Shown: positions 1 through 32,000 of the stretch, one piece after another
Position numbering within the stretch: position 1 is the stretch's first letter
Layout of the letters: every line of letters starts with the position of its first letter
Source of the DNA: Candidatus Saccharimonadota bacterium
GTDB taxonomy: Bacteria > Patescibacteriota > Saccharimonadia > Saccharimonadales > UBA4665
Length of the DNA: 32,000 nt
Reading direction: 5' to 3'
NCBI GenBank assembly: GCA_016699935.1
Contig: CP064992.1
Coordinates: forward strand, 690,001-722,000
The notes under the pieces: generated by a model
The model's database searches: none
Seen by the model: only the letters and a program-made list of their open reading frames with translations
What the model was told of the DNA's origin: nothing
Position numbers and translations under genes: made by a program

Positions 1-261
1 CCAGTACTACACTGCTTTGTACTAATGCCGGTGTCATCTCTACCTGTGATGCCACAGTTGTTGCCCCAACAGCTACTAACTTCATTCAGAACCAAACAGC
101 CTCCACCCAAACAGCTGGCTTCAAGATCGATGGTACTGGTACAGCCGGTACCTTAGTCAGTACGACTGCTGTCAAGCCCGCTGTTTGACACCGCCACAGG
201 CGTAGCTTTAAACATCGGTACCACCAATGCCACCCAGATTAACCTCAATCAAAACACTGTC

Positions 262-1341
262 GTGGCAGCTGGTAAAACCATCCGTATCACAGGCGACACT
301 CGTACCAACATCAATGCCATTGGTTCACCCACAGAAGGCATGATGACGTACGACACAACAAACAAGCAGCTCCTCACCTACTCTAACGGCAAATGGCAAG
401 CTGACCGAAGCGAAGCCATCTTGGTTGCCGCCAGTGACAGCTCAGATGCCGACAAAGCCTCAGCTGACTATGTAGCTGATGGTAACACTGGTGCAGCCCT
501 TGATGGTGACCAAGTGCAGATCAACGACGCTCTTACGGCTGCCAGTGCTTCAGGTACCCGTAAGACCGGTAAGGTTTACCTCTTCGCTGGTACGTACACT
601 GCTGATGCCACTATCCTCATCCCGAACGGTGTTACCCTCGCTGGTAGTGGTCAAAGCTCAGTCATAAAACTGGCAGACATTGATGCGACCGACAACCTCA
701 TCGAAAACAGTGACACGGCAACTGGTGCCAACATCACTATTCGTGACCTCCGCCTAGAAGGTCAACGCAACCTCAACACGGCTGGCACCCAGCACGGTAT
801 CTACCTGCTCGGCATGGGCAAAGAAACCAGCGGCAACAACGCCGTCAACGGCGCCTTCATTAGTAACGTCACCGTCTACTACTTCCGCACCGATGGTATC
901 CGCCTCGATACCTCCTCTCACAACACGATTACCAGCAGCATCTTCCGAGACAATGAGCAGTATGGTCTCTACATCCTGAATGTAAACTCCAAGTTCAACA
1001 GCATCACCGCTAACCAGTCAGAAGGCAACAACGTCGACGGCTTCCGACTCGAATCTGGCTACAGCAACACCTTCAGTGGTAACGTTGCCTACGACAATAC
1101 TTCGGCCGGTATGGCTATAGCCGGCAGCGCCAATAACAACAACATCGTCAATAACAACTTCCGCGGCAACAATGCCTATGGTATCTATGTCGGTGCTTCG
1201 ACCCTGAACAACATCAGCTCAAACAACATCCGGGGTGGTAGCACCTACGGTATCTATGTTTCTGGCTCAGACGGCAACACGGTAACGACAACAACATCTA
1301 TGACACTGGTAGCGCAACAACCAACAACGCTATCTACTTGA
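262..1341 (+). CDS. Gene A fragment: junction motif plus right-handed parallel beta-helix cassette A1 (pectate-lyase/NosD-like fold)
   Basis: TEGMMTYDTTNKQLLTYSNGKWQADRS is followed by stacked beta-helix rungs (NITIRDLRLEG, NTITSSIFRDN, NSITANQSEGN, NTFSGNVAYDN, NNIVNNNFRGN, NNISSNNIRGG). Nearly identical at nt level to 19022-19940 of gene C. The frame is open upstream to ~157. It ends through a 1-nt slip (ggtaacgac at ~1283 versus ggtaaacgac in C). Confidence 0.85.
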   Translation: MAAGKTIRITGDTRTNINAIGSPTEGMMTYDTTNKQLLTYSNGKWQADRSEAILVAASDSSDADKASADYVADGNTGAALDGDQVQINDALTAASASGTRKTGKVYLFAGTYTADATILIPNGVTLAGSGQSSVIKLADIDATDNLIENSDTATGANITIRDLRLEGQRNLNTAGTQHGIYLLGMGKETSGNNAVNGAFISNVTVYYFRTDGIRLDTSSHNTITSSIFRDNEQYGLYILNVNSKFNSITANQSEGNNVDGFRLESGYSNTFSGNVAYDNTSAGMAIAGSANNNNIVNNNFRGNNAYGIYVGASTLNNISSNNIRGGSTYGIYVSGSDGNTVTTTTSMTLVAQQPTTLST

Positions 1342-1952
1342 CTGATTCTGATCGTAACAGCATTAATGGCAACGTGATCGATGACACCTCAGCATCCACT
1401 AACAACTACGCCATCAATATCTTCAATAGCACCAGCAACAGTAACTACATATCTGGAAACATCCTCGGCGATAACGGTGCCGGTGTCACAGCTACCATTA
1501 ACGATGCTGCGACAGACACTACCTACGGTGGCCAGGCTACCGCCCTCAGCAGCACCGACATCCTCTTCAAACAGTCGGCTTCAACGGCCGCCTTCCAGAT
1601 CAAAATGCCAATGGCACCAGTATATTGAACATTGACTCAACAAACGGAGAACTTGAAGTCGGTAGCTACAATGGTGGTACTAACCCGGTAGCCGGTAAGA
1701 TAGTTATAGCTACTACTGCCAATGCCAATACTGTCACCCTGCAGTCGTCTACTCAGACTGGTAACTACACCCTCAGCATCCCAGCCTAACAGCTAATGCC
1801 AATGCATGTACCGACAACGCTATCTGCTCTGGTTACCTTGGCACTAGCACTGGTGTTCAGCTACAAGCTGCTACTCCTGGCACAGCTCAGACAGGTCACT
1901 TCAACATTACAGGTACAGGGATAGCTGGCACTAGCCTCCTCACCCCACTGCT
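389..1952. repeat. Copy 1 of ~1.56 kb near-identical beta-helix cassette (partner 18988-20557)
   Basis: Base-by-base comparison at offset 18601-18604 shows only scattered substitutions (e.g. 826-840, 981, 1134, 1548). There are three 1-nt length differences (~1283, ~1600, ~1787). Identity falls off after ~1950. Confidence 0.9.
1338..1628 (+). CDS. Gene A fragment: distal rungs of beta-helix A1
   Basis: DSDRNSINGNVIDDTSASTNNYAINIFNSTSNSNYISGNILGDNGAGV matches gene C residues encoded at ~19940-20230. It ends at a slip (gatcaaaatgcc versus gatccaaaatgc in C). Confidence 0.7.
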   Translation: MTDSDRNSINGNVIDDTSASTNNYAINIFNSTSNSNYISGNILGDNGAGVTATINDAATDTTYGGQATALSSTDILFKQSASTAAFQIKMPMAPVY

Positions 1953-1993
1953 GAACACCGCCACAGCCGTAGCCCTGAACATAGGCACCAACA

Positions 1994-2437
1994 ATGCCTC
2001 GTCAATTGATCTCAAAAGAATGTAAACATTGCTGCCAGCAAAACATTACCTTCGTTGCTGGCACAGGCGGCTTCGACCAACACAACTCTTCCGGCACCTT
2101 CCAAGCAGGAACAGGTGCCGTCAGCTTGAATGGAGATACGACGGTAGCCAGTGGCAAGAACCTGACTGTCACCAGTGGTACTACGGCACTGACTGGTACC
2201 ACCAACATAAACACTTCAGGTGCAGCCACCACCAGCATCGGTACTGGCACTGGCAATAACAGCATTGGTAATACCACAGGTACTCTTGGCCTAACCGGTA
2301 GTACAGTCACGGTTGCAGGCACCACTAGTATTAATACAACCGGTACCGGTACGACTACCATTGGCTCAGTCACGGCTGGTGCCGTTAGCATTACTTCAAT
2401 GCAGCTAGTAGCTTCACGACTAATACCGGTGCTCTAA
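1994..2437 (+). CDS. Gene A fragment: Thr/Gly-rich fibre repeat (only ~2035-2398 is in the true frame)
   Basis: QNITFVAGTGGFDQ...TGAVSLNGDTTVASGKNLTVTSGTTALTGTTNINTSGAATTSIGTGTGNNSIGNTTGTLGLTGSTVTVAG. Duplicated at 3006-3395. The Met-proximal codons are an out-of-frame artefact. Confidence 0.65.
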   Translation: MPRQLISKECKHCCQQNITFVAGTGGFDQHNSSGTFQAGTGAVSLNGDTTVASGKNLTVTSGTTALTGTTNINTSGAATTSIGTGTGNNSIGNTTGTLGLTGSTVTVAGTTSINTTGTGTTTIGSVTAGAVSITSMQLVASRLIPVL

Positions 2438-2438
2438 C

Positions 2439-2717
2439 CTGACCAGTGCCGCTGCTACCACCTGGAGCACAACGGCTGGTGCCCTAACACTGCAGGGTGC
2501 AGCTGGTGCTACCATTCGGTCGGCTGCTGGTGCGACATCCAGTGATGTCACCATAACTACCGGCGATGCCTCTGCTGGAGCCAGTGGTAACATCACCATA
2601 GATACTGGTACCTATACTAGTGGTACTCCTACTGTGAACATTGGAACAGGTGTCGCTGGTGCAGTTACCATCGGACGAGCTACCACCACCACTACTATCA
2701 AGGCTCTACCAAAGTAA
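2439..2717 (+). CDS. Gene A fragment without ATG (absent from ORF track)
   Basis: Own translation gives LTSAAATTWSTTAGALTLQGAAGATIRSAAGATSSDVTITTGDASAGASGNITIDTGTYTSGTPTVNIGTGVAGAVTIGRATTTTTIK. This continues ...NTGALT from the preceding fragment after a slip at acctg (~2438). Confidence 0.5.
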   Translation: MTSAAATTWSTTAGALTLQGAAGATIRSAAGATSSDVTITTGDASAGASGNITIDTGTYTSGTPTVNIGTGVAGAVTIGRATTTTTIKALPK

Positions 2718-2732
2718 CACCTCAGACATCGA

Positions 2733-3395
2733 CCAGTACTACACTGCTTTGTACTAATGCCGGTGTCATCTCTACCTGTGATGCCACAGTTGTTGCCCCA
2801 ACAGCTACTAACTTCATCAGAACCAAACAGCCTCCACCCAAACAGCTGGCTTCAAGATCGATGGTACTGGTACAGCCGGTACCTTAGTCGGTACGACTGC
2901 TGTCCAAGCCCGCTGTTTGACACCGCCACAGGCGTAGCTTTAAACATCGGTACCACCAATGCCACCCAGATTAACCTCAACAAAAACGTCAGTATTGCCG
3001 CCAACCAAAACATCACCTTCGTCGCCGGCACAGGCAACTTCGACCAATCAGCTAGCACCGGCACCTTCCAAACAGGAACAGGTGCCGTCAGCTTGAATGG
3101 AGATACGACAGTAGCCAGTGGCAAGAACCTGACTGTCACCAGTGGTACTACGGCACTGACCGGTACCACCAACATAAACACTTCAGGTGCTGCCACCACC
3201 AGCATCGGTACTGGCACTGGCAATAACAGCATTGGTAATACCACAGGTACCCTTGGCCTAACCGGTAGTACAGTCACGGTTGCAGGTAATACTAGTATTA
3301 ACACCACCGGTACCGGTACGACTACCATAGGCTCAGTCACAGCTGGTGCTGTTAGCATAACTTCAATGCTGCTAGTAGCATCACGACTAATACAG
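2733..3395. repeat. Composite internal duplicate in gene A: 2733-2981 matches 1-250, and 3006-3395 matches 2040-2430
   Basis: The strings match almost exactly (ccagtactacactgctttgtactaatgccggtgtcatctctacctgtgatgcc... at both 1 and 2733). The second unit lacks the ~1.75 kb beta-helix block that separates the two parts in the first unit. Confidence 0.85.
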
Positions 3396-3503
3396 GTAAC
3401 CTTACTCTTGACTCAGCAGCTGTACTGCAGCTGGGCGCTGCCAACGCCACAAGTATACTTATCGGTAAAACTGCTACTACGGCCACAGTCCAGGGCAGCT
3501 TGA
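2757..3503 (+). CDS. Gene A fragment (true frame only ~2905-3365): linker plus second copy of the Thr/Gly fibre repeat
   Basis: From SPLFDTATGVALNIGTTNATQINLNKNVSIAANQNITFVAGTGNFDQ... it parallels 181-250 and 2040-2398. The first ~50 and last ~45 codons are out-of-frame read-through. Confidence 0.55.
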   Translation: MPVSSLPVMPQLLPQQLLTSSEPNSLHPNSWLQDRWYWYSRYLSRYDCCPSPLFDTATGVALNIGTTNATQINLNKNVSIAANQNITFVAGTGNFDQSASTGTFQTGTGAVSLNGDTTVASGKNLTVTSGTTALTGTTNINTSGAATTSIGTGTGNNSIGNTTGTLGLTGSTVTVAGNTSINTTGTGTTTIGSVTAGAVSITSMLLVASRLIQVTLLLTQQLYCSWALPTPQVYLSVKLLLRPQSRAA

Positions 3504-4186
3504 CAGTCGGTGCCTCAGCCGGCACGGGTACATTTACTAACAACGGCGCCACGATTAATACCGAAAAGACTTATGGTGACTTTGCGGCAAGTGGCGCCAT
3601 GGATACAGCTGCTAACTCAGTAGATAAATATACTTACTTCAGCATTGGCCAGACGACTACCGGACGAACCATCACACTTCCAACACCAACAACCAGCCCA
3701 ACCTCTTTGTTTGGCCGTATAATTCACGTTAGCAACATCGGTAGCACAAGCTTTACTATCAGTGGATCACTCATCATGCCTGGCTATACCGCTACGTTTG
3801 TCTGGAGCAATACCGATGGTGTGGCAACTGGTGGTGAGTCATGGCAATATGCTGGAGACGGTGGTGGTTCGGGTAGCTACATCCAGAACCAAAACGCTCT
3901 GCAACAAGCTAGCAGCAATTTCTGGCTGAGTGGCACTGGCCGGGCCGATACTTCCATACTGACGCCAACGATAGACACCGCCACAGGCGTAGCCTTGAAC
4001 ATCGGCACCAGCGGCAGCCCGACAACAACACAGATCAACATAAACCAAAGCACTGTCCTGGCCTCTGGCAAAACCATCCTTGTGCTTCATAGGCGATACT
4101 CGTACCAACATCAATGCCATTGGTTCACCCACAGAAGGCATGATGACTTACGACACAACAAACAAGCAGCTCCTAACCTACGCTAA
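3500..4186 (+). CDS. Gene A fragment: spacer domain and linker module
   Basis: The frame is open upstream to ~3364 (SNAASSITTNTGNLTLDSAAVLQLGAANATSILIGK...). It contains YIQNQNALQQASSNFWLSGTG...LTPTIDTATGVALNIGTSGSPTTTQININQ, a linker module that recurs at least 5 times in genes A and C. Confidence 0.7.
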   Translation: MTVGASAGTGTFTNNGATINTEKTYGDFAASGAMDTAANSVDKYTYFSIGQTTTGRTITLPTPTTSPTSLFGRIIHVSNIGSTSFTISGSLIMPGYTATFVWSNTDGVATGGESWQYAGDGGGSGSYIQNQNALQQASSNFWLSGTGRADTSILTPTIDTATGVALNIGTSGSPTTTQININQSTVLASGKTILVLHRRYSYQHQCHWFTHRRHDDLRHNKQAAPNLR

Positions 4187-5351
4187 TGGCAAATGGCAAG
4201 CAGATAGATCCGACGCCGTACTTGTAGCTGCCAGCAACTCCAGTGAAGCCGACAAAGCTGCAGCAGATTATGTAGCAACCGGTTCGGGTGACCAGACAAC
4301 TATCCAGAGTGCCCTCGATAGTGCCGACCCGTCTGCTGGCACTCGAAAAAGCGGCAAGGTCTTGCTTTTTGCCGGTACCTACACGGTGACAGACACTATC
4401 AACATACCCGACAACACCACATTGACTGGTGCTGGCCGGGGCAGCCTTATCCAATTTGGTAATATCGCTGGCCAAAACAAAAACATGATTCAAAATAAGA
4501 ATACAACGGCAAGTACTGGTCTTGTACTTCGCGATATCCGACTCGACGGTAACAAGGCAACAAACACAACTGGCACGCAGCATGGCGTATATCTGCTTTC
4601 ATCAACGTTCCCAGGCTCAGGGGCAGGTGCTCGTATCGGCTCAGTAGTCCAAAACGTATGGGTGAGCAACTTTAGATCTAACGGCATATATGTACATAAC
4701 CAGTCCGGCAATAGCAACATTAGTAATAACATGGTGCAAGACAACGCAGCTATCGGTATCGCCGTGCAATCCGCACACGCAAATAACGTTACAAACAACT
4801 ATGTTGTTGGTAATGCTACTGACGGCATATGGGTATCTGGCTCCAGCTACAACGTAATAAGTATGAATAACGTCAATTCCAATACAAACCGAGGAATAGT
4901 CGTCGACGGTAGCGCGAACAGCAACACAATCAACAGCAATGCTCTAAAAGACAACGGCACCGGAACTGAAGCTAGTATTCTAGTGTTAAATGCTGCAACG
5001 ACACTTATTTCCAATAACGCGATTACAGATAATACCGGCGCATCTGCTTACGCAATAGACATTGATCCAACTGCTACAAACGTGTATATAGCCAACAACT
5101 CTTTAGTGGGTACGGCGGTTACGAACGGTGTGAGAGATCAGGGTACAAATACGACAATAGGTGGCCAGCTGAATAATGTTATGGGTACAGGGTCGTATGT
5201 TATCCAAAACGCTGGAGGTGTATCAATAAGTAGTTCTAACAAAGCTGTTTCCAGCGCAGTAAGCATTCAAAGCGGTAATAGCACGGCTGGTACCGCTGCT
5301 ACTGTAAGCATAGATACTGGTACAAGTACTGGAGTGGTACAAGCAATATAA
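4080..5351 (+). CDS. Gene A fragment: junction motif plus second, divergent beta-helix cassette A2
   Basis: IGDTRTNINAIGSPTEGMMTYDTTNKQLLTYANGKWQADRS (nt 4092-4202, close to 292-402) is followed by a different set of rungs: LVLRDIRLDGN, VQNVWVSNFRSNG, NSNISNNMVQDN, NNVTNNYVVGN, YNVISMNNVNSN, NSNTINSNALKDN, TTLISNNAITDN. Confidence 0.85.
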   Translation: MCFIGDTRTNINAIGSPTEGMMTYDTTNKQLLTYANGKWQADRSDAVLVAASNSSEADKAAADYVATGSGDQTTIQSALDSADPSAGTRKSGKVLLFAGTYTVTDTINIPDNTTLTGAGRGSLIQFGNIAGQNKNMIQNKNTTASTGLVLRDIRLDGNKATNTTGTQHGVYLLSSTFPGSGAGARIGSVVQNVWVSNFRSNGIYVHNQSGNSNISNNMVQDNAAIGIAVQSAHANNVTNNYVVGNATDGIWVSGSSYNVISMNNVNSNTNRGIVVDGSANSNTINSNALKDNGTGTEASILVLNAATTLISNNAITDNTGASAYAIDIDPTATNVYIANNSLVGTAVTNGVRDQGTNTTIGGQLNNVMGTGSYVIQNAGGVSISSSNKAVSSAVSIQSGNSTAGTAATVSIDTGTSTGVVQAI

Positions 5352-5452
5352 ATATAGGCACAACAAACGCTGGGGCGGTAACAATCGGAAAAGCAGCTGG
5401 CACAACAGCAATAAACCTAAAATCTAGCACAATAAACGTTGGTATCGCTACG

Positions 5453-6901
5453 GTGGCAACGACTATTCAGGGTGTAACGCAGACTACAGCTGCAACAGCC
5501 GGTGCGGCACTTACTATTCAGGGTTCTACTGGCAATACAACTGGGGCAGGTGGCATTGTAACAATTGTGGGTGGAACGGGCGGTGCAACCAACGCCAACG
5601 GCGGTAACTTAGTGCTGAGTGGTGGCGCCAAAACTGGCGCAGGTACTCAGGGCTTGGTAACGATCTCCACGAGTGCATTTACATCTTCTACTACCCAAAG
5701 TTTCGGAAGCTCTGCAAGCCTTACGGCAGGCTTAGTCGATCAGTACAGTAGCATACCTGTAACCGCAACAGCGTCTGGAGTTACCGTAACTATACCTGCG
5801 CCAGCTGCTGTAAACCAAGTAGTTGGTAGATTGCTATATGTCGCAAACGTGGGCGTAACAAACGACTTCAACATTTTATTAACTGGCACAAGCGTAACTG
5901 TGGCGCTCAAACCGAATAGTACGGCAACACTTATATGGAATGGCAACGGCTGGACGGCAGCTGGCGCATCGAGTGCGACTGACCTTCAGGCTGCTTATAA
6001 CAACACACAGACGAGTGCTGGTGGGGCGGAAATTGTTCTTAGATCTACCCTTGATACGCCAACGGGCACGGGAGGATTAACCATTCGAAATAATGACACG
6101 CTACCAATTTCTGGCGGGTTGCTCGAAATACAAAGTTCTATTGGCACAAACCTCTTTAGCGTCAACGGCTATGGTAGTGAGTTAGCTGCCAATGGTGGCG
6201 CAGAAACAAAGGGTGTCAGCGACATCACCTTCCCAGCAAGTACTTGGAGTAGCCAGAACACTGGTGCTGTTAGCCGTACGATAACTTCTGGGGAATTCCA
6301 AACGGGTATTGCTGGAGTAAAGATTGGCACCACAGGCTCCAACCAGGGTGCACGCAACCAGTTGACAGCCAACCCAGTCGCGAGCACCACCTACACGGTG
6401 TCATTCACGGCGGCGTCTAGCACAGCTGGCACAGGCACCACACCTATAGAAGTCATCTACTCACCCGATAACGGTACGACCCTTACCAACCTATGCCAAG
6501 GATACGGCAATGGTTTTACAAACTCTCGTACGATTTCCAACTACACAACAGTCAACTGGACGAAGGTGACATGTACCGTTACTACGACCGGTGCGGCCGT
6601 AACGACACCGCTACTCATCATCCGTCAAACAGATGCTACTACCCGGACTATTTACGTCGATAACCTCAGTATGATCCGTAACGATGCAACAACACGGCCA
6701 TCCAGTGTCCAAATCGGCGGCGGCAACACTGGTGGCCAGGTAACACTCTTTACCTTTGACCGATCCAGCGCGGCCCCGCTTGTGTCTGGTAGTGATGATC
6801 GTTATCTCGGCTCTATGTATTACGACACGACACTTGGCAACATCAATGTTACGAAGCCGATGGTTGGGGAGCTTGTGGTAGTGCGCCAGATAATATCGTG
6901 A
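5453..6901 (+). CDS. Gene A fragment: Gly/Thr spacer, CBM4/9 (CenC)-like carbohydrate-binding-type module, junction motif
   Basis: ELAANGGAETKG...STWSSQNTGAVSRTITSGEFQTG...TTYTVSFTAAS...VNWTKVTCTVTT...RTIYVDNLSM (~6145-6675) follows the pattern of CBM_4_9 modules. It ends ...GSMYYDTTLG at a slip. Confidence 0.85.
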   Translation: MATTIQGVTQTTAATAGAALTIQGSTGNTTGAGGIVTIVGGTGGATNANGGNLVLSGGAKTGAGTQGLVTISTSAFTSSTTQSFGSSASLTAGLVDQYSSIPVTATASGVTVTIPAPAAVNQVVGRLLYVANVGVTNDFNILLTGTSVTVALKPNSTATLIWNGNGWTAAGASSATDLQAAYNNTQTSAGGAEIVLRSTLDTPTGTGGLTIRNNDTLPISGGLLEIQSSIGTNLFSVNGYGSELAANGGAETKGVSDITFPASTWSSQNTGAVSRTITSGEFQTGIAGVKIGTTGSNQGARNQLTANPVASTTYTVSFTAASSTAGTGTTPIEVIYSPDNGTTLTNLCQGYGNGFTNSRTISNYTTVNWTKVTCTVTTTGAAVTTPLLIIRQTDATTRTIYVDNLSMIRNDATTRPSSVQIGGGNTGGQVTLFTFDRSSAAPLVSGSDDRYLGSMYYDTTLGNINVTKPMVGELVVVRQIIS

Positions 6902-7437
6902 CTTTGACGCCAGAATATTCAAACGCCGTACTAAGTGCGCCAGGAACTTTGGGTGGTAGCTTTACTGCTACTGGCGTGGGTACACTGACGGCCGACTTCT
7001 GCTCCAACCAGGGTAGTGTTCTTCAGGTCAACACCAGCTTCTGTGCATCTGGCATTGCCCGCAACTACTACCGCTGGACTTCACCGCAGGCCAGCCCTCA
7101 GACATACAGTATTTATGTGTCTTACAAGTTGCCCAGTACGTTCAAGGGCTTTTATGATGACAATACCATCAAGCTAACTGGCCTGCGCGATCATGCGACC
7201 AATTCGACAGCAGCACTAAGTGTCTTCAGGAGTACTGGTAGTGCAGTGACACAATGTGGATCGACCACCACAGTCACAACAAGTACCAGCAACTGGACGA
7301 CGACTAGTTTAACAGGTAACGAAACTTCGTGTAGTTTTGCCGCCAGTGACGTTGTGCTCTTCAAGATTGATGTTACGGCTCAAAGCAATGCCAACGTTTA
7401 TATAGAAAACCTTGAGTTTAGGTATACCAATAAGTAA
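6898..7437 (+). CDS. Gene A fragment: C-terminal ~180-aa domain
   Basis: It continues the junction motif (HQCYEADGWGACGSAPDNIV|TLTPEYS...). The sequence alternates in a beta-strand-like way and ends ...VYIENLEFRYTNK, followed by TAA. Confidence 0.8.
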   Translation: MTLTPEYSNAVLSAPGTLGGSFTATGVGTLTADFCSNQGSVLQVNTSFCASGIARNYYRWTSPQASPQTYSIYVSYKLPSTFKGFYDDNTIKLTGLRDHATNSTAALSVFRSTGSAVTQCGSTTTVTTSTSNWTTTSLTGNETSCSFAASDVVLFKIDVTAQSNANVYIENLEFRYTNK

Positions 7438-7444
7438 GGAAATA

Positions 7445-7479
7445 GAGTCATGAGACAAGAGACATGAGTCAAGATAAGA
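7445..7479. repeat. Heptad tandem repeat tract c (GAGWCAT-like x5)
   Basis: gagtcat gagacaa gagacat gagtcaa gataaga. It starts 8 nt after the gene A stop. Confidence 0.6.
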
Positions 7480-7729
7480 AAGAAAAAGGAAAATAATATG
7501 AAAAATTACCAAACCACAATACCACCTCCTAGGACAGCGCGAGCCATTCGGGCGGGACCGGCTGGCTTTTTCTGGGAGCCTCCTTGGCTACCGGGTAAAC
7601 AAAATACACACAAAAATTCCAAAACACAATCAAATCCTCCTGCGTTTCACTCCTTCCATCAATCTGTTTACAGACTGCTGGAAAGCGGAAACTACGGCGG
7701 ACAAACAAAAAAATACAAAGGAAGTTAAA

Positions 7730-7852
7730 ATGAAAAAGGAAAGAAAAAGGCAAGACGATAGAGTGCTGAAGCGACTGCCGCAAAATGAGCGGCGGAAGCA
7801 GGTGCGCTTGCGTCGCCAGATACAGAGTGATCCATTGTTCTCGCTGGCATAG
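7730..7852 (+). CDS. Possible 40-aa basic small ORF (MKKERKRQDDRVLKRLPQNERRKQVRLRRQIQSDPLFSLA)
   Basis: ATG is preceded by aaggaag. Its stop lies 13 nt before heptad tract a, the same layout seen after the gene A and brnA stops. There is no homology I recognise. Confidence 0.2.
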   Translation: MKKERKRQDDRVLKRLPQNERRKQVRLRRQIQSDPLFSLA

Positions 7853-7864
7853 CCAGGGGAAACA

Positions 7865-7991
7865 GAGATATGAGATTAGAGACATGAGTCAAGAGTCATG
7901 AGACATGAGACATGAGTCATGAGTGAATCCCAAAAAAACAAACACAAAAACTCGCTAAAAATCCCAGGTGAAAATCCTGGGATTTTGCTAT
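7865..7991. repeat. Intergenic module R1, copy a: 9 heptads (7865-7927), A/C-rich tract, then hairpin
   Basis: gagatat gagatta gagacat gagtcaa gagtcat gagacat gagacat gagtcat gagtgaa, then atcccaaaaaaacaaacacaaaaactcgct and the hairpin. Positions 7890-7991 align with 8898-8990, apart from one heptad and differences in A-run length. Confidence 0.8.
7958..7986. terminator. Hairpin with flanking A/T runs (bidirectional rho-independent terminator-like) in R1a
   Basis: aaaatcccagg-tgaaaat-cctgggatttt: an 11-bp perfect stem with a 7-nt loop, A-run 5' and T-run 3'. Confidence 0.55.
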
Positions 7992-8078
7992 TTCTAACTT
8001 CAATTCGACATAAGCATACCTCAAAGACTCTACTCGCCGTCAGCAGCGATGCGAGAGCAGCGCCTTGGGGGTGGGGAA

Positions 8079-8109
8079 CTTTTTGGCTGGATTTACTCCA
8101 GCCAAAAAG
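8079..8109. terminator. Perfect 12-bp stem hairpin, terminator-like
   Basis: ctttttggctgg-atttact-ccagccaaaaag. Flanked by gtggggaa and tggggaga. Confidence 0.4.
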
Positions 8110-8219
8110 TGGGGAGAAACTCGACCCCTCCACTCTCTGAGGTCGACAGTTGTTTCGAACTCAGGCTATTTCTAAGCAATAAACTTGAGTCTCAAAACAG
8201 TCTCTTCTGTACTTGTGTC

Positions 8220-8276
8220 ATTCCCGCGACGGCGGGAATCCATTTCTTATATCCGGATCCCAGCCTTTGCTGGGAT
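8220..8276. repeat. Pair of REP-like 8-bp-stem hairpins
   Basis: attcccgc-gacg-gcgggaat (8220-8239) and atcccagc-cttt-gctgggat (8257-8276). The second stem is the same ATCCCAG/CTGGGAT stem used by the R1 hairpins. Confidence 0.6.
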
Positions 8277-8311
8277 AACAACCTGGGGTTTTGAGATTTA
8301 GGTTAATAATA

Positions 8312-8340
8312 ATTGACATTAAGTATACATTGTCATATGC
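8312..8340 (+). promoter_or_regulatory. Sigma70-like promoter with embedded inverted repeat upstream of brnT (putative BrnA operator)
   Basis: TTGACA (8312-8317), 17-nt spacer, TATGCT (8335-8340). TGACA-N12-TGTCA with central GTATAC spans the spacer. The start codon follows within 4-7 nt, so either the mRNA is leaderless or the call is wrong. Confidence 0.35.
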
Positions 8341-8343
8341 TGA

Positions 8344-8624
8344 TTGGTGAAATACCTTGATTGGAGCGCTGAGAAAGACGCGTTACTGAAAGCAGAACGA
8401 GGTATCGGATTTTCCGATGTGCTAACGGCACTCGAGTCTGGTGGTCTGCTCGTAGACTTACATCACCCGAGTCAAACTACCCTCACCAACGAGTTTTTAT
8501 CGTCGCAAGTTCTCGGTTATGCCTATGTGGTGCCGTATGTAGAAGACGATGAAAGATATTTCTAAAAACGATTATTCCGAGCCGACTTGCCACCAGAAAA
8601 TATTTACAAGGAGACAAATTATGA
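8344..8624 (+). CDS. brnT: BrnT-family (DUF497-type) ribonuclease toxin, reconstructed across ~3 slips
   Basis: The ORF-track piece 8344-8565 gives VKYLDWSAEKDALLKAERGIGFSDVLTALESGGLLVDLHHPS...LGYAYVVPYVEDDERYF. Adjacent frames supply NYPHQRVFIVAS and FLKTIIPSRLATRKYLQGDKL. Its TGA overlaps the next ATG (ATGA at 8621-8624). Confidence 0.75.
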
Positions 8625-8878
8625 ACGACTACGATTTACCAAAGATGAGCAACAGTTAATGGATGATATAGAATAGAGATATTTTAACACCGGTAGCTAA
8701 TTTTGCCGACCGGAAAAAACAGTTCGAAACGTACGCACGACATACGCTTAATAAAACACGTAATATAAACATTCGACTTAGTGAACGCGACGTACATCGG
8801 TTGAAGGCTCGTGCCGCCGAGGAGGGCCTACCGTATCAGACCTACGCGGCATCACTTTTGCACAAAGCAACTCGCTGA
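8621..8878 (+). CDS. brnA: BrnA-type CopG/RHH antitoxin, reconstructed (no ORF-track entry because of two A-run slips)
   Basis: MNDYDL(T)KDEQQLMDDIE...NRDILTPVANFADRKKQFETYARHTLNKTRNINIRLSERDVHRLKARAAEEGLPYQTYAASLLHKATR. The N- and C-terminal parts share one frame. The middle reads correctly only if ttacc (~8636) and gaatag (~8671) each lack A residues. Confidence 0.75.
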
Positions 8879-8893
8879 TTGCAGATGAAAGAT

Positions 8894-8990
8894 GATGCAA
8901 GAGTCATGAGACATGAGTCATGAGTGAATCCCAAAAAAAAACACAAAAAACTCGCTAAAATCCCAGGTGAAAATCCTGGGATTTTGCTAT
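8894..8990. repeat. Intergenic module R1, copy b: 5 heptads, A/C-rich tract, then hairpin
   Basis: gatgcaa gagtcat gagacat gagtcat gagtgaa, then atcccaaaaaaaaacacaaaaaactcgct and the hairpin. It starts 16 nt after the brnA stop. Confidence 0.8.
8957..8985. terminator. Hairpin of R1b (same sequence as 7958-7986)
   Basis: aaaatcccagg-tgaaaat-cctgggatttt, placed downstream of brnTA. Confidence 0.5.
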
Positions 8991-9183
8991 GTATTTCAGG
9001 GGTAGAGTGGTACACTAAAAGCAATAGCGGTAAGAGGGCAGGGTGCGGTAAACGCATAAAAACAGTGAAAGACATAAAATTCCGAACAGTTGAACGCGGT
9101 TTACCCAGTACAAGGGAGGGTAGATCGTGCCCAAAAAATGCCGTAACCGTAAAACCGAGTCTCACTACATATAGGCAGTTAAA

Positions 9184-11679
9184 ATGGGTGAAAAATATCT
9201 GGCGAAAACTATGGCGGCAAGCAAACAGACTAGAAAAAAAATGTCTTGCTACATTTGCAAAACCTATAGCACGCAAGCTATACTACTTGCGGCCCAAGCG
9301 CAGGAAGCATCCTATGCTTGCCAGGATGGGATGGGGAGCGATGGCTGGGCTTATGCTGGTTACTGCAAATATCGATGTTGTCAACTTGCATCAAAAAATG
9401 TCGCTTACGGTCTAACGCCACAAGCTGAACAACTGCTTAGTTCACCAAAAACAACATACGGTGAAAGACTGAAGCTAGATACTAAAAAGGGTATCTACAA
9501 TTACAATCAAGGATTTCAAGTTGGTATAGGCGTGGATGGTCAGTTGAGTGGTCCAAGGTTTACCGCATCATTTGCGGTTGACCCAGCCAAGGGTACAACT
9601 GTTACCGATGCCGGTAAAGATGTCAGCGTGACGTTCACACCCAATTTCAAACTTGAACAGCCGAGGCAAAAAGACAACCGTTTGGTATACCCAGTTACGG
9701 GCACCACTGCCCAAAAAGTATATACGTTACGTGCTGCTAGCGTGAAGGAAGACATAATTTTCAACACCTATCAGGGAGACACGGCGGAGTTTGCTTACAA
9801 GCTCGATATGGCAGCTGGTACAGAAGCGAGGATGGAATCGAACGGTGCTTTGTCGATATATGGTGTAGATTCAACAATGCTTGGTAAGGTTTCGACGGGT
9901 TCAGAAAAGGATCAAGCACTACTAGAGAGCGCTCGCAAAAATGGTGAAAAGAATCTGCTACTTTTCACTTTCCCAGCGCCGTTTATCCGTGAAAGCGGTA
10001 AAAAGACCAGTCATGCAAAAGCTTGGTATAGTCTAAATGACAACGTCTTGACAATCCACGCTTCCAATTTAAAAGCCGCAAGCTATCCACTCAGTATTGA
10101 CCCGACAGTATATGTTGAAACGGCGCGCAAACTGATGCGGGGAAACAACGAATCAAATATCGACTTTGATGTCGACAATGAGCTGATCCAAAAAAGCCAA
10201 ACGACTGGCGCGCGTATCGATGCCTGGAACAATAACGGTGATCTTGACTACGCACTATGGGATCAAGGGACTGCCGTAGCAGGAGGATACATATATTCTG
10301 TCGGTGGACAGGAAGTATACAAAAAAGTATTCAACACTCAGGGGGCAGCCACCTTCAAGGTGCCGACAGGTGTCAGCTCGATTACGACCAAAATGTGGGG
10401 GGCGGGTGCTGGTGGCGGTGCTGGCGGGGCATCGGTAGCTGGCGGAACTGGTGGCGGTGCTGGCTATTTGTCGGCAACAGTAACAGTCAGTGCTGGAGAA
10501 ACCCTCAATTTGTACGTGGGTGGAGCTGGAAATGGCGGAGCGTACAGTGCAGCGGGTGTTGACGCAGGTGGCGGTGGCTCAGGTGGTGGTTTTTCTAGCT
10601 TGTATCGTAGTGCGACGCCATTAGTGATAGCAGCAGCCGGTGGTGCCGGTGGCGGCGGTCGAAACGCAACAGCCGGTGGTGCTGGTGGCGGTGGCGGTAC
10701 AGACACAGGCAACGGAGTTGCGGGTACAACTGTTGGAAATGGTGGCGGAGGCGGTGGTGCTACCACTGGTGGATCTCCAGCAGCAGGAACTGGTGGATCA
10801 GGTGGAAACAACGGTGGCTCAGCTGGTGCATCGCTGGCTGGTGGCGCAGGAGCGGATGGTCGTACAGGCAGTGTCGACGGTAGTGGCGTGGCGGGTGGTC
10901 TTACTTCGGGAGGGGCAGGTGGCTTGGCAAATCAAAATATTACTCGTCCTGGTGGTGGTGGTGGCGGTGGCGGTTACTATGGTGGTGGCGGTGGTGGCTC
11001 GACCACGAGTGCCAATGGCAATGCTGGTGGTGGCGGTGGCGGTGGCGGTGGGTATGCAAATACGGGTGCAGGCGTAACAGTTACCGCTCGAAACGTTGGT
11101 GCTGGCACAACGCCTGGCAACTCAGCCGACAGTGATCGAAATGGTGCTGGTACAGGAGGCACGGGTGGTACGGCTACAAATAGCGGAAGCGCTGGGTCAA
11201 ATGGAATAATCATCATAACCTATACGGTATCTGGTAATAGCACAGCCACAACAACGCGGGTTGCATGGGCACAATTCAACACCACTACAAACGTCATAGA
11301 AAGTCCAAATCCTGGTAACGGTGCTTGTACCGGTTGGTGCAATAATAGCGTCTACGATTTACCGCAAGCTCGAAACGGCTTCACGCTAGTAACCTATAAT
11401 GGCTTTTTATACGTCATGGGTGGTACGGACTCAAATACGGGAGGTACCTGCAGTGGTGCCCAAAAAGCCTGTACTACCGTTTATATTGCCAAACTTGGAG
11501 CAAATGGCGAGCCGCAGCTTTGGCATCCGACCGATACCAACAAAAATAACTGGGTATATTGGTATAGCGACACGGCGCTGGTGGTAGTACAGACGGCAGA
11601 AGCTATTTATGGTGCGGCCGCCTACAATAACCGCATGTATTTGCTAGGCGGAAAAACAAATGCAGCAGGGGAGGCGTGA
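9184..11679 (+). CDS. Gene B fragment 1: N-terminal domain, first blade, glycine-rich (polyglycine) domain, two blades
   Basis: ...ASYPLSIDPTVYVE ends the N-terminal domain. Then come GGYIYSVGGQ and FKVPTGVSSITTKMWGAGAGGGAGG...GGGGGGGGYYGGGGGG...GSNGIIIITY (10354-11225), followed by FLYVMGGT and MYLLGGK. The true N-terminus probably passes through the 8924-9415 frame (MLARMGWGAMAGLMLVTANI, 9314-9395) via slips in the A8 run (9234-9241) and A6 run (9393-9398). Confidence 0.85.
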   Translation: MGEKYLAKTMAASKQTRKKMSCYICKTYSTQAILLAAQAQEASYACQDGMGSDGWAYAGYCKYRCCQLASKNVAYGLTPQAEQLLSSPKTTYGERLKLDTKKGIYNYNQGFQVGIGVDGQLSGPRFTASFAVDPAKGTTVTDAGKDVSVTFTPNFKLEQPRQKDNRLVYPVTGTTAQKVYTLRAASVKEDIIFNTYQGDTAEFAYKLDMAAGTEARMESNGALSIYGVDSTMLGKVSTGSEKDQALLESARKNGEKNLLLFTFPAPFIRESGKKTSHAKAWYSLNDNVLTIHASNLKAASYPLSIDPTVYVETARKLMRGNNESNIDFDVDNELIQKSQTTGARIDAWNNNGDLDYALWDQGTAVAGGYIYSVGGQEVYKKVFNTQGAATFKVPTGVSSITTKMWGAGAGGGAGGASVAGGTGGGAGYLSATVTVSAGETLNLYVGGAGNGGAYSAAGVDAGGGGSGGGFSSLYRSATPLVIAAAGGAGGGGRNATAGGAGGGGGTDTGNGVAGTTVGNGGGGGGATTGGSPAAGTGGSGGNNGGSAGASLAGGAGADGRTGSVDGSGVAGGLTSGGAGGLANQNITRPGGGGGGGGYYGGGGGGSTTSANGNAGGGGGGGGGYANTGAGVTVTARNVGAGTTPGNSADSDRNGAGTGGTGGTATNSGSAGSNGIIIITYTVSGNSTATTTRVAWAQFNTTTNVIESPNPGNGACTGWCNNSVYDLPQARNGFTLVTYNGFLYVMGGTDSNTGGTCSGAQKACTTVYIAKLGANGEPQLWHPTDTNKNNWVYWYSDTALVVVQTAEAIYGAAAYNNRMYLLGGKTNAAGEA

Positions 11680-12122
11680 CCACTGTGGAGGTAGCGGACG
11701 TACGACCAAATGGCACTCTCGGTAGCTGGTCGACTTCTGGTATGCAAGTACTACCTTCTGTACGTCACGGTCACACGGTGCATATTTATAATGACACCAT
11801 GTATCTGATAGGGGGTAACAGCAACGGCACCCTGCAAAGCTCAGTTTATTACAGCAAACTAAATAGCGACGGCACAATGAACGGCTGGACTTTGACCAGT
11901 GGTTTTAGCACGTATGGGGCACGCACAACCCAAGGTGGCAGTTTTAGTACGGTGTGGGGAGCCTATATTTATTTAGCAGGCGGCTGTAGTACCGTAAATG
12001 GTAGCGGTTATTGCACGGTAGTGGAAAGCGATACGATATTAGCCAGCATTAACGCCGATGGCAGCTTGGCAGAGTGGAATAGCATAAACAACCTGACGGT
12101 AGTCGATCTGGATATAATTTGA
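11676..12122 (+). CDS. Gene B fragment 2: Kelch-type blades
   Basis: MYLIGGN and IYLAGGC, with W/G spacing typical of propeller blades. Confidence 0.75.
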   Translation: MTTVEVADVRPNGTLGSWSTSGMQVLPSVRHGHTVHIYNDTMYLIGGNSNGTLQSSVYYSKLNSDGTMNGWTLTSGFSTYGARTTQGGSFSTVWGAYIYLAGGCSTVNGSGYCTVVESDTILASINADGSLAEWNSINNLTVVDLDII

Positions 12123-12328
12123 TAGCCTGGCAGGGTGGACTGTATCGGCTGGGTGGTTGCATAAGCCAAAATGGCACTACAGGGGTGTGTGATAACACGA
12201 TATCGGCCTACGAATATGGTGTCGTGAACCAAGATGGCGATGCCAGCACGGTCAGCAACTCGAGCCGAGTGGAACAGCGCCGTGTAGTGGGGTACTCCGA
12301 TAAACTGCGACCTTCCTCCAGCAGGTGA
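12119..12328 (+). CDS. Gene B fragment 3: Kelch-type blade
   Basis: AWQGGLYRLGGCISQNGTTGVCDNTISAYEYGVVNQDGD. The frame is open upstream to ~12090 (PDGSRSGYNL). Confidence 0.6.
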   Translation: MIAWQGGLYRLGGCISQNGTTGVCDNTISAYEYGVVNQDGDASTVSNSSRVEQRRVVGYSDKLRPSSSR

Positions 12329-12361
12329 TGGCGCGGGGCAAGGCGGCCAAATGTCTCTAGC

Positions 12362-12568
12362 ATGGTTGTGGTCAATAACGGATTTATTTATAACATCGGT
12401 GGTTGCGTCGCTCCAGCCAGTGCATGCAACACAAACATGAGTGGCAATATTTCTTATGCCGAGCTAAATAGTGATGGTAAATGGCAAAACCTGCTACCTG
12501 TGGTGGCACATCATATGGTCTTTGGTGTGTTGATAGTACAAATAAGATTAATGGAGCTAACGGTTTAG
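12362..12568 (+). CDS. Gene B fragment 4: Kelch-type blade (correct frame only to ~12478)
   Basis: VVNNGFIYNIGGCVAPASACNTNMSGNISYAELNSDGK. The frame then slips into that of 12481-14517. Confidence 0.55.
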   Translation: MVVVNNGFIYNIGGCVAPASACNTNMSGNISYAELNSDGKWQNLLPVVAHHMVFGVLIVQIRLMELTV

Positions 12569-14517
12569 GTGCGGCTGGAGCGACAGTTTTCAATAATGTG
12601 ATTTACGTGGCTGGCGGTACAGATTCTACCAACTGGCAGTCTACGCTGTGGCGAGTTGGCTTAAATGCCAATGGATCTTTAGCAGGTGCCTGGTCGACCC
12701 AAGCATTCGGTACAGGAGCTGGTAATCTTGGTTTGACAGGTAATGATGCGGACGCACGGGGTTACTTCTATATGTTTACACGAGCAAACCCAAATGCAGC
12801 CAACTCAAACCCAGGAAACTTATACATCTTGGGAGGTTGTGCTGGTTCGAGTGGGATTGGTTGCAATACTTACTATACCGAAACTATAAAGTGCAATATT
12901 GATACAAGTGGCGTAGTCAATACATGTGGTACTGGCAGCCAATTGCAAATAGATGCCGACAACATAACATCGGGAGATCAAGGCTTAGGACTCATGGCAG
13001 GCACAGTGTATGCCAATAGACTGTATTTGGTGGGTGGTTCTTGCACTAGCGTGGGGGCGGCAGGCAACCCATGTGGATCGACCTATTCAGCAAACCGCAA
13101 GGACACTATATATGCCAAAATTGACAGCAGTAACAACATTGTGGCAGAAAGCGGCGGGGTCTGGCAGTTTGCATCGGCGCAAATGAATCCGGTTCGACGA
13201 CGGGCTATGTCATTTGGTTACAATGGGTATATATACTCCTTGGCAGGCTTTAGCGGCAGCAGCTCGCTTCAGGACTTACTATTCTCGAAGATAGATGTTA
13301 GCACCGGTGATATGGAGCCCTGGTCGAGCTCTGGAGTGGTGGTGACGCCGCGCTGGGATCTTCGTGCTATTGTGAGTAACGGGTATGTCTATGCCATAGG
13401 GGGCTGTGGTCTTGGCAACGGTTCGCAGCCAGAAGCACCGAGCAACTGCTTAACCATGCAGCCAGAAATTCAGACATTTCAGCTATACAATAATGATAGC
13501 GGAACACCCATGGCCTATAGTGCCACTGGTACATGTGGCGCTGGGCCGTGCTCTGGTGCGGGTGGAGTTGATCGAGTGGGGGGAAGTTCTACTATCTTGA
13601 ATGGCTACATCTACTATACGGGTGGCTGTACTAACACTGGTTGTACCACCATGAGCAACCTTACCTACTACGCCCCGATAGATAGTAATGGTGGTGTTGG
13701 TACCTGGGTGCAAGCTGCCAGTACACTACCGACAGCTCTAGCCTGGGGCAAATTACTGGCGGCCGGAGGTGCGCTTTACTATATAGGTGGGCAAACCGGT
13801 GCGGCGGCCACAACTGCCGTTTCGACAGTGTATTATACGTCTGGAATAGCTTCTGGCGTACCTACCTGGAATGCCAGCGCGGCGAGCGGTGGCGTGGGAG
13901 ATACCGCTGGACAAGTGGCGCAACCGCGCACTCAGTTTGGCGCTGCAGCATGGAATAATCGACTATATGTGGTGGGTGGTTACAGCTCTGGCGGTACCGT
14001 TCAATCTACGGTGTATGTTAGCCCGCAGCTGAGTTCGGGGGGAAATATCTCGGCTGATTCCTGGGCTTCATCGACGGCGTTTAGTGTGGCACGTGCTGGC
14101 TTAGCTGCTGTAGCCTATGCCAATAACCTGTACCTATTTGGCGGTGAGGAAACAGCTGGAAATTACCTGAACGACTCACAGTTTACCCGAATAAATAGCG
14201 ATGGTACGGTCGATGCTTGGACTTACAGCACAAGTTTACCAGGTAGGCTGCGGGACGCCGAAGGATATGCTGCCAATGGCTACCTCTATCTTTTGGGAGG
14301 TCGTTCGGCCAGCACAACATGTGTACCAAACACGCTGGTTACACCAATCAGTGCCAATACGACGATTGCTAGTGGTAATAATCCGACAGGAGTTGGTGAA
14401 TGGTACGAAACCAACAAAAAGTATACTGGCGATCGTTATGGAGCGGCTGTTGCTTATGCCAACGGGCGAGCCTACATAATGGGTGGTGCCTGTAATAGTG
14501 CTTTTGGCGGCCGGTGA
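12481..14517 (+). CDS. Gene B fragment 5: 11 consecutive Kelch-type beta-propeller blades
   Basis: Blade signatures: IYVAGGT, LYILGGC, LYLVGGS, IYSLAGF, VYAIGGC, IYYTGGC, LYYIGGQ, LYVVGGY, LYLFGGE, LYLLGGR, AYIMGGA. Each is followed ~25-30 residues later by a conserved W. Confidence 0.85.
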   Translation: MAKPATCGGTSYGLWCVDSTNKINGANGLGAAGATVFNNVIYVAGGTDSTNWQSTLWRVGLNANGSLAGAWSTQAFGTGAGNLGLTGNDADARGYFYMFTRANPNAANSNPGNLYILGGCAGSSGIGCNTYYTETIKCNIDTSGVVNTCGTGSQLQIDADNITSGDQGLGLMAGTVYANRLYLVGGSCTSVGAAGNPCGSTYSANRKDTIYAKIDSSNNIVAESGGVWQFASAQMNPVRRRAMSFGYNGYIYSLAGFSGSSSLQDLLFSKIDVSTGDMEPWSSSGVVVTPRWDLRAIVSNGYVYAIGGCGLGNGSQPEAPSNCLTMQPEIQTFQLYNNDSGTPMAYSATGTCGAGPCSGAGGVDRVGGSSTILNGYIYYTGGCTNTGCTTMSNLTYYAPIDSNGGVGTWVQAASTLPTALAWGKLLAAGGALYYIGGQTGAAATTAVSTVYYTSGIASGVPTWNASAASGGVGDTAGQVAQPRTQFGAAAWNNRLYVVGGYSSGGTVQSTVYVSPQLSSGGNISADSWASSTAFSVARAGLAAVAYANNLYLFGGEETAGNYLNDSQFTRINSDGTVDAWTYSTSLPGRLRDAEGYAANGYLYLLGGRSASTTCVPNTLVTPISANTTIASGNNPTGVGEWYETNKKYTGDRYGAAVAYANGRAYIMGGACNSAFGGR

Positions 14518-15047
14518 CCGCACGTATCAGACGACGCTGAAATCACAGCCCCAAGTCGCTAAATATTCACGCATGATCGACACTGACACAGATGTTTTCC
14601 CGACCAAATGGCTGCTAAACGGGCTTGATAATTCGACTGGTGCCGAATGGTATCTACGATATCCGTAGCATGAACGATATAGATGGTGATACGGCTGACT
14701 GTGTTGTAGATATGACTACATGGGGACAAAGAGACAAATTACGGAAAGGTGACACTAGGTTCACCAGCAACCTACACGCCGAAAGATGGTGGTGGCACAA
14801 CTACAAACTGTGCTCGCTATTTCTATTTTTCAGTCAATATTGATAGCTCACAAGCTTTTGGCTACCCAGAAAGTGTTGACCTCGCGGACCAACCATTGCT
14901 GACCTAAGCTTGTTCTTCACAGCTGACCCTAGTAAACGGCTCTTGCATGGCAAAACTTTCACCGGCGGTGAGCAGCAACCTTTGGATACACCTTTTAAGG
15001 TTCATAATGTTAGTTATGTAATCTCGCAAGGAAAAATATGGAGTTAG
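14483..15047 (+). CDS. Gene B C-terminal region, spread over four frames
   Basis: GDRTYQTTLKSQPQVAKYSRMIDTDTDVFPTKWLLNGLDNSTGAEWYLRY | SMNDIDGDTADCVVDMTTWGQ | ETNYGKVTLGSPATYTPKDGGGTTTNCARYFYFSVNIDSSQAFGYPESV | RGPTIADLSLFFTADPSKRLLHGKTFTGGEQQPLDTPF... Confidence 0.55.
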
Positions 15048-15149
15048 AGCAGAATTTAAACGCAGCAATGAGCTGAGACGAAGATGCGTGGGAAGCGTGG
15101 CTGGGTGAAGAAAGCTCAAAAAAGCTATTAAACCAAAAAACCCTGCAAT

Positions 15150-15187
15150 ATGTAAAATAAATATACGATCGTATATAATATTTACGT
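15150..15187. promoter_or_regulatory. Imperfect 38-bp palindrome P1 overlapping a promoter-like -35/-10 upstream of the PaaX-like gene
   Basis: atgtaaaataaatatacga|tcgtatataatatttacgt, with 14 of 19 arm positions complementary. TGTAAA (15151-15156), 17-nt spacer, TATAAT (15174-15179). The gene start lies 32 nt downstream. Confidence 0.5.
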
Positions 15188-15218
15188 GGGGAAACATGAT
15201 GTAACGAAAAGATGGTCG

Positions 15219-15807
15219 ATGAAATTATTCGTTTTGGTGCGCGGGGCAGCCATCACGTCAGTCGCGGTAGCGCGAATATTGCAGAAGGTGCTCGTGGGAC
15301 CAGTCGAAAAATTAAGTCGAAAATCGATGAGAGGAAGAGAAGCGTAGAAATGAGAGGGAGGCACAGCGGGTCATACGATACATGAAGCAGCAGGGATTAC
15401 TGGCGGGGTCGTATGAACATGGGCTGCAATTGACCCGAAAAGCGCAGGGTAGGCTGGAACGCATAGAAATTGATTCTATTACTGTCACACCGACAACAGT
15501 GTGGGACGGTCTATGGAGAATAATTATTTATGATATCCCCGAAGAAAAAGGGGGCTCGCCACGCTTTTTGGTTACGGTTGCACCAGATCGGTTGTTTTCA
15601 GCTCCAGAAAAGCACCTGGATTATACCGTATGCGTGTCGCAATGAGATAGCGACACTCGCAGCACACCTGGTGTTGACGAATATGTTTCTTACTTTGAAG
15701 CAGTAAACCTAGATAATGAAAAGGTGCTGTTACGGCGTTTTAAAAACAAATATCCAGATACGAACTTTTCACAACATTCCCGCCATCATCATGCCAAGGC
15801 TTCCTAG
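15219..15807 (+). CDS. PaaX-like / Cas2-fold domain putative transcriptional regulator, reconstructed across ~3 slips
   Basis: MKLFVLVRGAAITSVAVARILQKVLVGPVEKLSRKSM | EKRRNEREAQRVIRYMKQQGLLAGSYEHGLQLTRKAQGRLERIEIDSITVTPTTVWDGLWRIIIYDIPEEK | ARHAFWLRLHQIGCFQLQKSTWIIPYACRNEIATLAAHL | GVDEYVSYFEAVNLDNEKVLLRRFKNKY. The W-D-G-x-W-R-h-h-h-F/Y-D-I-P signature is typical of PaaX-type proteins. The ORF-track piece is 15382-15645. Confidence 0.65.
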
Positions 15808-16054
15808 GAATGCTCACCCGAGCCTTGCAATGCTACTTCGAGAAATTGTGTTCGATTTACGTAATTGCTCCCGCCTCCCTAAAACCATGCATCTTCAGAG
15901 GCCTATTTTTCTTCGTTGTAGTGAGATGGAGCCTCTTCTGGGGAGGCCTATCAATCATCATTACGGATACAGCAACGTGTAATATTTGCGCATCAAGCGT
16001 ATGCCGTACACATATAATCATCATCGTCTAACTCACTCGTACTTCAACTGTAAT

Positions 16055-16094
16055 GCATGTAAATAATTTGTACGATCGTACAAATTATTTACAT
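16055..16094. promoter_or_regulatory. Perfect 40-bp palindrome P2, related to P1
   Basis: catgtaaataatttgtacga|tcgtacaaattatttacatg, a perfect 20+20 palindrome. It shares ATGTAAA...TACGATCGTA...TTTACAT with P1. Confidence 0.6.
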
Positions 16095-16116
16095 GGTTGA
16101 AAATCATGTCGTGAGT

Positions 16117-16216
16117 CGGAGGTTGGACTCGGAGGTTGGGAGATAGGGGTTGGGAGTTAGGGGTTTGGGAGTTAGGGTGTTGGGAGATAGGGGTTGGGAG
16201 TTAGGCGAGTGGGAGG
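16117..16216. repeat. G-rich 14-15 bp tandem repeat (~7 units, consensus GGGTTGGGAGWTAG)
   Basis: ggaggttggactc ggaggttgggagatag gggttgggagttag gggtttgggagttag ggtgttgggagatag gggttgggagttag gcgagtgggaggtg. There are at least 10 GGG/GGGG tracts on the + strand. Confidence 0.85.
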
Positions 16217-16388
16217 TGTGATATGCTCACTATGCTTACGATGGATGCGAGCTGGCTCAACCTCACTTTTGCTTTGTGGTACGCACTGGTAGCGAGTTTT
16301 GAACCGTCTGCGGGGTCTTCATCTCATCACGAAGCAAGAGGAATTGCATTCGTACCAGGGATGCAGAAGCTGGTTATATGCTCGTGGT

Positions 16389-17182
16389 ATGCTAGAGTTA
16401 TGGACATCAGGAATTTTCGTAAAATCAGAATTAGACGAAGAAGCGTGGGAAGCGTGGCTGGGTGAAGAAACCTCAAAAAAGCTAGTAAGCCAAAACAGCC
16501 AGCCAAAATTCATACACCATCCCAGGTGAAATCAATAGATGGTTTGGCCATCCCGGGTGAAACAAGTTGACCAAGTGACGCATAAAAAGCCAAGAAAAAT
16601 CAGGCGCTGCAACCATATCTATTCAAATACATATGCCAAAGTTTCAGTTGCCGTCATGGCGACCACGCAAAGTACATCTGCCGTGGCAGCAGATGAAACC
16701 ATGGCTGATTGGCCTAGGGCTCATGGCGTTGGTAATTGTTGGAGGTAAACTGCTGCTAGGCAAAGCAACCATGAACAAACCAAACACGGTCAAAACACCG
16801 GTGGTGGTACAAACCGAACTGGGCTACAAGCCGGTGCTACCAGAGGTGCGGGCTGCCACAGAAACGCAGCCAACCAAACCAAATATGACGAAAAACGTAA
16901 GCTTTACAGCTTTAATGACACGTATAAGGGGCAAAATTACTGTAGATCGGCAGTCGCTGCCCGAAAAGTTGACTAGAAAAGTGAAATAGTAAAACTAGCG
17001 GATAAGCTTGCAAATGACTGAGGTATTTACCACAACTATTGGTGAAGTGAGAATGTCTACCAGTAAAGAAACAGGTGCACAGCGACTGATGGTGACGAAG
17101 TAGTAAAATGCTAATGTTTATCCAGAGCACCACCAAACTTTCCATTACAGAGTGGGTAGATTACATACAATCCCTGGAATAA
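16389..17182 (+). CDS. Membrane-anchored hypothetical protein, reconstructed across several slips (start uncertain: 16299 or 16389)
   Basis: MLELWTSGIFVKSELDEEAWEAWLGEETSKKLVSQNSQPKFIHHPR | SIDGLAIPG... | ...MPKFQLPSWRPRKVHLPWQQMKPWLIGLGLMALVIVGGKLLL (TM segment; ORF-track 16633-16989) ...ITVDRQSLPEKL | EIVKLADKLAND | EVFTTTIGEVRMSTSKETGAQRLMV | SSKMLMFIQSTTKLSITEWVDYIQSLE, then stop. The architecture resembles the 22866-23366 product. Confidence 0.45.
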
Positions 17183-17605
17183 TTTCTATGTTAGTTCACA
17201 GAAAAGCGTACTGGTTGTCATCTGTGTCGTTTAGTTCAATACCCAGTTGAAATGCGAAGTGTAATCGCGTTTGCCACTTAAAATGTCATAAAGCGACAAC
17301 ATATAATATTTTCGCATATTAAGTTAAAAATGATGAAGATTATATAATTACGTAGCGATATAAACAATGAATTATAATATTCATTTCTTTTTAAAAGTCA
17401 TTGTATATATGTTAAATTAACTCTTTTGCATTGTTGTAATGCTTTCTTTTGTTCACATAGTCAGGATAGGGCGGCTAAGTCAATTAATGGTACAACTATT
17501 TTGACTTATGTGTACAAGTTATTGTATTAACCTTGATACAAGAGGAAAATACTAAGTGTACTGAATAAACAAAAACAGTTTAAGTACAAAACAAAAACAA
17601 AAAAC

Positions 17606-20600
17606 ATGAAAAGGCCAACAAACATACTCGTACTGTTTGTGCATACCCTCTGGCACCCGGCCAAGAGGGGTTTTGTCGTCCCTAGCTACCGAACCAACCA
17701 CCCCTTCACTCATCTCAGCTGGTCCCATGGTCACATGAGCTCAAAGTCTGTCAGTCAAGTGCTGTTAGTCTTGCTCATCCTACCCTTGTTTTTCCTCACG
17801 CGCGGGTACACAGGCGCACCACGCGCCTATGCCGCCACATCCGACAACCTGAACTTCCAAGCTCGTTTGCAAACTGCCTCTGGTGCGATTGTCGCTGATG
17901 GCTACTACAACATCGAGTTCAAGCTCTACAGTGCTGCTTCTGGTGGTAGCTCTCTGTGGGATGAAACCTACAGCTACAGCTCTGGCTCTGGTCAGTGTAG
18001 CGGCCCCTTGGGCACCAATGACTGCCGTGTCCGAGTAGCCAATGGCTACGTCACCGTCAACCTAGGCACAGTCACCAGCTTCCCAGGCACCATGCCCTGG
18101 GATCAGCAGCTCTACCTGACCATGAACGTAGGTGGTACCACCAGCTCTGGAGCCATTACCTACGACGGAGAGATGAACCCCAGGCTGAAGATGACGGCTG
18201 TCCCCTATGCCTTCAACGCCAAGACAGCCAGCAGTTTAGCCACGAGTAATGGAGCCCTGCAGTCTACTCTGAGCATTGTCGCGCCTACAGGCGGCAACCA
18301 AACCTTCCAAATACCGGATCAAGGTGCCGGAGGAACTTATACGCTACTTACAGGTAGTGCCGCAAACGGCATGTATATTCAGCTGCAAAGCTCAACTCCG
18401 GGGACACAACAAACCGGTAACTTCAACATCAGTGGCACAGGTATAGCTGCCACTTTGCAGGCGCAAACTATCGACACTTCATCTGCCAGTGTGTTGAGTT
18501 TGGGCGTTAGCAATGCCACAAATATACAAGTAGGCAGCAATACAACTGATGCAACAGCAAAACTCTTTATCCTAGATAGTTATAATGGTGGGACTGATCC
18601 AACGGGATACAACGGGGCGATGTACTACAATACCAGCTTGAGTAAATTTCGCTGCTATGTTGGTGGTGCATGGCTCGATTGCGAGGGCTCAGCTGGGTCA
18701 GGCGTAACAACTATCGGAGCCATAGATTCCCAGACGAAAAGTGCCAACGGTGCAGTTATAAGTGGCACTACTATATATATGCAGACAGCAGATGCAACAA
18801 ATCCTGGTCTCGTGAGTACGGGATCTCAAACATTTGCTGGAGACAAAACGTATTCTGGCAATATCATAGTTTCGGGCAATCAAAGCATAACTGTCACTGG
18901 TGGCGCCACCGGCACCCGCCCAGTCAGCCCCACAGAAGGCATGGTCTACTACGACACGACTACGAAACAACTCTTGACGTACGCCAATGGCAAATGGCAA
19001 GCTGACCGAAGCGAAGCCATCTTGGTTGCCGCCAGTGACAGCTCAGATGCCGACAAAGCCTCAGCTGACTATGTAGCTGATGGTAACACTGGTGCAGCCC
19101 TTGATGGTGACCAAGTGCAGATCAACGACGCTCTTACGGCTGCCAGTGCTTCAGGTACCCGTAAGACCGGTAAGGTTTACCTCTTCGCTGGTACGTACAC
19201 TGCTGATGCCACTATCCTCATCCCGAACGGTGTTACCCTCGCTGGTAGTGGTCAAAGCTCAGTCATAAAACTGGCAGACATTGATGCGACCGACAACCTC
19301 ATCGAAAACAGTGACACGGCAACTGGTGCCAACATCACTATTCGTGACCTCCGCCTAGAAGGTCAACGCAACCTCAACACGGCTGGCACGCAGCACGGTA
19401 TCTACCTGCTCGGCATGGGCAAAGAAACAACCGGCAACAATGCCGTCAACGGCGCCTTCATTAGTAACGTCACCGTCTACTACTTCCGCACCGATGGTAT
19501 CCGCCTCGATACCTCCTCTCACAACACGATTACCAGCAGCATCTTCCGAGACAATGAGCAGTATGGTCTCTACATCCTGAATCTAAACTCCAAGTTCAAC
19601 AGCATCACCGCCAACCAGTCAGAAGGCAACAACGTCGACGGCTTCCGACTCGAATCTGGCTACAGCAACACCTTCAGTGGTAACGTTGCCTACGACAATA
19701 CTTCGGCCGGTATGGCTATAGCCGGCAGCGCCAATAGCAACAACATCGTCAATAACAACTTCCGCGGCAACAATGCCTATGGTATCTATGTCGGTGCTTC
19801 GACCCTGAACAACATCAGCTCAAACAACATCCGGGGTGGTAGCACCTACGGTATCTATGTTTCTGGCTCAGACGGCAACACGGTAAACGACAACAACATC
19901 TATGACACTGGTAGCGCAACAACCAACAACGCTATCTACTTGACTGATTCTGATCGTAACAGCATTAATGGCAACGTGATCGATGACACCTCAGCATCCA
20001 CTAACAACTACGCCATCAATATCTTCAATAGCACCAGCAACAGTAACTACATATCTGGAAACATCCTCGGCGATAACGGTGCCGGTGTCACAGCTACCAT
20101 TAACGATGCTGCCACAGACACTACCTACGGTGGCCAGGCTACCGCCCTCAACAGCACCGACATCCTCTTCAAACAGTCGGCTTCAACTGCCGCTTTCCAG
20201 ATCCAAAATGCTAACGGCACCAGTATATTGAACATTGACTCAACAAACGGAGAACTAGAAGTCGGTAGTTACAATGGCGGCACTAACCCAGTAGCCGGTA
20301 AGATCGTTATAGCTACTACTGCCAATGCCAACACAGTTACTCTGCAGTCGGCTACTCAGACTGGTAACTACACCCTCAGCATCCCAGCCCTAACAGCTAA
20401 TGCCAATGTATGTACCGACAACGCTATCTGCTCTGGTTACCTTGGTACTAGCACTGGTGTCCAACTGCAAGCTGCTACTCCTGGCACAGCCCAGACAGGC
20501 CACTTCAACATCACTGGTACAGGCATAGCCGGTACTAGCCTCCTCACCCCACTGCTAGACACTGCAACTGGTGTACCTCTCAACATCGGCACCAGCGGCG

Positions 20601-20818
20601 GCCCGACAACTACTCAGATCAACCTCAACCAAAATGTGGTGGTCGCAAATGACAAATCAATCATCATTGGTTCTACATCAGGCATAGGAAATGCAACAGC
20701 CTTGCAGGTGAACTATGGTTCAACCCAAATCTTTACAGTAGATTCATCAGCCGGCAACAACCGTGTAACAGTGGGATCACCAGGTGACTGTATCAATCAG
20801 GGGGTAAATTCTGCATAG
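17606..20818 (+). CDS. Gene C fragment 1: signal peptide, N-terminal fibre domain, two junction motifs, beta-helix cassette, linker modules
   Basis: The likely true start is Met at 17735 (MSSKSVSQVLLVLLILPLFFLTRGYTGAPRAYA). Then NLNFQARLQTASGAIVADGYYNIEFKLYSAASGGSSLWDE..., GAMYYNTSLSKFRCYVGGAWLDC (18614-18688), TEGMVYYDTTTKQLLTYANGKWQADRS, and a beta-helix at 19045-20135. This 3.2 kb ORF is uninterrupted. Confidence 0.9.
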   Translation: MKRPTNILVLFVHTLWHPAKRGFVVPSYRTNHPFTHLSWSHGHMSSKSVSQVLLVLLILPLFFLTRGYTGAPRAYAATSDNLNFQARLQTASGAIVADGYYNIEFKLYSAASGGSSLWDETYSYSSGSGQCSGPLGTNDCRVRVANGYVTVNLGTVTSFPGTMPWDQQLYLTMNVGGTTSSGAITYDGEMNPRLKMTAVPYAFNAKTASSLATSNGALQSTLSIVAPTGGNQTFQIPDQGAGGTYTLLTGSAANGMYIQLQSSTPGTQQTGNFNISGTGIAATLQAQTIDTSSASVLSLGVSNATNIQVGSNTTDATAKLFILDSYNGGTDPTGYNGAMYYNTSLSKFRCYVGGAWLDCEGSAGSGVTTIGAIDSQTKSANGAVISGTTIYMQTADATNPGLVSTGSQTFAGDKTYSGNIIVSGNQSITVTGGATGTRPVSPTEGMVYYDTTTKQLLTYANGKWQADRSEAILVAASDSSDADKASADYVADGNTGAALDGDQVQINDALTAASASGTRKTGKVYLFAGTYTADATILIPNGVTLAGSGQSSVIKLADIDATDNLIENSDTATGANITIRDLRLEGQRNLNTAGTQHGIYLLGMGKETTGNNAVNGAFISNVTVYYFRTDGIRLDTSSHNTITSSIFRDNEQYGLYILNLNSKFNSITANQSEGNNVDGFRLESGYSNTFSGNVAYDNTSAGMAIAGSANSNNIVNNNFRGNNAYGIYVGASTLNNISSNNIRGGSTYGIYVSGSDGNTVNDNNIYDTGSATTNNAIYLTDSDRNSINGNVIDDTSASTNNYAINIFNSTSNSNYISGNILGDNGAGVTATINDAATDTTYGGQATALNSTDILFKQSASTAAFQIQNANGTSILNIDSTNGELEVGSYNGGTNPVAGKIVIATTANANTVTLQSATQTGNYTLSIPALTANANVCTDNAICSGYLGTSTGVQLQAATPGTAQTGHFNITGTGIAGTSLLTPLLDTATGVPLNIGTSGGPTTTQINLNQNVVVANDKSIIIGSTSGIGNATALQVNYGSTQIFTVDSSAGNNRVTVGSPGDCINQGVNSA
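18988..20557. repeat. Copy 2 of ~1.56 kb near-identical beta-helix cassette (partner 389-1952)
   Basis: See 389-1952. This copy is frame-intact. Confidence 0.9.
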
Positions 20819-20865
20819 TACAAACAGCAAGCGGTGTAGGCCCAGCCGTAAACCAGAACAATACC

Positions 20866-21096
20866 ATGAAAATATCAAGTGGTGCGACGGTAAATACCTC
20901 ATATGCCCAGGTGATATATTTGCAAGACACCAGTTCGGCAGCGAGTCTCGGCTATGGACTTTTGGTTGATATGACACAAACAACGAACAATAATGCTACA
21001 GCAAATGCTATAACAGCAACCGCTCGTACACAAAACGCTGGCAACTTGTTGCTATTGAACACCGGGGGAACAGGCTACGGCGGAGTAGGGGAATAA
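20866..21096 (+). CDS. Gene C fragment 2
   Basis: The frame is open upstream to ~20806. ISSGATVNTSYAQVIYLQDTSSAASLGYGLLVDMTQTTNNNATANAITATARTQNAGNLLLLNTGGTGYGG. Confidence 0.6.
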   Translation: MKISSGATVNTSYAQVIYLQDTSSAASLGYGLLVDMTQTTNNNATANAITATARTQNAGNLLLLNTGGTGYGGVGE

Positions 21097-21896
21097 ATGG
21101 TGGCACAAATGTCTTTACAGTCAGTAATACAGGTGTAGTTACTAGTAAAAACCAAGCGAATAGCACTTCGGCATTTCGTATCCAAAATACAAACGGCACT
21201 AATCTACTAAACGTAAACACTACCAATGGTGAAATAGGACTCGGTAGCTACAATGGTGGTACCAACCCTGTAGCTGGCAAGATAGTCCTTGCTAATGCCG
21301 CCAATGCCAGTACAGTTACTCTCCAAACTGGTGCCACCGGTACTAGCTACAGCCTGACGCTGCCGACTGCCCTAGGTTCAACCGGACAGTGCCTATACGA
21401 CACAACTGGGGCTGGGGTGCTCGGCTGGGCGACGTGTGCTGGTGGTAGTGGCATCAACAACGGCACGACGACCCAAACTGCTAACTTCAACATTCAGTCA
21501 GCTGCGAGTGGTTCGATTGGTGCGATCGTCCAAGGTGCAGCCAGTCAAAGTGTCGATATTTTCCAGGTGAAACTTTCTGGCGGCAACATACCATTCAGTA
21601 TTAGTAGCACTGGAGATGTCAATTTGTTGCGGAATACGCTGTATATGAACACCACGACAACTAACTCTAAACGGATATACATTTCGGGCAATATCAACTC
21701 TGGCGTTGCTAGCCAATACGGCATCCAGAACGAACCGATCTTCTTACCTTCTGCTGGGTCAAACAACATATACGGCTTAAGCAACACAGCAAAACTGGCA
21801 ACAAGTGCAGTCAATATCAATCAGTTGTTTGGCAGCGTAACGGGCGTATCAACGAATGCGGATTACACGGGGTACTTACAGGTGCAGTTGGCTTAA
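21096..21896 (+). CDS. Gene C fragment 3 (ORF track lists only 21417-21896)
   Basis: NGGTNVFTVSNTGVVTSKNQANSTSAFRIQNTNGTNLLNVNTTNGEIGLGSYNGGTNPVAGKIVLANAANASTVTLQTGATGTSYSLTLP parallels FQIQNANGTSILNIDSTNGELEVGSYNGGTNPVAGKIVIATTANANTVTLQS in A and C. Confidence 0.65.
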   Translation, partial: NGGTNVFTVSNTGVVTSKNQANSTSAFRIQNTNGTNLLNVNTTNGEIGLGSYNGGTNPVAGKIVLANAANASTVTLQTGATGTSYSLTLPTALGSTGQCLYDTTGAGVLGWATCAGGSGINNGTTTQTANFNIQSAASGSIGAIVQGAASQSVDIFQVKLSGGNIPFSISSTGDVNLLRNTLYMNTTTTNSKRIYISGNINSGVASQYGIQNEPIFLPSAGSNNIYGLSNTAKLATSAVNINQLFGSVTGVSTNADYTGYLQVQLA

Positions 21897-21913
21897 ACAT
21901 CCAAGACCCTTCA

Positions 21914-22846
21914 ATGGCTGGTAGTAAGGCGGCGACATACTACGGAATATCTATCAACGGTGTTACGGGGAATGGTGGTAATACGACAGGCAATATTCAA
22001 AACACCCAACTTCTCATAGGTGGCACTACAGTTGGAGCTGGTGCTGGTGGTACGGTTTACAACATGGGACAAAGAATTGTGATGCCGTCTGGCTCTGGTG
22101 GAACAACGCACAACACCGGGCTGGCAATCACAGACGCCCAGGCGACAATAACGGGCACTTGGTCACTCTATAACGCCAGTGCGCAAGCAAGCTATTTTGG
22201 CAGTAATGTGACCATAGGCACGCTACTAACTGCCGATGTTACTAACGGCAATGTCCAAATAGGCTCCGCCACCACTAACGCCACCGCCAATCAATTCATC
22301 TTAGACAGCTACAATAACGCCACTGACCCGACTGGGACAAACGGTGCCATGTACTACAACACCGCAACCGGCACATTCCGTTGCTACGAAAACAGTGCCT
22401 GGAAGGACTGCCTGACACGCCATATTACGACTCTCGGCAGTGATGTCACGAACAACAACGCCACTGCTAACACCATCGCAGACGTCACAGGACTAAGTTT
22501 TGCAGTCACATCAGGCAAGACCTACCGATTCCGTGCCAATGTCGCTTACACCGCGGCAGCCACCACCACTGGCTCGCGCTGGAGCGTCAATGGTCCTGCT
22601 AACACATTACTGACCTATACCTCGCGCTATGGCATTACCGCTACCACAGAAACCGTGAACTATCTCGCCGCCTACGATTCACCAGCGGCAAGCAACAGTG
22701 ATTCTCCAGCAACCGGCGGAAACACGGCGACCATAGAGGGTATAGTGACACCATCTGCGAATGGAACGGTGATCATACGGTTTGCCTCGGAAGTCTCGAG
22801 CTCTGCGATTGTCGCCAAGGCCGGAAGCACTATAGAGTGGTGGTAG
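21914..22846 (+). CDS. Gene C fragment 4: junction motif plus C-terminal beta-sandwich-like domain
   Basis: FILDSYNNATDPTGTNGAMYYNTATGTFRCYENSAWKDC (22344-22412), then ...GKTYRFRANVAYTAAATTTGSRWSVNGPA...GTVIIRFASEVSSSAIVAKAGSTIEWW, followed by a stop. Confidence 0.8.
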   Translation: MAGSKAATYYGISINGVTGNGGNTTGNIQNTQLLIGGTTVGAGAGGTVYNMGQRIVMPSGSGGTTHNTGLAITDAQATITGTWSLYNASAQASYFGSNVTIGTLLTADVTNGNVQIGSATTNATANQFILDSYNNATDPTGTNGAMYYNTATGTFRCYENSAWKDCLTRHITTLGSDVTNNNATANTIADVTGLSFAVTSGKTYRFRANVAYTAAATTTGSRWSVNGPANTLLTYTSRYGITATTETVNYLAAYDSPAASNSDSPATGGNTATIEGIVTPSANGTVIIRFASEVSSSAIVAKAGSTIEWW

Positions 22847-22865
22847 GGGTAGAACGGGTGTAGCG

Positions 22866-23366
22866 TTAATGTGTAGGCTTAAGCGGCTGCAGATTGACAA
22901 GTGTTGCATTGACGACGTCTAAAGGCACATCGCCAGTTCCTGATACGTTTACCAGAGTACTGGAGGTGTTTAGCACGGCAACCGGCAGGGCGCCGCTTTT
23001 TTGCCACTGTAGGCCGTACCAAGTGGTGTTTGCAAGGGGTCAAGGCCGACAATACTATCCAACATAAGGTTTTTGCGGCCGCAACTGCTGACTTACAAGT
23101 ATTTTTCGGGAATCGTGGTTTAGGCTGTAGAATAGTACACCGTTGCTGACTTGGGCAGATTCTTCGGTATAGGAGTAGCCATCTGGCGCAGGGTAGGGGT
23201 AGTACGCAGTAAATGCGAGTGCCGCAATCGATGTCTTTGGCAAAGGGTTACGTGCATGAGCAGTACGTTGCATATGTGTATACACGAGCAACCCTGCACA
23301 GAGCATAGCACTACAAGCAGTTAGCATACCAAATCGCAAGGCTCGCTGAGCGTTCTTTTCCTTCAT
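22866..23366 (-). CDS. Membrane-anchored hypothetical protein (ORF track 23055-23366 extended through two compensating slips)
   Basis: MKEKNAQRALRFGMLTACSAMLCAGLLVY (TM segment) ...GVLFYSLNHDSRKILVSQQLRPQKPYV | DSIVGLD | PLANTTWYGLQWQKSGALPVAVLNTSSTLVNVSGTGDVPLDVVNATLVNLQPLKPTH, followed by a stop. Confidence 0.5.
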
Positions 23367-23442
23367 GATTCCATGGTACCACGGCCTGGTGGTCTTGGGC
23401 GCGGTTAGCGCACAAATATCGCAGGGCTGCTCATGTTTACCC

Positions 23443-23485
23443 CCAAAACCACCGGGTACGACCCATATCGACAGGGTCGTACCCG
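23443..23485. repeat. REP hairpin, left copy
   Basis: ccaaaaccacc-GGGTACGACCC-atatcgaca-GGGTCGTACCC-g: an 11-bp perfect stem with a 9-nt loop. Confidence 0.85.
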
Positions 23486-23516
23486 CTCGGTTGACAGGGT
23501 GGTGTATTATGGTGAT

Positions 23517-24138
23517 ATGCCATCACGTAATATCTATAAAGAATATGTCGAACAGACGTACTATCATGTCTACAACCGAGGCGTGAACAAAGAAAGAACG
23601 GATATTTCTCGATGAACAAGATTACCTGACGTTTATTGCTCTCATCGAACGCTATATGGGTCTGCGGGCTAGTAGGCGGCAAAATGGCAGTAAATATGAA
23701 AACTTTGACGGTAGATTAGACATTTTGGCCTATTGTCTTATGCCAAATCATTTTCACTTTTTTATATATCAGTACGATGAAAAAGCTATGTATGAGTTTT
23801 TCAAACGGATCACGGTATCATACAGTATGTACTTCAATGAACGCTATAAGCGAGTTGGCCCAGTCTTTCAGCAGCGATATCGCGCATCGCTAATCTATTC
23901 GGACGAGTATTTTTTGCATATTTCCCGCTATATTCATCTCAATCCCCGTGAATGGGCTAGCTAATGGTGGTCGAGTATACATGACTATACAGGTCATAGT
24001 ATTACGACTTGGGTACATCCAGAAAAAGTTCTAGAACATTTCAATGACGGGGCAAAGGAATATACTGAGTTCGTTGCCGACTATGAATCAGCTCACCGCG
24101 AGCTAGAACACATACAACACATTCTGGCTGATCGCTAA
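23517..24138 (+). CDS. REP-associated tyrosine transposase (RAYT, IS200-like Y1/HUH family), with one slip (~23590) and one in-frame TAA (23962-23964)
   Basis: MPSRNIYKEYVEQTYYHVYNRGVNKE | RIFLDEQDYLTFIALIERY...LDILAYCLMPNHFHFFIYQ (HUH motif) ...YSMYFNERYKRVGPVFQQRYRASLIYSDEYFLHISRYIHLNP (catalytic Tyr context) REWAS*WWSSIHDYTG...HILADR. The ORF-track pieces are 23433-23615 and 23656-23964. Confidence 0.75.
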
Positions 24139-24164
24139 TACCAAGGTACTGCAATTAAACCAAC

Positions 24165-24207
24165 CGGGTACGACCCTGTCGATATGGGTCGTACCCGGTG
24201 GTTTTGG
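24165..24207. repeat. REP hairpin, right copy (inverted)
   Basis: c-GGGTACGACCC-tgtcgatat-GGGTCGTACCC-ggtggttttgg, the exact reverse complement of 23443-23485. Confidence 0.85.
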
Positions 24208-24404
24208 AGTAGCAAAGACAGTAAAGTTAGATGTTTCTGTGGATAACTGGGGTAAAATGTACATGTTGAGCAAATAATGTGTACAAAAACTATTGCATTC
24301 TATTTTGCATAAGCGCATACTAGCAAATAGATTTTGTCCACGTCACGAAAATTAAAAAGACGAAAAGGCAAAATCACTAACAAAAACAAAAACGTTTCCA
24401 AACG

Positions 24405-24435
24405 AAAAGCAGGCACTCTCGCAAGGCCTGCTTTT
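24405..24435. terminator. Bidirectional rho-independent terminator-like hairpin
   Basis: aaaagcaggc-actctcgcaag-gcctgctttt. It lies ~50 nt downstream of the minus-strand ORF that ends at 24488. Confidence 0.6.
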
Positions 24436-24487
24436 GATTTGGGCAAAGGTAATAAAGACAGAAATATGTTTACGCGTCAGTAGAAAC

Positions 24488-24847
24488 TCAGACTGGCAAG
24501 CTTCGTATTTGCGTGGTTTGAAGCCTGCGATTCTTGTCAATATTGGTTACGCTAGCTTTTAAACCTTGCCAATAAAAATGGACCTTTTTCGCGTTGCTAA
24601 AGACGGAGCGAAGTAGCGCAAAAGGGCAAGGTCGATCGATTATTGCTGCCAGGAACGATCTTGTGTGATAAAGATCACTACAAATAAGTAAAATCAAAGC
24701 AAAGAGCGCAGAAACACTATTCAAATATGACAAATCTGATGGTGCAACTTCTGGCTTGAGCATGATTGCTATAAGGCTGGCTTTCGATTCAGCTTGGCTT
24801 TCATCATAATGTCGCACAACTATCGTAATCGCACCTCGATTGTACAA
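24488..24847 (-). CDS. Hypothetical protein (TTG start), function unknown
   Basis: A 119-codon ORF followed by the 24405-24435 hairpin, with one hydrophobic stretch (VSALFALILLICS). I recognise no motif, and slips may distort the frame. Confidence 0.35.
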   Translation of the reverse strand: MYNRGAITIVVRHYDESQAESKASLIAIMLKPEVAPSDLSYLNSVSALFALILLICSDLYHTRSFLAAIIDRPCPFALLRSVFSNAKKVHFYWQGLKASVTNIDKNRRLQTTQIRSLPV

Positions 24848-25104
24848 AAAAGACAGCTCTACTCCTTATGGCGTCCAATCAGCTTATGCATAGTCCTTCA
24901 AGATAATAAAGCGCAGCTATCAGCTTGATGTGAAGCAATCTTGTCAGTTGCTTAGCGCCCATTGGATAGAATAAGGTAGCAGGGATGAGCATAAGGTAGT
25001 AGTATTAAGAAGCTAGCAACAAACGGCTATATTAACTCTCAAATCGCCACGTTTACGTTCAGATAATAATCTGTTACGCTTATAGTAAAAGGAAGAGGGT
25101 AAGA

Positions 25105-25865
25105 ATGGCGTTTATCATCGCTATAACCAATCAAAAGGGAGGAGTCGGCAAAACAACGACAGCTGTAAATATAGCCGCTCAACTGGCAACGAATAAGCGC
25201 CGGGTGCTTTTGGTTGACCTCGATCCTCAGGGTAATGCTACTAGTAGCCTGGGTATCGACAAAGCAGCTTTGCCGGCAACATTGTACGACGTACTAGTTG
25301 GCGATAGCACCGTGGCAAAGATAGTCCTACCGACAAAAGTAGCAAATCTTTTCATATTGCCAGCAAATAGTAGCCTGGTTCAGGCCGAAGTTGATTTAGT
25401 AAGTATGACGCAGCGTGAGTTTCGGCTAAAAGACAAGCTGGCTAATGTTGACGCAGATATCATAATCATTGATTGTCCGCCAGCACTTGGTCTGCTGACT
25501 GTCAATGCTCTTACTGCCGCAAATGGCGTTCTCATACCTGTGCAGTCAGAATATTTTGCCCTAGAGGGACTAAGTGAACTCATGAATACGATTCGGTTGG
25601 TGCGAGGTGGTTTGAATCCAGATCTCGACCTGTTTGGTGTCGTCCTGACGATGTTCAATAAGCGCACCGTGCTAAGTGAGCAAGTTTTGGCAGAAGTAAG
25701 ACAGCATTTTGGCGAAAAGTTTTCAAAACTGTCATACCTCGAAATGTCCGTCTGGCTGAAGCGCCAAGTTATGGAAAGACCATCTTTGAGCATGATAAAT
25801 GGAGCAAAGGTGCGAGGGCGTACAAAGCACTAGCTCAGGAGGTAGCAAAACGTGGCAGCTTCTAA
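25105..25865 (+). CDS. parA: ParA/Soj chromosome-partitioning ATPase (slip in A-run 25715-25718)
   Basis: Deviant Walker A (KGGVGKTT), DLDPQGNAT and IIIDCPP. After GEK the next frame gives the canonical tail VFKTVIPRNVRLAEAPSYGKTIFEHDKWSKGARAYKALAQEVAKRGSF. An RBS (ggaagaggg) precedes the ATG. Confidence 0.9.
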
Positions 25866-26717
25866 ACAACATGGACTTGGTAGGGGACTGGGTTCGCTTA
25901 TACCCCAGAATCTGGACACTAGCTTACTAATAAATGAAGGTGAGCACATCCACAAACTGGCACTGGATCAACTTCAGCCCAACCCCGATCAACCACGAAC
26001 CGTTTTTGATGAAACAGCTCTCAAGCAACTAGCCGAAAGCATATTACGCTATGGTATTGTCCAGCCTTTGGTGGTCTGTCCAAGAGGTGATGGTTATGTC
26101 ATTATCGCTGGTGAGCGGCGTTGGCGGGCAGCGCAAATTGCCAAACTCAAAACGGTACCAGCACTGGTAAGAACCACGAAAGAGCTAGAACAGCTAGAGA
26201 TTGCTCTAGTTGAAAATGTCCAGCGAGTAGATCTTAGCCCACTGGAGCAAGCAGTATCTATCGAAAGGCTACATCAGCAATTCAATCTACCGTATAGTGA
26301 CATCGCCAAACGCCTTGGTAAATCGGAATCGACTATAAGTAATACAGTTCGTTTGCTCCAGTTACCACCACAAGCCAAACTAGCTCTCCAAAACGGGCTT
26401 GTTAGCGAGGGACACGCGCGGCAAATTCTAGCGCTCAAGGGATCGCCTGGCAAGCAAGAAGAGTTGCTCCGTCTCATTACGTCTCAGCATTTGAACGTGC
26501 GGCAGGCGGAGCGTTTTGTGAATTCGGTTAAGTCAGGAAAACTGACCAGAACAGTGCTCGTCGTGCGGTTGGGCTAGAGAACAATGAAACTGCAGTCCTT
26601 GGCAAACGGTATAAAACAGATGTAAAATTATACCGAACTGCCAGAGGTGGACGCCTCGAACTTTACTTTCGTTCCGACGAAGATCTCGAACGTCTCATCC
26701 GTGAGTTATCAGCGTAA
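25852..26717 (+). CDS. parB: ParB/Spo0J partition protein (slip in A-run 26538-26541)
   Basis: GLGRGLGSLIP, IIAGERRWRAA, and an HTH region (YSDIAKRLGKSESTISNTVRLLQL). The tail in the next frame reads KTDQNSARRAVGLENNETAVLGKRYKTDVKLYRTARGGRLELYFRSDEDLERLIRELSA. The GTG start overlaps the parA end. Confidence 0.9.
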
Positions 26718-26762
26718 GTTGGCACTAGTTCCCGTGCCTCACACTGGTTCTTGCAGTGCTTT

Positions 26763-27406
26763 TTAGAACCGTTTTATGGCATTTAAGGGGAGGATTCTAG
26801 CAACCAACTTGCCTACAACCTGATCGGTTTGAATGGGCCCAAATCGGCGTGAATCAAGTGATTGTGGGCGGTTATCGCCACATACGAATAGTTCCGTATC
26901 TGAAAGCGTAATGTCGACATTATCGGTTGTCGGCGGTATGGCGTACTCTTTGCCGTACGGCAGAGTTGTGTCTGGCTGGAAGCCTTGAGGATGTTCTTTG
27001 GTATAGACGGTGACCACATTGTCTTTTATGACCACATGCTCGCCCGGAAGGCCAATCACGCGCTTCACCAGCTTTTTCATCAACTCCGCCGCTGTAATTT
27101 GCCAGACCTGATTCATGTAAAATGATAATATCACCCCTGTTGGGAACATACTGATGACCAGTTATTTTTGACCAGGTGCGGGCGAGCTTCCATACGATCA
27201 GGCGATCATTATGTTGTAAGGTGGATTCCATACTCGGCCCATCTACTTGGTAAGATTGAAAACAAACAAGGTCAGAAAAATTGCGATAACTGGGGCGAGT
27301 AGCAGTATACCTATAGTAGAAAGTATATCGCGAAGACCACGTGACTCCTGGGGCTAGACGATTCAGACGATTCAGTCTCTGTTACGAAAGGATCCTGTTT
27401 TTCCAT
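26763..27406 (-). CDS. lepB: Signal peptidase I, reconstructed across ~4 slips
   Basis: TM segment ILSTIGILLLAPVIAIFLTLFVF | QSYQVDGPSMESTL (catalytic Ser box) ...NRGDIII | ...KRVIGLPGEHV (catalytic Lys box) ...FVCGDNRPQSLDSRRFGPI (box E). The ORF-track pieces are 26920-27231 and 26763-27149. Confidence 0.8.
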
Positions 27407-27505
27407 GTAATACTACTATACTGCACGGCAGGACTTGAGTAAAATATTCGGAGCGAAAGGTTTACGTCTCAAAGCATAATCGGTATAATGACAAGCCATA
27501 GACCT

Positions 27506-29097
27506 ATGAACACAAAGACACGTCAAAAAGTGCCGTTCCTCGTGCCAGCTTAGATGGTTTTATTGGAGCTCGAGGCGAGTATTCAGAACTATATCGGTCT
27601 GATACTCAGTCTTCAAATGGTGCAGTGGCCTCATCTCCTGCGACTAAGGATCCAGGGTACTGCTTCACGGTCAGTAATCGTTCGTCTACCCTTGTTCCCC
27701 AGAGAAGTTGGACGAATCGCATCATTTTGATTTACCCCGCTATATTGCTCCAGAGCATCCACTGAAGGTAGTGCGCAAAAACTCCCTGGCGACGACGTTT
27801 TGTCCAGCTTTCTGCTGCAACTTTCGCTTTGTTCGTCGTTGTGAGCGGAGCGCTATTTTGGCGTGGGTATAGTAGCATCCAGAAGGTCTTTCAGGGGACA
27901 AATACTGTTGCTGCACTCAGTGCTGAAAAAGTTGCGCCCGAGTTACTGAAGGGTGAGGGTGACGGGCGAGTAAATATCTTAATGATGGGTGTTGGGGGCC
28001 AAAATCACCCTGGTGGCGACTTAACCGATACGCTCATGGTTCTTAGCGTTGACCCAGTAAACAAGAAAGCCGCTATGCTCAGTGTGCCACGTGACCTGTG
28101 GGTAAAAATGCCGGTTAATTATTTTGGTTCGTACCAGAAAATCAACGCCGCATACAGCAGCGGAAAATATAAATATCTTGGTAACAATGACACATCAAAC
28201 AATGATCAACGGGCGGTAATGGCAGGGTTTGCATCGGCAAGCGATGCGGTCAGCGGCGTTTTGGGCATTACGATTAACTATAGTGTGCTCGTTGATTTCC
28301 AGGCGTTTGAACAAGCGGTCAATACGGTAAATGGGGTAACGCTCGATGTTAAAGAGCAGCTCTATGACCCCACGATGGCCTGGGAAAATGCAAATAATGC
28401 CGTGCTTGCGCCGGCCGGCTTGCAGAGCATGGACGGCAAACGGGCGCTTATGTATGCGCGGTCGCGTGAAACCAGCTCGGACTTTGCACGTTCAGAGCGG
28501 CAGCGGCAACTTCTCGTGGCGCTCAAGCAGAAAGTACTAACGCTCGGTACCCTGAGCAGCCCCGCAAAGATAGATGGTTTGTTAAATGCGTTTGGCGACA
28601 ACGTTCGGACGGACTTAAGTACGCAAGCAGCGAATCGCCTAGTCAGTATCATGCGTGACATAAACGACAATGATATCGCATCACTGAGTCTGACAACTCC
28701 ACAGAATCTTGTCACGACCGATCGTGTTGGTGACGCATCTGTCGTGAGGCCAAAAGCAGGCTTCAATATGTATAGTGATATTCAAACGTATGTTCGGATG
28801 CAGCTTCAAGACGGTTACCTCTTGAAAGAACGAGCGAATGTCTACATTATTACTACCACGGAAAAGATTCGCTTACATACGGTTGAAACCCTTTCCGGGT
28901 ACGGTTATGCCGTGTCGGGCTCCTCGACTTCTCAGCACTTACCAGTTGGGGCGACCATAGTCGATCTAACTGACGGCGCCAAGCCGTATACCCAGCATTA
29001 TTTGCAAGATAGATACGGTATTGCTGCGGTACGTGAGCTACCACGGGGCATTACCGTTCCAGTTGGCGTACAGTTTGCTATACTAATAGGTACATGA
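27506..29097 (+). CDS. LytR-CpsA-Psr (LCP) family cell-envelope phosphotransferase, N-terminus restored across 3 slips
   Basis: MNTKTRQK | AVPRASLDGFIG... | PEKLDESHHFDLPRYIAPEHPLKVVRK | TPWRRRFVQLSAATFALFVVVSGALF (TM segment). The LCP core follows: RVNILMMGVGG...GGDLTDTLMVLSVDPVNKKAAMLSVPRDLWV...GKRALMYARSRETSSDFARSERQRQ. The slips sit at homopolymers at ~27525, ~27710 and ~27780. Confidence 0.85.
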
Positions 29098-29846
29098 GAC
29101 CACTGATTACAAAATTAAAGCCCAGCAAGGGTTTTTCTCACTCAGTCTACTTACTACTGAATGTCTTGTTTCCGGTGATTGTTATTTCGCTGGTGCGAGC
29201 AGGCTTTGTTCAAGTTGCGCTTGCGGTTATTCTGCTTAGCAAATGGCGGATGTTTGCGGTCCGTCCTCGTTTTTGGATTGCAAACATACGGACTAACGCT
29301 GTCGATGTCATCGTAGGGCTATCTGCGTTGGCGCTTATGGATGGTACCGATACGATGTGGTTACAGGGGCTATACGTAACCGCATGGGTGCTATGGCTCA
29401 TTTTTATCAAACCGAAGCACGATGTATTCTGGGTTTCGCTGCAAGCGTTCTTTGGTCAGGTTGTCGGGCTTATGGCTGTTTTTTCGGCACTCGATTATGC
29501 CTCGCTGATGACGCTCATAATTGCAGTTGGTTTCATCTGTTTCTTCGCTGCGCACCACTTTTTTTACAGCTTCGAAGAACCGCACATCCGGCTACTCGCA
29601 TACGTATGGGCATATTTTGGCGCCGCGCTGACATGGATTCTGGGGCATTGGCTTGTGTACTACTATGGGGTTGTTGCTCAGCCTACACTCATTCTTTCGG
29701 CCATGGCATTCAGTATCGGTACTTTGTATTATTTAGATCACTTCGATAAACTATCCAAACTCTTTCGGAGGGAAATATTGTTTATACTTATTACCGTGCT
29801 ACTTGTTATTATTGCCTTTTCGGACTGGGGAGATAAGACTATCTAA
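29094..29846 (+). CDS. Polytopic integral membrane protein, function unknown
   Basis: A 250-aa intact ORF with about 6-7 hydrophobic segments. It is translationally coupled to the LCP gene by an ATGA overlap at 29094-29097. Confidence 0.7.
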   Translation: MRPLITKLKPSKGFSHSVYLLLNVLFPVIVISLVRAGFVQVALAVILLSKWRMFAVRPRFWIANIRTNAVDVIVGLSALALMDGTDTMWLQGLYVTAWVLWLIFIKPKHDVFWVSLQAFFGQVVGLMAVFSALDYASLMTLIIAVGFICFFAAHHFFYSFEEPHIRLLAYVWAYFGAALTWILGHWLVYYYGVVAQPTLILSAMAFSIGTLYYLDHFDKLSKLFRREILFILITVLLVIIAFSDWGDKTI

Positions 29847-29880
29847 CTATAGCTTAGCTTCAGCTTAGCTTCAGGAAAGA

Positions 29881-31097
29881 ATGATACAAAGGAGGTTTAT
29901 GGACTTACAATCAAAAACGCAATCAACAAATAGTGTGTCTAAGGCTAACTTGCTTACAAAGATTCTGATTGGGCTTATAATCATGGCAATTAGCTTTGGT
30001 GGTGGGTGGCTTGGTGCCGCAAGTCAGGGTAGGGATAGCAATTCACGGGTTATTGCCGAGCAAAAAACAGCTGTTGCAAGTACGGCTAACCTGGTTAGTT
30101 CTATTGCTGGAACTGTTGGTGAAAGCGTTGTGTCGGTCAATGTAACTTCACAATCTGGCGGCTCAACCTACGGCGGCTTTTTTGGATTCGGCTACGGTCC
30201 GTATACACAAGAAAGTGCCGGCACAGGGGTGATACTGAGCTCGGATGGGCTCATACTGACAAATCGACATGTGGTGCCTACCGGTACAACTGAGGTCAGC
30301 GTCACGCTCAGTGACGGAACGGTGCTCGAAAAGGTAAAGTGATTGCCCGCACGAATGCGCGTGACAGCCTTGATATTGCATTCCTGAAAGTTGAGGATAA
30401 TGAAGGCAAGAAGCTTGTTGCTGCCAAACTGGGCGACTCGAGCAAGATGAAAGTGGGTGACGCGGTTGTTGCCATCGGTAATACGCTCGGCCAGTTCCAA
30501 AACACCGTGACAAGTGGCATAATTTCTGGCTATGGTAGAAGTCTTATAGCTGGAGACGGATCTGGGGATCAAGCTGAAAACCTTGATGATATGTTTCAGA
30601 CAGATGCAGCAATAAACCAAGGCAATTCAGGCGGACCGCTCGTTAATATGAATGGCGAAGTTATCGGCATCAACACTGCTATCGCAAGCGATGCGCAAAC
30701 AGTTGGCTTTGCCATACCTATCAACAATGTGAAAGGCCTTATCGATAATGTGAAAAAAAGCGGCAAGCTCGAGAGGCCATATCTTGGCGTTGTCTATGTG
30801 ATGGTCACCGATGATATCGCGAAAGAGTATAACCTTGGTGCTACCAGGGGAGCATACATTCCCAAAGCAGAAGATATGGGCAGCGATACTATCCTGAAAG
30901 ATGGCCCTGCAGCGGCCGCCGACATACAAGAGGGTGATGTAATAACTAAGATAGATGGTGTAGAAATTAACGAAAAATCGAGCTTACTTTCGGTCCTAAG
31001 CAAACATAAATCGGGTGATAGTGTTGAGCTGACCATACTACGCGGAAACGATACAAAAATAATTAGCGTAAAACTTGGCACCGCGCCAGCAAGCTAA
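29881..31097 (+). CDS. htrA: HtrA/DegP-like trypsin-fold serine protease with C-terminal PDZ domain (slip in A-run 30329-30332)
   Basis: N-terminal TM segment. Catalytic triad contexts: LTNRHVV (His), DIAFLKV (Asp), GNSGGPL (Ser). PDZ-like tail: YLGVVYV...GDVITKIDGVEIN...GDSVELTILRG. Fragments 29881-30342 and 30339-31097 join as LEK|GKVIARTN. An alternative start at 29899 follows AAAGGAGG. Confidence 0.85.
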
Positions 31098-31114
31098 CCA
31101 ACTGTTTAAGAGCT

Positions 31115-31274
31115 AATCCACATCTATCTTTTGCCTATAAAATCAAGGTCACTCACTAGTTATCTGTCCTTTCGTTTAGGGTTCGTAGCTATGGCCACGA
31201 CCACAGACCGAAGCAACAGATAACAAATCATGAGTGTTGCTTGATTTTCGGCTGTAACAGATAGATGTGGAATT
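31115..31274. repeat. Long imperfect inverted repeat filling the convergent htrA-prmC spacer
   Basis: Colinear complementary blocks: ccacatctatct (31118-31129)/agatagatgtgg (31259-31270); aaaatcaag (31139-31147)/cttgatttt (31240-31248); cactca (31150-31155)/tgagtg (31231-31236); gttatctgt (31159-31167)/acagataac (31216-31224). Confidence 0.7.
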
Positions 31275-31277
31275 GCT

Positions 31278-32000
31278 CTAGGTCGAGTAAAGCTGTGCGA
31301 GTCCGTCAGTGGTGGTTAGCGAATAGCCGGTACCTTGGGCAATTGTAGCAAGGCTGGAATGCTGTTCGAGTAAAGACTCGGTAATTATGCATTTCACTTG
31401 GTGCTCTTTTGCCTGCACAAAGAGTGCACGGTAGTAGTCCAGTCCATCGGCTCCACCGTACAGTGCGCTGCGAGGTTCATGCGCCGCGGCTCTGTTGATT
31501 GGGTATGCATCTGGTACGTAGGGAAGGTTGGCAAGAATGATAGAATTTTGCATTATGAACTTTGAATTTGGGATATGAGCAAGTAAATCTGCACGGAGGA
31601 AGGTGATATTTGCGGATAGTTTTAGGGCGTTTTGTTTAGCCACCTCTAAGCAGGCTGGGTCGATGTCGGTTGCAAGTACGGTGCTGTTCGGTAGCTCAAG
31701 CTTTGAGGTAATTGCAAGCGCACCCGAGCCCGTCCCAATATCGATAATCGTGATTTCGGAGTGGTGCTTTGTGGATGCTACGAGAAGCGTAATCATGCTT
31801 TCAGACTCGGGGCGGGGTACTAGCACATGTTCATTGACCACAAATTCTCGGCCATAAAACTCAACCTTACCGCGGATGTACGCTAGCGGGATATGCTGTA
31901 TTCTTTGAGCAATCTTTTTATGCAAACTTTTCAATTCCGACCTCTGTAATTCGTACTCAGGGTGCGCCAAAACCCAGGCTTTATCCCGTCCCAGCATATC
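31278..32000 (-). CDS. prmC: Release-factor glutamine N5-methyltransferase PrmC/HemK, 5' end probably beyond window
   Basis: VLVPRPESE, SAM-binding IIDIGTGSGALAI, and the catalytic NLPYV (an NPPY variant). The reading frame is still open at the window edge (..DMLGRDKAWVLAHPE), a segment that normally lies ~40 residues into PrmC. Confidence 0.85.
   Translation of the reverse strand, partial: DMLGRDKAWVLAHPEYELQRSELKSLHKKIAQRIQHIPLAYIRGKVEFYGREFVVNEHVLVPRPESESMITLLVASTKHHSEITIIDIGTGSGALAITSKLELPNSTVLATDIDPACLEVAKQNALKLSANITFLRADLLAHIPNSKFIMQNSIILANLPYVPDAYPINRAAAHEPRSALYGGADGLDYYRALFVQAKEHQVKCIITESLLEQHSSLATIAQGTGYSLTTTDGLAQLYST

What the first reader, a model, noticed from the sequence alone, without database searches (positions are those of the whole stretch)
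1..7437. Gene A carries two different beta-helix cassettes plus a CBM-like module on one fibre
Reading through the slips, gene A is one polypeptide of more than 2470 residues. Two copies of the TEGMMTYDTTNKQLLTY-NGKWQADRS junction (325-405 and 4125-4205) each lead into a different beta-helix (A1 ~445-1535, A2 ~4250-5165). These are followed by a CBM4/9-like module (~6145-6675), a G-S-M-Y-Y-D-T-T..Q-C-Y-E-A-D-G-W-G-A-C junction (~6815-6885) and a C-terminal domain. Two putative enzymatic or receptor-binding cassettes in tandem on one chain would give dual specificity. I do not know of this layout being described for CPR surface proteins.
Basis: partly seen in the sequence, partly recalled or inferred. 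Interest (0 to 1): 0.7.

Follow-up and report, generated by a model that had tools for sequence, protein, structure and literature searches.

The report
Frameshift-riddled giant Saccharibacteria surface fibre gene
This is the gene for a giant cell-surface fibre of a Saccharibacteria (CPR) bacterium, carrying two beta-helix modules and two sugar-binding-like modules; it looks shattered only because the assembly drops single bases, and relatives carry the same multi-module layout intact, so it belongs to a real, widespread, uncharacterised family that probably grips host-cell sugars.

Summary
Window 1-7437 (+) is a chain of 16 open-frame segments joined by about 17 one-base indels. Nearly all are deletions in 2-3-nt homopolymers. 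The repaired read is 2,488 codons with no stop, and its 5' end lies outside the window.

The slips are almost certainly assembly errors. ParA, ParB and the neighbouring Kelch gene carry the same kind of slip. Substitutions against an intact paralogue and an intact orthologue are overwhelmingly synonymous in every segment, including the last 197 codons.

Both junction-plus-beta-helix cassettes pass Pfam NosD/Beta_helix. Their profile matches the AlgE4 mannuronan C5-epimerase A-module (E 3.5e-18), but the four AlgE catalytic residues are not conserved. The CBM4/9-like module and the C-terminal domain both model as CBM-type jelly rolls.

The layout is not unique. Uninterrupted ORFs of 2,000-3,500 aa in other Saccharibacteria end in the same C-terminal module, and three carry two or three divergent cassettes. 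The family has 876 clusters at 50% identity.

Most likely this is a secreted modular host-glycan-binding fibre. Catalytic activity is unproven. I found no published description in the library searched.

The parts
1..7437 (+). Gene A: 3' 2,488 codons of a giant surface-fibre gene. The 5' end (signal peptide and N-terminal domain) lies outside the window. Stop codon TAA at 7435-7437.
   Evidence: Frame path and repaired read without stops. C-terminus collinear with the intact 2,238-aa ORF of CP064993.1.
84..222 (+). 'Collar' unit IQNQ...GTG...DTATGVALNIGT. It recurs at about 1880-1989, 2818-2954 and 3881-4009, each time ahead of a new stalk or cassette segment.
   Evidence: Motif coordinates, DNA repeat families D4-D7, alignment.
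331..411 (+). Junction hairpin J1 (TEGMMTYDTTNKQLLTYSNGKWQADRS).
   Evidence: Modelled as three short strands ahead of the helix in the A2 model. Conserved G16, D21, Y30, K34 and W35 across 22 cassettes.
415..1520 (+). Beta-helix cassette A1 (right-handed parallel beta-helix), split by a 1-nt deletion at 1284.
   Evidence: Pfam NosD 90 bits, Beta_helix 64 bits. 96% nt and 98% aa identical to the intact copy in gene C at 18929-20594.
1521..3562 (+). Thr/Gly/Ser/Ala/Asn-rich stalk with internal segmental duplications: 1-254 matches 2733-2985 at 98.4%, and 1955-2430 matches 2920-3397 at 89%.
   Evidence: Homology to the stalk of P0049.
3563..3856 (+). Conserved module of about 100 aa, copy D1 (...GRIIHVSNIGSTSF...W...WQYAG). 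It is a paralogue of D2. Its fold was not modelled.
   Evidence: The similarity to the D2 motif is by eye only.
4131..4211 (+). Junction hairpin J2 (TEGMMTYDTTNKQLLTYANGKWQADRS).
   Evidence: AlphaFold strands at residues 18-37 of the model.
4215..5171 (+). Beta-helix cassette A2. This is the only cassette of gene A free of slips.
   Evidence: Pfam NosD 54 bits, Beta_helix 46 bits. AlphaFold pLDDT 82.8, pTM 0.81. Foldseek top hits AlgE4/AlgE6 A-modules, phi29 gp12 and CBA120 TSP2. The cassette profile A4, built with A2 as its first sequence, matches AlgE4 at E 3.5e-18.
5678..5974 (+). Conserved module of about 100 aa, copy D2 (...GRLLYVANVG...TATLIWNGNGWTAAGASS). It is present in all family members ahead of the CBM.
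   Evidence: Conserved columns in alignment A6, homologue sequences, coordinates.
6167..6694 (+). CBM4_9-like jelly-roll module.
   Evidence: No direct Pfam hit. PF02018 present in most homologues and above cut-off in L059 and P0023. Model residues 70-245 have pLDDT 85-94. Foldseek hits CBM22, CBM16 and CBM4-2 with TM 0.62-0.71.
6809..6876 (+). Junction hairpin J3 (GSMYYDTTLGNI-QCYEADGWGAC), split by a 1-nt deletion at 6844 (ATCCAA to ATCAA).
   Evidence: Invariant in 44 homologues and found in 201 genome loci.
6877..7434 (+). Cysteine-containing C-terminal domain, modelled as a second CBM-like beta-sandwich. It is the family-defining C-terminus.
   Evidence: Model residues 340-492 have pLDDT 85-90. 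Whole-model alignment to tandem CBM22-1/CBM22-2 over about 450 columns. 89% aa identity to the CP064993.1 orthologue, with 100 synonymous-only against 21 nonsynonymous codons. Always at the extreme C-terminus in the 150 best hits.
173..6844 (+). Single-base indel sites that break the frame. 173: CC to C plus AAA to AA. 1284: AAA to AA. 1601: CC to C. 1785: CCC to CC. 2016 and 2037: deletions. 2397: AAA to AA. About 2439: TT to T. About 2697: CC to C. 2817: TT to T. About 2905: AAA to AA. 3364: AAA to AA. About 4091: unresolved +1 shift. About 5316: AA to A. 6844: CC to C.
   Evidence: Comparison with the intact paralogue and internal duplicates, with the orthologue, and by two-frame reading against P0049.

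Best explanation
Gene A is the 3' 7.4 kb of one gene for a giant, secreted, modular cell-surface fibre of a Candidatus Saccharibacteria bacterium. In the cell it is most likely an uninterrupted ORF of more than 2,488 codons. The roughly 17 frame breaks are single-base consensus errors of the assembly (inferred).

Architecture, shown from sequence, profiles and models: a repetitive Thr/Gly/Ser/Asn-rich stalk punctuated by 'collar' units, and two inserted cassettes. Each cassette is a small hairpin junction (G-M-x-Y-D-T-T...L-x-Y-x-N-G-K-W) leading into a right-handed parallel beta-helix homologous to AlgE/NosD-type modules. These are followed by a conserved module of about 100 aa, a CBM4_9-like jelly roll, a third disulfide-type hairpin, and a second CBM-like C-terminal domain. 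Relatives begin with a signal peptide and a conserved INFQG(R/K) domain.

Mechanism, inferred: the N-terminus holds the fibre at the cell. The stalk projects the beta-helix grooves and the C-terminal CBM pair outward. These bind glycans on the envelope of the host bacterium, helping the epibiont attach. Serial cassettes that are only 34-49% identical to each other would widen or combine glycan specificities, and recombination between paralogous fibre genes would swap them. Catalytic depolymerase activity is possible but not supported, because the AlgE catalytic residues are missing.
For: Identity and source. The window's own fragments are NCBI proteins of a Candidatus Saccharibacteria bacterium on a 1.23-Mb contig.

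Errors rather than real breaks.
- Indels are 1 nt and deletion-biased, in 2-3-nt homopolymers.
- Near-identical internal copies carry different indels.
- ParA (A5 to A4 at 25716) and ParB have their conserved C-termini out of frame, and the Kelch gene is broken five times while its orthologue is intact at 1,887 aa.
- No nonsense codon occurs in the repaired frame.
- Synonymous-only against nonsynonymous codon differences are 43:12 (A1 versus gene C, spanning three slips), 15:6 (internal duplicate) and 100:21 (last 197 codons versus orthologue).

Single giant ORFs are normal in this family.
- 201 genomic relatives were found and 80 loci fetched. Open frames run to 3,494 aa and end in the same module.
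- There are 876 clusters at 50% identity, up to 4,611 aa, with the module always C-terminal.
- Multi-cassette chains are intact in L062 (3), L068 (3) and L059 (2).

Folds.
- A2 model: pLDDT 82.8. Top matches are the AlgE4 A-module, phi29 gp12 and tailspikes.
- The cassette profile matches AlgE4 at E 3.5e-18 and NosD at 5e-9.
- The C-terminal model matches tandem CBM22, CBM16 and CBM4.

Secretion. N-terminal hydrophobic leaders are followed by the INFQG domain in full-length relatives.

Context. Gene A is the first of three consecutive giant surface-protein genes (A, Kelch, C). The order is syntenic with CP064993.1.

Literature. Surface proteins with glycan-binding domains are essential for epibiotic growth of a cultured Saccharibacterium (PMC10633639).
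Against: - No reads were available, so the slips are not proven to be errors.
- Two slips (2397 and 3364) sit at the same homologous position of a duplicated segment. This could mean a real inherited frameshift rather than a context-specific error.
- NCBI annotates the pieces as separate proteins.
- Gene A has more slips per kb (about 2.2) than the rest of the window (about 1), and gene C has none over 3.3 kb.
- Function is inferred from folds only. No ligand, localisation or oligomeric state is known.
- Conserved residues in the cassettes are almost all structural (Gly, an Asn ladder, hydrophobics), so neither a binding site nor an active site is identified.
- The window's own CBM segment does not reach a Pfam hit.
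- How the protein is anchored is unknown. The N-terminus lies outside the window.
Confidence: 0.6

Rival explanations
1. Gene A is a genuine, decaying pseudogene. The frameshifts exist in the cell and the fibre is no longer made.
For: There are at least 15 frame switches in the deposited sequence. Slip density is higher than in neighbouring genes. Two slips are shared by both copies of an internal duplication.
Against: - There are no nonsense substitutions and no indels longer than 1 nt.
- There is a strong synonymous excess in every segment, including the last 197 codons downstream of all slips.
- The same kind of slip disrupts the housekeeping ParA and ParB genes.
Confidence: 0.07
2. The region is an operon of several independent smaller genes, as annotated (359, 403 and 482 aa and others), some with 4-nt stop/start overlaps.
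For: ORFs 262-1341/1338-1628, 2757-3503/3500-4186 and 5453-6901/6898-7437 overlap by 4 nt. NCBI calls them proteins.
Against: - The breaks fall inside domains. The A1 beta-helix is cut mid-coil at 1284 relative to its intact 98%-identical copy.
- The invariant J3 hairpin is cut at 6844.
- Homologues are single ORFs of 900-3,500 aa.
- Several pieces have no plausible start codon at the point where homology begins.
Confidence: 0.03
3. The beta-helix cassettes are active polysaccharide depolymerases or modifying enzymes (lyase, hydrolase or epimerase). They would digest host capsule or cell-wall glycans, as phage tailspikes do, rather than merely bind them.
For: The cassettes are homologous to catalytic AlgE A-modules. 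The fold matches alginate epimerase/lyase, phi29 gp12, CBA120 TSP2, Sf6 tailspike, GH87, inulin fructotransferase and viral pectate-lyase-superfamily proteins. Relatives are tagged PF12708. AlgE enzymes also carry one or two A-modules per chain (PMC7385640).
Against: The AlgE catalytic Tyr149, Asp152, His154 and Asp178 are not conserved. Across 22 cassettes they are present in 1, 2, 1 and 2 cassettes respectively. A2 keeps only the His and A1 keeps none. No other conserved acidic or basic constellation emerged. Beta-helices also serve as pure adhesins, for example PfbA among the hits.
Confidence: 0.25
4. The two-cassette layout of this particular gene is an assembly chimera. It would arise from mis-joining across the near-identical repeats (328-1990 versus 18929-20594, and 1-254 versus 2733-2985).
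For: Gene A and gene C share a long 96% repeat. Gene A also has a 98% internal repeat. The assembly is demonstrably error-prone.
Against: - The two repeat copies differ by 61 substitutions and are embedded in different unique flanks.
- Gene order A, Kelch, C, ParAB is syntenic with an independent genome.
- Multi-cassette chains exist in independent assemblies.
Confidence: 0.04
5. The slips are programmed: phase variation or ribosomal frameshifting regulating a contingency surface gene.
For: Surface-protein genes are classic phase-variable loci. The slips lie in homopolymers.
Against: The tracts are only 2-5 nt long. About 17 sites would all have to be 'on' at the same time. ParA and ParB show the same slips.
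Confidence: 0.01

Closest known systems
[quoted passage not shown]
   Same: The cassette profile matches the AlgE4 and AlgE6 A-modules by sequence (E 3.5e-18 and 2.9e-17) and as the top fold hits. AlgE proteins are secreted, modular, and carry one or two beta-helix A-modules on one chain (PMC7385640).
   Different: The catalytic Tyr149, Asp152, His154 and Asp178 are not conserved. No Ca-binding R-modules were found by Pfam. The cassettes are embedded in a stalk of more than 2,000 aa with CBM-like C-terminal domains. The host organism is a monoderm CPR epibiont, not an alginate producer.
Phage tailspikes and tail-fibre depolymerases (phi29 gp12, CBA120 TSP2, Sf6 TSP; Pfam Pectate_lyase_3)
   Same: Both have a right-handed parallel beta-helix displayed on a fibre and diversified by modular exchange. 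Fold matches score E 1e-7 to 1e-5 in the PDB and 1e-10 to 1e-6 in BFVD. The hairpin junction motif weakly resembles the end of DUF2793 (24.9 bits, below the cut-off of 27).
   Different: The gene is chromosomal, sits next to parAB and lytR, and has no virion genes nearby. No relatives were found in IMG/VR by the pattern scans. Several beta-helices lie in series on one chain instead of one per protein. Trimer status is unknown.
Basic Saccharibacteria/Patescibacteria proteins of about 905-940 aa (e.g. P0023, P0031, P0036, P0040)
   Same: They share the stalk, the 100-aa module, the CBM4_9, the GSMYYDTT...QCYxAxGWGAC hairpin and the C-terminal domain. Identity is 43-56% over the last 540 aa of gene A.
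   Different: They lack beta-helix cassettes and the long duplicated stalk. Gene A is an expanded version with two inserted cassettes.
CBM4/9, CBM16 and CBM22 modules of glycoside hydrolases (e.g. Xyn10C tandem CBM22)
   Same: The jelly-roll fold matches with TM 0.62-0.71 for single modules. There is a tandem arrangement of two such domains. PF02018 hits occur in homologues.
   Different: There is no attached glycoside-hydrolase catalytic domain. The window's own sequence does not reach a Pfam hit. Ligand-binding residues were not examined.
Giant repetitive bacterial adhesins and beta-helical adhesins (e.g. PfbA of S. pneumoniae; 'trimeric autotransporter adhesin' as JGI named P0013)
   Same: Both are very long, repetitive, secreted surface proteins with carbohydrate-binding-type modules. 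PfbA appears among the fold hits.
   Different: No YadA-type anchor, LPXTG motif or other known anchoring motif was detected. The family-specific N- and C-terminal modules have no Pfam model.

Membership tests
Right-handed parallel beta-helix (Pfam PF13229 Beta_helix / PF05048 NosD) | Profile hit above the curated gathering score | tested here: met
   A1 piece: NosD 90.3 bits (cut-off 23.6), Beta_helix 63.6 bits (cut-off 25.9). A2 piece: 54.2 and 46.2 bits.
Right-handed parallel beta-helix (Pfam PF13229 Beta_helix / PF05048 NosD) | Predicted three-dimensional fold is a parallel beta-helix | tested here: met
   The AlphaFold model of A2 has pLDDT 82.8 and a regular strand ladder. All top Foldseek hits are beta-helix proteins.
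AlgE-type mannuronan C-5-epimerase A-module | Sequence homology to the A-module | tested here: met
   Cassette profile against PDB sequences: AlgE4 E 3.5e-18, AlgE6 2.9e-17, other mannuronan 5-epimerases about 1e-14.
AlgE-type mannuronan C-5-epimerase A-module | Catalytic residues Tyr149, Asp152, His154 and Asp178 (PMC7385640) | tested here: not met
   hmmalign of AlgE4 residues 7-229 with 22 cassettes. A2 has N/Y/H/Q and A1 has D/R/D/N at these positions. Across all 22 cassettes the residues are present in 1, 2, 1 and 2 respectively.
AlgE-type mannuronan C-5-epimerase A-module | Accompanying Ca2+-binding R-modules | tested here: not met
   No RTX/HemolysinCabind or other such hit in a Pfam scan of all pieces of gene A or of the intact relatives L062 and L059.
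CBM_4_9 (Pfam PF02018) | Profile hit above the gathering score (25.9 bits) | tested here: inconclusive
   The window's piece 5282-6898 gave no hit at E<=0.1. Homologues do hit: L059 34.7 bits, P0023 26.5 bits, and PF02018 is precomputed for most of the 66 hits.
CBM_4_9 (Pfam PF02018) | Jelly-roll beta-sandwich fold of the CBM4/9/16/22 type | tested here: met
   Model residues 70-245 have pLDDT 85-94. Foldseek hits CBM16, CBM22 and CBM4-2 at E 1e-6 to 1e-5 with target TM 0.62-0.71.
CBM_4_9 (Pfam PF02018) | Carbohydrate binding | not testable with these tools
   This needs glycan arrays or binding assays.
Phage tailspike / tail-fibre depolymerase | Encoded in a virus or prophage with virion genes | tested here: not met
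   The neighbours are a Kelch giant protein, another fibre gene, ParA, ParB, an S26 peptidase and LytR. Scans of IMG/VR with the cassette and C-terminal patterns gave no relatives.
Phage tailspike / tail-fibre depolymerase | Homotrimeric assembly | not testable with these tools
   Only monomer prediction was available.
Saccharibacteria giant-fibre family (defined here by its C-terminal module) | GSMYYDTT..QCYxAxGWGAC hairpin plus a domain of about 190 aa at the extreme C-terminus | tested here: met
   Window 6809-7434. It is 89% identical to the CP064993.1 orthologue and 46-64% identical to 80 genomic loci. The module is C-terminal in all 150 best hits.
Saccharibacteria giant-fibre family (defined here by its C-terminal module) | N-terminal signal peptide plus conserved INFQG(R/K) domain | not testable with these tools
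   The 5' end of gene A lies upstream of the window. The feature is seen in full-length relatives.
Trimeric autotransporter adhesin (name given by JGI to homologue P0013) | C-terminal YadA-like membrane anchor | tested here: not met
   No such Pfam hit. The C-terminus is a CBM-like beta-sandwich.

The most novel reading that the evidence does not exclude
Saccharibacteria encode a large, so far undescribed family of tail-fibre-like 'multi-tool' surface fibres. AlgE-like beta-helix cassettes that have lost the epimerase active site are strung in series (one to three per chain) on a repetitive stalk. They are exchanged between paralogous giant genes by intragenomic recombination: A1 is a 96%-identical copy of the gene C cassette 18.6 kb away. 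This would be a cell-encoded analogue of phage receptor-binding-protein module swapping, and it would set and switch which host bacteria the epibiont can attach to.
Probability: 0.25. Interest if true: 0.7.

Novelty: new variant of a known kind. Interest (0 to 1): 0.45.

Why it matters
How CPR/Patescibacteria epibionts recognise their host bacteria is largely open. Type IV pili and a few 'adhesins' with glycan-binding domains are the only genetically supported players (PMC10633639, PMC11665869).

This family has 876 clusters at 50% identity. Members are often 2,000-4,600 aa, so each can take up 1% or more of a ~1-Mb genome. They combine beta-helix and CBM-type modules in variable numbers. That makes the family a concrete, testable candidate for host-range determinants.

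There is also a practical lesson. In indel-rich long-read MAGs these genes are shredded into 'hypothetical proteins' and 'beta-helix repeat proteins'. Surveys based on called proteins will therefore miss or miscount them.

Tried and rejected
- Alternative genetic code as the cause of the stops. Rejected: the reading frame itself shifts and all three stop codons occur off-frame.
- tRNA and Rfam scans of the window found nothing.
- Looking up the window's own fragment P0001 in the contig index to get upstream DNA: not on record. The 5' end of gene A and the N-terminal 1,400 aa of the 2,238-aa orthologue could therefore not be read.
- The source species and CP064993.1 were not among the GTDB representative hits. 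The best hit was 64% identical.
- A single-sequence PDB search with A2 gave only AlgG at E 0.06. The C-terminal profile found nothing in PDB sequences. Profile and fold searches were needed.
- Viral contig scans with the cassette and C-terminal patterns gave no relatives.
- Pfam on three other giants of the family (3,250-3,470 aa) gave no domains at all. Beta-helix cassettes are therefore optional inserts.
- Looking for a conserved catalytic constellation among 22 cassettes found only structural residues.
- Literature searches for Saccharibacteria with beta-helix, pectate lyase, NosD, CBM, giant or tail fibre found no description of this family.
- The 5.8-billion-protein search had already shown no same-strain sequence, with the best non-self identity at 71-81%.

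Full report
**What is in the sequence**

On the + strand, 1-7437 is not one ORF. It is a relay of overlapping open frames. I used 70-odd homologous proteins as guides to trace the coding frame. The path is F3 3-168, F1 169-1266, F3 to 1549, F2 to 1786, F1 to 2019, F2 to 2397, F1 2398-2433, F3 to about 2690, F2 to 2817, F1 2818-2904, F3 2907-3364, F2 3365-4091, F3 4092-5327, F2 5328-6843 and F1 6844-7434. There is an extra pair of slips at 2016 and 2037. Joining the segments gives 2,488 codons with no in-frame stop. Each + frame otherwise holds 107-130 stops over the first 9 kb. The frame is already open at base 3, so the 5' end of the gene lies outside the window.

- The TEGMMTYDTTNKQLLTY(S/A)NGKWQADRS junctions lie at 331-411 and 4131-4211, 6 nt off the stated coordinates. 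They sit inside an 84%-identical 190-nt repeat.
- Both are followed by Pfam NosD/Beta_helix regions well above the gathering scores.
- The GSMYYDTTLGNI/QCYEADGWGAC junction lies at 6809-6876.
- A C-terminal domain runs to 7434.

**Are the slips real?**

Four lines of evidence say they are assembly errors.

First, their nature. Gene A 328-1990 is a 96%-identical paralogue of 18929-20594, which lies inside an uninterrupted 1,070-codon ORF ('gene C'). Relative to that copy, gene A lacks exactly one base at three sites: 1284 (AAA to AA), 1601 (CC to C) and 1785 (CCC to CC). Relative to its orthologue it lacks one base at 6844 (ATCCAA to ATCAA). The two 98%-identical internal copies 1-254 and 2733-2985 carry different one-base indels. 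The other sites read the same way: TCAAAT to TCAAT, ACCTTG to ACCTG, ATCCAA to ATCAA, GGAAGT to GGAGT. Eleven of fourteen frame changes are in the direction of a single deletion. No indel longer than 1 nt is needed anywhere, and there are no nonsense substitutions.

Second, the slips are not specific to gene A. ParA has its conserved last 51 residues (84% identical to the relative's) out of frame after an A5-to-A4 deletion at 25716. ParB's conserved C-terminus is also out of frame. The Kelch giant gene is broken five times, while its orthologue is an intact 1,887-aa ORF.

Third, selection. After the three slips are repaired, A1 and gene C differ at 43 synonymous-only and 12 nonsynonymous codons, and 47 of 60 nucleotide differences are at third positions. 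An internal duplicate gives 15:6. The last 197 codons lie downstream of every slip. Against the CP064993.1 orthologue they give 100:21, with 114 of 144 differences at third positions.

Fourth, relatives. The syntenic locus of CP064993.1 has an intact 2,238-aa ORF whose C-terminal 676 residues (155-830 of the 831 I could read) are collinear with window 5345-7434 across the 6844 slip.

Three facts sit less comfortably.
- The slips at 2397 and 3364 are at the same homologous position of a duplicated segment. I read this as a context-specific error, because TCAAAT and TCCAA contexts recur. An inherited real frameshift is not excluded.
- Gene A has roughly twice the slip density of the rest of the window.
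- I had no reads.

The locus-tag series (IPL68_, IPL85_) suggests, from my own knowledge, nanopore-based activated-sludge MAGs. I could not verify this here.

**The family**

A degenerate-pattern scan of 185,579 species-representative genomes with the C-terminal module found 201 relatives. I fetched the best 80 loci, nearly all titled Saccharibacteria, Saccharimonadales or Patescibacteria. In these loci the stop-to-stop open frame that ends in this module is often enormous. Thirty-six exceed 2,000 aa and the longest is 3,494 aa.

An exhaustive profile search of 1.84 billion cluster representatives found 876 proteins at E<=1e-3 and 216 at E<=1e-30. They reach 4,611 aa, and the module is at the extreme C-terminus in all 150 listed.

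A 'basic' form of 905-940 aa is common. It has an N-terminal hydrophobic leader, a conserved INFQG(K/R) domain, a stalk, a conserved module of about 100 aa, CBM4_9, the hairpin and the C-terminal domain. The giants have the same N-terminal leader and domain.

**Cassettes**

I built an HMM from the window's three cassettes plus two database relatives. It found cassettes in 15 of the 78 family ORFs. Uninterrupted ORFs carried three in L062 (3,061 aa), three in L068 (3,134 aa) and two in L059 (UBA1050, 2,788 aa). Pfam confirmed the multiple NosD/Beta_helix stretches, and confirmed CBM_4_9 in L059. Other giants have no Pfam domain at all. The cassette is therefore an optional insert in a variable stalk. 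Cassettes within one protein are only 34-49% identical, as are A1 and A2 (49%).

It is not an artefact of reading through slips.

**What the modules are**

AlphaFold2 on A2, using a 38-sequence alignment, gave pLDDT 82.8 and pTM 0.81. The model shows a short three-stranded hairpin (the junction), an alpha-helical cap and a regular beta-helix.
- Foldseek against the PDB ranks the AlgE4 and AlgE6 mannuronan C5-epimerase A-modules first (E 7e-10). Next come an alginate epimerase/lyase, phi29 gp12, Geobacillus virus E2 ORF18, CBA120 TSP2, Sf6 tailspike, GH87 and inulin fructotransferases.
- Against BFVD it matches viral 'pectate lyase superfamily' and tail-fibre proteins.
- A profile of the cassettes detects AlgE4 by sequence alone (E 3.5e-18). 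It also detects NosD (5e-9) and AlgG (2e-4).

[quoted passage not shown] Aligned to AlgE4, A2 has N, Y, H, Q at these four positions and A1 has D, R, D, N. Across 22 cassettes the residues are present in 1, 2, 1 and 2 respectively. The residues conserved among cassettes are glycines, an Asn ladder and hydrophobics. The cassettes are therefore homologues of AlgE A-modules but not AlgE-type enzymes. Either they bind without catalysis or they use a site I cannot recognise.

For the C-terminal 492 residues, the model has pLDDT 74 overall and 85-94 in the two folded domains. It aligns end-to-end with the tandem CBM22-1/CBM22-2 of Xyn10C, and domain-wise with CBM16, CBM22 and CBM4-2 at TM 0.62-0.71. 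The CBM4/9-like call is right at the fold and family level, even though the window's own sequence gives no Pfam hit. The C-terminal domain is a second CBM-like sandwich.

**How it probably works (inferred)**

The protein is secreted by its leader. The conserved N-terminal domain stays at the envelope. The repetitive stalk projects the beta-helix grooves and the terminal CBM pair outward. These bind polysaccharides on the host bacterium's surface.

Divergent cassettes in series would add or combine specificities. The 1.67-kb repeat shared by gene A and gene C at 96% identity shows that cassettes move between paralogous fibre genes within one genome.

The setting fits this role. Gene A is the first of three consecutive giant surface-protein genes: A, a Kelch beta-propeller giant, and C. 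They lie upstream of parAB, in the same order as in CP064993.1. In a cultured Saccharibacterium, surface proteins with glycan-binding domains are essential for epibiotic growth (PMC10633639).

My confidence by step:
- One gene broken by errors: about 0.85.
- Surface fibre with glycan-binding modules: about 0.6.
- Non-catalytic rather than depolymerase: about 0.5-0.6.

**Novelty and verdict**

The parts are known kinds: NosD/AlgE-like beta-helix, CBM4_9, and a repetitive adhesin stalk. Two catalytic beta-helices on one chain are known from AlgE1 and AlgE3. I found no published description, in the library searched, of the following:
- the family-specific N- and C-terminal modules;
- the hairpin junctions;
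- the use of one to three active-site-less AlgE-like cassettes on a fibre of 2,000-4,600 aa in ultrasmall epibionts.

I rate it a new variant of a known kind, of moderate interest. This window is an error-laden member rather than a unique case.

Noticed in passing
window 25105-25859 (ParA) and 25852-26800 (ParB): Both housekeeping genes are frameshifted. ParA's last 51 residues (84% identical to the CP064993.1 ParA) are in frame 3 after an A5-to-A4 deletion at 25716. ParB's conserved C-terminal 'KRY..YRTA.GGR...F.SDE.L.RL..EL' is in another frame. The whole assembly is indel-rich, at roughly 1-2 slips per kb of coding sequence.
   Followed up: yes
window 328-1990 versus 18929-20594: A 1.67-kb direct repeat, 96% nt and 98% aa identical, is shared between cassette A1 plus its downstream stalk in gene A and the intact 1,070-aa ORF 17606-20818 ('gene C'). 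There are 61 substitutions, 47 of 60 scored at third codon positions. This suggests recent duplication or gene conversion of a whole cassette between paralogous fibre genes.
   Followed up: yes
window 9065-14996: A Kelch-repeat giant gene is split into frames F2, F1, F3, F2, F1 and F3. Its orthologue in CP064993.1 is an intact 1,887-aa ORF. It forms a three-gene block of giant surface proteins with gene A and gene C.
   Followed up: partly
window 17411-22846: Gene C continues beyond the 1,070-aa ORF in frames F3 (21012-21856) and F2 (21857-22843). It is homologous to the 837-aa protein of L001. It is probably another fibre of about 1,800 aa with a different C-terminus and two slips.
   Followed up: partly
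L001 10001-16845 (CP064993.1): The sister genome's counterpart of gene C is itself chopped into 444 + 242 + 173 + 562 + 837 aa genes. The pieces are up to 93% identical to parts of the window's gene A. This implies the same assembly problem there, and mosaic sharing of stalk and cassette segments between genomes.
   Followed up: partly
window 7884-7990 and 8895-8990 (weaker copies at 7436-7501): A repeated element of about 100 nt: (GAGTCATGAGACATGAGTCATGAGTGAATCCCAAAAAAA...CCCAGGTGAAAATCCTGGGATTTTGC). It ends in a terminator-like hairpin and brackets an insert of about 900 nt between gene A and the Kelch gene. There is no Rfam match.
   Followed up: partly
window 8344-8565 and 8590-8879: Two small ORFs lie between the repeat copies. 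The second is CopG-antitoxin-like (PF12441, 25.5 bits, just under the cut-off of 28) and is itself frameshifted near 8660. The pair may be a toxin-antitoxin module.
   Followed up: partly
window 173, 1601, 2697, 6844: Four of the single-base deletions share the context TCCAA read as TCAA. Several others are AAA read as AA. This hints at a systematic, context-dependent basecalling or consensus error, possibly linked to a modification motif, rather than random noise.
   Followed up: no
L062 residues 931-956 (locus L062:1622-10774): The hairpin junction (GMLYYDTSTNQMLQYNGTKW) gives a sub-threshold match to the C-terminal end of Pfam DUF2793 (24.9 bits against a cut-off of 27). The small junction motif may be shared with other fibre proteins.
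   Followed up: no
L057, L044, L076 (3,250-3,470-aa family members): Some of the largest family members have no Pfam domain at all outside the family-specific ends. Their long middles are unexplored.
   Followed up: no

Follow-up and report, generated by a model that had tools for sequence, protein, structure and literature searches.

The window analysed here, a stretch of 32,000 nucleotides of Saccharimonadales DNA, carries at 9127-15047 of its forward strand a single real gene of ~1,960 codons that is broken by sequencing-type indels. It encodes a giant Kelch protein of a family that is widespread and seems never to have been described before. The protein has a single hydrophobic helix near its N-terminus, 18 Kelch blade signatures, a glycine-rich cassette inside the first blade and a conserved C-terminal domain. 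All features described below lie on the forward strand.

Gene extent and frame changes

The extent of the gene was established by frameshift-aware alignment to orthologues from two loci (L001 and L007), with ~15 one-base indel corrections. Against an orthologue of 1909 amino acids the window was collinear from 9150 to 14996 (~15 single-base corrections), and the corrected alignment comprised 1940 codons with no internal stop. The fragments were also collinear with orthologues in tblastn searches. A first-pass annotation had taken them for one giant gene split by indels, and this collinearity and the lack of stops after correction bear it out. Frame changes were located near 9389, 11011/11019, 11581/11610, 11665, 12099, 12260, 12289, 12354, 12479, 14503, 14663, 14730, and 14881. 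As read from the sequence, a probable ribosome-binding site (GGGAGG, 9114-9119) precedes a GTG codon at 9127-9129, and this GTG, not the ATG at 9184, is the likely start. The exact start is one that we infer, because an indel in an A-run just downstream shifts the frame. The N-termini of the orthologues are basic, as in the window protein. The stop codon is at 15045-15047.

The most likely source of the frame breaks is indel error in the consensus of a long-read assembly, not gene decay. That they are real mutations, and that the protein is no longer made in this genome, we regard as improbable. Such decay would fit the ~15 frame changes within 5.9 kb, the higher density of indels in the Kelch giant than in the adjacent open reading frame at 17606-20818, which is unbroken across 3.2 kb, and the finding that homopolymer runs adjoin only about half of the breaks. 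It agrees poorly with the absence of nonsense codons from the 1940 corrected codons, which preserve all 18 blade motifs as well as the conserved tail. Frameshifts also occur elsewhere in the window: a break at 30339 splits htrA, the small gene downstream of the Kelch giant has at least three frame changes in 0.5 kb, and the giant gene upstream has up to ~7 inferred ones in 4.1 kb, a count to which divergent guides can add spurious pairs. Further, 49 of the 51 other Saccharibacteria genomes that could be evaluated carry the gene as one unbroken open reading frame from N-domain to C-domain, with orthologues of 1,550-2,600 codons. The sole two broken orthologues, with several frame changes each, come from two MAGs of sample MFD05684; their contigs are named contig_N, and we take both to be long-read assemblies.

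Domain architecture of the Kelch giant

The protein begins with a Lys/Arg-rich tail (9127-9313), also present in orthologues, which by the positive-inside rule is predicted to be cytoplasmic. It is followed by a single hydrophobic helix, MLARMGWGAMAGLMLVTANI (9314-9373), with the character of a signal-anchor; in the AF2 model of an orthologue, P0014, that is 53% identical to the window protein and collinear with it, the corresponding residues form a helix. The N-terminal hydrophobic anchor or signal of the first-pass annotation is thus recovered as a basic tail and one hydrophobic helix. These two features, and the GGC…C cysteine pairs found in most blades, point to an extracellular location.

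Next comes a family-specific, beta-rich N-domain of ~240-260 aa (9400-10110), which ends in YPLSIDPTV (10084-10110) and had no match in Pfam, NCBIfam, PHROG or PDB sequences. Its equivalent in the P0014 model has pLDDT values above 90. A HMMER search with this domain returned 541 representative clusters at E<=0.001, and the full-length proteins among the 150 matches listed have the domain near the N-terminus together with many Kelch blade motifs. Between the N-domain and the first blade lies a linker, ETARKLMRGNNESNIDFDVDNELIQKSQTTGARIDAW (10117-10227), which is 72-81% identical to the window across 48 orthologues and is among the best conserved parts of the whole protein. The beta-rich domain of ~370 aa described earlier is a 260-aa domain plus the conserved linker. 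Its suggested link to DNRLRE-type domains, based on the stretch KDNRLVYP (9670-9693), was not supported. With the N-terminal 400 aa as query, NCBIfam release 20, whose models include those used by NCBI to name DNRLRE-type N-terminal domains, gave no family at E<=1, DNRLRE included, and Pfam likewise gave none. Across 25 family members the R-E of the D-N-R-L-R-E signature is absent; N94 and Y98 are nearly invariant in this stretch, and the N and the Y-P alone are kept.

Outside the glycine-rich part of the corrected protein, a regular expression found 18 Kelch motifs, whereas shuffled non-glycine sequence yielded a mean of 0.25 and a maximum of 3 (2000 trials). The motifs start at 10288, 11404, 11632, 11796, 11964, 12137, 12383, 12598, 12817, 13018, 13228, 13384, 13606, 13771, 13960, 14125, 14281, and 14467, at a spacing of 52-80 aa; the seven signatures quoted earlier, and the eleven assigned to 12481-14517, were all found in place. 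Profile searches agreed, with Pfam scores above the cut-offs on raw fragments. The stretch 12481-14514 reached 62.6 bits for Kelch_1 (cut-off 20.1), 41.6 bits for Kelch_6 (cut-off 25.3), and 69.3 bits for Kelch_KLHDC2_KLHL20_DRC7 (cut-off 50). Earlier blades scored lower (Kelch_1, 35.3 bits on the corrected 701-1322 stretch).

By comparison with orthologues, the first half of blade 1 (…AVAGGYIYSVGG) occupies 10261-10320. The second half (RVAWAQFN), a Cys loop (NPGNGACTGWC) and blades 2-6 follow at 11251-12261 and complete propeller 1. In the AF2 model of P0014 the equivalent of this propeller (residues 360-715) has pLDDT values of 85-96 and matches six-bladed Kelch structures (SAKe6 designs, KLHL12, Keap1, and LZTR1) with a target-normalised TM-score of ~0.8 and E ~1e-15. 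The orthologue model thus shows blades 1-6 as a closed six-bladed propeller, and by extension from P0014 the same would hold for the window protein. A Cys-containing linker (EPSGTAPCS…INCDLPPAGDGAGQGGQM, 12262-12353), which holds three of the frame changes, leads to propeller 2; its equivalent in P0014 (716-757) was modelled with low confidence. Blades 7-12, placed by Pfam and motif coordinates, would make up propeller 2 (12354-13527), for which the orthologue model is less confident (pLDDT 50-75). The Cys motif GTCGAGPCSG then opens the segment with blades 13-18 (13528-14510), which has the best Pfam Kelch matches; by analogy, propeller 3 would also close with six blades. Of the earlier proposal of three propellers' worth of blades, the 18 blades stand, and the first six are closed in the orthologue model; for the whole set, division at the Cys-rich linkers into three consecutive six-bladed propellers (6+6+6) is the arrangement suggested by analogy.

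The two halves of blade 1 are separated by a glycine-rich cassette of ~300 aa (10321-11250; ~36% Gly), Gly_rich_2-like and ending in NGIIIITYTV. It is inserted in the loop after the YIYSVGG strand, probably between strands 2 and 3 of the blade. In P0014, P0010, P0187, and other insert-free orthologues the blade 1 motif runs directly into VYWAKFN. The earlier reading of a first fragment had overlooked this cassette; 10321-11250 is not Kelch. The window cassette matched Pfam PF21722 at E=0.0016 (18.9 bits, below the cut-off of 24.3), and all nine aligned orthologous cassettes matched it at E<=0.01 (best 1.1e-8). Precomputed PF21722 assignments exist for P0001, P0002, P0003, P0011, P0012, and P0015. 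No solved structure was matched by the cassette in sequence. Its N-terminal part matches phrog_863 (E=8.8e-5).

The cassette is not constant within the family. Among the window protein and 48 orthologues, a single Gly-rich cassette occurs in 21 and a pair of them in one; 11 carry one unrelated cassette, two carry two unrelated cassettes, and 14 have none. The unrelated cassette found at the blade-1 loop measures 230 aa, and it is present in all four of the nearest relatives of the window, which are 60-65% identical elsewhere. A second insertion hot spot lies before the C-domain. Both cassette types match phage protein families, namely phrog_863 (tail category) and phrog_3329.

The C-domain (14516-14996, ~160 aa), a beta-sandwich of the jelly-roll type, carries the conserved motif IDTDTDVFP and has DPSKRLLHGKTFTGGEQQPLDTPF as its tail. 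Separate domains at the two termini, as first proposed, were both found, and the quoted ending GGEQQPLDTPF is present, at 14996. With 60-82% conservation to the window, the C-domain is the most conserved part of the protein, and its 111 close relatives are all at least 54% identical. It had no Pfam match at E<=1. Its AF2 model (P0070; pLDDT 77, pTM 0.71) gave weak fold matches at TM ~0.4, which comprised F5/8-type-C/CBM32-like domains and jelly rolls of viruses and were for the most part to glycan-binding folds of this type. Membership of F5/8 type C/CBM32 was not adopted, the best Foldseek hit having E=2.2e-3 at TM ~0.4 and the PDB giving no match at E<=1e-3. A sortase-anchored (LPXTG) surface protein was also rejected, as the C-terminus (…GGEQQPLDTPFKVHNVSYVISQGKIWS*) has neither LPXTG nor a hydrophobic stretch.

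Family spread and conserved locus

The 541 clusters, counted at 50% identity, and 70 species-level genomes place the family in environmental Saccharimonadales; with few exceptions, the 70 loci lie in MAGs of Saccharibacteria or Saccharimonadales. No Kelch protein appears in the table of Pfam annotations for Southlakia epibionticum (ML1), an epibiont in culture, and the family is therefore not needed for epibiosis in general.

The order of genes at the locus is conserved: the upstream giant precedes the Kelch giant, the gene for a small membrane protein comes next, and a beta-helix fibre gene, parAB or both follow. The upstream giant is a beta-helix gene with a conserved C-terminal region of ~650 aa (5453-7437) that had no Pfam match, and in 56 loci its homologue ends at most 1.8 kb upstream of the N-domain. 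Downstream lies a gene for a small single-pass membrane protein (16633-17140), frameshifted here and 32% identical in tblastn to its homologue in locus L004; of the 52 loci with a C-domain, 41 have a homologue of it after the Kelch giant. In locus L049 the two genes overlap by 35 nt. This most constant downstream partner was overlooked in the earlier reading, as was the beta-helix (NosD/Beta_helix) nature of the neighbours called fibres. The locus neighbours across genomes are giant NosD/beta-helix, CBM_4_9, and Peptidase_S74 proteins and the small membrane protein. Co-occurrence with the fibre genes, suggested earlier as a check, was found, with the flanking giant genes co-located across ~60 Saccharibacteria genomes. 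From this synteny, the Kelch giant and the flanking genes may form one surface system.

Possible roles and comparison with known systems

Saccharibacteria, like other Patescibacteria, live as epibionts attached to other bacteria. To our knowledge, the molecules by which these epibionts recognise their hosts are largely unknown, save type IV pili and a few adhesins of oral strains. Architecture and context suggest a role in adhesion or host recognition, and we put it at slightly short of an even chance that the Kelch giant is an envelope-spanning scaffold showing exchangeable binding modules for recognition of the host surface. The helix would hold the protein in the cytoplasmic membrane with all remaining parts outside, and three disulfide-braced propellers would form a rigid stalk across the wall. 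The cassette and the jelly-roll C-domain would bind ligands, most likely glycans or proteins of the envelope of the host bacterium, and the protein would act beside the neighbouring giant beta-helix/CBM proteins and the small membrane partner. Several observations speak against host recognition: conservation is highest in the linker and in the distal C-domain, whereas the tips of adhesins usually vary; 14 of 49 proteins lack a cassette; the fixed site adjoining parAB would also suit a housekeeping role in the envelope; and S. epibionticum is an epibiont with no Kelch protein in its annotation table. A bolder version, tentative and on balance doubtful, is that the family determines host range in environmental Saccharibacteria, the host surface that can be attached being set by recombination-swapped cassettes on the three-propeller stalk. 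The cassettes would be exchanged between lineages, possibly with phages, at the blade-1 loop and at the junction before the C-domain.

We consider it unlikely that the protein is instead a housekeeping component of the envelope, a scaffold of the Saccharibacteria wall, surface layer or division-segregation zone with its N-terminus held in the membrane, its conserved C-domain docked to a conserved self component and no part in host choice. A generally single copy per genome at a fixed locus by parAB would be expected of such a component, as would strongest conservation of the linker and C-domain, the lack of any cassette from 14 of 49 proteins, and the 35-nt overlap with the downstream gene in L049. 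The swapping of cassettes between close relatives and the second hot spot before the C-domain are more typical of a changing partner, however, and neighbours resembling glycan-binding or depolymerase-like fibres and the ML1 table without a Kelch protein also count against it. A membrane-anchored Kelch-propeller enzyme acting on envelope glycans, either a copper radical oxidase (GlxA, galactose oxidase) or a NanM-like sugar mutarotase, appears very improbable. Streptomyces GlxA is a membrane-anchored Kelch-type propeller, a distant member of the present family (P0321) passes Pfam NANM with 47.9 bits (cut-off 45), and neighbours carry carbohydrate-related domains. Yet the modelled propeller of P0014 matches six-bladed Kelch domains and not the seven-bladed oxidase fold, no catalytic-domain profile matched the window protein, and three propellers in a row with swappable cassettes are foreign to such enzymes. 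The single seven-bladed propeller of galactose oxidase and GlxA was accordingly rejected as a model for the 18 blades.

For host recognition by a scaffold with exchangeable modules, the reading that we prefer, the Kelch giant is a concrete and testable candidate: it is widespread, large and probably surface-exposed, with a conserved glycan-related locus and exchangeable phage-related modules. If the host-range reading is true, the family would be the cell's equivalent of the modular receptor-binding proteins of phages. Should it prove a structural wall protein instead, it would still rank with the few conserved components of the envelope that have been defined for Saccharibacteria. Two domain families absent from Pfam come with the Kelch giant, as does an unusual case of a domain nested within a Kelch blade.

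The blades share with the six-bladed Kelch domains of KLHL12, Keap1, LZTR1, the SAKe6 designs, and bacterial NanM the signature hydrophobic-Y-h-h-G-G followed by a conserved W, at a sequence identity to solved Kelch domains of only 15-21%. They differ from these domains in that probably three propellers stand in one extracellular, membrane-anchored chain, in that the window blades are long (52-80 aa) with paired cysteines, and in that blade 1 accommodates an entire inserted domain. GlxA of Actinobacteria, which has an N-terminal membrane anchor, and fungal galactose oxidase likewise combine an extracellular Kelch-type propeller with an accessory beta-sandwich domain. Theirs is one seven-bladed propeller with a copper site, whereas the model here is six-bladed, the propellers are probably three, and profile searches detected no catalytic signature.

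The best fold matches of the C-domain are the C-terminal domains of Bacteroides chitobiase (3f2z, 2kd7, 3ggl; F5/8 type C/CBM32), with shared size and beta-sandwich topology; the matches are weak (E>=2e-3, TM ~0.4) and came with no sequence-profile match, and nothing in those domains corresponds to the conserved flexible tail KRLxHGKTFTGGxQQPLDTP. With Gly_rich_2 (PF21722) and Gly_rich (PF12810), the latter of which we take to cover the ALK/LTK glycine-rich domain, the cassette shares VPxGVTS-ITVK-WGGGGGGG…GYFGGGGG. In some phage gp38 adhesins the receptor-binding tip is built of polyglycine-II sandwiches; the cassette is nested inside a Kelch blade and does not stand at a fibre tip. In contrast to modular phage receptor-binding proteins and adhesins with exchangeable tips, the scaffold here is encoded by a chromosomal gene by parAB, belongs to no virion and has a membrane helix as its anchor, and the module that is exchanged lies close to the membrane-proximal propeller and not at the distal end. 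As in those proteins, unrelated modules alternate at a fixed site of the scaffold, and both module types have phage relatives and vary between close relatives.

Reading frame and integrity of the Kelch giant

Between about 9100 and 15050 on the forward strand, where the gene of a predicted triple-Kelch surface protein (the Kelch giant) lies, no long single ORF was found. Overlapping pieces (9184-11679, 11676-12122, 12083-12325, 12329-12565, 12481-14517 and a number of short pieces as far as 15047, all +) were chained across all three frames, and tblastn with homologues ordered them as in one protein. A frameshift-aware DNA alignment was guided by a 1909-aa orthologue obtained by joining two adjacent ORFs of the related locus L001. 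The alignment was collinear over 9150-14996, and about 15 single-base corrections yielded 1940 codons without a stop. The intact 1916-aa protein of locus L007, used as the other guide, shared 62% identity with the corrected product over 1841 aligned residues. The start is most likely the GTG at 9127, judged by the GGGAGG seven bases upstream, and the stop codon occupies 15045-15047 (+). Given the collinear alignment and these end points, the first-pass annotation was right to propose one gene of about 1,950 aa.

The frame breaks point to sequence noise, not gene decay. Dense single-base indels, typical of unpolished long-read assembly, extend over the window as a whole, since other genes are affected too: htrA is split into two ORFs (29881-31097, break at 30339), the small membrane gene downstream of the Kelch giant (16633-17140) carries at least three frame changes in 0.5 kb, and the beta-helix giant upstream (262-7437) lies in at least seven pieces, where about seven frame changes at most were inferred over 4.1 kb, a count to which divergent guides can add spurious pairs. 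That the gene is a true pseudogene, dead in this genome, is improbable, as these shared frameshifts speak against it. An unbroken 3.2-kb ORF in the same window (17606-20818) would favor decay, as would the finding that only about half of the frame changes in the Kelch giant adjoin homopolymer runs of four or more bases, which leaves the homopolymer test indecisive by itself. Against decay, the corrected protein contains no nonsense codon and keeps all conserved motifs. Our locus set comprised 70 related loci from species-representative genomes, 51 of them evaluable for ORF integrity, and in 49 of the 51 a single unbroken ORF ran from N-domain to C-domain. Both exceptions, with several frame changes each, were MAGs from sample MFD05684, whose contigs are named contig_N and which we took to be long-read assemblies.

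Propellers and terminal domains

Eighteen Kelch motifs were observed, exactly at the positions previously annotated, versus 0.25 expected by chance, and Pfam Kelch models exceeded their cut-offs on the raw, uncorrected fragments. In an AF2 model of the orthologue P0014, blades 1-6 were predicted at pLDDT 85-96, followed by a Cys-rich linker of low confidence and a second, less confident propeller. Foldseek matched this model to six-bladed Kelch structures (E about 1e-15, target-normalised TM-score about 0.8). A profile match on the window and a predicted fold on the orthologue confirm the proposed Kelch identity. Because a similar Cys motif comes after both blade 6 and blade 12, the natural reading of the blade arrangement is 6+6+6; the third propeller presumably closes. 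In blades 5-7, 9, 10, 12, 13, 17 and 18 (window 11964-14500) a Cys directly follows the GG doublet and a second comes 4-14 residues on (e.g. GGCSTVNGSGYC and GGCISQNGTTGVC). This pairing suggests one disulfide per blade, and would fit an extracellular location of the protein in a monoderm bacterium.

All orthologues share a Lys/Arg-rich N-terminal tail and a single hydrophobic helix (9314-9373), and by the positive-inside rule the remainder of the protein would lie outside the cell. The helix is followed by a beta-rich N-domain of about 260 aa (9400-10110, +), ending in YPLSIDPTV, and by a conserved linker (10117-10227, +) with 72-81% identity among 48 orthologues. No match to the N-domain was found in Pfam, NCBIfam, PHROG or PDB sequences, and a 25-sequence profile run against PDB sequences returned only a chance match (E=0.73). 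The suggested kinship with DNRLRE-type domains of wall-associated proteins was rejected, as the N-terminal 400 aa drew no hit from either NCBIfam or Pfam. When the P0014 model was run through Foldseek, Kelch matches swamped any fold signal from the N-domain. HMMER, run in full against 1.84 billion representatives, yielded 541 clusters at E<=0.001. In most of the 150 matches listed, the N-domain lay near the N-terminus of a protein of 1,400-2,600 aa; the long proteins among these matches carried about 9-23 Kelch blade motifs each, and just over half of them had a C-domain BLAST match. Names for full-length relatives were not found, as a word-based protein search gave short fragments only and a cluster look-up was nameless. 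Neither terminal domain had a paralogue elsewhere in the window.

No part of the protein is better conserved than the C-domain (14516-14996, +; about 160 aa), at 60-82%, including the tail DPSKRLxHGKTFTGGxQQPLDTP. Its close relatives number 111, mostly fragments at contig ends, and each is at least 54% identical. Modelled alone, on the homologue P0070, the C-domain was predicted as a beta-sandwich (pLDDT 77, pTM 0.71), with fold matches that were weak at best and mostly to glycan-binding or viral jelly rolls. Conservation peaks for the whole protein in the last ~25 residues, DPSKRLLHGKTFTGGEQQPLDTPF (window 14940-14996, alignment A6), which were modelled at pLDDT of about 45-65. These values fit a flexible tail that may carry a short recognition motif; the motif was not found in any other protein family.

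Variable insertions in the Kelch giant

A Gly-rich cassette (10321-11250, +; 36% glycine) splits blade 1 between YIYSVGG and RVAWAQFN. Across loci L007-L075 the cassette site is a loop that follows this blade's putative second strand, and in the orthologues P0014 and P0010 blade 1 runs through the same point with no insert. The earlier account had overlooked this cassette inside the blade. Against Pfam Gly_rich_2 the window cassette scored 18.9 bits (cut-off 24.3), and all nine orthologous cassettes aligned gave a match (best 1.1e-8). By profile, the Gly-rich cassette would belong with Gly_rich_2, the window copy alone falling below the cut-off. It also matched a phage protein family, phrog_863, of the tail category (E=8.8e-5 for the window, 1.3e-10 for the homologue P0001). 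No match to PDB sequences was obtained with a single sequence or a profile, and tblastn against phage genomes was empty, probably due to low-complexity masking.

In a census of the window and 48 intact orthologues, the blade-1 loop held one Gly-rich cassette in 21 proteins and two in 1. An unrelated cassette of about 230 aa occurred singly in 11 proteins and in two copies in 2; the remaining 14 proteins had no cassette. The unrelated type carries FxMNMPxxRPxGDLYVA… and matched another phage family, phrog_3329 (3.7e-8), with neither a Pfam nor a PDB match. All four orthologues nearest to the window (60-65% identical outside the cassette) hold this unrelated type, so the cassette has been swapped among near relatives.

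A second insertion hot spot was located at ~14510, where blade 18 gives way to the C-domain; there, 18 of 48 orthologues carry 66-322 extra residues (loci L009, L010, L020, L022, L025, L032, L034, L044, L048, L057 and others) and the window none. Single large inserts were also seen in blades 13-15 of L022, L071 and L027. Two short variants were observed. P0012 (914 aa; L006 10001-12745), whose locus is otherwise normal, runs from the N-domain through the cassette-bearing blade 1 to blades 17-18 and then the C-domain, and in P0188 the N-domain is joined straight to the last 20 residues; both may be either natural deletions or collapsed assemblies.

Locus, proposed role and relation to known families

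In the window the Kelch giant is flanked on both sides by beta-helix (NosD/Beta_helix) giants, beyond which lie parA (25105) and parB (25852). A homologue of the last 650 aa of the upstream giant (window 5453-7437) ends at most 1.8 kb from the N-domain in 56 of 70 loci, and 41 of the 52 loci with a C-domain have, behind the Kelch giant, a gene for a small single-pass membrane protein. In 20 loci a fibre gene of beta-helix or Peptidase_S74 type stands beyond this membrane gene, and in 14 parA-parB takes that place. The genes are tightly spaced in L049, where a gap of 66 bp, an overlap of 35 nt and a gap of 68 bp follow one another. In the first-pass annotation a lack of conserved synteny would have counted against the surface-system idea; linkage across the 70 loci is stable and that objection falls. 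Joint function of the linked genes is a proposal drawn from gene order. Nearly all 70 loci derive from Saccharibacteria or Saccharimonadales MAGs. No Kelch protein appears in the published Pfam table of Southlakia epibionticum, a cultivated epibiont (PMC10633639 supplement), so not every member of the phylum has the family.

Smaller elements were also observed around the gene. A terminator-like hairpin, AAAATCCCAGG…CCTGGGATTTT, with an 11-12-bp stem, is duplicated with its flanks at 7958-7986 and 8956-8986. The ~1 kb between the copies, missing in the relatives L008 and L009, contains a 73-aa ORF (8344-8565) and a CopG/BrnA-like antitoxin ORF (8672-8875; Pfam CopG_antitoxin E=2.4e-5, below cut-off), and looks like a toxin-antitoxin module inserted via hairpin duplication. 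A very basic 40-codon ORF, MKKERKRQDDRVLKRLPQNERRKQVRLRRQIQSDPLFSLA (7730-7852), had no Pfam match and recurs in ten other loci at 48-95% amino acid identity (at least 75% in seven), usually between the upstream and Kelch giants and, in L014 and L067, behind the small membrane gene. The interval that separates this membrane gene from the Kelch giant, gene-free in most other loci, holds a frameshifted PaaX/Cas2-like gene in the window (15382-15706, +), the same gene reversed in L008 (9564-10196, -) and an IS200/Y1-transposase-like ORF in L007 (10822-11445, -). Rfam and tRNA scans found no RNA genes in the window.

The domain order, the membrane helix, the cassette site with its variation and the conserved locus are directly supported. 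We tentatively propose that the Kelch protein is anchored via its N-terminus, with three rigid propellers projecting through the wall as a stalk of some 20-25 nm by estimate. The exchangeable cassette and the jelly-roll C-domain would be offered to ligands, of which glycans or proteins of the host envelope are the most plausible, and the protein would act beside the neighboring glycan-related giants and the small membrane partner. That its role in the envelope is purely structural seems rather unlikely, and that it is a propeller enzyme, highly improbable.

A literature search found no paper tying Kelch to Saccharibacteria or Patescibacteria, and none describing this family. The Kelch giant was excluded from the LPXTG proteins and from the seven-bladed copper oxidases, and its C-domain could not be assigned to CBM32. 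By profile, repeat pattern and fold it is a member of the Kelch superfamily. Its building blocks are familiar; the membrane-anchored architecture with three propellers, the pair of unnamed terminal domains and the domain-in-blade cassette site appear to be undescribed.

Follow-up and report, generated by a model that had tools for sequence, protein, structure and literature searches.

A predicted exported mosaic fibre protein encoded on a Saccharibacteria chromosome carries a phage-related TNF/C1q-like tip

The mosaic adhesive trimeric (MAT) fibres with which the predator Bdellovibrio bacteriovorus recognizes its prey appear, from the comparison made here, to be the closest precedent for the protein described below. 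MAT fibres are surface-displayed glycan binders with shafts of intertwined trimeric beta-helices, and Saccharibacteria are not among the taxa listed as carrying them (Caulton et al. 2024, PMC10769870). Saccharibacteria themselves require multiple adhesins for epibiotic growth. The adhesins of Southlakia epibionticum identified as essential by Tn-seq are envelope proteins with glycan-binding domains, and host-cell glycans were proposed as their targets; that study describes no tail-fibre-like or beta-helix/TNF-tip protein (Wang et al. 2023, PMC10633639).

We analyzed a gene, termed gene C, in a 32-kb stretch of DNA that we refer to as the window. The original prediction had proposed a single gene for a giant tail-fibre- or tailspike-like surface protein, and positions 17606-22846 are indeed occupied by one gene. 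All sequence motifs named in the prediction are present, each within a few bases of where it had been placed. The features of the gene are listed in Table 1. We consider it probable, at roughly 60%, that the product of gene C is a mosaic Saccharibacteria fibre, exported and anchored to the cell, trimeric and glycan-binding, which would be a counterpart of the MAT fibres.

Table 1. Features of gene C, numbered from the first nucleotide of the window
Feature	Position	Strand	Description and evidence
Whole gene C	17606..22846	+	ORF list and three-frame translation; 1,747 aa once G-runs are corrected
Putative export signal or signal-anchor	17606..17833	+	Basic stretch, hydrophobic helix (VLLVLLILPLFFL), AYA-A site
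Conserved N-domain, aa 77-212	17834..18241	+	Predicted beta-sandwich; presumed cell-proximal base
Linker module 1	18377..18505	+	QLQ..QQTGNFNISGTG..; repeats at aa 952-995
Junction-1 module, copy 1	18488..18682	+	..FILDSYNGGTDPTGYNGAMYYNTSLSKFRCYVGGAWLDC; 63-72% identical to aa 1540-1603
Junction-2 motif	18932..19000	+	TEGMVYYDTTTKQLLTYANGKWQ; caps beta-helix; divergent junction 1; found by regex
Right-handed parallel beta-helix, NosD/CASH type, conserved N-cap	19001..20140	+	Pfam, TIGR03804
R module, copy 1	20174..20458	+	FQIQNANGTSILNIDSTNGELEVGSYNGGTNPVAGKIV...; 47-70% identical to aa 1184-1297
Linker module 2	20459..20590	+	QLQ..AQTGHFNITGTG..LLDTATGVPLNIGT; right edge of cassette common to paralogue
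Frameshift 1	20800..20804	+	G5 run, one G short; P0117 collinear across
Frameshift 2	21088..21091	+	G4 run, one G short; P0117 collinear across
R module, copy 2, plus third FNI-like linker	21153..21494	+	
Frameshift 3	21869..21872	+	G4 run, one G short; P0102 and P0029 collinear across
Junction-1 module, copy 2	22220..22411	+	Directly N-terminal to tip; modelled as small three-stranded meander
TNF/C1q-like jelly-roll tip, aa 1607-1747	22421..22846	+	AF2, Foldseek and sequence relatives

Near the N-terminus a hydrophobic 13-mer with a Kyte-Doolittle maximum of 3.3 precedes the AYA-A site, and the same export feature lies ahead of the N-domain in 87 of 90 full-length homologues. The start at 17606 is supported by the pattern TLWxxAKRGFVV, which is also present in P0051. 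The N-domain of about 135 aa follows the signal directly in 104 of 120 homologues. It contains the motifs expected there, NLNFQARLQ at 17846, DGYYNIEFKLY at 17897 and LWDE at 17954, bearing out the proposed N-terminal domain behind a signal peptide, and its AF2 model is a beta-sandwich (pLDDT 81.7). At E<=1e-3 relatives of the domain were found in 5,279 cluster representatives, and in all of the best 150 of these it is N-terminal. Matches to BFVD and the PDB were only weak. The idea of a protein built from phage-fibre-style modules holds for the tip, for hairpins resembling junction 1 and for paralogues that end in S74 or carry BppL_N, but not for the N-domain, which is not phage-like.

The region behind the N-domain is repetitive, and the sequence has a high content of Thr, Ser, Asn and Gly. 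The linker motif occurs as QTGNFNISGTG at 18410 and as QTGHFNITGTG at 20492; FILDSYN lies at 18566 and 22295, and GAMYYNT...FRCY...W.DC at 18614 and 22343. Comparing fragments of the protein with itself by BLASTP confirmed the recurrence of the linker modules (aa 258-300 against aa 952-995, 55% identity, E 1e-10) and likewise showed that of the junction-1 modules (aa 295-359 against aa 1540-1603, 63-72%, E 1e-14 to 1e-18) and the R modules (aa 857-969 against aa 1184-1297, 47-70%, E 1e-18); recurrence within the protein far exceeds chance. Both types of Tyr/Trp junction that had been distinguished are found at their predicted sites, but alignment of the two forms (aa 443-492 against aa 1579-1627, 32% identity, E 1.5e-5) shows them to be diverged versions of one motif. 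Copy 2 of junction 1 is modelled with strands E4-7, E12-17 and E20-23, and the junction-2 residues are 90-100% conserved in a set of 100 homologues. A search for the junctions in Saccharibacteria and phages, as had been proposed, returned the strict junction-1 motif 58 times in 45 of 120 family members, but none of the 240 phage-type proteins examined contains a strict junction motif; phage virion proteins show similar, junction-1-like hairpins only.

Immediately behind junction 2 the predicted beta-helix was recovered by Pfam at aa 573-769, with matches to NosD (PF05048, E 2.9e-25, 89.4 bits against a gathering cut-off of 23.6) and Beta_helix (PF13229, E 1.6e-18, 67.3 against 25.9 bits), and also by TIGR03804. 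Such a domain could be catalytic, the tip then acting as a carbohydrate-binding module of a cell-surface depolymerase, lyase or hydrolase that feeds the cell or breaches the capsule or wall of a host. The beta-helix resembles the mannuronan C5-epimerase 8ja4 (E 2.3e-7), many homologues match Pectate_lyase_3, the parts are ordered as in a tailspike and the tip is lectin-like. However, in a comparison of 100 homologous beta-helix domains, conservation of at least 90% is limited to the N-cap, glycines and an Asn ladder, with no acidic or His pair at this level in the central turns (aa 600-780), and the AlgE catalytic motif YG(F/I)DPH(D/E) is replaced by YYFRTDGIRLD. Two proteins with the same base and tip, L018 and L021, lack the beta-helix altogether, and it appears to be an optional cassette in the family. 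Active sites confined to single lineages may exist. At the level of sequence the cleavage of host glycans that had been envisaged is unsupported, and we regard a degrading enzyme as unlikely.

Mosaicism is evident throughout the family. A cassette of 1.6 kb containing the beta-helix (about 18930-20570) is 91-100% identical to positions of about 330-1960 of the window, which belong to a paralogue 18.6 kb away; its left edge is junction 2 and its right edge linker 2. L018, an intact protein of 1,834 aa, has the N-domain and tip of gene C around a different middle, whereas the C-terminal domain of P0001-P0003, the nearest homologues by beta-helix, differs from the gene C tip. Paralogues with the same N-domain carry a phage S74 chaperone end or BppL_N, P0033 carries SO2946-like_C and some family members CBM_4_9. 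In P0098 an N-domain 58% identical to that of gene C is combined with Peptidase_S74 (E 1.4e-10), the C-terminal chaperone of a known class of fibres; gene C itself gave no match to PF13884 (Peptidase_S74) in the Pfam search.

The terminal beta-sandwich expected behind the last junction is seen as an all-beta AF2 model (pLDDT 87.6), a ten-strand jelly roll of the TNF/C1q family in the predicted structure. The suggested Foldseek search with this model matched TNF-like lectins and phage tail-fibre tips: PLTL, BC2L-C, Pgp3 and C1QL1 in the PDB, all at probability 1.0, the tip of Bdellovibrio Bd2734 (8okw, E 2e-3, probability 1.0) and phage tail-fibre tips in BFVD (E down to 1e-11, TM 0.72). Sequence relatives number 1,674, the best 120 of them at 61-75% identity. 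Proteins of about 280 aa encoded in structural modules of crAss-like and podovirus-like phages have C-termini that share 59-75% identity with the tip. On IMG/VR contigs proteins with 59-72% identity have internal virion, lytic tail, tail-fibre and portal genes as neighbours, and on a crAss-like contig the homologue adjoins the Ring and Muzzle genes; tblastn against GenBank phage isolates gave no match. In other bacteria (L025, L030) a tip 71-72% identical directly follows collagen G-X-Y repeats. TNF/C1q folds are obligate trimers. This fold class, the collagen-fused tips and the paralogue ending in the S74 trimerisation chaperone together point, indirectly, to a trimeric gene C protein.

Conservation of the tip (50-75% identity) extends over phages and over bacteria from many phyla, which is unusual and atypical of a host-specific receptor-binding domain; the ligand could be generic, or the role of the tip structural. 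A generic ligand would suit an envelope-structural or self-adhesion protein, i.e. an S-layer-like coat or a fibre for aggregation or biofilm formation that takes no part in host recognition, as would the Thr-, Ser-, Asn- and Gly-rich sequence and the very large family with its N-terminal anchor domain throughout (best 150 of 5,279 representatives). We nevertheless consider this quite unlikely: the extreme mosaicism and the swapping of tips are easier to reconcile with diversifying recognition than with a structural lattice, cassettes were exchanged recently between tandem paralogues, and the tip is also found in phage tail proteins.

In the given sequence the first open frame of gene C (17606-20818) ends at 20818, and the frame changes at three G-runs. 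Addition of one G to each run yields a single ORF, and homologues (P0117, P0102 and P0029) align collinearly over all three breaks. Three frameshifts packed into 1.1 kb, with three more in the paralogous copy at 253-2010, might indicate a dead pseudogene, the decaying remnant of a fibre gene. Similar single-nucleotide deletions, however, also break the housekeeping protease gene HtrA and a Kelch gene in the same window, and this makes an assembly error likelier than decay of gene C. Each of the eight frameshifts seen in the window consists in the loss of a single base from a short homopolymer, the one-directional pattern that arises when sequencers under-call homopolymers. In-frame stops, insertions and larger deletions are absent, restoration of one base per site completes the ORF of gene C, and every segment of it matches intact homologues. 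A pseudogene is in our view rather improbable.

The setting of gene C is chromosomal. Its neighbours encode ParA/ParB, signal peptidase LepB, LytR, HtrA and PrmC, and the homologues are named as Candidatus Saccharibacteria or Saccharimonadales, in agreement with the secreted chromosomal protein that had been proposed from sequence. Links to phage proteins do exist through the tip, the junction motif, S74 and BppL_N, but gene C is extremely unlikely to encode the tail fibre or tailspike of a chromosomal prophage or phage-derived particle, given that genes for capsid, portal, terminase, baseplate or tail tube were not found in the 32-kb window, that an export signal is joined to a bacterial N-domain with weak viral matches and that thousands of relatives keep this layout.

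For the mosaic fibre that we favor, the Sec machinery would export the protein via its N-terminal signal or signal-anchor and the N-domain would fix the base of the fibre at the cell envelope. Three chains may then form a long stalk in which linker, R and Tyr/Trp-hairpin modules recur and to which each chain contributes one right-handed beta-helix (CASH/NosD) domain. A distal trimeric TNF/C1q-like head, presumably exposed at the surface, would bind a glycan on a second cell, for which the epibiont's bacterial host is the most plausible candidate. Exchange of tips and of beta-helix cassettes, both between tandem paralogues and with phages, might vary the specificity, and the conserved motifs of junctions and linkers would be the sites at which modules are exchanged.

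Among known systems, the TNF-like lectins BC2L-C of Burkholderia (N-domain, 2wq4) and PLTL of Photorhabdus (9ib6/9ib7) and the C-domain of Chlamydia Pgp3 match the tip best among PDB folds (E 1e-4 to 5e-4, TMq about 0.5), although sequence identity is only 9-15%. All three are trimers that hold ligands at protomer interfaces. With C1q/TNF-headed phage tail fibres and receptor-binding proteins gene C shares its last 140 aa (59-75% identity), the fold match in BFVD and the junction-1-like hairpins of virion proteins. It differs in its N-terminal part, where a bacterial N-domain behind an export signal takes the place of a virion-attachment domain, in lying outside any phage genome, in its strict junction motifs (0 of 240 phage-type proteins) and in finding no tblastn match among GenBank isolates. 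Phage tailspikes and depolymerases, as well as CASH/NosD proteins (PF05048, PF13229, PF12708), have the same N-capped right-handed parallel beta-helix, which likewise lies between stalk and distal domain. In the gene C family, however, catalytic residues are not conserved family-wide, the beta-helix is optional, and gene C lies among housekeeping genes rather than in a virion-linked phage structural module. The essential adhesins named for S. epibionticum carry VCBS, dockerin and FN3 domains, unlike gene C (PMC10633639).

The likeness to MAT fibres concerns several features. Both are chromosomal, phage-tail-fibre-like proteins of about 1,000 residues or more, in which a signal peptide precedes a conserved beta-rich N-domain of about 130 aa (in gene C a match of layout only) and a long modular stalk. 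Both belong to paralogue families with S74-ended and other tips, gene C being of the non-S74 type; in both, TNF-like lectin tips occur, as the match to Bd2734 indicates, and tips are swapped among paralogues. Both organisms live attached to other bacteria. In contrast to the intertwined trimeric MAT shaft, the gene C stalk contains a single-chain right-handed NosD/CASH beta-helix, no sequence match to solved MAT fragments was found, and the gene C tip has close relatives in phages. If our reading is correct, gene C would be the Saccharibacterial counterpart of the MAT fibres, binding the glycans of host cells.

As sequenced, gene C begins with a 1,070-aa ORF (17606-20818), downstream of which the ORF list and the three-frame translation show three changes of frame. 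Insertion of one G at each of the three G-runs concerned joins these pieces into one 1,747-aa ORF free of internal stops, and the homologues P0117, P0102 and P0029 align collinearly with gene C across the breaks. We therefore regard gene C as one gene, in agreement with the corrected protein assumed by the original prediction. An HtrA-type protease gene (~30330) and a Kelch-repeat gene (~11665) are split as well, and the gene C paralogue at 253-2010 shows three further 1-nt losses in comparison to gene C (AAA->AA, CC->C, CCC->CC). All eight frameshifts of the window are single-base losses in homopolymers of 2-5 nt, a housekeeping gene being hit in one case, and neither insertions nor nonsense codons were found. 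Since the same type of loss occurs in all eight cases including the housekeeping gene HtrA, we take the frameshifts to reflect under-called homopolymers in the assembly and not decay of gene C; that gene C with its three breaks is a true pseudogene appears improbable. Phase variation was rejected as the cause since the runs measure just 2-5 nt, involve the bases G, A and C, and also affect HtrA. Systematic under-calling would concern any gene call from this assembly source.

The start at 17606 is supported by the stretch TLWxxAKRGFVV, which is common to gene C and its homologue P0051. The N-terminus comprises a stretch of basic character, a hydrophobic core of 13 residues and an AYA|A site, and an export-signal feature lies upstream of the N-domain in 87 of 90 full-length relatives. 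The N-domain (aa 77-212) was modelled as a beta-sandwich with a pLDDT of 81.7, and 104 of 120 relatives carry it directly after the signal. At E<=1e-3 the domain was detected in 5,279 cluster representatives, and among the best 150 of these its position is always N-terminal, in proteins of 179 to 4,884 aa. Since its matches to viral and PDB entries are weak, the domain looks like a bacterial base and not a phage part. Its profile matched PDB 3sik/3sz6 weakly (E 0.008); these entries, deposited as 'conserved domain protein', are presumably the IsdX1 NEAT domain, and the match may be a chance resemblance of beta-sandwiches.

The motifs named in the original prediction were all recovered in place. 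Comparison of gene C fragments with gene C itself showed that the linker module recurs (aa 258-300 and aa 952-995, E 1e-10), as do the junction-1 module (aa 295-359 and aa 1540-1603, 63-72% identity) and an 'R' module of ~110 aa (aa 857-969 and aa 1184-1297); junction 2 is a remote version of junction 1 (32% identity, E 1.5e-5). Strict junction 1 and junction 2 motifs occur in 45 and 36, respectively, of 120 Saccharibacterial family members and in none of 240 phage-type proteins. Junction-1-like hairpins were found in IMG/VR proteins, one of which, 783 aa in length, sits between major head and virion structural proteins. PHROGs and NCBIfam searches with four pieces of the gene C ORF returned a weak phrog_20787 match (aa 431-454) and a TIGR03804 repeat, and nothing else. 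The 310-aa ORF found no exact counterpart in the assembly collection.

The beta-helix of gene C scores above the Pfam thresholds for NosD and Beta_helix and resembles mannuronan C5-epimerase (E 2.3e-7). An AlgE-type epimerase identity was rejected because the catalytic motif is missing. Over 100 homologous beta-helix domains, conservation of at least 90% is restricted to the N-cap, glycines and Asn ladder, and no conserved acidic pair was found in the central turns. Given the missing motif and acidic pair, sequence comparison does not support the originally proposed cleavage of host glycans by gene C, though such an activity is still conceivable.

The C-terminal 140 aa of gene C, the tip, were modelled as an all-beta jelly roll with a pLDDT of 87.6. 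The best PDB matches of the model are the trimeric TNF-like lectins PLTL and BC2L-C, the C-domain of Chlamydia Pgp3, C1q and TNF ligands, and the tip of Bdellovibrio Bd2734. PDB sequence searches with the tip, as single sequence and as profile, gave nothing meaningful. Against BFVD, 151 viral proteins reached E<=1e-3; collagen-repeat fibres and other tail fibres head the list, with E values as low as 1e-11 and a TM of 0.72. In an Acidobacteriota MAG (L025) and a Planctomycetota MAG (L030) tips with 71-72% identity directly follow long collagen G-X-Y repeats, which is a bacterial C1q-like architecture. From this arrangement the tip would be expected to work as a trimer, the collagen fusion being the best indirect support.

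Sequence searches with the tip returned 1,674 relatives, of which the 120 best listed are 61-75% identical and mostly proteins of ~280 aa. One relative, in a crAss-like contig, adjoins a 2,570-aa protein plus Ring and Muzzle genes; another is found together with Gp80 and Baseplate_J on a 183-kb contig. In IMG/VR the tip occurs at 12 loci (59-72% identity); at one it adjoins genes for internal virion, lytic tail and tail-fibre proteins, and at another a portal gene is close by. Searching 50,697 GenBank phage records by tblastn, with the tip ORF and with the N-terminal 412 aa as queries, gave no match; the phage link of gene C is visible only in metagenomic phage contigs. The ~280-aa proteins form a large unannotated phage family with a conserved N-terminal half followed by the TNF-like tip, without significant Pfam or PHROG match, and occur within the structural modules of crAss-like and podovirus-like phage contigs and of 183-kb ones. 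Among bacteria, signal-peptide proteins from many phyla end in the tip, the best genome match being a Saccharibacteria MAG with 80% identity. A rough NJ tree groups the gene C tip with tips of Saccharibacteria, Bacteroidia and Acidobacteriota, phage tips forming a neighbouring group.

Relatives of gene C combine these parts differently. An intact 1,834-aa Saccharibacteria protein (locus L018) has the N-domain and the junction-plus-tip in common with gene C, around an unrelated middle without beta-helix. The closest beta-helix relatives, P0001-P0003, carry a C-terminal domain different from that of gene C, P0033 has SO2946-like_C, P0098 joins a gene C-type N-domain to a terminal Peptidase_S74, and P0016 has BppL_N. 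P0016 has been placed in a Thermoleophilia (Actinobacteria) MAG; since Saccharibacteria usually have Actinobacteria as hosts, the placement may be a binning artefact from an attached epibiont. Within the window, ~18930-20570 and ~330-1960 form a cassette that is 91-100% identical per 100 nt, with flanks at 45-60%. Its edges coincide with junction 2 and linker 2, so that conserved modules of these two kinds behave like recombination boundaries. Upstream of gene C lie one to two more frameshifted fibre genes of its family with two beta-helix domains, cut by the window start, as well as near-identical internal duplications.

Relatives of gene C (n = 345) are long proteins of 900-1,850 aa, and their named sources are Candidatus Saccharibacteria, Saccharimonadales or Patescibacteria MAGs. 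Gene C is neighboured by ParA, ParB, signal peptidase I, LytR_cpsA_psr, HtrA and PrmC, as well as by more beta-helix and Kelch proteins, and PHROGs revealed no capsid, portal, terminase or baseplate genes in the window. A prophage origin was rejected from this context: gene C is chromosomal, as originally described, and lies outside any prophage structural module. Between the fibre genes are two large Kelch-repeat (beta-propeller) proteins, which may add to the surface or lectin-type proteins of this island. Arrays of a 7-nt unit occupy AT-rich intergenic stretches upstream of ORFs, and a 3-kb stretch of low coding density contains a G-rich tandem repeat, a direct repeat and a PaaX_M fragment. 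Part of an IS200-like Y1 transposase is encoded just downstream of gene C; it could be a mobile-element remnant beside the fibre locus. Rfam and tRNA scans of the window returned nothing.

Coordinates of features in the window and in loci carrying relatives of the tip
Feature	Position	Strand	Remarks
Frameshift 1, gene C	20800-20804	+	GGGGG; direction of loss of one base
Frameshift 2, gene C	21088-21091	+	GGGG; direction of loss of one base
Frameshift 3, gene C	21869-21872	+	GGGG; direction of loss of one base
All eight apparent frameshifts in 32 kb	11665, 30330, 1283, 1600, 1784, 20800, 21088, 21869		HtrA, Kelch gene, two fibre paralogues
N-domain, gene C	17834-18241		
Upstream fibre genes	1-5351		beta-helix domains: 253-1989, 92-98%, and 4125-5228, 39% protein identity to gene C
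Internal duplications, upstream fibre region	1-255 ~ 2733-2987; 2091-2390 ~ 3058-3357		
Kelch-repeat proteins	9184-12122; 12481-14517		
7-nt unit arrays	7436-7949; 8885-8950		GAGTCAT / GAGACAT
7-nt arrays with conserved tail	7884-7949; 8885-8950		followed by GAGTGAATCCCAAAAAAA
Low-coding-density stretch	14517-17606		
G-rich tandem repeat	16134-16215		unit GGTTGGGAGTTAGG, ~5 copies
Direct repeat	15076-15146 / 16433-16503		71 nt, 90% identity
PaaX_M fragment	15382-15645		
Y1 transposase fragment	23656-23964		Pfam Y1_Tnp, E 1.3e-8, model positions 40-119
~280-aa tip protein, L001	10001-10852		
~280-aa tip protein, L002	10001-10858		
~280-aa tip protein, L009	7581-8435		
~280-aa tip protein, L012	7602-8444		
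Collagen-repeat and tip fusion, L025	3775-6432		Acidobacteriota MAG
Collagen-repeat and tip fusion, L030	4906-6432		Planctomycetota MAG

In summary, the beta-helix, the repeated linker and junction modules and a tip matching phage tail fibres bear out the predicted architecture. With a probability of roughly 0.6, the gene C product is a putative trimeric surface fibre whose lectin-like tip binds glycans of another cell. A broader proposal is more tentative and may well prove wrong: Saccharibacteria, and probably other CPR too, would possess Sec-exported mosaic fibres that form a very large family, with distal modules from a pool common to them and phage receptor-binding proteins. Hosts would be recognised by phage-type tips and host range shifted by cassette exchange at junction motifs, among tandem paralogues and with phages, making the fibres a genetic host-range determinant of episymbionts. 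Host choice and grip by ultrasmall CPR epibionts are largely unexplained, and if the proposal is true, fibres with swappable phage-type tips are concrete, testable candidates for such determinants. Phages and cells that parasitise bacteria would then exchange receptor-binding modules. For uncultured Saccharibacteria, hosts could be predicted by typing the tips, and tips could be used as glycan probes.

In the literature searched, type IV pili and a few adhesins were the only CPR host-attachment candidates described, and tail-fibre-like fibres were nowhere reported for Saccharibacteria or Patescibacteria. The adhesins reported as essential in Southlakia belong to the VCBS, dockerin and FN3 types (PMC10633639). 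The closest described system to gene C is the family of mosaic adhesive trimeric (MAT) fibres of Bdellovibrio, whose principle would, if our proposal is true, extend to a second, unrelated bacteria-on-bacteria lifestyle. MAT proteins consist of a signal peptide, a conserved beta-rich N-domain of ~130 aa and a trimeric modular fibre ending in S74 or other tips, TNF-like lectin folds included; they are displayed on the surface and bind glycans (PMC10769870). The taxa listed as bearing them are Oligoflexia, Micavibrio, FCB, PVC and Omnitrophica, CPR not being among them (PMC10769870). A search for the MAT N-domain through the Bacteriovoracaceae loci L071 and L074 obtained none; shafts at these loci are of the ordinary phage-tail-fibre type (Mtd_N, Collar, PTR, S74). 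Gene C resembles the MAT family in its layout, by which alone the N-domains were compared, in the split into S74 and non-S74 members and in its TNF-type tip, but differs in that its stalk carries a single-chain CASH beta-helix.

Follow-up and report, generated by a model that had tools for sequence, protein, structure and literature searches.

The stretch of DNA analysed here, a window of 32,000 nucleotides from contig CP064992.1, belongs to a chromosome of the Saccharimonadales (Saccharibacteria), from a lineage represented by one genome, and carries two giant genes that we refer to as A and C (Table 1). The part of gene A that falls into the window comprises two beta-helix modules, A1 and A2, and a C-terminal domain typical of the family (6799-7437). 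It presents itself as a chain of overlapping open segments with about 13 frame breaks, across which homologues that likewise possess two beta-helices and this C-terminal domain can be aligned. Gene C starts with an intact open reading frame, and its product has a signal/transmembrane helix at about residues 44-77. Based on the order of the reading frames (f2, f1, f3, f2) and on alignments with homologues, gene C probably continues beyond position 20818 to position 22846 via three -1 frame breaks, with a second type of C-terminal domain. Neighbouring genes in the window are parAB, lepB, a gene of the LCP family and htrA. The only G4-type sequence of the window, with at least nine G-tracts (16138-16198), is found 1.4 kb upstream of gene C, and scans of the window against Rfam and for tRNAs gave no matches.

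Table 1. Features of the two giant genes, in window coordinates.
Feature	Position	Strand	Remarks
Gene A locus	1..7437	+	3' part of a giant multi-module gene, truncated by the window start
Motif M, 5' of the A1 module	173..255	+	third breakpoint 246-250; X/X' type versus pre-A2 type
Motif J, copy A1 (SPTEGMMTYDTTNKQLLTYSNGKWQADRS)	325..411	+	holds the 5' breakpoint 385-401; three-way alignment
Beta-helix cassette, copy A1	389..1953	+	5' module of giant gene A; Pfam NosD/Beta_helix by homology
Motif M, 3' of cassette A1 (LLTPLLNTATAVALNIGT...)	1940..2022	+	holds the 3' breakpoint 1951-1959
X'-Y' unit	2733..3397	+	X' 98% identical to 1-255; Y' 88.6% identical to 1944-2430
Motif J, copy A2	4125..4211	+	upstream 94.6% identical to A1; diverges downstream
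Alternative beta-helix module A2	4197..5350	+	on an A1-type upstream adapter; Pfam NosD/Beta_helix
Gene C locus (probable extent)	17606..22846	+	ORF 17606-20818 intact, 1070 aa
Motif J, copy C (SPTEGMVYYDTTTKQLLTYANGKWQADRS)	18926..19012	+	predicted three-stranded beta-meander just before the beta-helix
Beta-helix cassette, copy C	18990..20557	+	codons ~462-984 of the intact ORF 17606-20818
Motif M, 3' of cassette C (LLTPLLDTATGVPLNIGTSGGPTTTQINLNQN)	20540..20668	+	

The protein encoded by gene C matches the Pfam profiles NosD (89.4 bits, E=2.9e-25; cut-off 23.6) and Beta_helix (67.3 bits, E=1.6e-18; cut-off 25.9); both profiles also match A2 above their cut-offs, and the repeats of TIGR03804 are matched as well. 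An AF2 model of the protein reaches pLDDT values above 90 over residues 470-820, which form regular three-strand coils. Foldseek matched this model 141 times in the PDB at E<=1e-3; among the matches listed, every one is a beta-helix protein, and the A-modules of AlgE6 and AlgE4 came first (TM 0.71-0.77, E ~1e-11). The cassette is a right-handed beta-helix within giant multi-module secreted proteins.

In front of each beta-helix module lies a protein motif, J, that hardly varies; its consensus is PTEGMxYYDTTxKQLLTYxNGKWQADRS, and for the copy in gene C the AF2 model predicts strands at residues 446-450, 455-460 and 463-466. A further motif, M (consensus LLTPLLDTATGVxLNIGT), ends the stalk segment that follows the beta-helix module. 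The family to which these proteins belong comprises 234 cluster representatives at E<=1e-30; its multi-module giants reach 5952 aa, with as many as 14 matched stretches in one protein, and motif J together with the first coils of the beta-helix is strongly conserved at the protein level throughout. In 28 distinct module instances, J is near-invariant as a protein; its conservation appears to reflect a protein constraint rather than a DNA signal because the synonymous sites of the motif vary freely. Homologues with two beta-helices exist, and two-module genes are intact in the genomes designated L005 and L051. L051 is a syntenic relative with 68-76% nucleotide identity to the window, but a BLASTN comparison of its giant gene with the window gave no match at E<=1e-10. 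In our scans of genome and metagenome contigs we found no relative with more than 55% amino-acid identity, bar one cassette of about 81% nucleotide identity from another MAG (L001/P0001), where its N-terminal context differs. Exact look-ups of the window proteins, which might have led to close strains with alternative cassettes, gave no contigs, and the collections covered yielded no near-identical strain.

The original prediction had described positions 389-1952 of gene A and 18988-20557 of gene C as nearly identical. Pairwise alignment, the check that it had itself proposed, confirms the duplicate and shows its coordinates to be right within 1-2 nt: at the base level, 389-1953 and 18990-20557 (1.57 kb) share 97.6% identity, and self-BLASTN aligns 328-1990 with 18929-20594 at 95.98% over 1666 columns with three gaps. 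The two copies repeat each other in direct orientation at a distance of 18.6 kb. Near-identity stands, but the presumed one to two differences per 100 nt are not spread uniformly. Downstream of the last upstream difference (A387/C18988), an exact run of 400 nt without any difference (389-788, equivalent to 18990-19389) is followed by 792 nt (789-1580) with nine substitutions and one indel (1.1% divergence) and then by 373 nt (1581-1953) with 28 substitutions and two indels (7.5% divergence). Both flanks of the cassette, the one on the 3' side starting past 1953/20557, differ by about 27% between A1 and C and soon become unalignable. When read in the frame of gene C, 31 of the 37 substitutions (84%) are synonymous and located at third codon positions, and transitions outnumber transversions by about 2:1 in the same list. 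The synonymous differences amount to 0, 5 and 26 in the three consecutive zones, the flanks being saturated, and six amino-acid differences separate the two beta-helices.

Comparison of the three modules with each other places the 5' breakpoint within the NGKWQA codons of motif J (Fisher p=9e-20). On its 5' side, upstream of position 384, A1 groups with A2 at 30 of 32 informative sites (30:2); from position 402 on, it groups with C at 47 of 47 (0:47). A stretch of 14 nt, GGCAAATGGCAAGC, is identical in all three J copies. The divergence of A1 and C upstream of the joint, already noticed at the junction motif by eye, is borne out by identities of 70.7% (331-388 versus 18932-18989) and 57.7% (292-388). 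Likewise, A1 and A2 are indeed near-identical upstream of the joint (292-402 versus 4092-4202; 94.6%, 105/111) and drop to about 52% directly after it. Contrary to the original prediction, they are not unrelated there: the downstream parts are homologous beta-helices of different subtypes, A2 sharing 48.7% amino-acid identity with A1 (over 304 aa) and 41% with C. At the opposite end of the cassette, the 3' breakpoint is situated inside the conserved motif LLTPLLDTATGV (38:4 versus 13:48 informative sites, p=1e-12), and a third breakpoint is found in the M motif on the 5' side of the A1 module (61:0 versus 3:19, p=6e-16). Within gene A, X' and Y' meet directly at one M motif, and no beta-helix intervenes; the unit represents the X-cassette-Y arrangement as an "empty site".

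A corresponding mosaic is present in L005 (CAVVEW010000001.1), where two intact adjoining genes of 1476 and 2101 aa carry three modules in the same mosaic pattern: the upstream part of module 2 matches module 1, its downstream part matches module 3, and the breakpoint (4893-4905) lies within the TYANGKW codons (p=1.4e-18). L005 is an unrelated Saccharibacteria genome, and the mosaic recurs in it independently. The suggestion that beta-helix modules of paralogous genes are swapped at a recombination joint formed by the codons for NGKWQADRS is supported both by the 5' breakpoint in the window and by the L005 mosaic.

Relative to copy C, the frame of copy A1 is broken by three 1-nt deletions (near 1284, 1601 and 1785). 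All of the frame breaks that were traced are 1-nt deletions, and those resolved to the base reside in short homopolymers. ParA, ParB, LepB, LytR and HtrA are likewise broken by 1-nt deletions at a similar density (~1 per kb), and all five are intact in the syntenic relative CP065016. Given that such frameshifts also affect ParA, ParB, LepB and HtrA, and that CP064992 is a low-coverage Unicycler hybrid assembly (6x Illumina / 13.5x Nanopore; PMC8012365), the three deletions in copy A can almost certainly be put down to Nanopore error. The occurrence of the same type of deletion in essential genes that are intact in CP065016 leads us to reject the reading of copy A as a pseudogene or silent cassette. 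Both A1 and C are under purifying selection as coding sequences; even past the first apparent frameshift of A1, 26 synonymous differences stand against two nonsynonymous ones. Neither the frame-breaking deletions of copy A nor the sharp 3' joint had been part of the original prediction.

Three supported breakpoints with a switch of partner, and a heterogeneity of synonymous sites beyond the reach of selection, are the findings that characterize gene conversion. We consider ectopic homologous recombination between the paralogues, resolving in J and M at domain boundaries, the best explanation of these data, and a highly probable one. The segment of 1.57 kb from J to M would have been copied non-reciprocally between genes A and C, presumably by ectopic homologous recombination of the RecA type. 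What is seen is such a non-reciprocal copy, a conversion, and not a demonstrated exchange, as the cassette had at first been described. An older event may have spanned the whole cassette, whose 3' third now has a synonymous divergence of about 0.3, and at least one later conversion would have re-homogenised the 5' 1.2 kb. Conversion tracts might stop in J and M because the low-degeneracy codons that make up most of these motifs (W, K, Q, N, D, Y, M, E) preserve short islands of identical DNA in otherwise diverged paralogues, and because both motifs are located at domain boundaries, so that the resulting chimeras would fold. The location of the breakpoints that survive could also be accounted for by selection for foldable chimeras alone, with no mechanistic preference for J and M.

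Saccharibacteria are epibionts attached to other bacteria, their hosts, and in a cultivable species epibiotic growth depends essentially on several adhesins of the surface and on proteins that bind glycans (PMC10633639). Their giant beta-helix surface proteins consist of whole-domain modules set apart by two conserved adapter motifs, and in at least two genomes such modules were repeatedly moved by recombination at exactly these adapters. A likely role of this process would be the reassortment of glycan-binding or glycan-degrading modules at the interface between epibiont and host, and it offers a concrete and testable route by which epibionts with tiny genomes could reassort their host-interaction modules. 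The conversion described here left two proteins with the same beta-helix and not a diversified pair; that module swapping diversifies surface specificity, as originally put forward, is what we would infer for the process at large. For the annotation and engineering of these proteins, a practical rule follows: they should be cut at J and M.

Instead of originating from its paralogue, at least one copy of the cassette could have been imported from a related strain through natural transformation and integrated at J/M. Saccharibacteria are naturally competent (PMC10633639), and the cassette of L001/P0001 in its different N-terminal context would be in line with such an import. At 97.6% identity and a distance of 18.6 kb, however, the paralogue is the nearest available donor, our contig scans revealed no closer copy elsewhere, and the mechanism at the joint would be identical in either case; we regard an origin from outside as improbable. 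To our minds improbable as well is the notion that J/M-flanked cassettes constitute a combinatorial, conversion-driven system that re-sorts host-recognition or host-wall-degrading modules between the giant surface proteins, in which locus A would serve as the donor array and the G4 sequence as a stimulator comparable to the pilE G4. If it were true, an ultra-small epibiont would possess programmed variation of its host range or surface.

A more specific form of programmed variation would view locus A as an archive of silent, frame-broken donors and gene C as the expression site, with unidirectional conversion at J/M switching the displayed beta-helix (as from pilS to pilE, or in vls) and the nearby G-quadruplex possibly stimulating the process. 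Frame breaks interrupt A1 and the greater part of locus A, the ORF of gene C is intact and has a signal peptide, the conserved flanking motifs resemble cassette borders, and the G4-type sequence is the only one in the window. Yet the deletions are similarly dense in the genes of the five proteins listed above, the source is a low-coverage Nanopore MAG, A1 is under purifying selection, gene C itself appears frame-broken after 20818, and L005 and L051 have unbroken homologues with two modules. We consider this reading quite improbable, and reject a silent-cassette system: the breaks occur at the density at which 1-nt deletions are found throughout the assembly, essential genes included, and no donor pseudogenes are evident.

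Very unlikely, too, is a full assembly artefact, in which a single real cassette was placed twice or the near-identity was created by repeat collapse or polishing. The Unicycler hybrid reassembly is of low coverage and visibly noisy in indels, and a collapsed graph node would be expected to give just such a run of 400 nt free of differences. Against this stand the different unique contexts on both sides of each copy, the evolutionary rather than error-like signature of the 37 substitutions (84% synonymous third-position changes, ts:tv ~2), the divergence of 7.5% in the 3' third, which requires at least that part to be present twice, and the same topology in the independent assembly L005. A partial effect of this kind on the 400-nt perfect identity is possible but doubtful, namely that hybrid-assembly repeat collapse or polishing inflated it to some extent. 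An old segmental duplication without recombination, under strong purifying selection on the beta-helix and with fast divergence of the linkers, would accord with the family-wide protein conservation of J and the first coils, but it is practically negligible, since selection on the protein cannot hold synonymous sites (0 differences in 400 nt versus 26 in the last 373 nt) and the switch of A1 from A2 upstream of the joint to C downstream of it refutes it together with this heterogeneity.

Several other systems can be set aside. For a DGR, no RT was present among the scanned ORFs, the differences are mostly C/T changes at third positions instead of adenine-specific ones, and the repeat measures 1.57 kb rather than about 0.1 kb. 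A site-specific recombinase or shufflon does not fit direct repeats 18.6 kb apart and a junction motif whose synonymous sites are not conserved across genomes; the sole recombinase-like ORF is a fragment of an IS200-type Y1 transposase (23656-23964), unrelated to the joints. A phage or prophage origin is rejected in view of the chromosomal neighbours of the two genes and the lack of relatives in IMG/VR and among GenBank phages.

Phage tailspikes of the P22, Sf6, HK620, Det7 and CBA120 type undergo modular exchange of their receptor-binding beta-helix domains. As in these proteins, a right-handed parallel beta-helix is positioned 3' of a short conserved adapter, with recombination at their boundary. 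The analogy to tailspike domain shuffling drawn in the original prediction is structurally reasonable, given that Foldseek also matched the tailspikes of Sf6, CBA120 and Det7 as well as phi29 gp12; the adapter region weakly matches PHROGs of phage virions and tailspikes, and also BppL_N/DUF2793. The genes studied here are nevertheless bacterial and chromosomal, and they encode Sec-secreted giants with several tandem modules.

Antigenic variation from silent cassettes is known from Neisseria pilE/pilS, Borrelia vlsE and Mycoplasma genitalium MgPa. With these systems our locus has in common conserved borders around variable cassettes, the clustering of copies and transfer by conversion; it differs from them in that purifying selection acts on both copies, the interruptions of its frames stem from sequencing noise, and it shows no asymmetry of an expression site. 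In H. pylori, gene conversion takes place between the paralogous adhesin genes babA and babB. Ectopic recombination among the yeast FLO genes (PMC3512402) and gene conversion between Plasmodium MSP paralogues (PMC10919680) resemble it in the non-reciprocal copying between full-length expressed paralogues, the mosaics with sharp breakpoints and the conserved tract borders that all three share with genes A and C. In our case, by contrast, two dedicated motifs mark off the exchanged units, each of which is a whole folded module. As a mechanism, the conversion of paralogous genes at conserved borders belongs to textbook knowledge and is not new; our literature searches found no earlier description of such conversion in Saccharibacteria/Patescibacteria.

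The mannuronan C5-epimerases AlgE of Azotobacter resemble the beta-helix modules most closely in structure (TM 0.71-0.77), provide the sole PDB matches at the sequence level, and possess repeated A-modules as well. They differ from the proteins described here, to which they are 21-24% identical, in their RTX-type R-modules, which are absent from the latter. In a phmmer alignment to 8xfq, the segment YYFRTDGIRLD sits opposite the epimerase segment YGFDPHE (YG(F/I)DPH(D/E)), which we take to be the catalytic motif of AlgE; DPH is not conserved, and AlgE-like catalysis is rejected on these grounds.

The original prediction had placed a near-identical repeat in the beta-helix cassettes of locus A (copy A1) and gene C, and base-by-base alignment proved its coordinates to be right to within 1-2 nt. 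In a self-BLASTN of the window, 328-1990 matched 18929-20594 with 95.98% identity (1666 columns, 3 gaps). Just 5' of the repeat, 27.9% of the positions aligned base by base differ between A1 and C in the codons (328-388) of J, the adapter motif that precedes each beta-helix module. An exact run of 400 nt then starts at 389/18990, followed by 9 substitutions and one indel (1.1%) in 789-1580, and by 28 substitutions and two indels (7.5%) in 1581-1953. Past 1953/20557, divergence returns to ~27%, and A1 and C soon become unalignable.

The prediction further held that A1 and A2, the two beta-helix modules of locus A, are near-identical upstream of the motif, and that its NGKWQADRS codons form a joint at which such modules are swapped. 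The first of these is confirmed and the second supported. Identity between 292-402 (A1) and 4092-4202 (A2) is 94.6%, and it drops to ~52% just after. When A1, A2 and C are aligned together, 30 of the 32 informative sites upstream of 384 pair A1 with A2, and from 402 on all 47 pair A1 with C (Fisher p = 9e-20); this places the crossover within AAC GGC AAA TGG CAA GCT (NGKWQA), in which the three copies share 14 identical nt. Our analysis adds two further joints, one of them at the 3' end, as well as an empty-site allele and a second genome in which the pattern recurs. At the 3' joint, A1 tracks C to 1951 and the paralogous Y' segment (2909-3397) from 1959, with the switch inside LLTPLL(N/D)TATGV, a second conserved motif termed M (p = 1e-12). 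The third switch, at 246-250, coincides with the end of a further M copy (p = 6e-16). In its first copy, locus A carries the whole J-beta-helix cassette between two M motifs; in the empty-site version, segment X' (98% identical to 1-255) is directly joined to Y' (88.6% identical to 1944-2430) with one M motif.

An independent Saccharibacteria MAG (CAVVEW010000001.1) has two intact adjacent genes of 1476 and 2101 amino acids, in which module 2 resembles module 1 with 82-98% identity upstream and ~55% right after the W codon; its downstream part matches module 3, located in the other gene. Here the breakpoint falls within the TYANGKW codons (4893-4905, p = 1.4e-18). Consistent with a joint at J, although weaker, is the cassette of P0001 from another MAG (L001), which shares ~81% nucleotide identity with copy C from J onward, its upstream linker being unrelated. 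In most of the related loci that we fetched, J (YYDTTTKQLLTYANGKW) precedes the beta-helix modules, a frequency subject to ascertainment, as one search pattern used for fetching overlapped J. In a syntenic relative (CP065016.1; locus L051, 1-3125 of that locus), a 2854-aa multi-beta-helix gene occupies the same position upstream of parAB. This relative shares 68-76% nucleotide identity with the window, and BLASTN (E<=1e-10) gave no match between the 2854-aa gene and gene C; the position is conserved and the content extensively turned over.

Across the 28 distinct module instances, J is near-invariant as a protein, but every synonymous variant occurs at its four-fold codons; J is therefore not a recombination signal at the DNA level. 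Many of its residues (M, W, Y, D, N, K, Q, E) have one- or two-fold codons, so that paralogues of one genome keep a short identical stretch there. In the AF2 model, J is predicted to form a three-stranded meander directly before a confidently predicted beta-helix, which would place it at a domain boundary. Homology islands at J and M for the resolution of heteroduplexes, or selection for foldable chimeras, would either way concentrate the surviving breakpoints there; the two are not separable.

We read these loci as clearly exemplifying modular gene conversion between paralogous genes for surface proteins. The process is of a known kind and, as far as our literature searches show, new for Saccharibacteria. 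The synonymous differences between A1 and C number 0, 5 and 26 across the three successive zones, and hence cannot stem from a single event of a single age. Either the 5' 1.2 kb was converted more recently, after an old transfer from J to M, or the hybrid assembly has inflated part of the 5' identity by collapsing the repeat or by polishing; the choice between these makes no difference to the mosaic. None of the rival readings is favoured, be it a silent-cassette system, an assembly artefact, differential selection with no recombination, or import from outside. A DGR and site-specific recombination both fail their defining features.

CP064992 is a circular MAG of 1,226,308 bp from Danish activated sludge (Hirt_18-Q3-R61-65_BATAC.98_uni; Saccharimonadales, f__UBA4665, g__GCA-2746885) with a coverage of 6.05x Illumina and 13.5x Nanopore (Singleton et al., 2021, Supplementary Data 3), and this low coverage explains the frame breaks. 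Housekeeping genes at 25105-31097, intact in the syntenic relative, are broken by 1-nt deletions; where the exact base could be pinned, it lies in an A-run. These deletions occur about once per kb, against roughly once every 0.6 kb in locus A, and the three deletions of copy A1 (AAA>AA, CC>C, CCC>CC) are of the same kind. Collectively, this indicates residual Nanopore indel errors of ~1 per kb throughout the window. Zone 1581-1953 lies downstream of the first apparent frameshift of A1, and 26 of its 28 substitutions are synonymous in the frame of gene C; A1 thus evolved as a coding sequence, and we take the frame breaks to be sequencing errors and not a sign of pseudogenisation.

Homologues from other Saccharibacteria align straight over the frame shifts of locus A, which is therefore the 3' portion of a single giant gene; two beta-helices within one protein are seen in many homologues. 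Gene C has an N-terminal hydrophobic helix that would fit a signal peptide, and it probably extends to 22846 across three frame breaks. A search of a library of cluster representatives with the cassette returned 234 relatives at E<=1e-30 (2138 at E<=1e-3); proteins of 2000-5900 aa are common among them, with up to 14 matched stretches each. At the sequence level, its only PDB matches were alginate/mannuronan C5-epimerases (E about 1e-7), and sequence searches of IMG/VR and of GenBank phages found no phage relatives. Foldseek ranked the AlgE6/AlgE4 A-modules first (TM 0.71-0.77), phage proteins next (Geobacillus virus E2 ORF18, phi29 gp12, CBA120/Sf6/Det7 tailspikes), and also listed GH87 glucanases, polysaccharide lyases and the adhesin PfbA below AlgE. 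The cassette does not conserve the YGFDPHE segment of the epimerase. Together, these comparisons make it a putative polysaccharide-binding or -processing type of beta-helix.

Coordinates of genes, frame breaks and repeat elements in the window
Feature	Position	Properties
Locus A	1-7437	Overlapping open segments chained in shifting frames; modules A1 and A2
Family-typical C-terminal domain of locus A	~6800-7437	From homologue alignments
Truncated A1 ORF	262-1341	Identical to QQS17889.1, out-of-frame tail included
Heptamer (GAGTCAT/GAGACAT)/TGAATCCCAAAAAAACAAACACAAAA element	7436-7991; 8885-8990	Two copies ~1 kb apart, 93.7% over 95 nt
Additional degenerate copy	7436-7501	
Second giant surface-protein locus	9184-14517	ORFs 9184-11679, 11676-12122, 12481-14517
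71-nt direct repeat	15076-15146 / 16433-16503	90% identical, 1357 nt apart
Perfect 40-nt palindrome	16056-16095	
G-rich tandem repeat	16134-16215	14/29-nt unit
G-quadruplex motif	16138-16198	+ strand, at least 9 G-tracts
Gene C	17606-20818	Intact, 1070 codons; NosD/Beta_helix domains; QQS17906.1
Mini-motif, gene C	18623-18673	
Mini-motif, probable 3' continuation	22220-22411	
50-nt inverted repeats	23443-23492 / 24158-24207	96% complementary
IS200-like Y1 transposase fragment	23656-23964	Pfam Y1_Tnp E=1.3e-8, N-terminal part missing
ParA	near 25710	1-nt deletion, one base lost in A-run
ParB	near 26540	Shift
LepB	about 26900-27250	Two shifts
LytR N-terminus	about 27514-27830	Shifted
HtrA	near 30330	1-nt deletion, one base lost in A-run

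The second giant locus combines a glycine-rich low-complexity region with beta-propeller repeats of the Kelch type (Kelch_1 and other Pfam families), and its division into three ORFs is probably the same indel noise. A mini-motif related to J, GAMYYNTSLSKFRCYxGGAWxDC, occurs in gene C and in its probable 3' continuation, where the segments 18488-18682 and 22220-22411 have 61.5% amino-acid identity, and in many related loci; AF2 predicts a three-strand meander like that of J (strands 339-358), and the motif may be a further module adapter. The heptamer repeats, followed by TGAATCCCAAAAAAACAAACACAAAA, are situated 3' of locus A, in the gap that follows it. The palindrome precedes the G-rich repeat in a stretch with apparently few genes, and the repeat forms the only canonical G-quadruplex motif of the window, 1.4 kb upstream of gene C; related loci totalling 727 kb contain only 6 such motifs. 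The 71-nt direct repeat brackets this region. The inverted repeats that flank the transposase fragment hold GGGTACGACCC hairpin-like palindromes, and 23443-24207 may be a small mobile element.

Follow-up and report, generated by a model that had tools for sequence, protein, structure and literature searches.

A likely REP-RAYT-type module in a Saccharibacteria genome: a Y1 nuclease gene bracketed by palindromic doublets

The stretch of DNA analysed here (hereafter the window) comprises 32,000 nucleotides of a Saccharibacteria (TM7) genome and carries a gene for a RAYT-like Y1 (HUH) nuclease that is bracketed by a palindromic element on either side (Table 1). The two flanking arms of 50 nt are complementary at 48 of the 50 positions, where positions 1-43 are exact and the mismatches fall at positions 44 and 46; the original prediction of a gene placed between two exact inverted hairpin elements of 43 nt was borne out, and the arms were found to extend to 50 nt. 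Either arm folds as GGGTACGACCC-N9-GGGTCGTACCC with the 9-nt loops ATATCGACA and TGTCGATAT, which are reverse complements of each other. Folded as single-stranded DNA the arms reach -16.6 to -20.9 kcal/mol (z -6 to -7), the left arm giving -16.6 kcal/mol (z -6.1) and the right arm -20.5 kcal/mol (z -7.0). The motif was counted twice in the window against none expected from 100 shuffles (also none with <=3 mismatches). A scan of the whole 32-kb window for extra cores or half-elements found none beyond the two flanks, in agreement with the earlier claim that the palindrome has no other copy there. A short-read assembly of a relative (L099), independent of that of the window, shows this hairpin doublet as well, 5' of an intact gene. 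The flanks of the gene are REPIN-like doublets, one on each side in mirror orientation.

Table 1. Features of the module in the window, and host genes of in-frame palindromes in related loci.
Feature	Position	Strand	Locus	Remarks
RAYT-like Y1 (HUH) nuclease gene	23517..24138	+	window	622 nt, 618 nt in the intact orthologue; frameshift and nonsense codon; ATG at 23517, stop codon 24136-24138
Left flanking element	23443-23492	.	window	50-nt palindromic doublet; contains the GGGTACGACCC core twice, in inverted orientation
Left core hairpin	23454-23484		window	9-nt loop; same doublet 5' of the intact L099 orthologue
Right flanking element	24158-24207	.	window	reverse complement of the left element
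Right core hairpin	24166-24196		window	within the right flanking element
HUH motif codons, His-Phe-His of NHFHF	23748..23756	+	window	from translation; both His invariant in 61 homologues; aligns with HMH of E. coli RayT
Presumed catalytic Tyr codon in SRYIHLNP	23929..23931	+	window	from translation; aligns with DYIYINP of E. coli RayT
AAAG-AAAG tandem duplication, +1 frame shift	23589..23596	+	window	from DNA alignment with L099
In-frame TAA replacing a conserved Tyr	23962..23964	+	window	from alignment; TAC in L099
In-frame palindrome in ValS			L003	
In-frame palindrome in IleS			L013	
In-frame palindrome in RsmA			L004, L012	
In-frame palindrome in RluB-like pseudouridine synthase			L001	
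In-frame palindrome in MutY-like glycosylase			L020, L029	
In-frame palindrome in RecX			L063	
In-frame palindrome in PrmC			L023 (two sites), L005, L008	

Apart from these features, neither an Rfam family at gathering score nor a tRNA was found in the window. The interval from the left hairpin to the start codon contains TTGACA (23491-23496) and TATTAT (23505-23510), both kept in L099; as their spacing is only 8 nt they would not constitute a sigma-70 promoter, and a promoter scan of this interval gave no hit. One perfect DnaA box (24238-24246) is also kept in L099. A replication origin beside parAB was considered and rejected, as the DnaA boxes of the window (<=1 mismatch) number 6 against 7.65 expected and are unclustered.

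L099 encodes the closest homologue of the window protein (75% amino acid identity), and apart from two lesions the window reading frame is conserved with all catalytic motifs, of which R-Y-x-H-x-N-P is invariant across 61 homologues. At the first lesion GTGAACAAAGAAAGAACGG of the window aligns with GTTAAC----AAAGAACGC of L099, and the extra AAAG exactly explains the difference in gene length; an extra residue at this site is absent in all 14 aligned homologues. A programmed frameshift at AAAGAAAG was rejected because the homologues are unshifted and have no such residue. At the second lesion, the TAA, Tyr or Trp is present in 14 of the 14 aligned homologues. It had been claimed earlier that the gene contains one slip and an in-frame TAA; the TAA stands, and the slip has to be read instead as a 4-nt tandem duplication relative to L099 with no change in homopolymer length.

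The window assembly contains 1-nt homopolymer-run deletions in parA (25707-25722) and htrA (~30336), and the reading frame also changes within a minus-strand gene near 27100; with at least three frameshifted housekeeping genes within 6 kb, either lesion of the RAYT gene may be an assembly error. The gene would then be intact and active, its frameshift and TAA being mistakes in the consensus of a noisy assembly of long reads, and both the full conservation of the remaining frame, catalytic motifs included, and the still identical 43-nt arms agree with this. However, the indel is a net gain of 4 nt, while parA and htrA have each lost 1 nt from a homopolymer, so that it differs from these errors in both sign and type; the TAA requires a C/T-to-A substitution away from any homopolymer, and two independent lesions have to be accounted for within 618 nt; we regard an intact gene as possible though rather doubtful. 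As a +4 duplication and a transversion are unlike 1-nt homopolymer deletions, real inactivation is favoured, and the alignments suggest on balance that the window gene was truly and recently inactivated while its hairpins are still perfect.

The frame-corrected window protein passes the Pfam model Y1_Tnp (PF01797) with 32.5 bits (cut-off 23), and its sole NCBIfam match is the equivalog REP_Tyr_transpos (NF047646), at 42.3 bits and so below the cut-off of 80 bits; the IS200/IS605 model NF033573 gave no match to it at E<=1. The same pattern was obtained for the homologues, as the RAYT model NF047646 matched all 61 of the aligned proteins (best E 6.4e-14, implying sub-cut-off scores for the rest), with P0001 scoring 39.9 bits and thus also well under the cut-off of 80, whereas NF033573 matched a single one (E 0.004). 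The homologue search placed 7909 of 8000 scored candidates at E <= 0.001, with a typical length of ~204 aa. Among the best matches listed identity ranged from 45 to 75% and was mostly about 50%, the window protein and P0001 sharing 75%, and the named homologues among the matches listed all belong to Saccharibacteria or Saccharimonadales. The gene is not an oddity confined to a single reduced genome; it is a member of a Saccharibacteria-wide family.

As a sequence search of PDB chains gave no more than a marginal similarity to ISDra2 TnpA in the region of the HUH motif (E 0.24), a comparison of folds was needed, and an AlphaFold (AF2) model of the family was built on P0001 (75% identical to the window protein; pLDDT 92.3). 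The top structural match of this model was 4er8_A, the E. coli RAYT on a REP hairpin (E 6.5e-7, TM 0.61), and the TnpA proteins of ISDra2, ISHp608 and IS200 ranked after it (Foldseek E 6e-5 to 1e-3). The profile comparison with E. coli RayT was statistically weak (E 0.016, ~25% identity over 80 columns), its alignment running collinear through HUH, F/W-Q-x-R-Y/F, the Tyr helix and the C-terminal W/F-S-S/T. The family consists of Y1 nucleases that are nearer to RAYTs than to IS200 transposases and form a distant group of their own, not a curated RAYT group. The earlier assignment of the gene to a RAYT type gains support from both the model matches and the best fold match.

To characterise the palindromes beside the gene, the flanks of 80 metagenomic loci encoding homologues were fetched and analysed. 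Palindromes of the form N6-GG-N5-CC-N6' lying <=120 nt from the gene numbered 125 in 18.8 kb (6.66 per kb), against 38 in 597 kb elsewhere in the same loci (0.064 per kb), with 1 inside the genes, which amounts to a 100-fold enrichment beside the family gene. Of the 78 loci with sufficient flanking sequence, 47 have the same hairpin sequence upstream and downstream. Compensatory changes were detected across loci in 7 of the 9 stem pairs, with G7, G8, C14 and C15 invariant; the figure of 96% pairing is partly circular, as the hairpins used for covariation had been picked by a hairpin finder. Loci that share a core type have slightly more similar RAYT proteins (55.4% vs 50.4% identity), a difference reached in 0 of 2000 permutations.

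The majority of flanking elements in the family are single near-perfect palindromes that are asymmetric at the central base only, due to which inverted (21) and direct (26) pairs occur about equally often; the inverted arrangement of the flanking pair is no conserved rule. Doublets resembling those of the window were found in L034, L073 and L093 and in the closest relative, L099. The tetranucleotide adjoining the core is CACC/GGTG in the window, while relatives have CTAC...GTAG in some cases and TTAA, CTCA/TGAG or TATA in others. In E. coli and Pseudomonas, REPs have a conserved GTAG-type 5' tetranucleotide adjoining the hairpin; none that holds family-wide was found next to the hairpin in the window and its relatives.

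The gene neighbourhoods were compared to follow the inheritance of the unit. The RAYT gene adjoins parA in the window and in L019, L023, L024, L045 and L088, accompanied by parB and lytR in L019, L023 and L045; the shared block extends to htrA in L023 and L045 and includes prmC in L023. L099 matches the downstream spacer of the window gene. Within the parA neighbourhood the RAYT proteins share about 45-50% identity, ParA 56-61% and LytR 40-49%. The cassette points away from parA in L019, L023, L024 and L045 and towards it in the window and L088, and these opposite directions at one site indicate that it has inverted in place, as is expected between inverted repeats. In 15 other loci, with all genes intact, the arrangement is pilB<-RAYT->recA, with identities of 59-80% for RAYT, 67-79% for PilB and 85-95% for RecA. 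The ~605-aa gene upstream in many loci is a PilB/GspE-type ATPase; the ~345-aa downstream neighbour of many loci appeared tnpB-like at first and was identified as RecA. The unit had been suggested to be newly arrived, a view contradicted by the same parA-adjacent site in relatives whose protein is ~50% identical; the hairpin-gene unit is old and spread throughout Saccharibacteria.

These neighbourhoods also bear on a reading of the 765-bp hairpin-gene-hairpin unit as an autonomous IS200-like insertion sequence with the hairpins as its left and right ends. With a size of about 0.7 kb, a single Y1 transposase and subterminal hairpins it resembles IS200, the Pfam assignment is 'Transposase IS200 like', the gene neighbours vary between clades, and L019 has two paralogues in tandem. 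However, no near-identical second gene copy was found within +-10 kb in the 80 loci (about 600 kb of flanks), where a second paralogue was present in 2 of the 80 and was diverged (45% and 28% identity), and the syntenic position is kept in two independent neighbourhoods despite ~50% protein divergence. Both ends are one sequence (inverted in the window) without distinct left and right ends, and no tnpB was seen by eye beside the family gene among ten inspected neighbours, recA and pilB included. Together with the profile matches, which fall on the RAYT model in 61 of 61 homologues and on the IS200/IS605 model in 1 of 61, this speaks against an ordinary IS200/IS605 TnpA accompanied by tnpB, and we consider an autonomous insertion sequence very unlikely. 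On plasmids only distant relatives were found, on 14 of 72,556, and a distant relative was found on 1 phage. Housekeeping-like behaviour, namely single-copy, syntenic and chromosomal occurrence, separates RAYTs from IS elements (Bertels et al. 2017, PMC5581495), and the synteny and copy pattern of the present family, as seen in the 80 loci, resembles this RAYT-like behaviour.

Apart from the copies beside the gene, the palindromes were also found loose, without the gene, which likewise speaks against an insertion sequence. When 185,579 species-representative genomes were scanned, the exact doublet turned up in 18 stretches, 12 of them from six Saccharibacteria MAGs with 1-3 per genome; in these 12 the loops measure 7-13 nt and the outer stems are lineage-specific, and no RAYT homologue was found near them within the 8-kb locus. 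Further loose copies lie kilobases from the gene in L020, L023, L029, L030, L033, L057, L063 and L069, and loose single palindromes occur in relatives at up to ~0.06 per kb, a density in which some unrelated palindromes are counted. As seen in the genomes of relatives, the palindrome behaves as a dispersed repeat of very low copy number, above chance. A part of the loose doublets is extragenic, between or behind genes, including some between convergent genes. Of the loose copies, about half are in-frame palindromic inserts of about 24-75 nt within housekeeping genes, which we identified by NCBIfam (Table 1); the prmC gene of the window itself was searched for a relic insert and has none.

Two of these host genes offer comparisons between relatives. 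At the same site of mutY the central triplet is exactly flipped between L020 and L029 (ACG vs CGT), and L029 has an extra insert that is absent from L020. The rsmA element is identical over 41 of 41 nt between L004 and L012, while its flanks are only about 65% identical. The mutY flip and the rsmA identity are, as sequence patterns, consistent with ongoing activity in relatives. We tentatively propose that a phylum-wide, vertically inherited RAYT-like nuclease may drive the ongoing replacement or homogenisation of a very small population of palindromes that colonise essential genes in frame and that, at orthologous sites, stay identical or are cleanly flipped as the host gene diverges, a proposal that we hold to be plausible though somewhat short of probable.

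The palindromes might instead be cis-regulatory or terminator-type elements (operators, insulators, mRNA stabilisers) of a domesticated nuclease gene and no substrates for mobilisation by its product, the lookalikes elsewhere being unrelated host signals. The hairpins have a fixed short spacing to the start and stop codons, the outward-facing side in the window runs into GGTGGTTTTGG, which weakly resembles a terminator tail, and convergent genes surround some of the loose copies. Most palindromes of the family, however, start T-rich and end A-rich, the reverse of the polarity of an intrinsic terminator, and a terminator would be harmful within valS, ileS, rsmA, prmC, mutY and recX, where copies lie in frame. 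The presence/absence variation and the central-triplet flip at the same site in close relatives also argue against such a role, as does the top structural match being an enzyme crystallised on such a hairpin, and a purely regulatory function appears highly improbable to us.

We consider it likely that the locus is a REP-RAYT-type module of a Saccharibacteria genome, composed of an HUH/Y1 nuclease and its cognate palindromes. The gene product would be a single-domain nuclease of ~205 aa with a C-terminal helical extension. It may bind the hairpin form of the palindromes on single-stranded DNA, for instance at replication forks, presumably recognising the invariant GG-N5-CC hairpin top together with the lineage-specific lower stem. 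Cleavage would follow next to the hairpin, with the Tyr making a covalent 5'-phosphotyrosyl intermediate before rejoining, by which palindromes could be copied, flipped or replaced while the gene itself stays put. Binding, cleavage and mobilisation are what we infer by analogy with E. coli TnpA-REP and with the TnpA proteins of IS200/IS605 (IS608/ISDra2). The gene would be host-resident and inherited vertically, not a hopping insertion sequence, and the mirror-image doublets would permit inversion of the cassette through recombination between the arms.

The Saccharibacteria module shares with the RAYT/TnpA-REP systems (E. coli RayT, 4er8; Pseudomonas RAYT-REPIN) the Y1 HUH fold, the single Tyr in an (R/D)Y-I-x-x-N-P helix and the C-terminal extension, along with hairpin palindromes that bracket the gene (here as REPIN-like doublets) and occur loose elsewhere in the genome (here in relatives). 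When judged as in Bertels et al. (2017, PMC5581495), it also appears to share with them the lack of recent duplicates and a chromosomal, syntenic and probably vertical mode of occurrence. The Saccharibacteria protein, at about 205 aa, is longer than E. coli RayT (165 aa), and the palindromes differ from classical REPs in being near-perfect, with a 3-5-nt loop, an invariant GG-N5-CC and no consistent GTAG-type tetranucleotide. Their copy number ranges from units to perhaps tens per ~1-Mb genome as compared with tens to hundreds for classical REPs, and about one in two loose copies falls in frame within a gene, in contrast to extragenic REPs. The host differs as well, being a lineage of the candidate phyla radiation with a reduced genome. 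With the TnpA proteins of IS200/IS605 (IS200, IS608, ISDra2) the family shares the Y1_Tnp superfamily and fold and a unit size similar to IS200; these enzymes recognise DNA hairpins as single strands, and by analogy the Saccharibacteria protein may do the same. It differs from them in its greater length, the profile mismatch (1 of 61), the conserved synteny, the absence of tnpB among the neighbours inspected and of multicopy behaviour in the loci analysed.

The in-frame copies recall the Rickettsia palindromic elements (RPEs), which are reportedly palindromic repeats located in frame inside protein-coding genes (Ogata et al. 2000). Common to both are short palindromes, the reduced genome of an obligately host-associated bacterium and tolerance within housekeeping proteins; the Saccharibacteria inserts differ in being much shorter and in having a candidate cognate enzyme encoded beside two copies of the element. 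To our knowledge no enzyme has been assigned to RPEs. If the proposed enzyme-driven replacement is true, it would represent a phenomenon of the RPE kind for which the enzyme can be identified, and this in a lineage now open to genetic manipulation.

The findings bear on the host role of RAYTs and on their very long persistence in single copy. That the RAYT-like family is kept syntenic across a whole lineage of extremely streamlined episymbiotic genomes of ~1 Mb is a strong argument for either a host-level function or an unusually stable truce between parasite and host, and as the palindrome population is tiny, each copy can be tracked. None of the papers searched connects RAYTs or REPs to Saccharibacteria or to the candidate phyla radiation; a large survey of Y1 proteins (PMC6006769) makes no mention of either, and a paper on Saccharibacteria genetics (PMC10633639) does not mention the RAYT-like gene. 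The in-frame copies in valS, ileS, rsmA, prmC, mutY and recX carry 'extragenic' palindromes into coding sequence, where they may supply protein-loop variation in the candidate phyla radiation. Besides, the palindromes and the broken copy of the gene can be used to judge assembly quality and to recognise cassette inversion in Saccharibacteria MAGs.

The cassette that adjoins parA and spans window positions 23443-24207, in which a RAYT-like (REP-associated tyrosine transposase-like) gene lies between two hairpin arms, was found at the same parA-adjacent site in relatives, in either orientation relative to parA. Compared with the window it is reversed in the homologue loci L019, L023, L024 and L045 and runs the same way in L088. 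The occurrence of both orientations at one site shows that the cassette has been inverted in place between its own inverted repeats. The spacer separating the RAYT-like gene from parA carries the sole perfect DnaA box of the window (TTATCCACA), and boxes with at most one mismatch are not enriched across the window. Between the cassette and a minus-strand ORF of 119 aa lies a hairpin with a 17-bp stem and T-rich tails on both strands, which resembles a bidirectional terminator. Both the box and the hairpin sequence are kept in L099, the locus of the closest homologue, from an independent assembly. In a second neighbourhood conserved within the RAYT-like family, the gene is flanked by recA, which follows it in the same direction at a distance of about 150 nt, and by a pilB/gspE-type ATPase gene that is divergent from it.

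Palindromes of the RAYT type are also carried in frame by intact housekeeping genes in related loci and are translated there into short peptides, RVRP...GRTR being one example; prmC of the window is without such an insert. The two rsmA elements are identical over 41/41 nt within surrounding rsmA sequence of only ~65% identity. In mutY, the L020 copy and the L029 copy at 1998-2018 differ by an exact flip of the central triplet (ACG versus CGT), and L029 has an additional insert that is absent from L020. Together, the identical element in diverged rsmA and the flip and extra insert in mutY suggest that palindromes at orthologous sites do not simply decay passively but may be replaced, homogenised or flipped.

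Diverged second RAYT paralogues were present in two loci, L019 and L070. The one in L019 is arranged in tandem, shares 45% identity with the window protein and has a palindrome of another kind, the GGGTGCCACCC type, in front of it, which suggests that several types of RAYT and palindrome can coexist in one genome. MAGs from other phyla contain the same GGGTACGACCC doublet (two cores in inverted orientation), here extended by one G/C pair, and the L011 copy falls in frame within an ORF of 615 aa; a RAYT homologue was not found in either 8-kb locus.

Coordinates of the features in the window and in compared loci (L-handles)
Feature	Location	Detail
DnaA box	window 24238-24246	minus strand
Hairpin	window 24398-24442
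119-aa ORF	window 24488-24847	minus strand
prmC	window 31278-32000	minus strand
parA frameshift	window 25707-25722	1-nt deletion, A/T homopolymer
htrA-like protease frameshift	window ~30336-30342	1-nt deletion, A/T homopolymer; pieces 29881-30342, 30339-31097
Minus-strand gene frameshift	window ~27088-27116
Kelch-repeat gene frameshift	window 11676	pieces 9184-11679, 11676-12122
In-frame palindrome, ValS	L003:7217-7251
In-frame palindrome, IleS	L013:944-975
In-frame palindromes, RsmA	L004:5987-6019; L012:1109-1141
In-frame palindrome, pseudouridine synthase	L001:4727-4755
In-frame palindromes, PrmC	L023:2554-2640, 2982-3047; L005:531-562; L008:1056-1087
In-frame palindromes, MutY-like	L029:1836-1856, 1998-2018; L020:357-377
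In-frame palindrome, RecX	L063:12729-12749
GGGTACGACCC doublet, extra G/C pair	L011:6806-6835	Omnitrophota MAG
GGGTACGACCC doublet, extra G/C pair	L014:4767-4802	Nealsonbacteria MAG
Second RAYT paralogue	L019:4126-4728 and 5074-5682	the tandem pair
Second RAYT paralogue	L070:14493-14984
pilB/recA, both sides	L032, L044, L063, L064, L067, L071, L074, L079, L086, L091
pilB/recA, pilB side only	L085, L089, L094, L096, L098
GGTACTGGTACAGCCGGTACC 21-mer	window 132-152	left end
GGTACTGGTACAGCCGGTACC 21-mer	window 2863-2883	within ORF 2757-3503

Several conserved genes of the window are broken by frameshifts, and the single-nucleotide homopolymer deletions in parA and htrA indicate an error-prone assembly, which is probably a long-read one. 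Separately, the part of the window with NosD/beta-helix surface-protein genes contains an identical 21-mer twice; the pair probably represents paralogous repeats among these genes.
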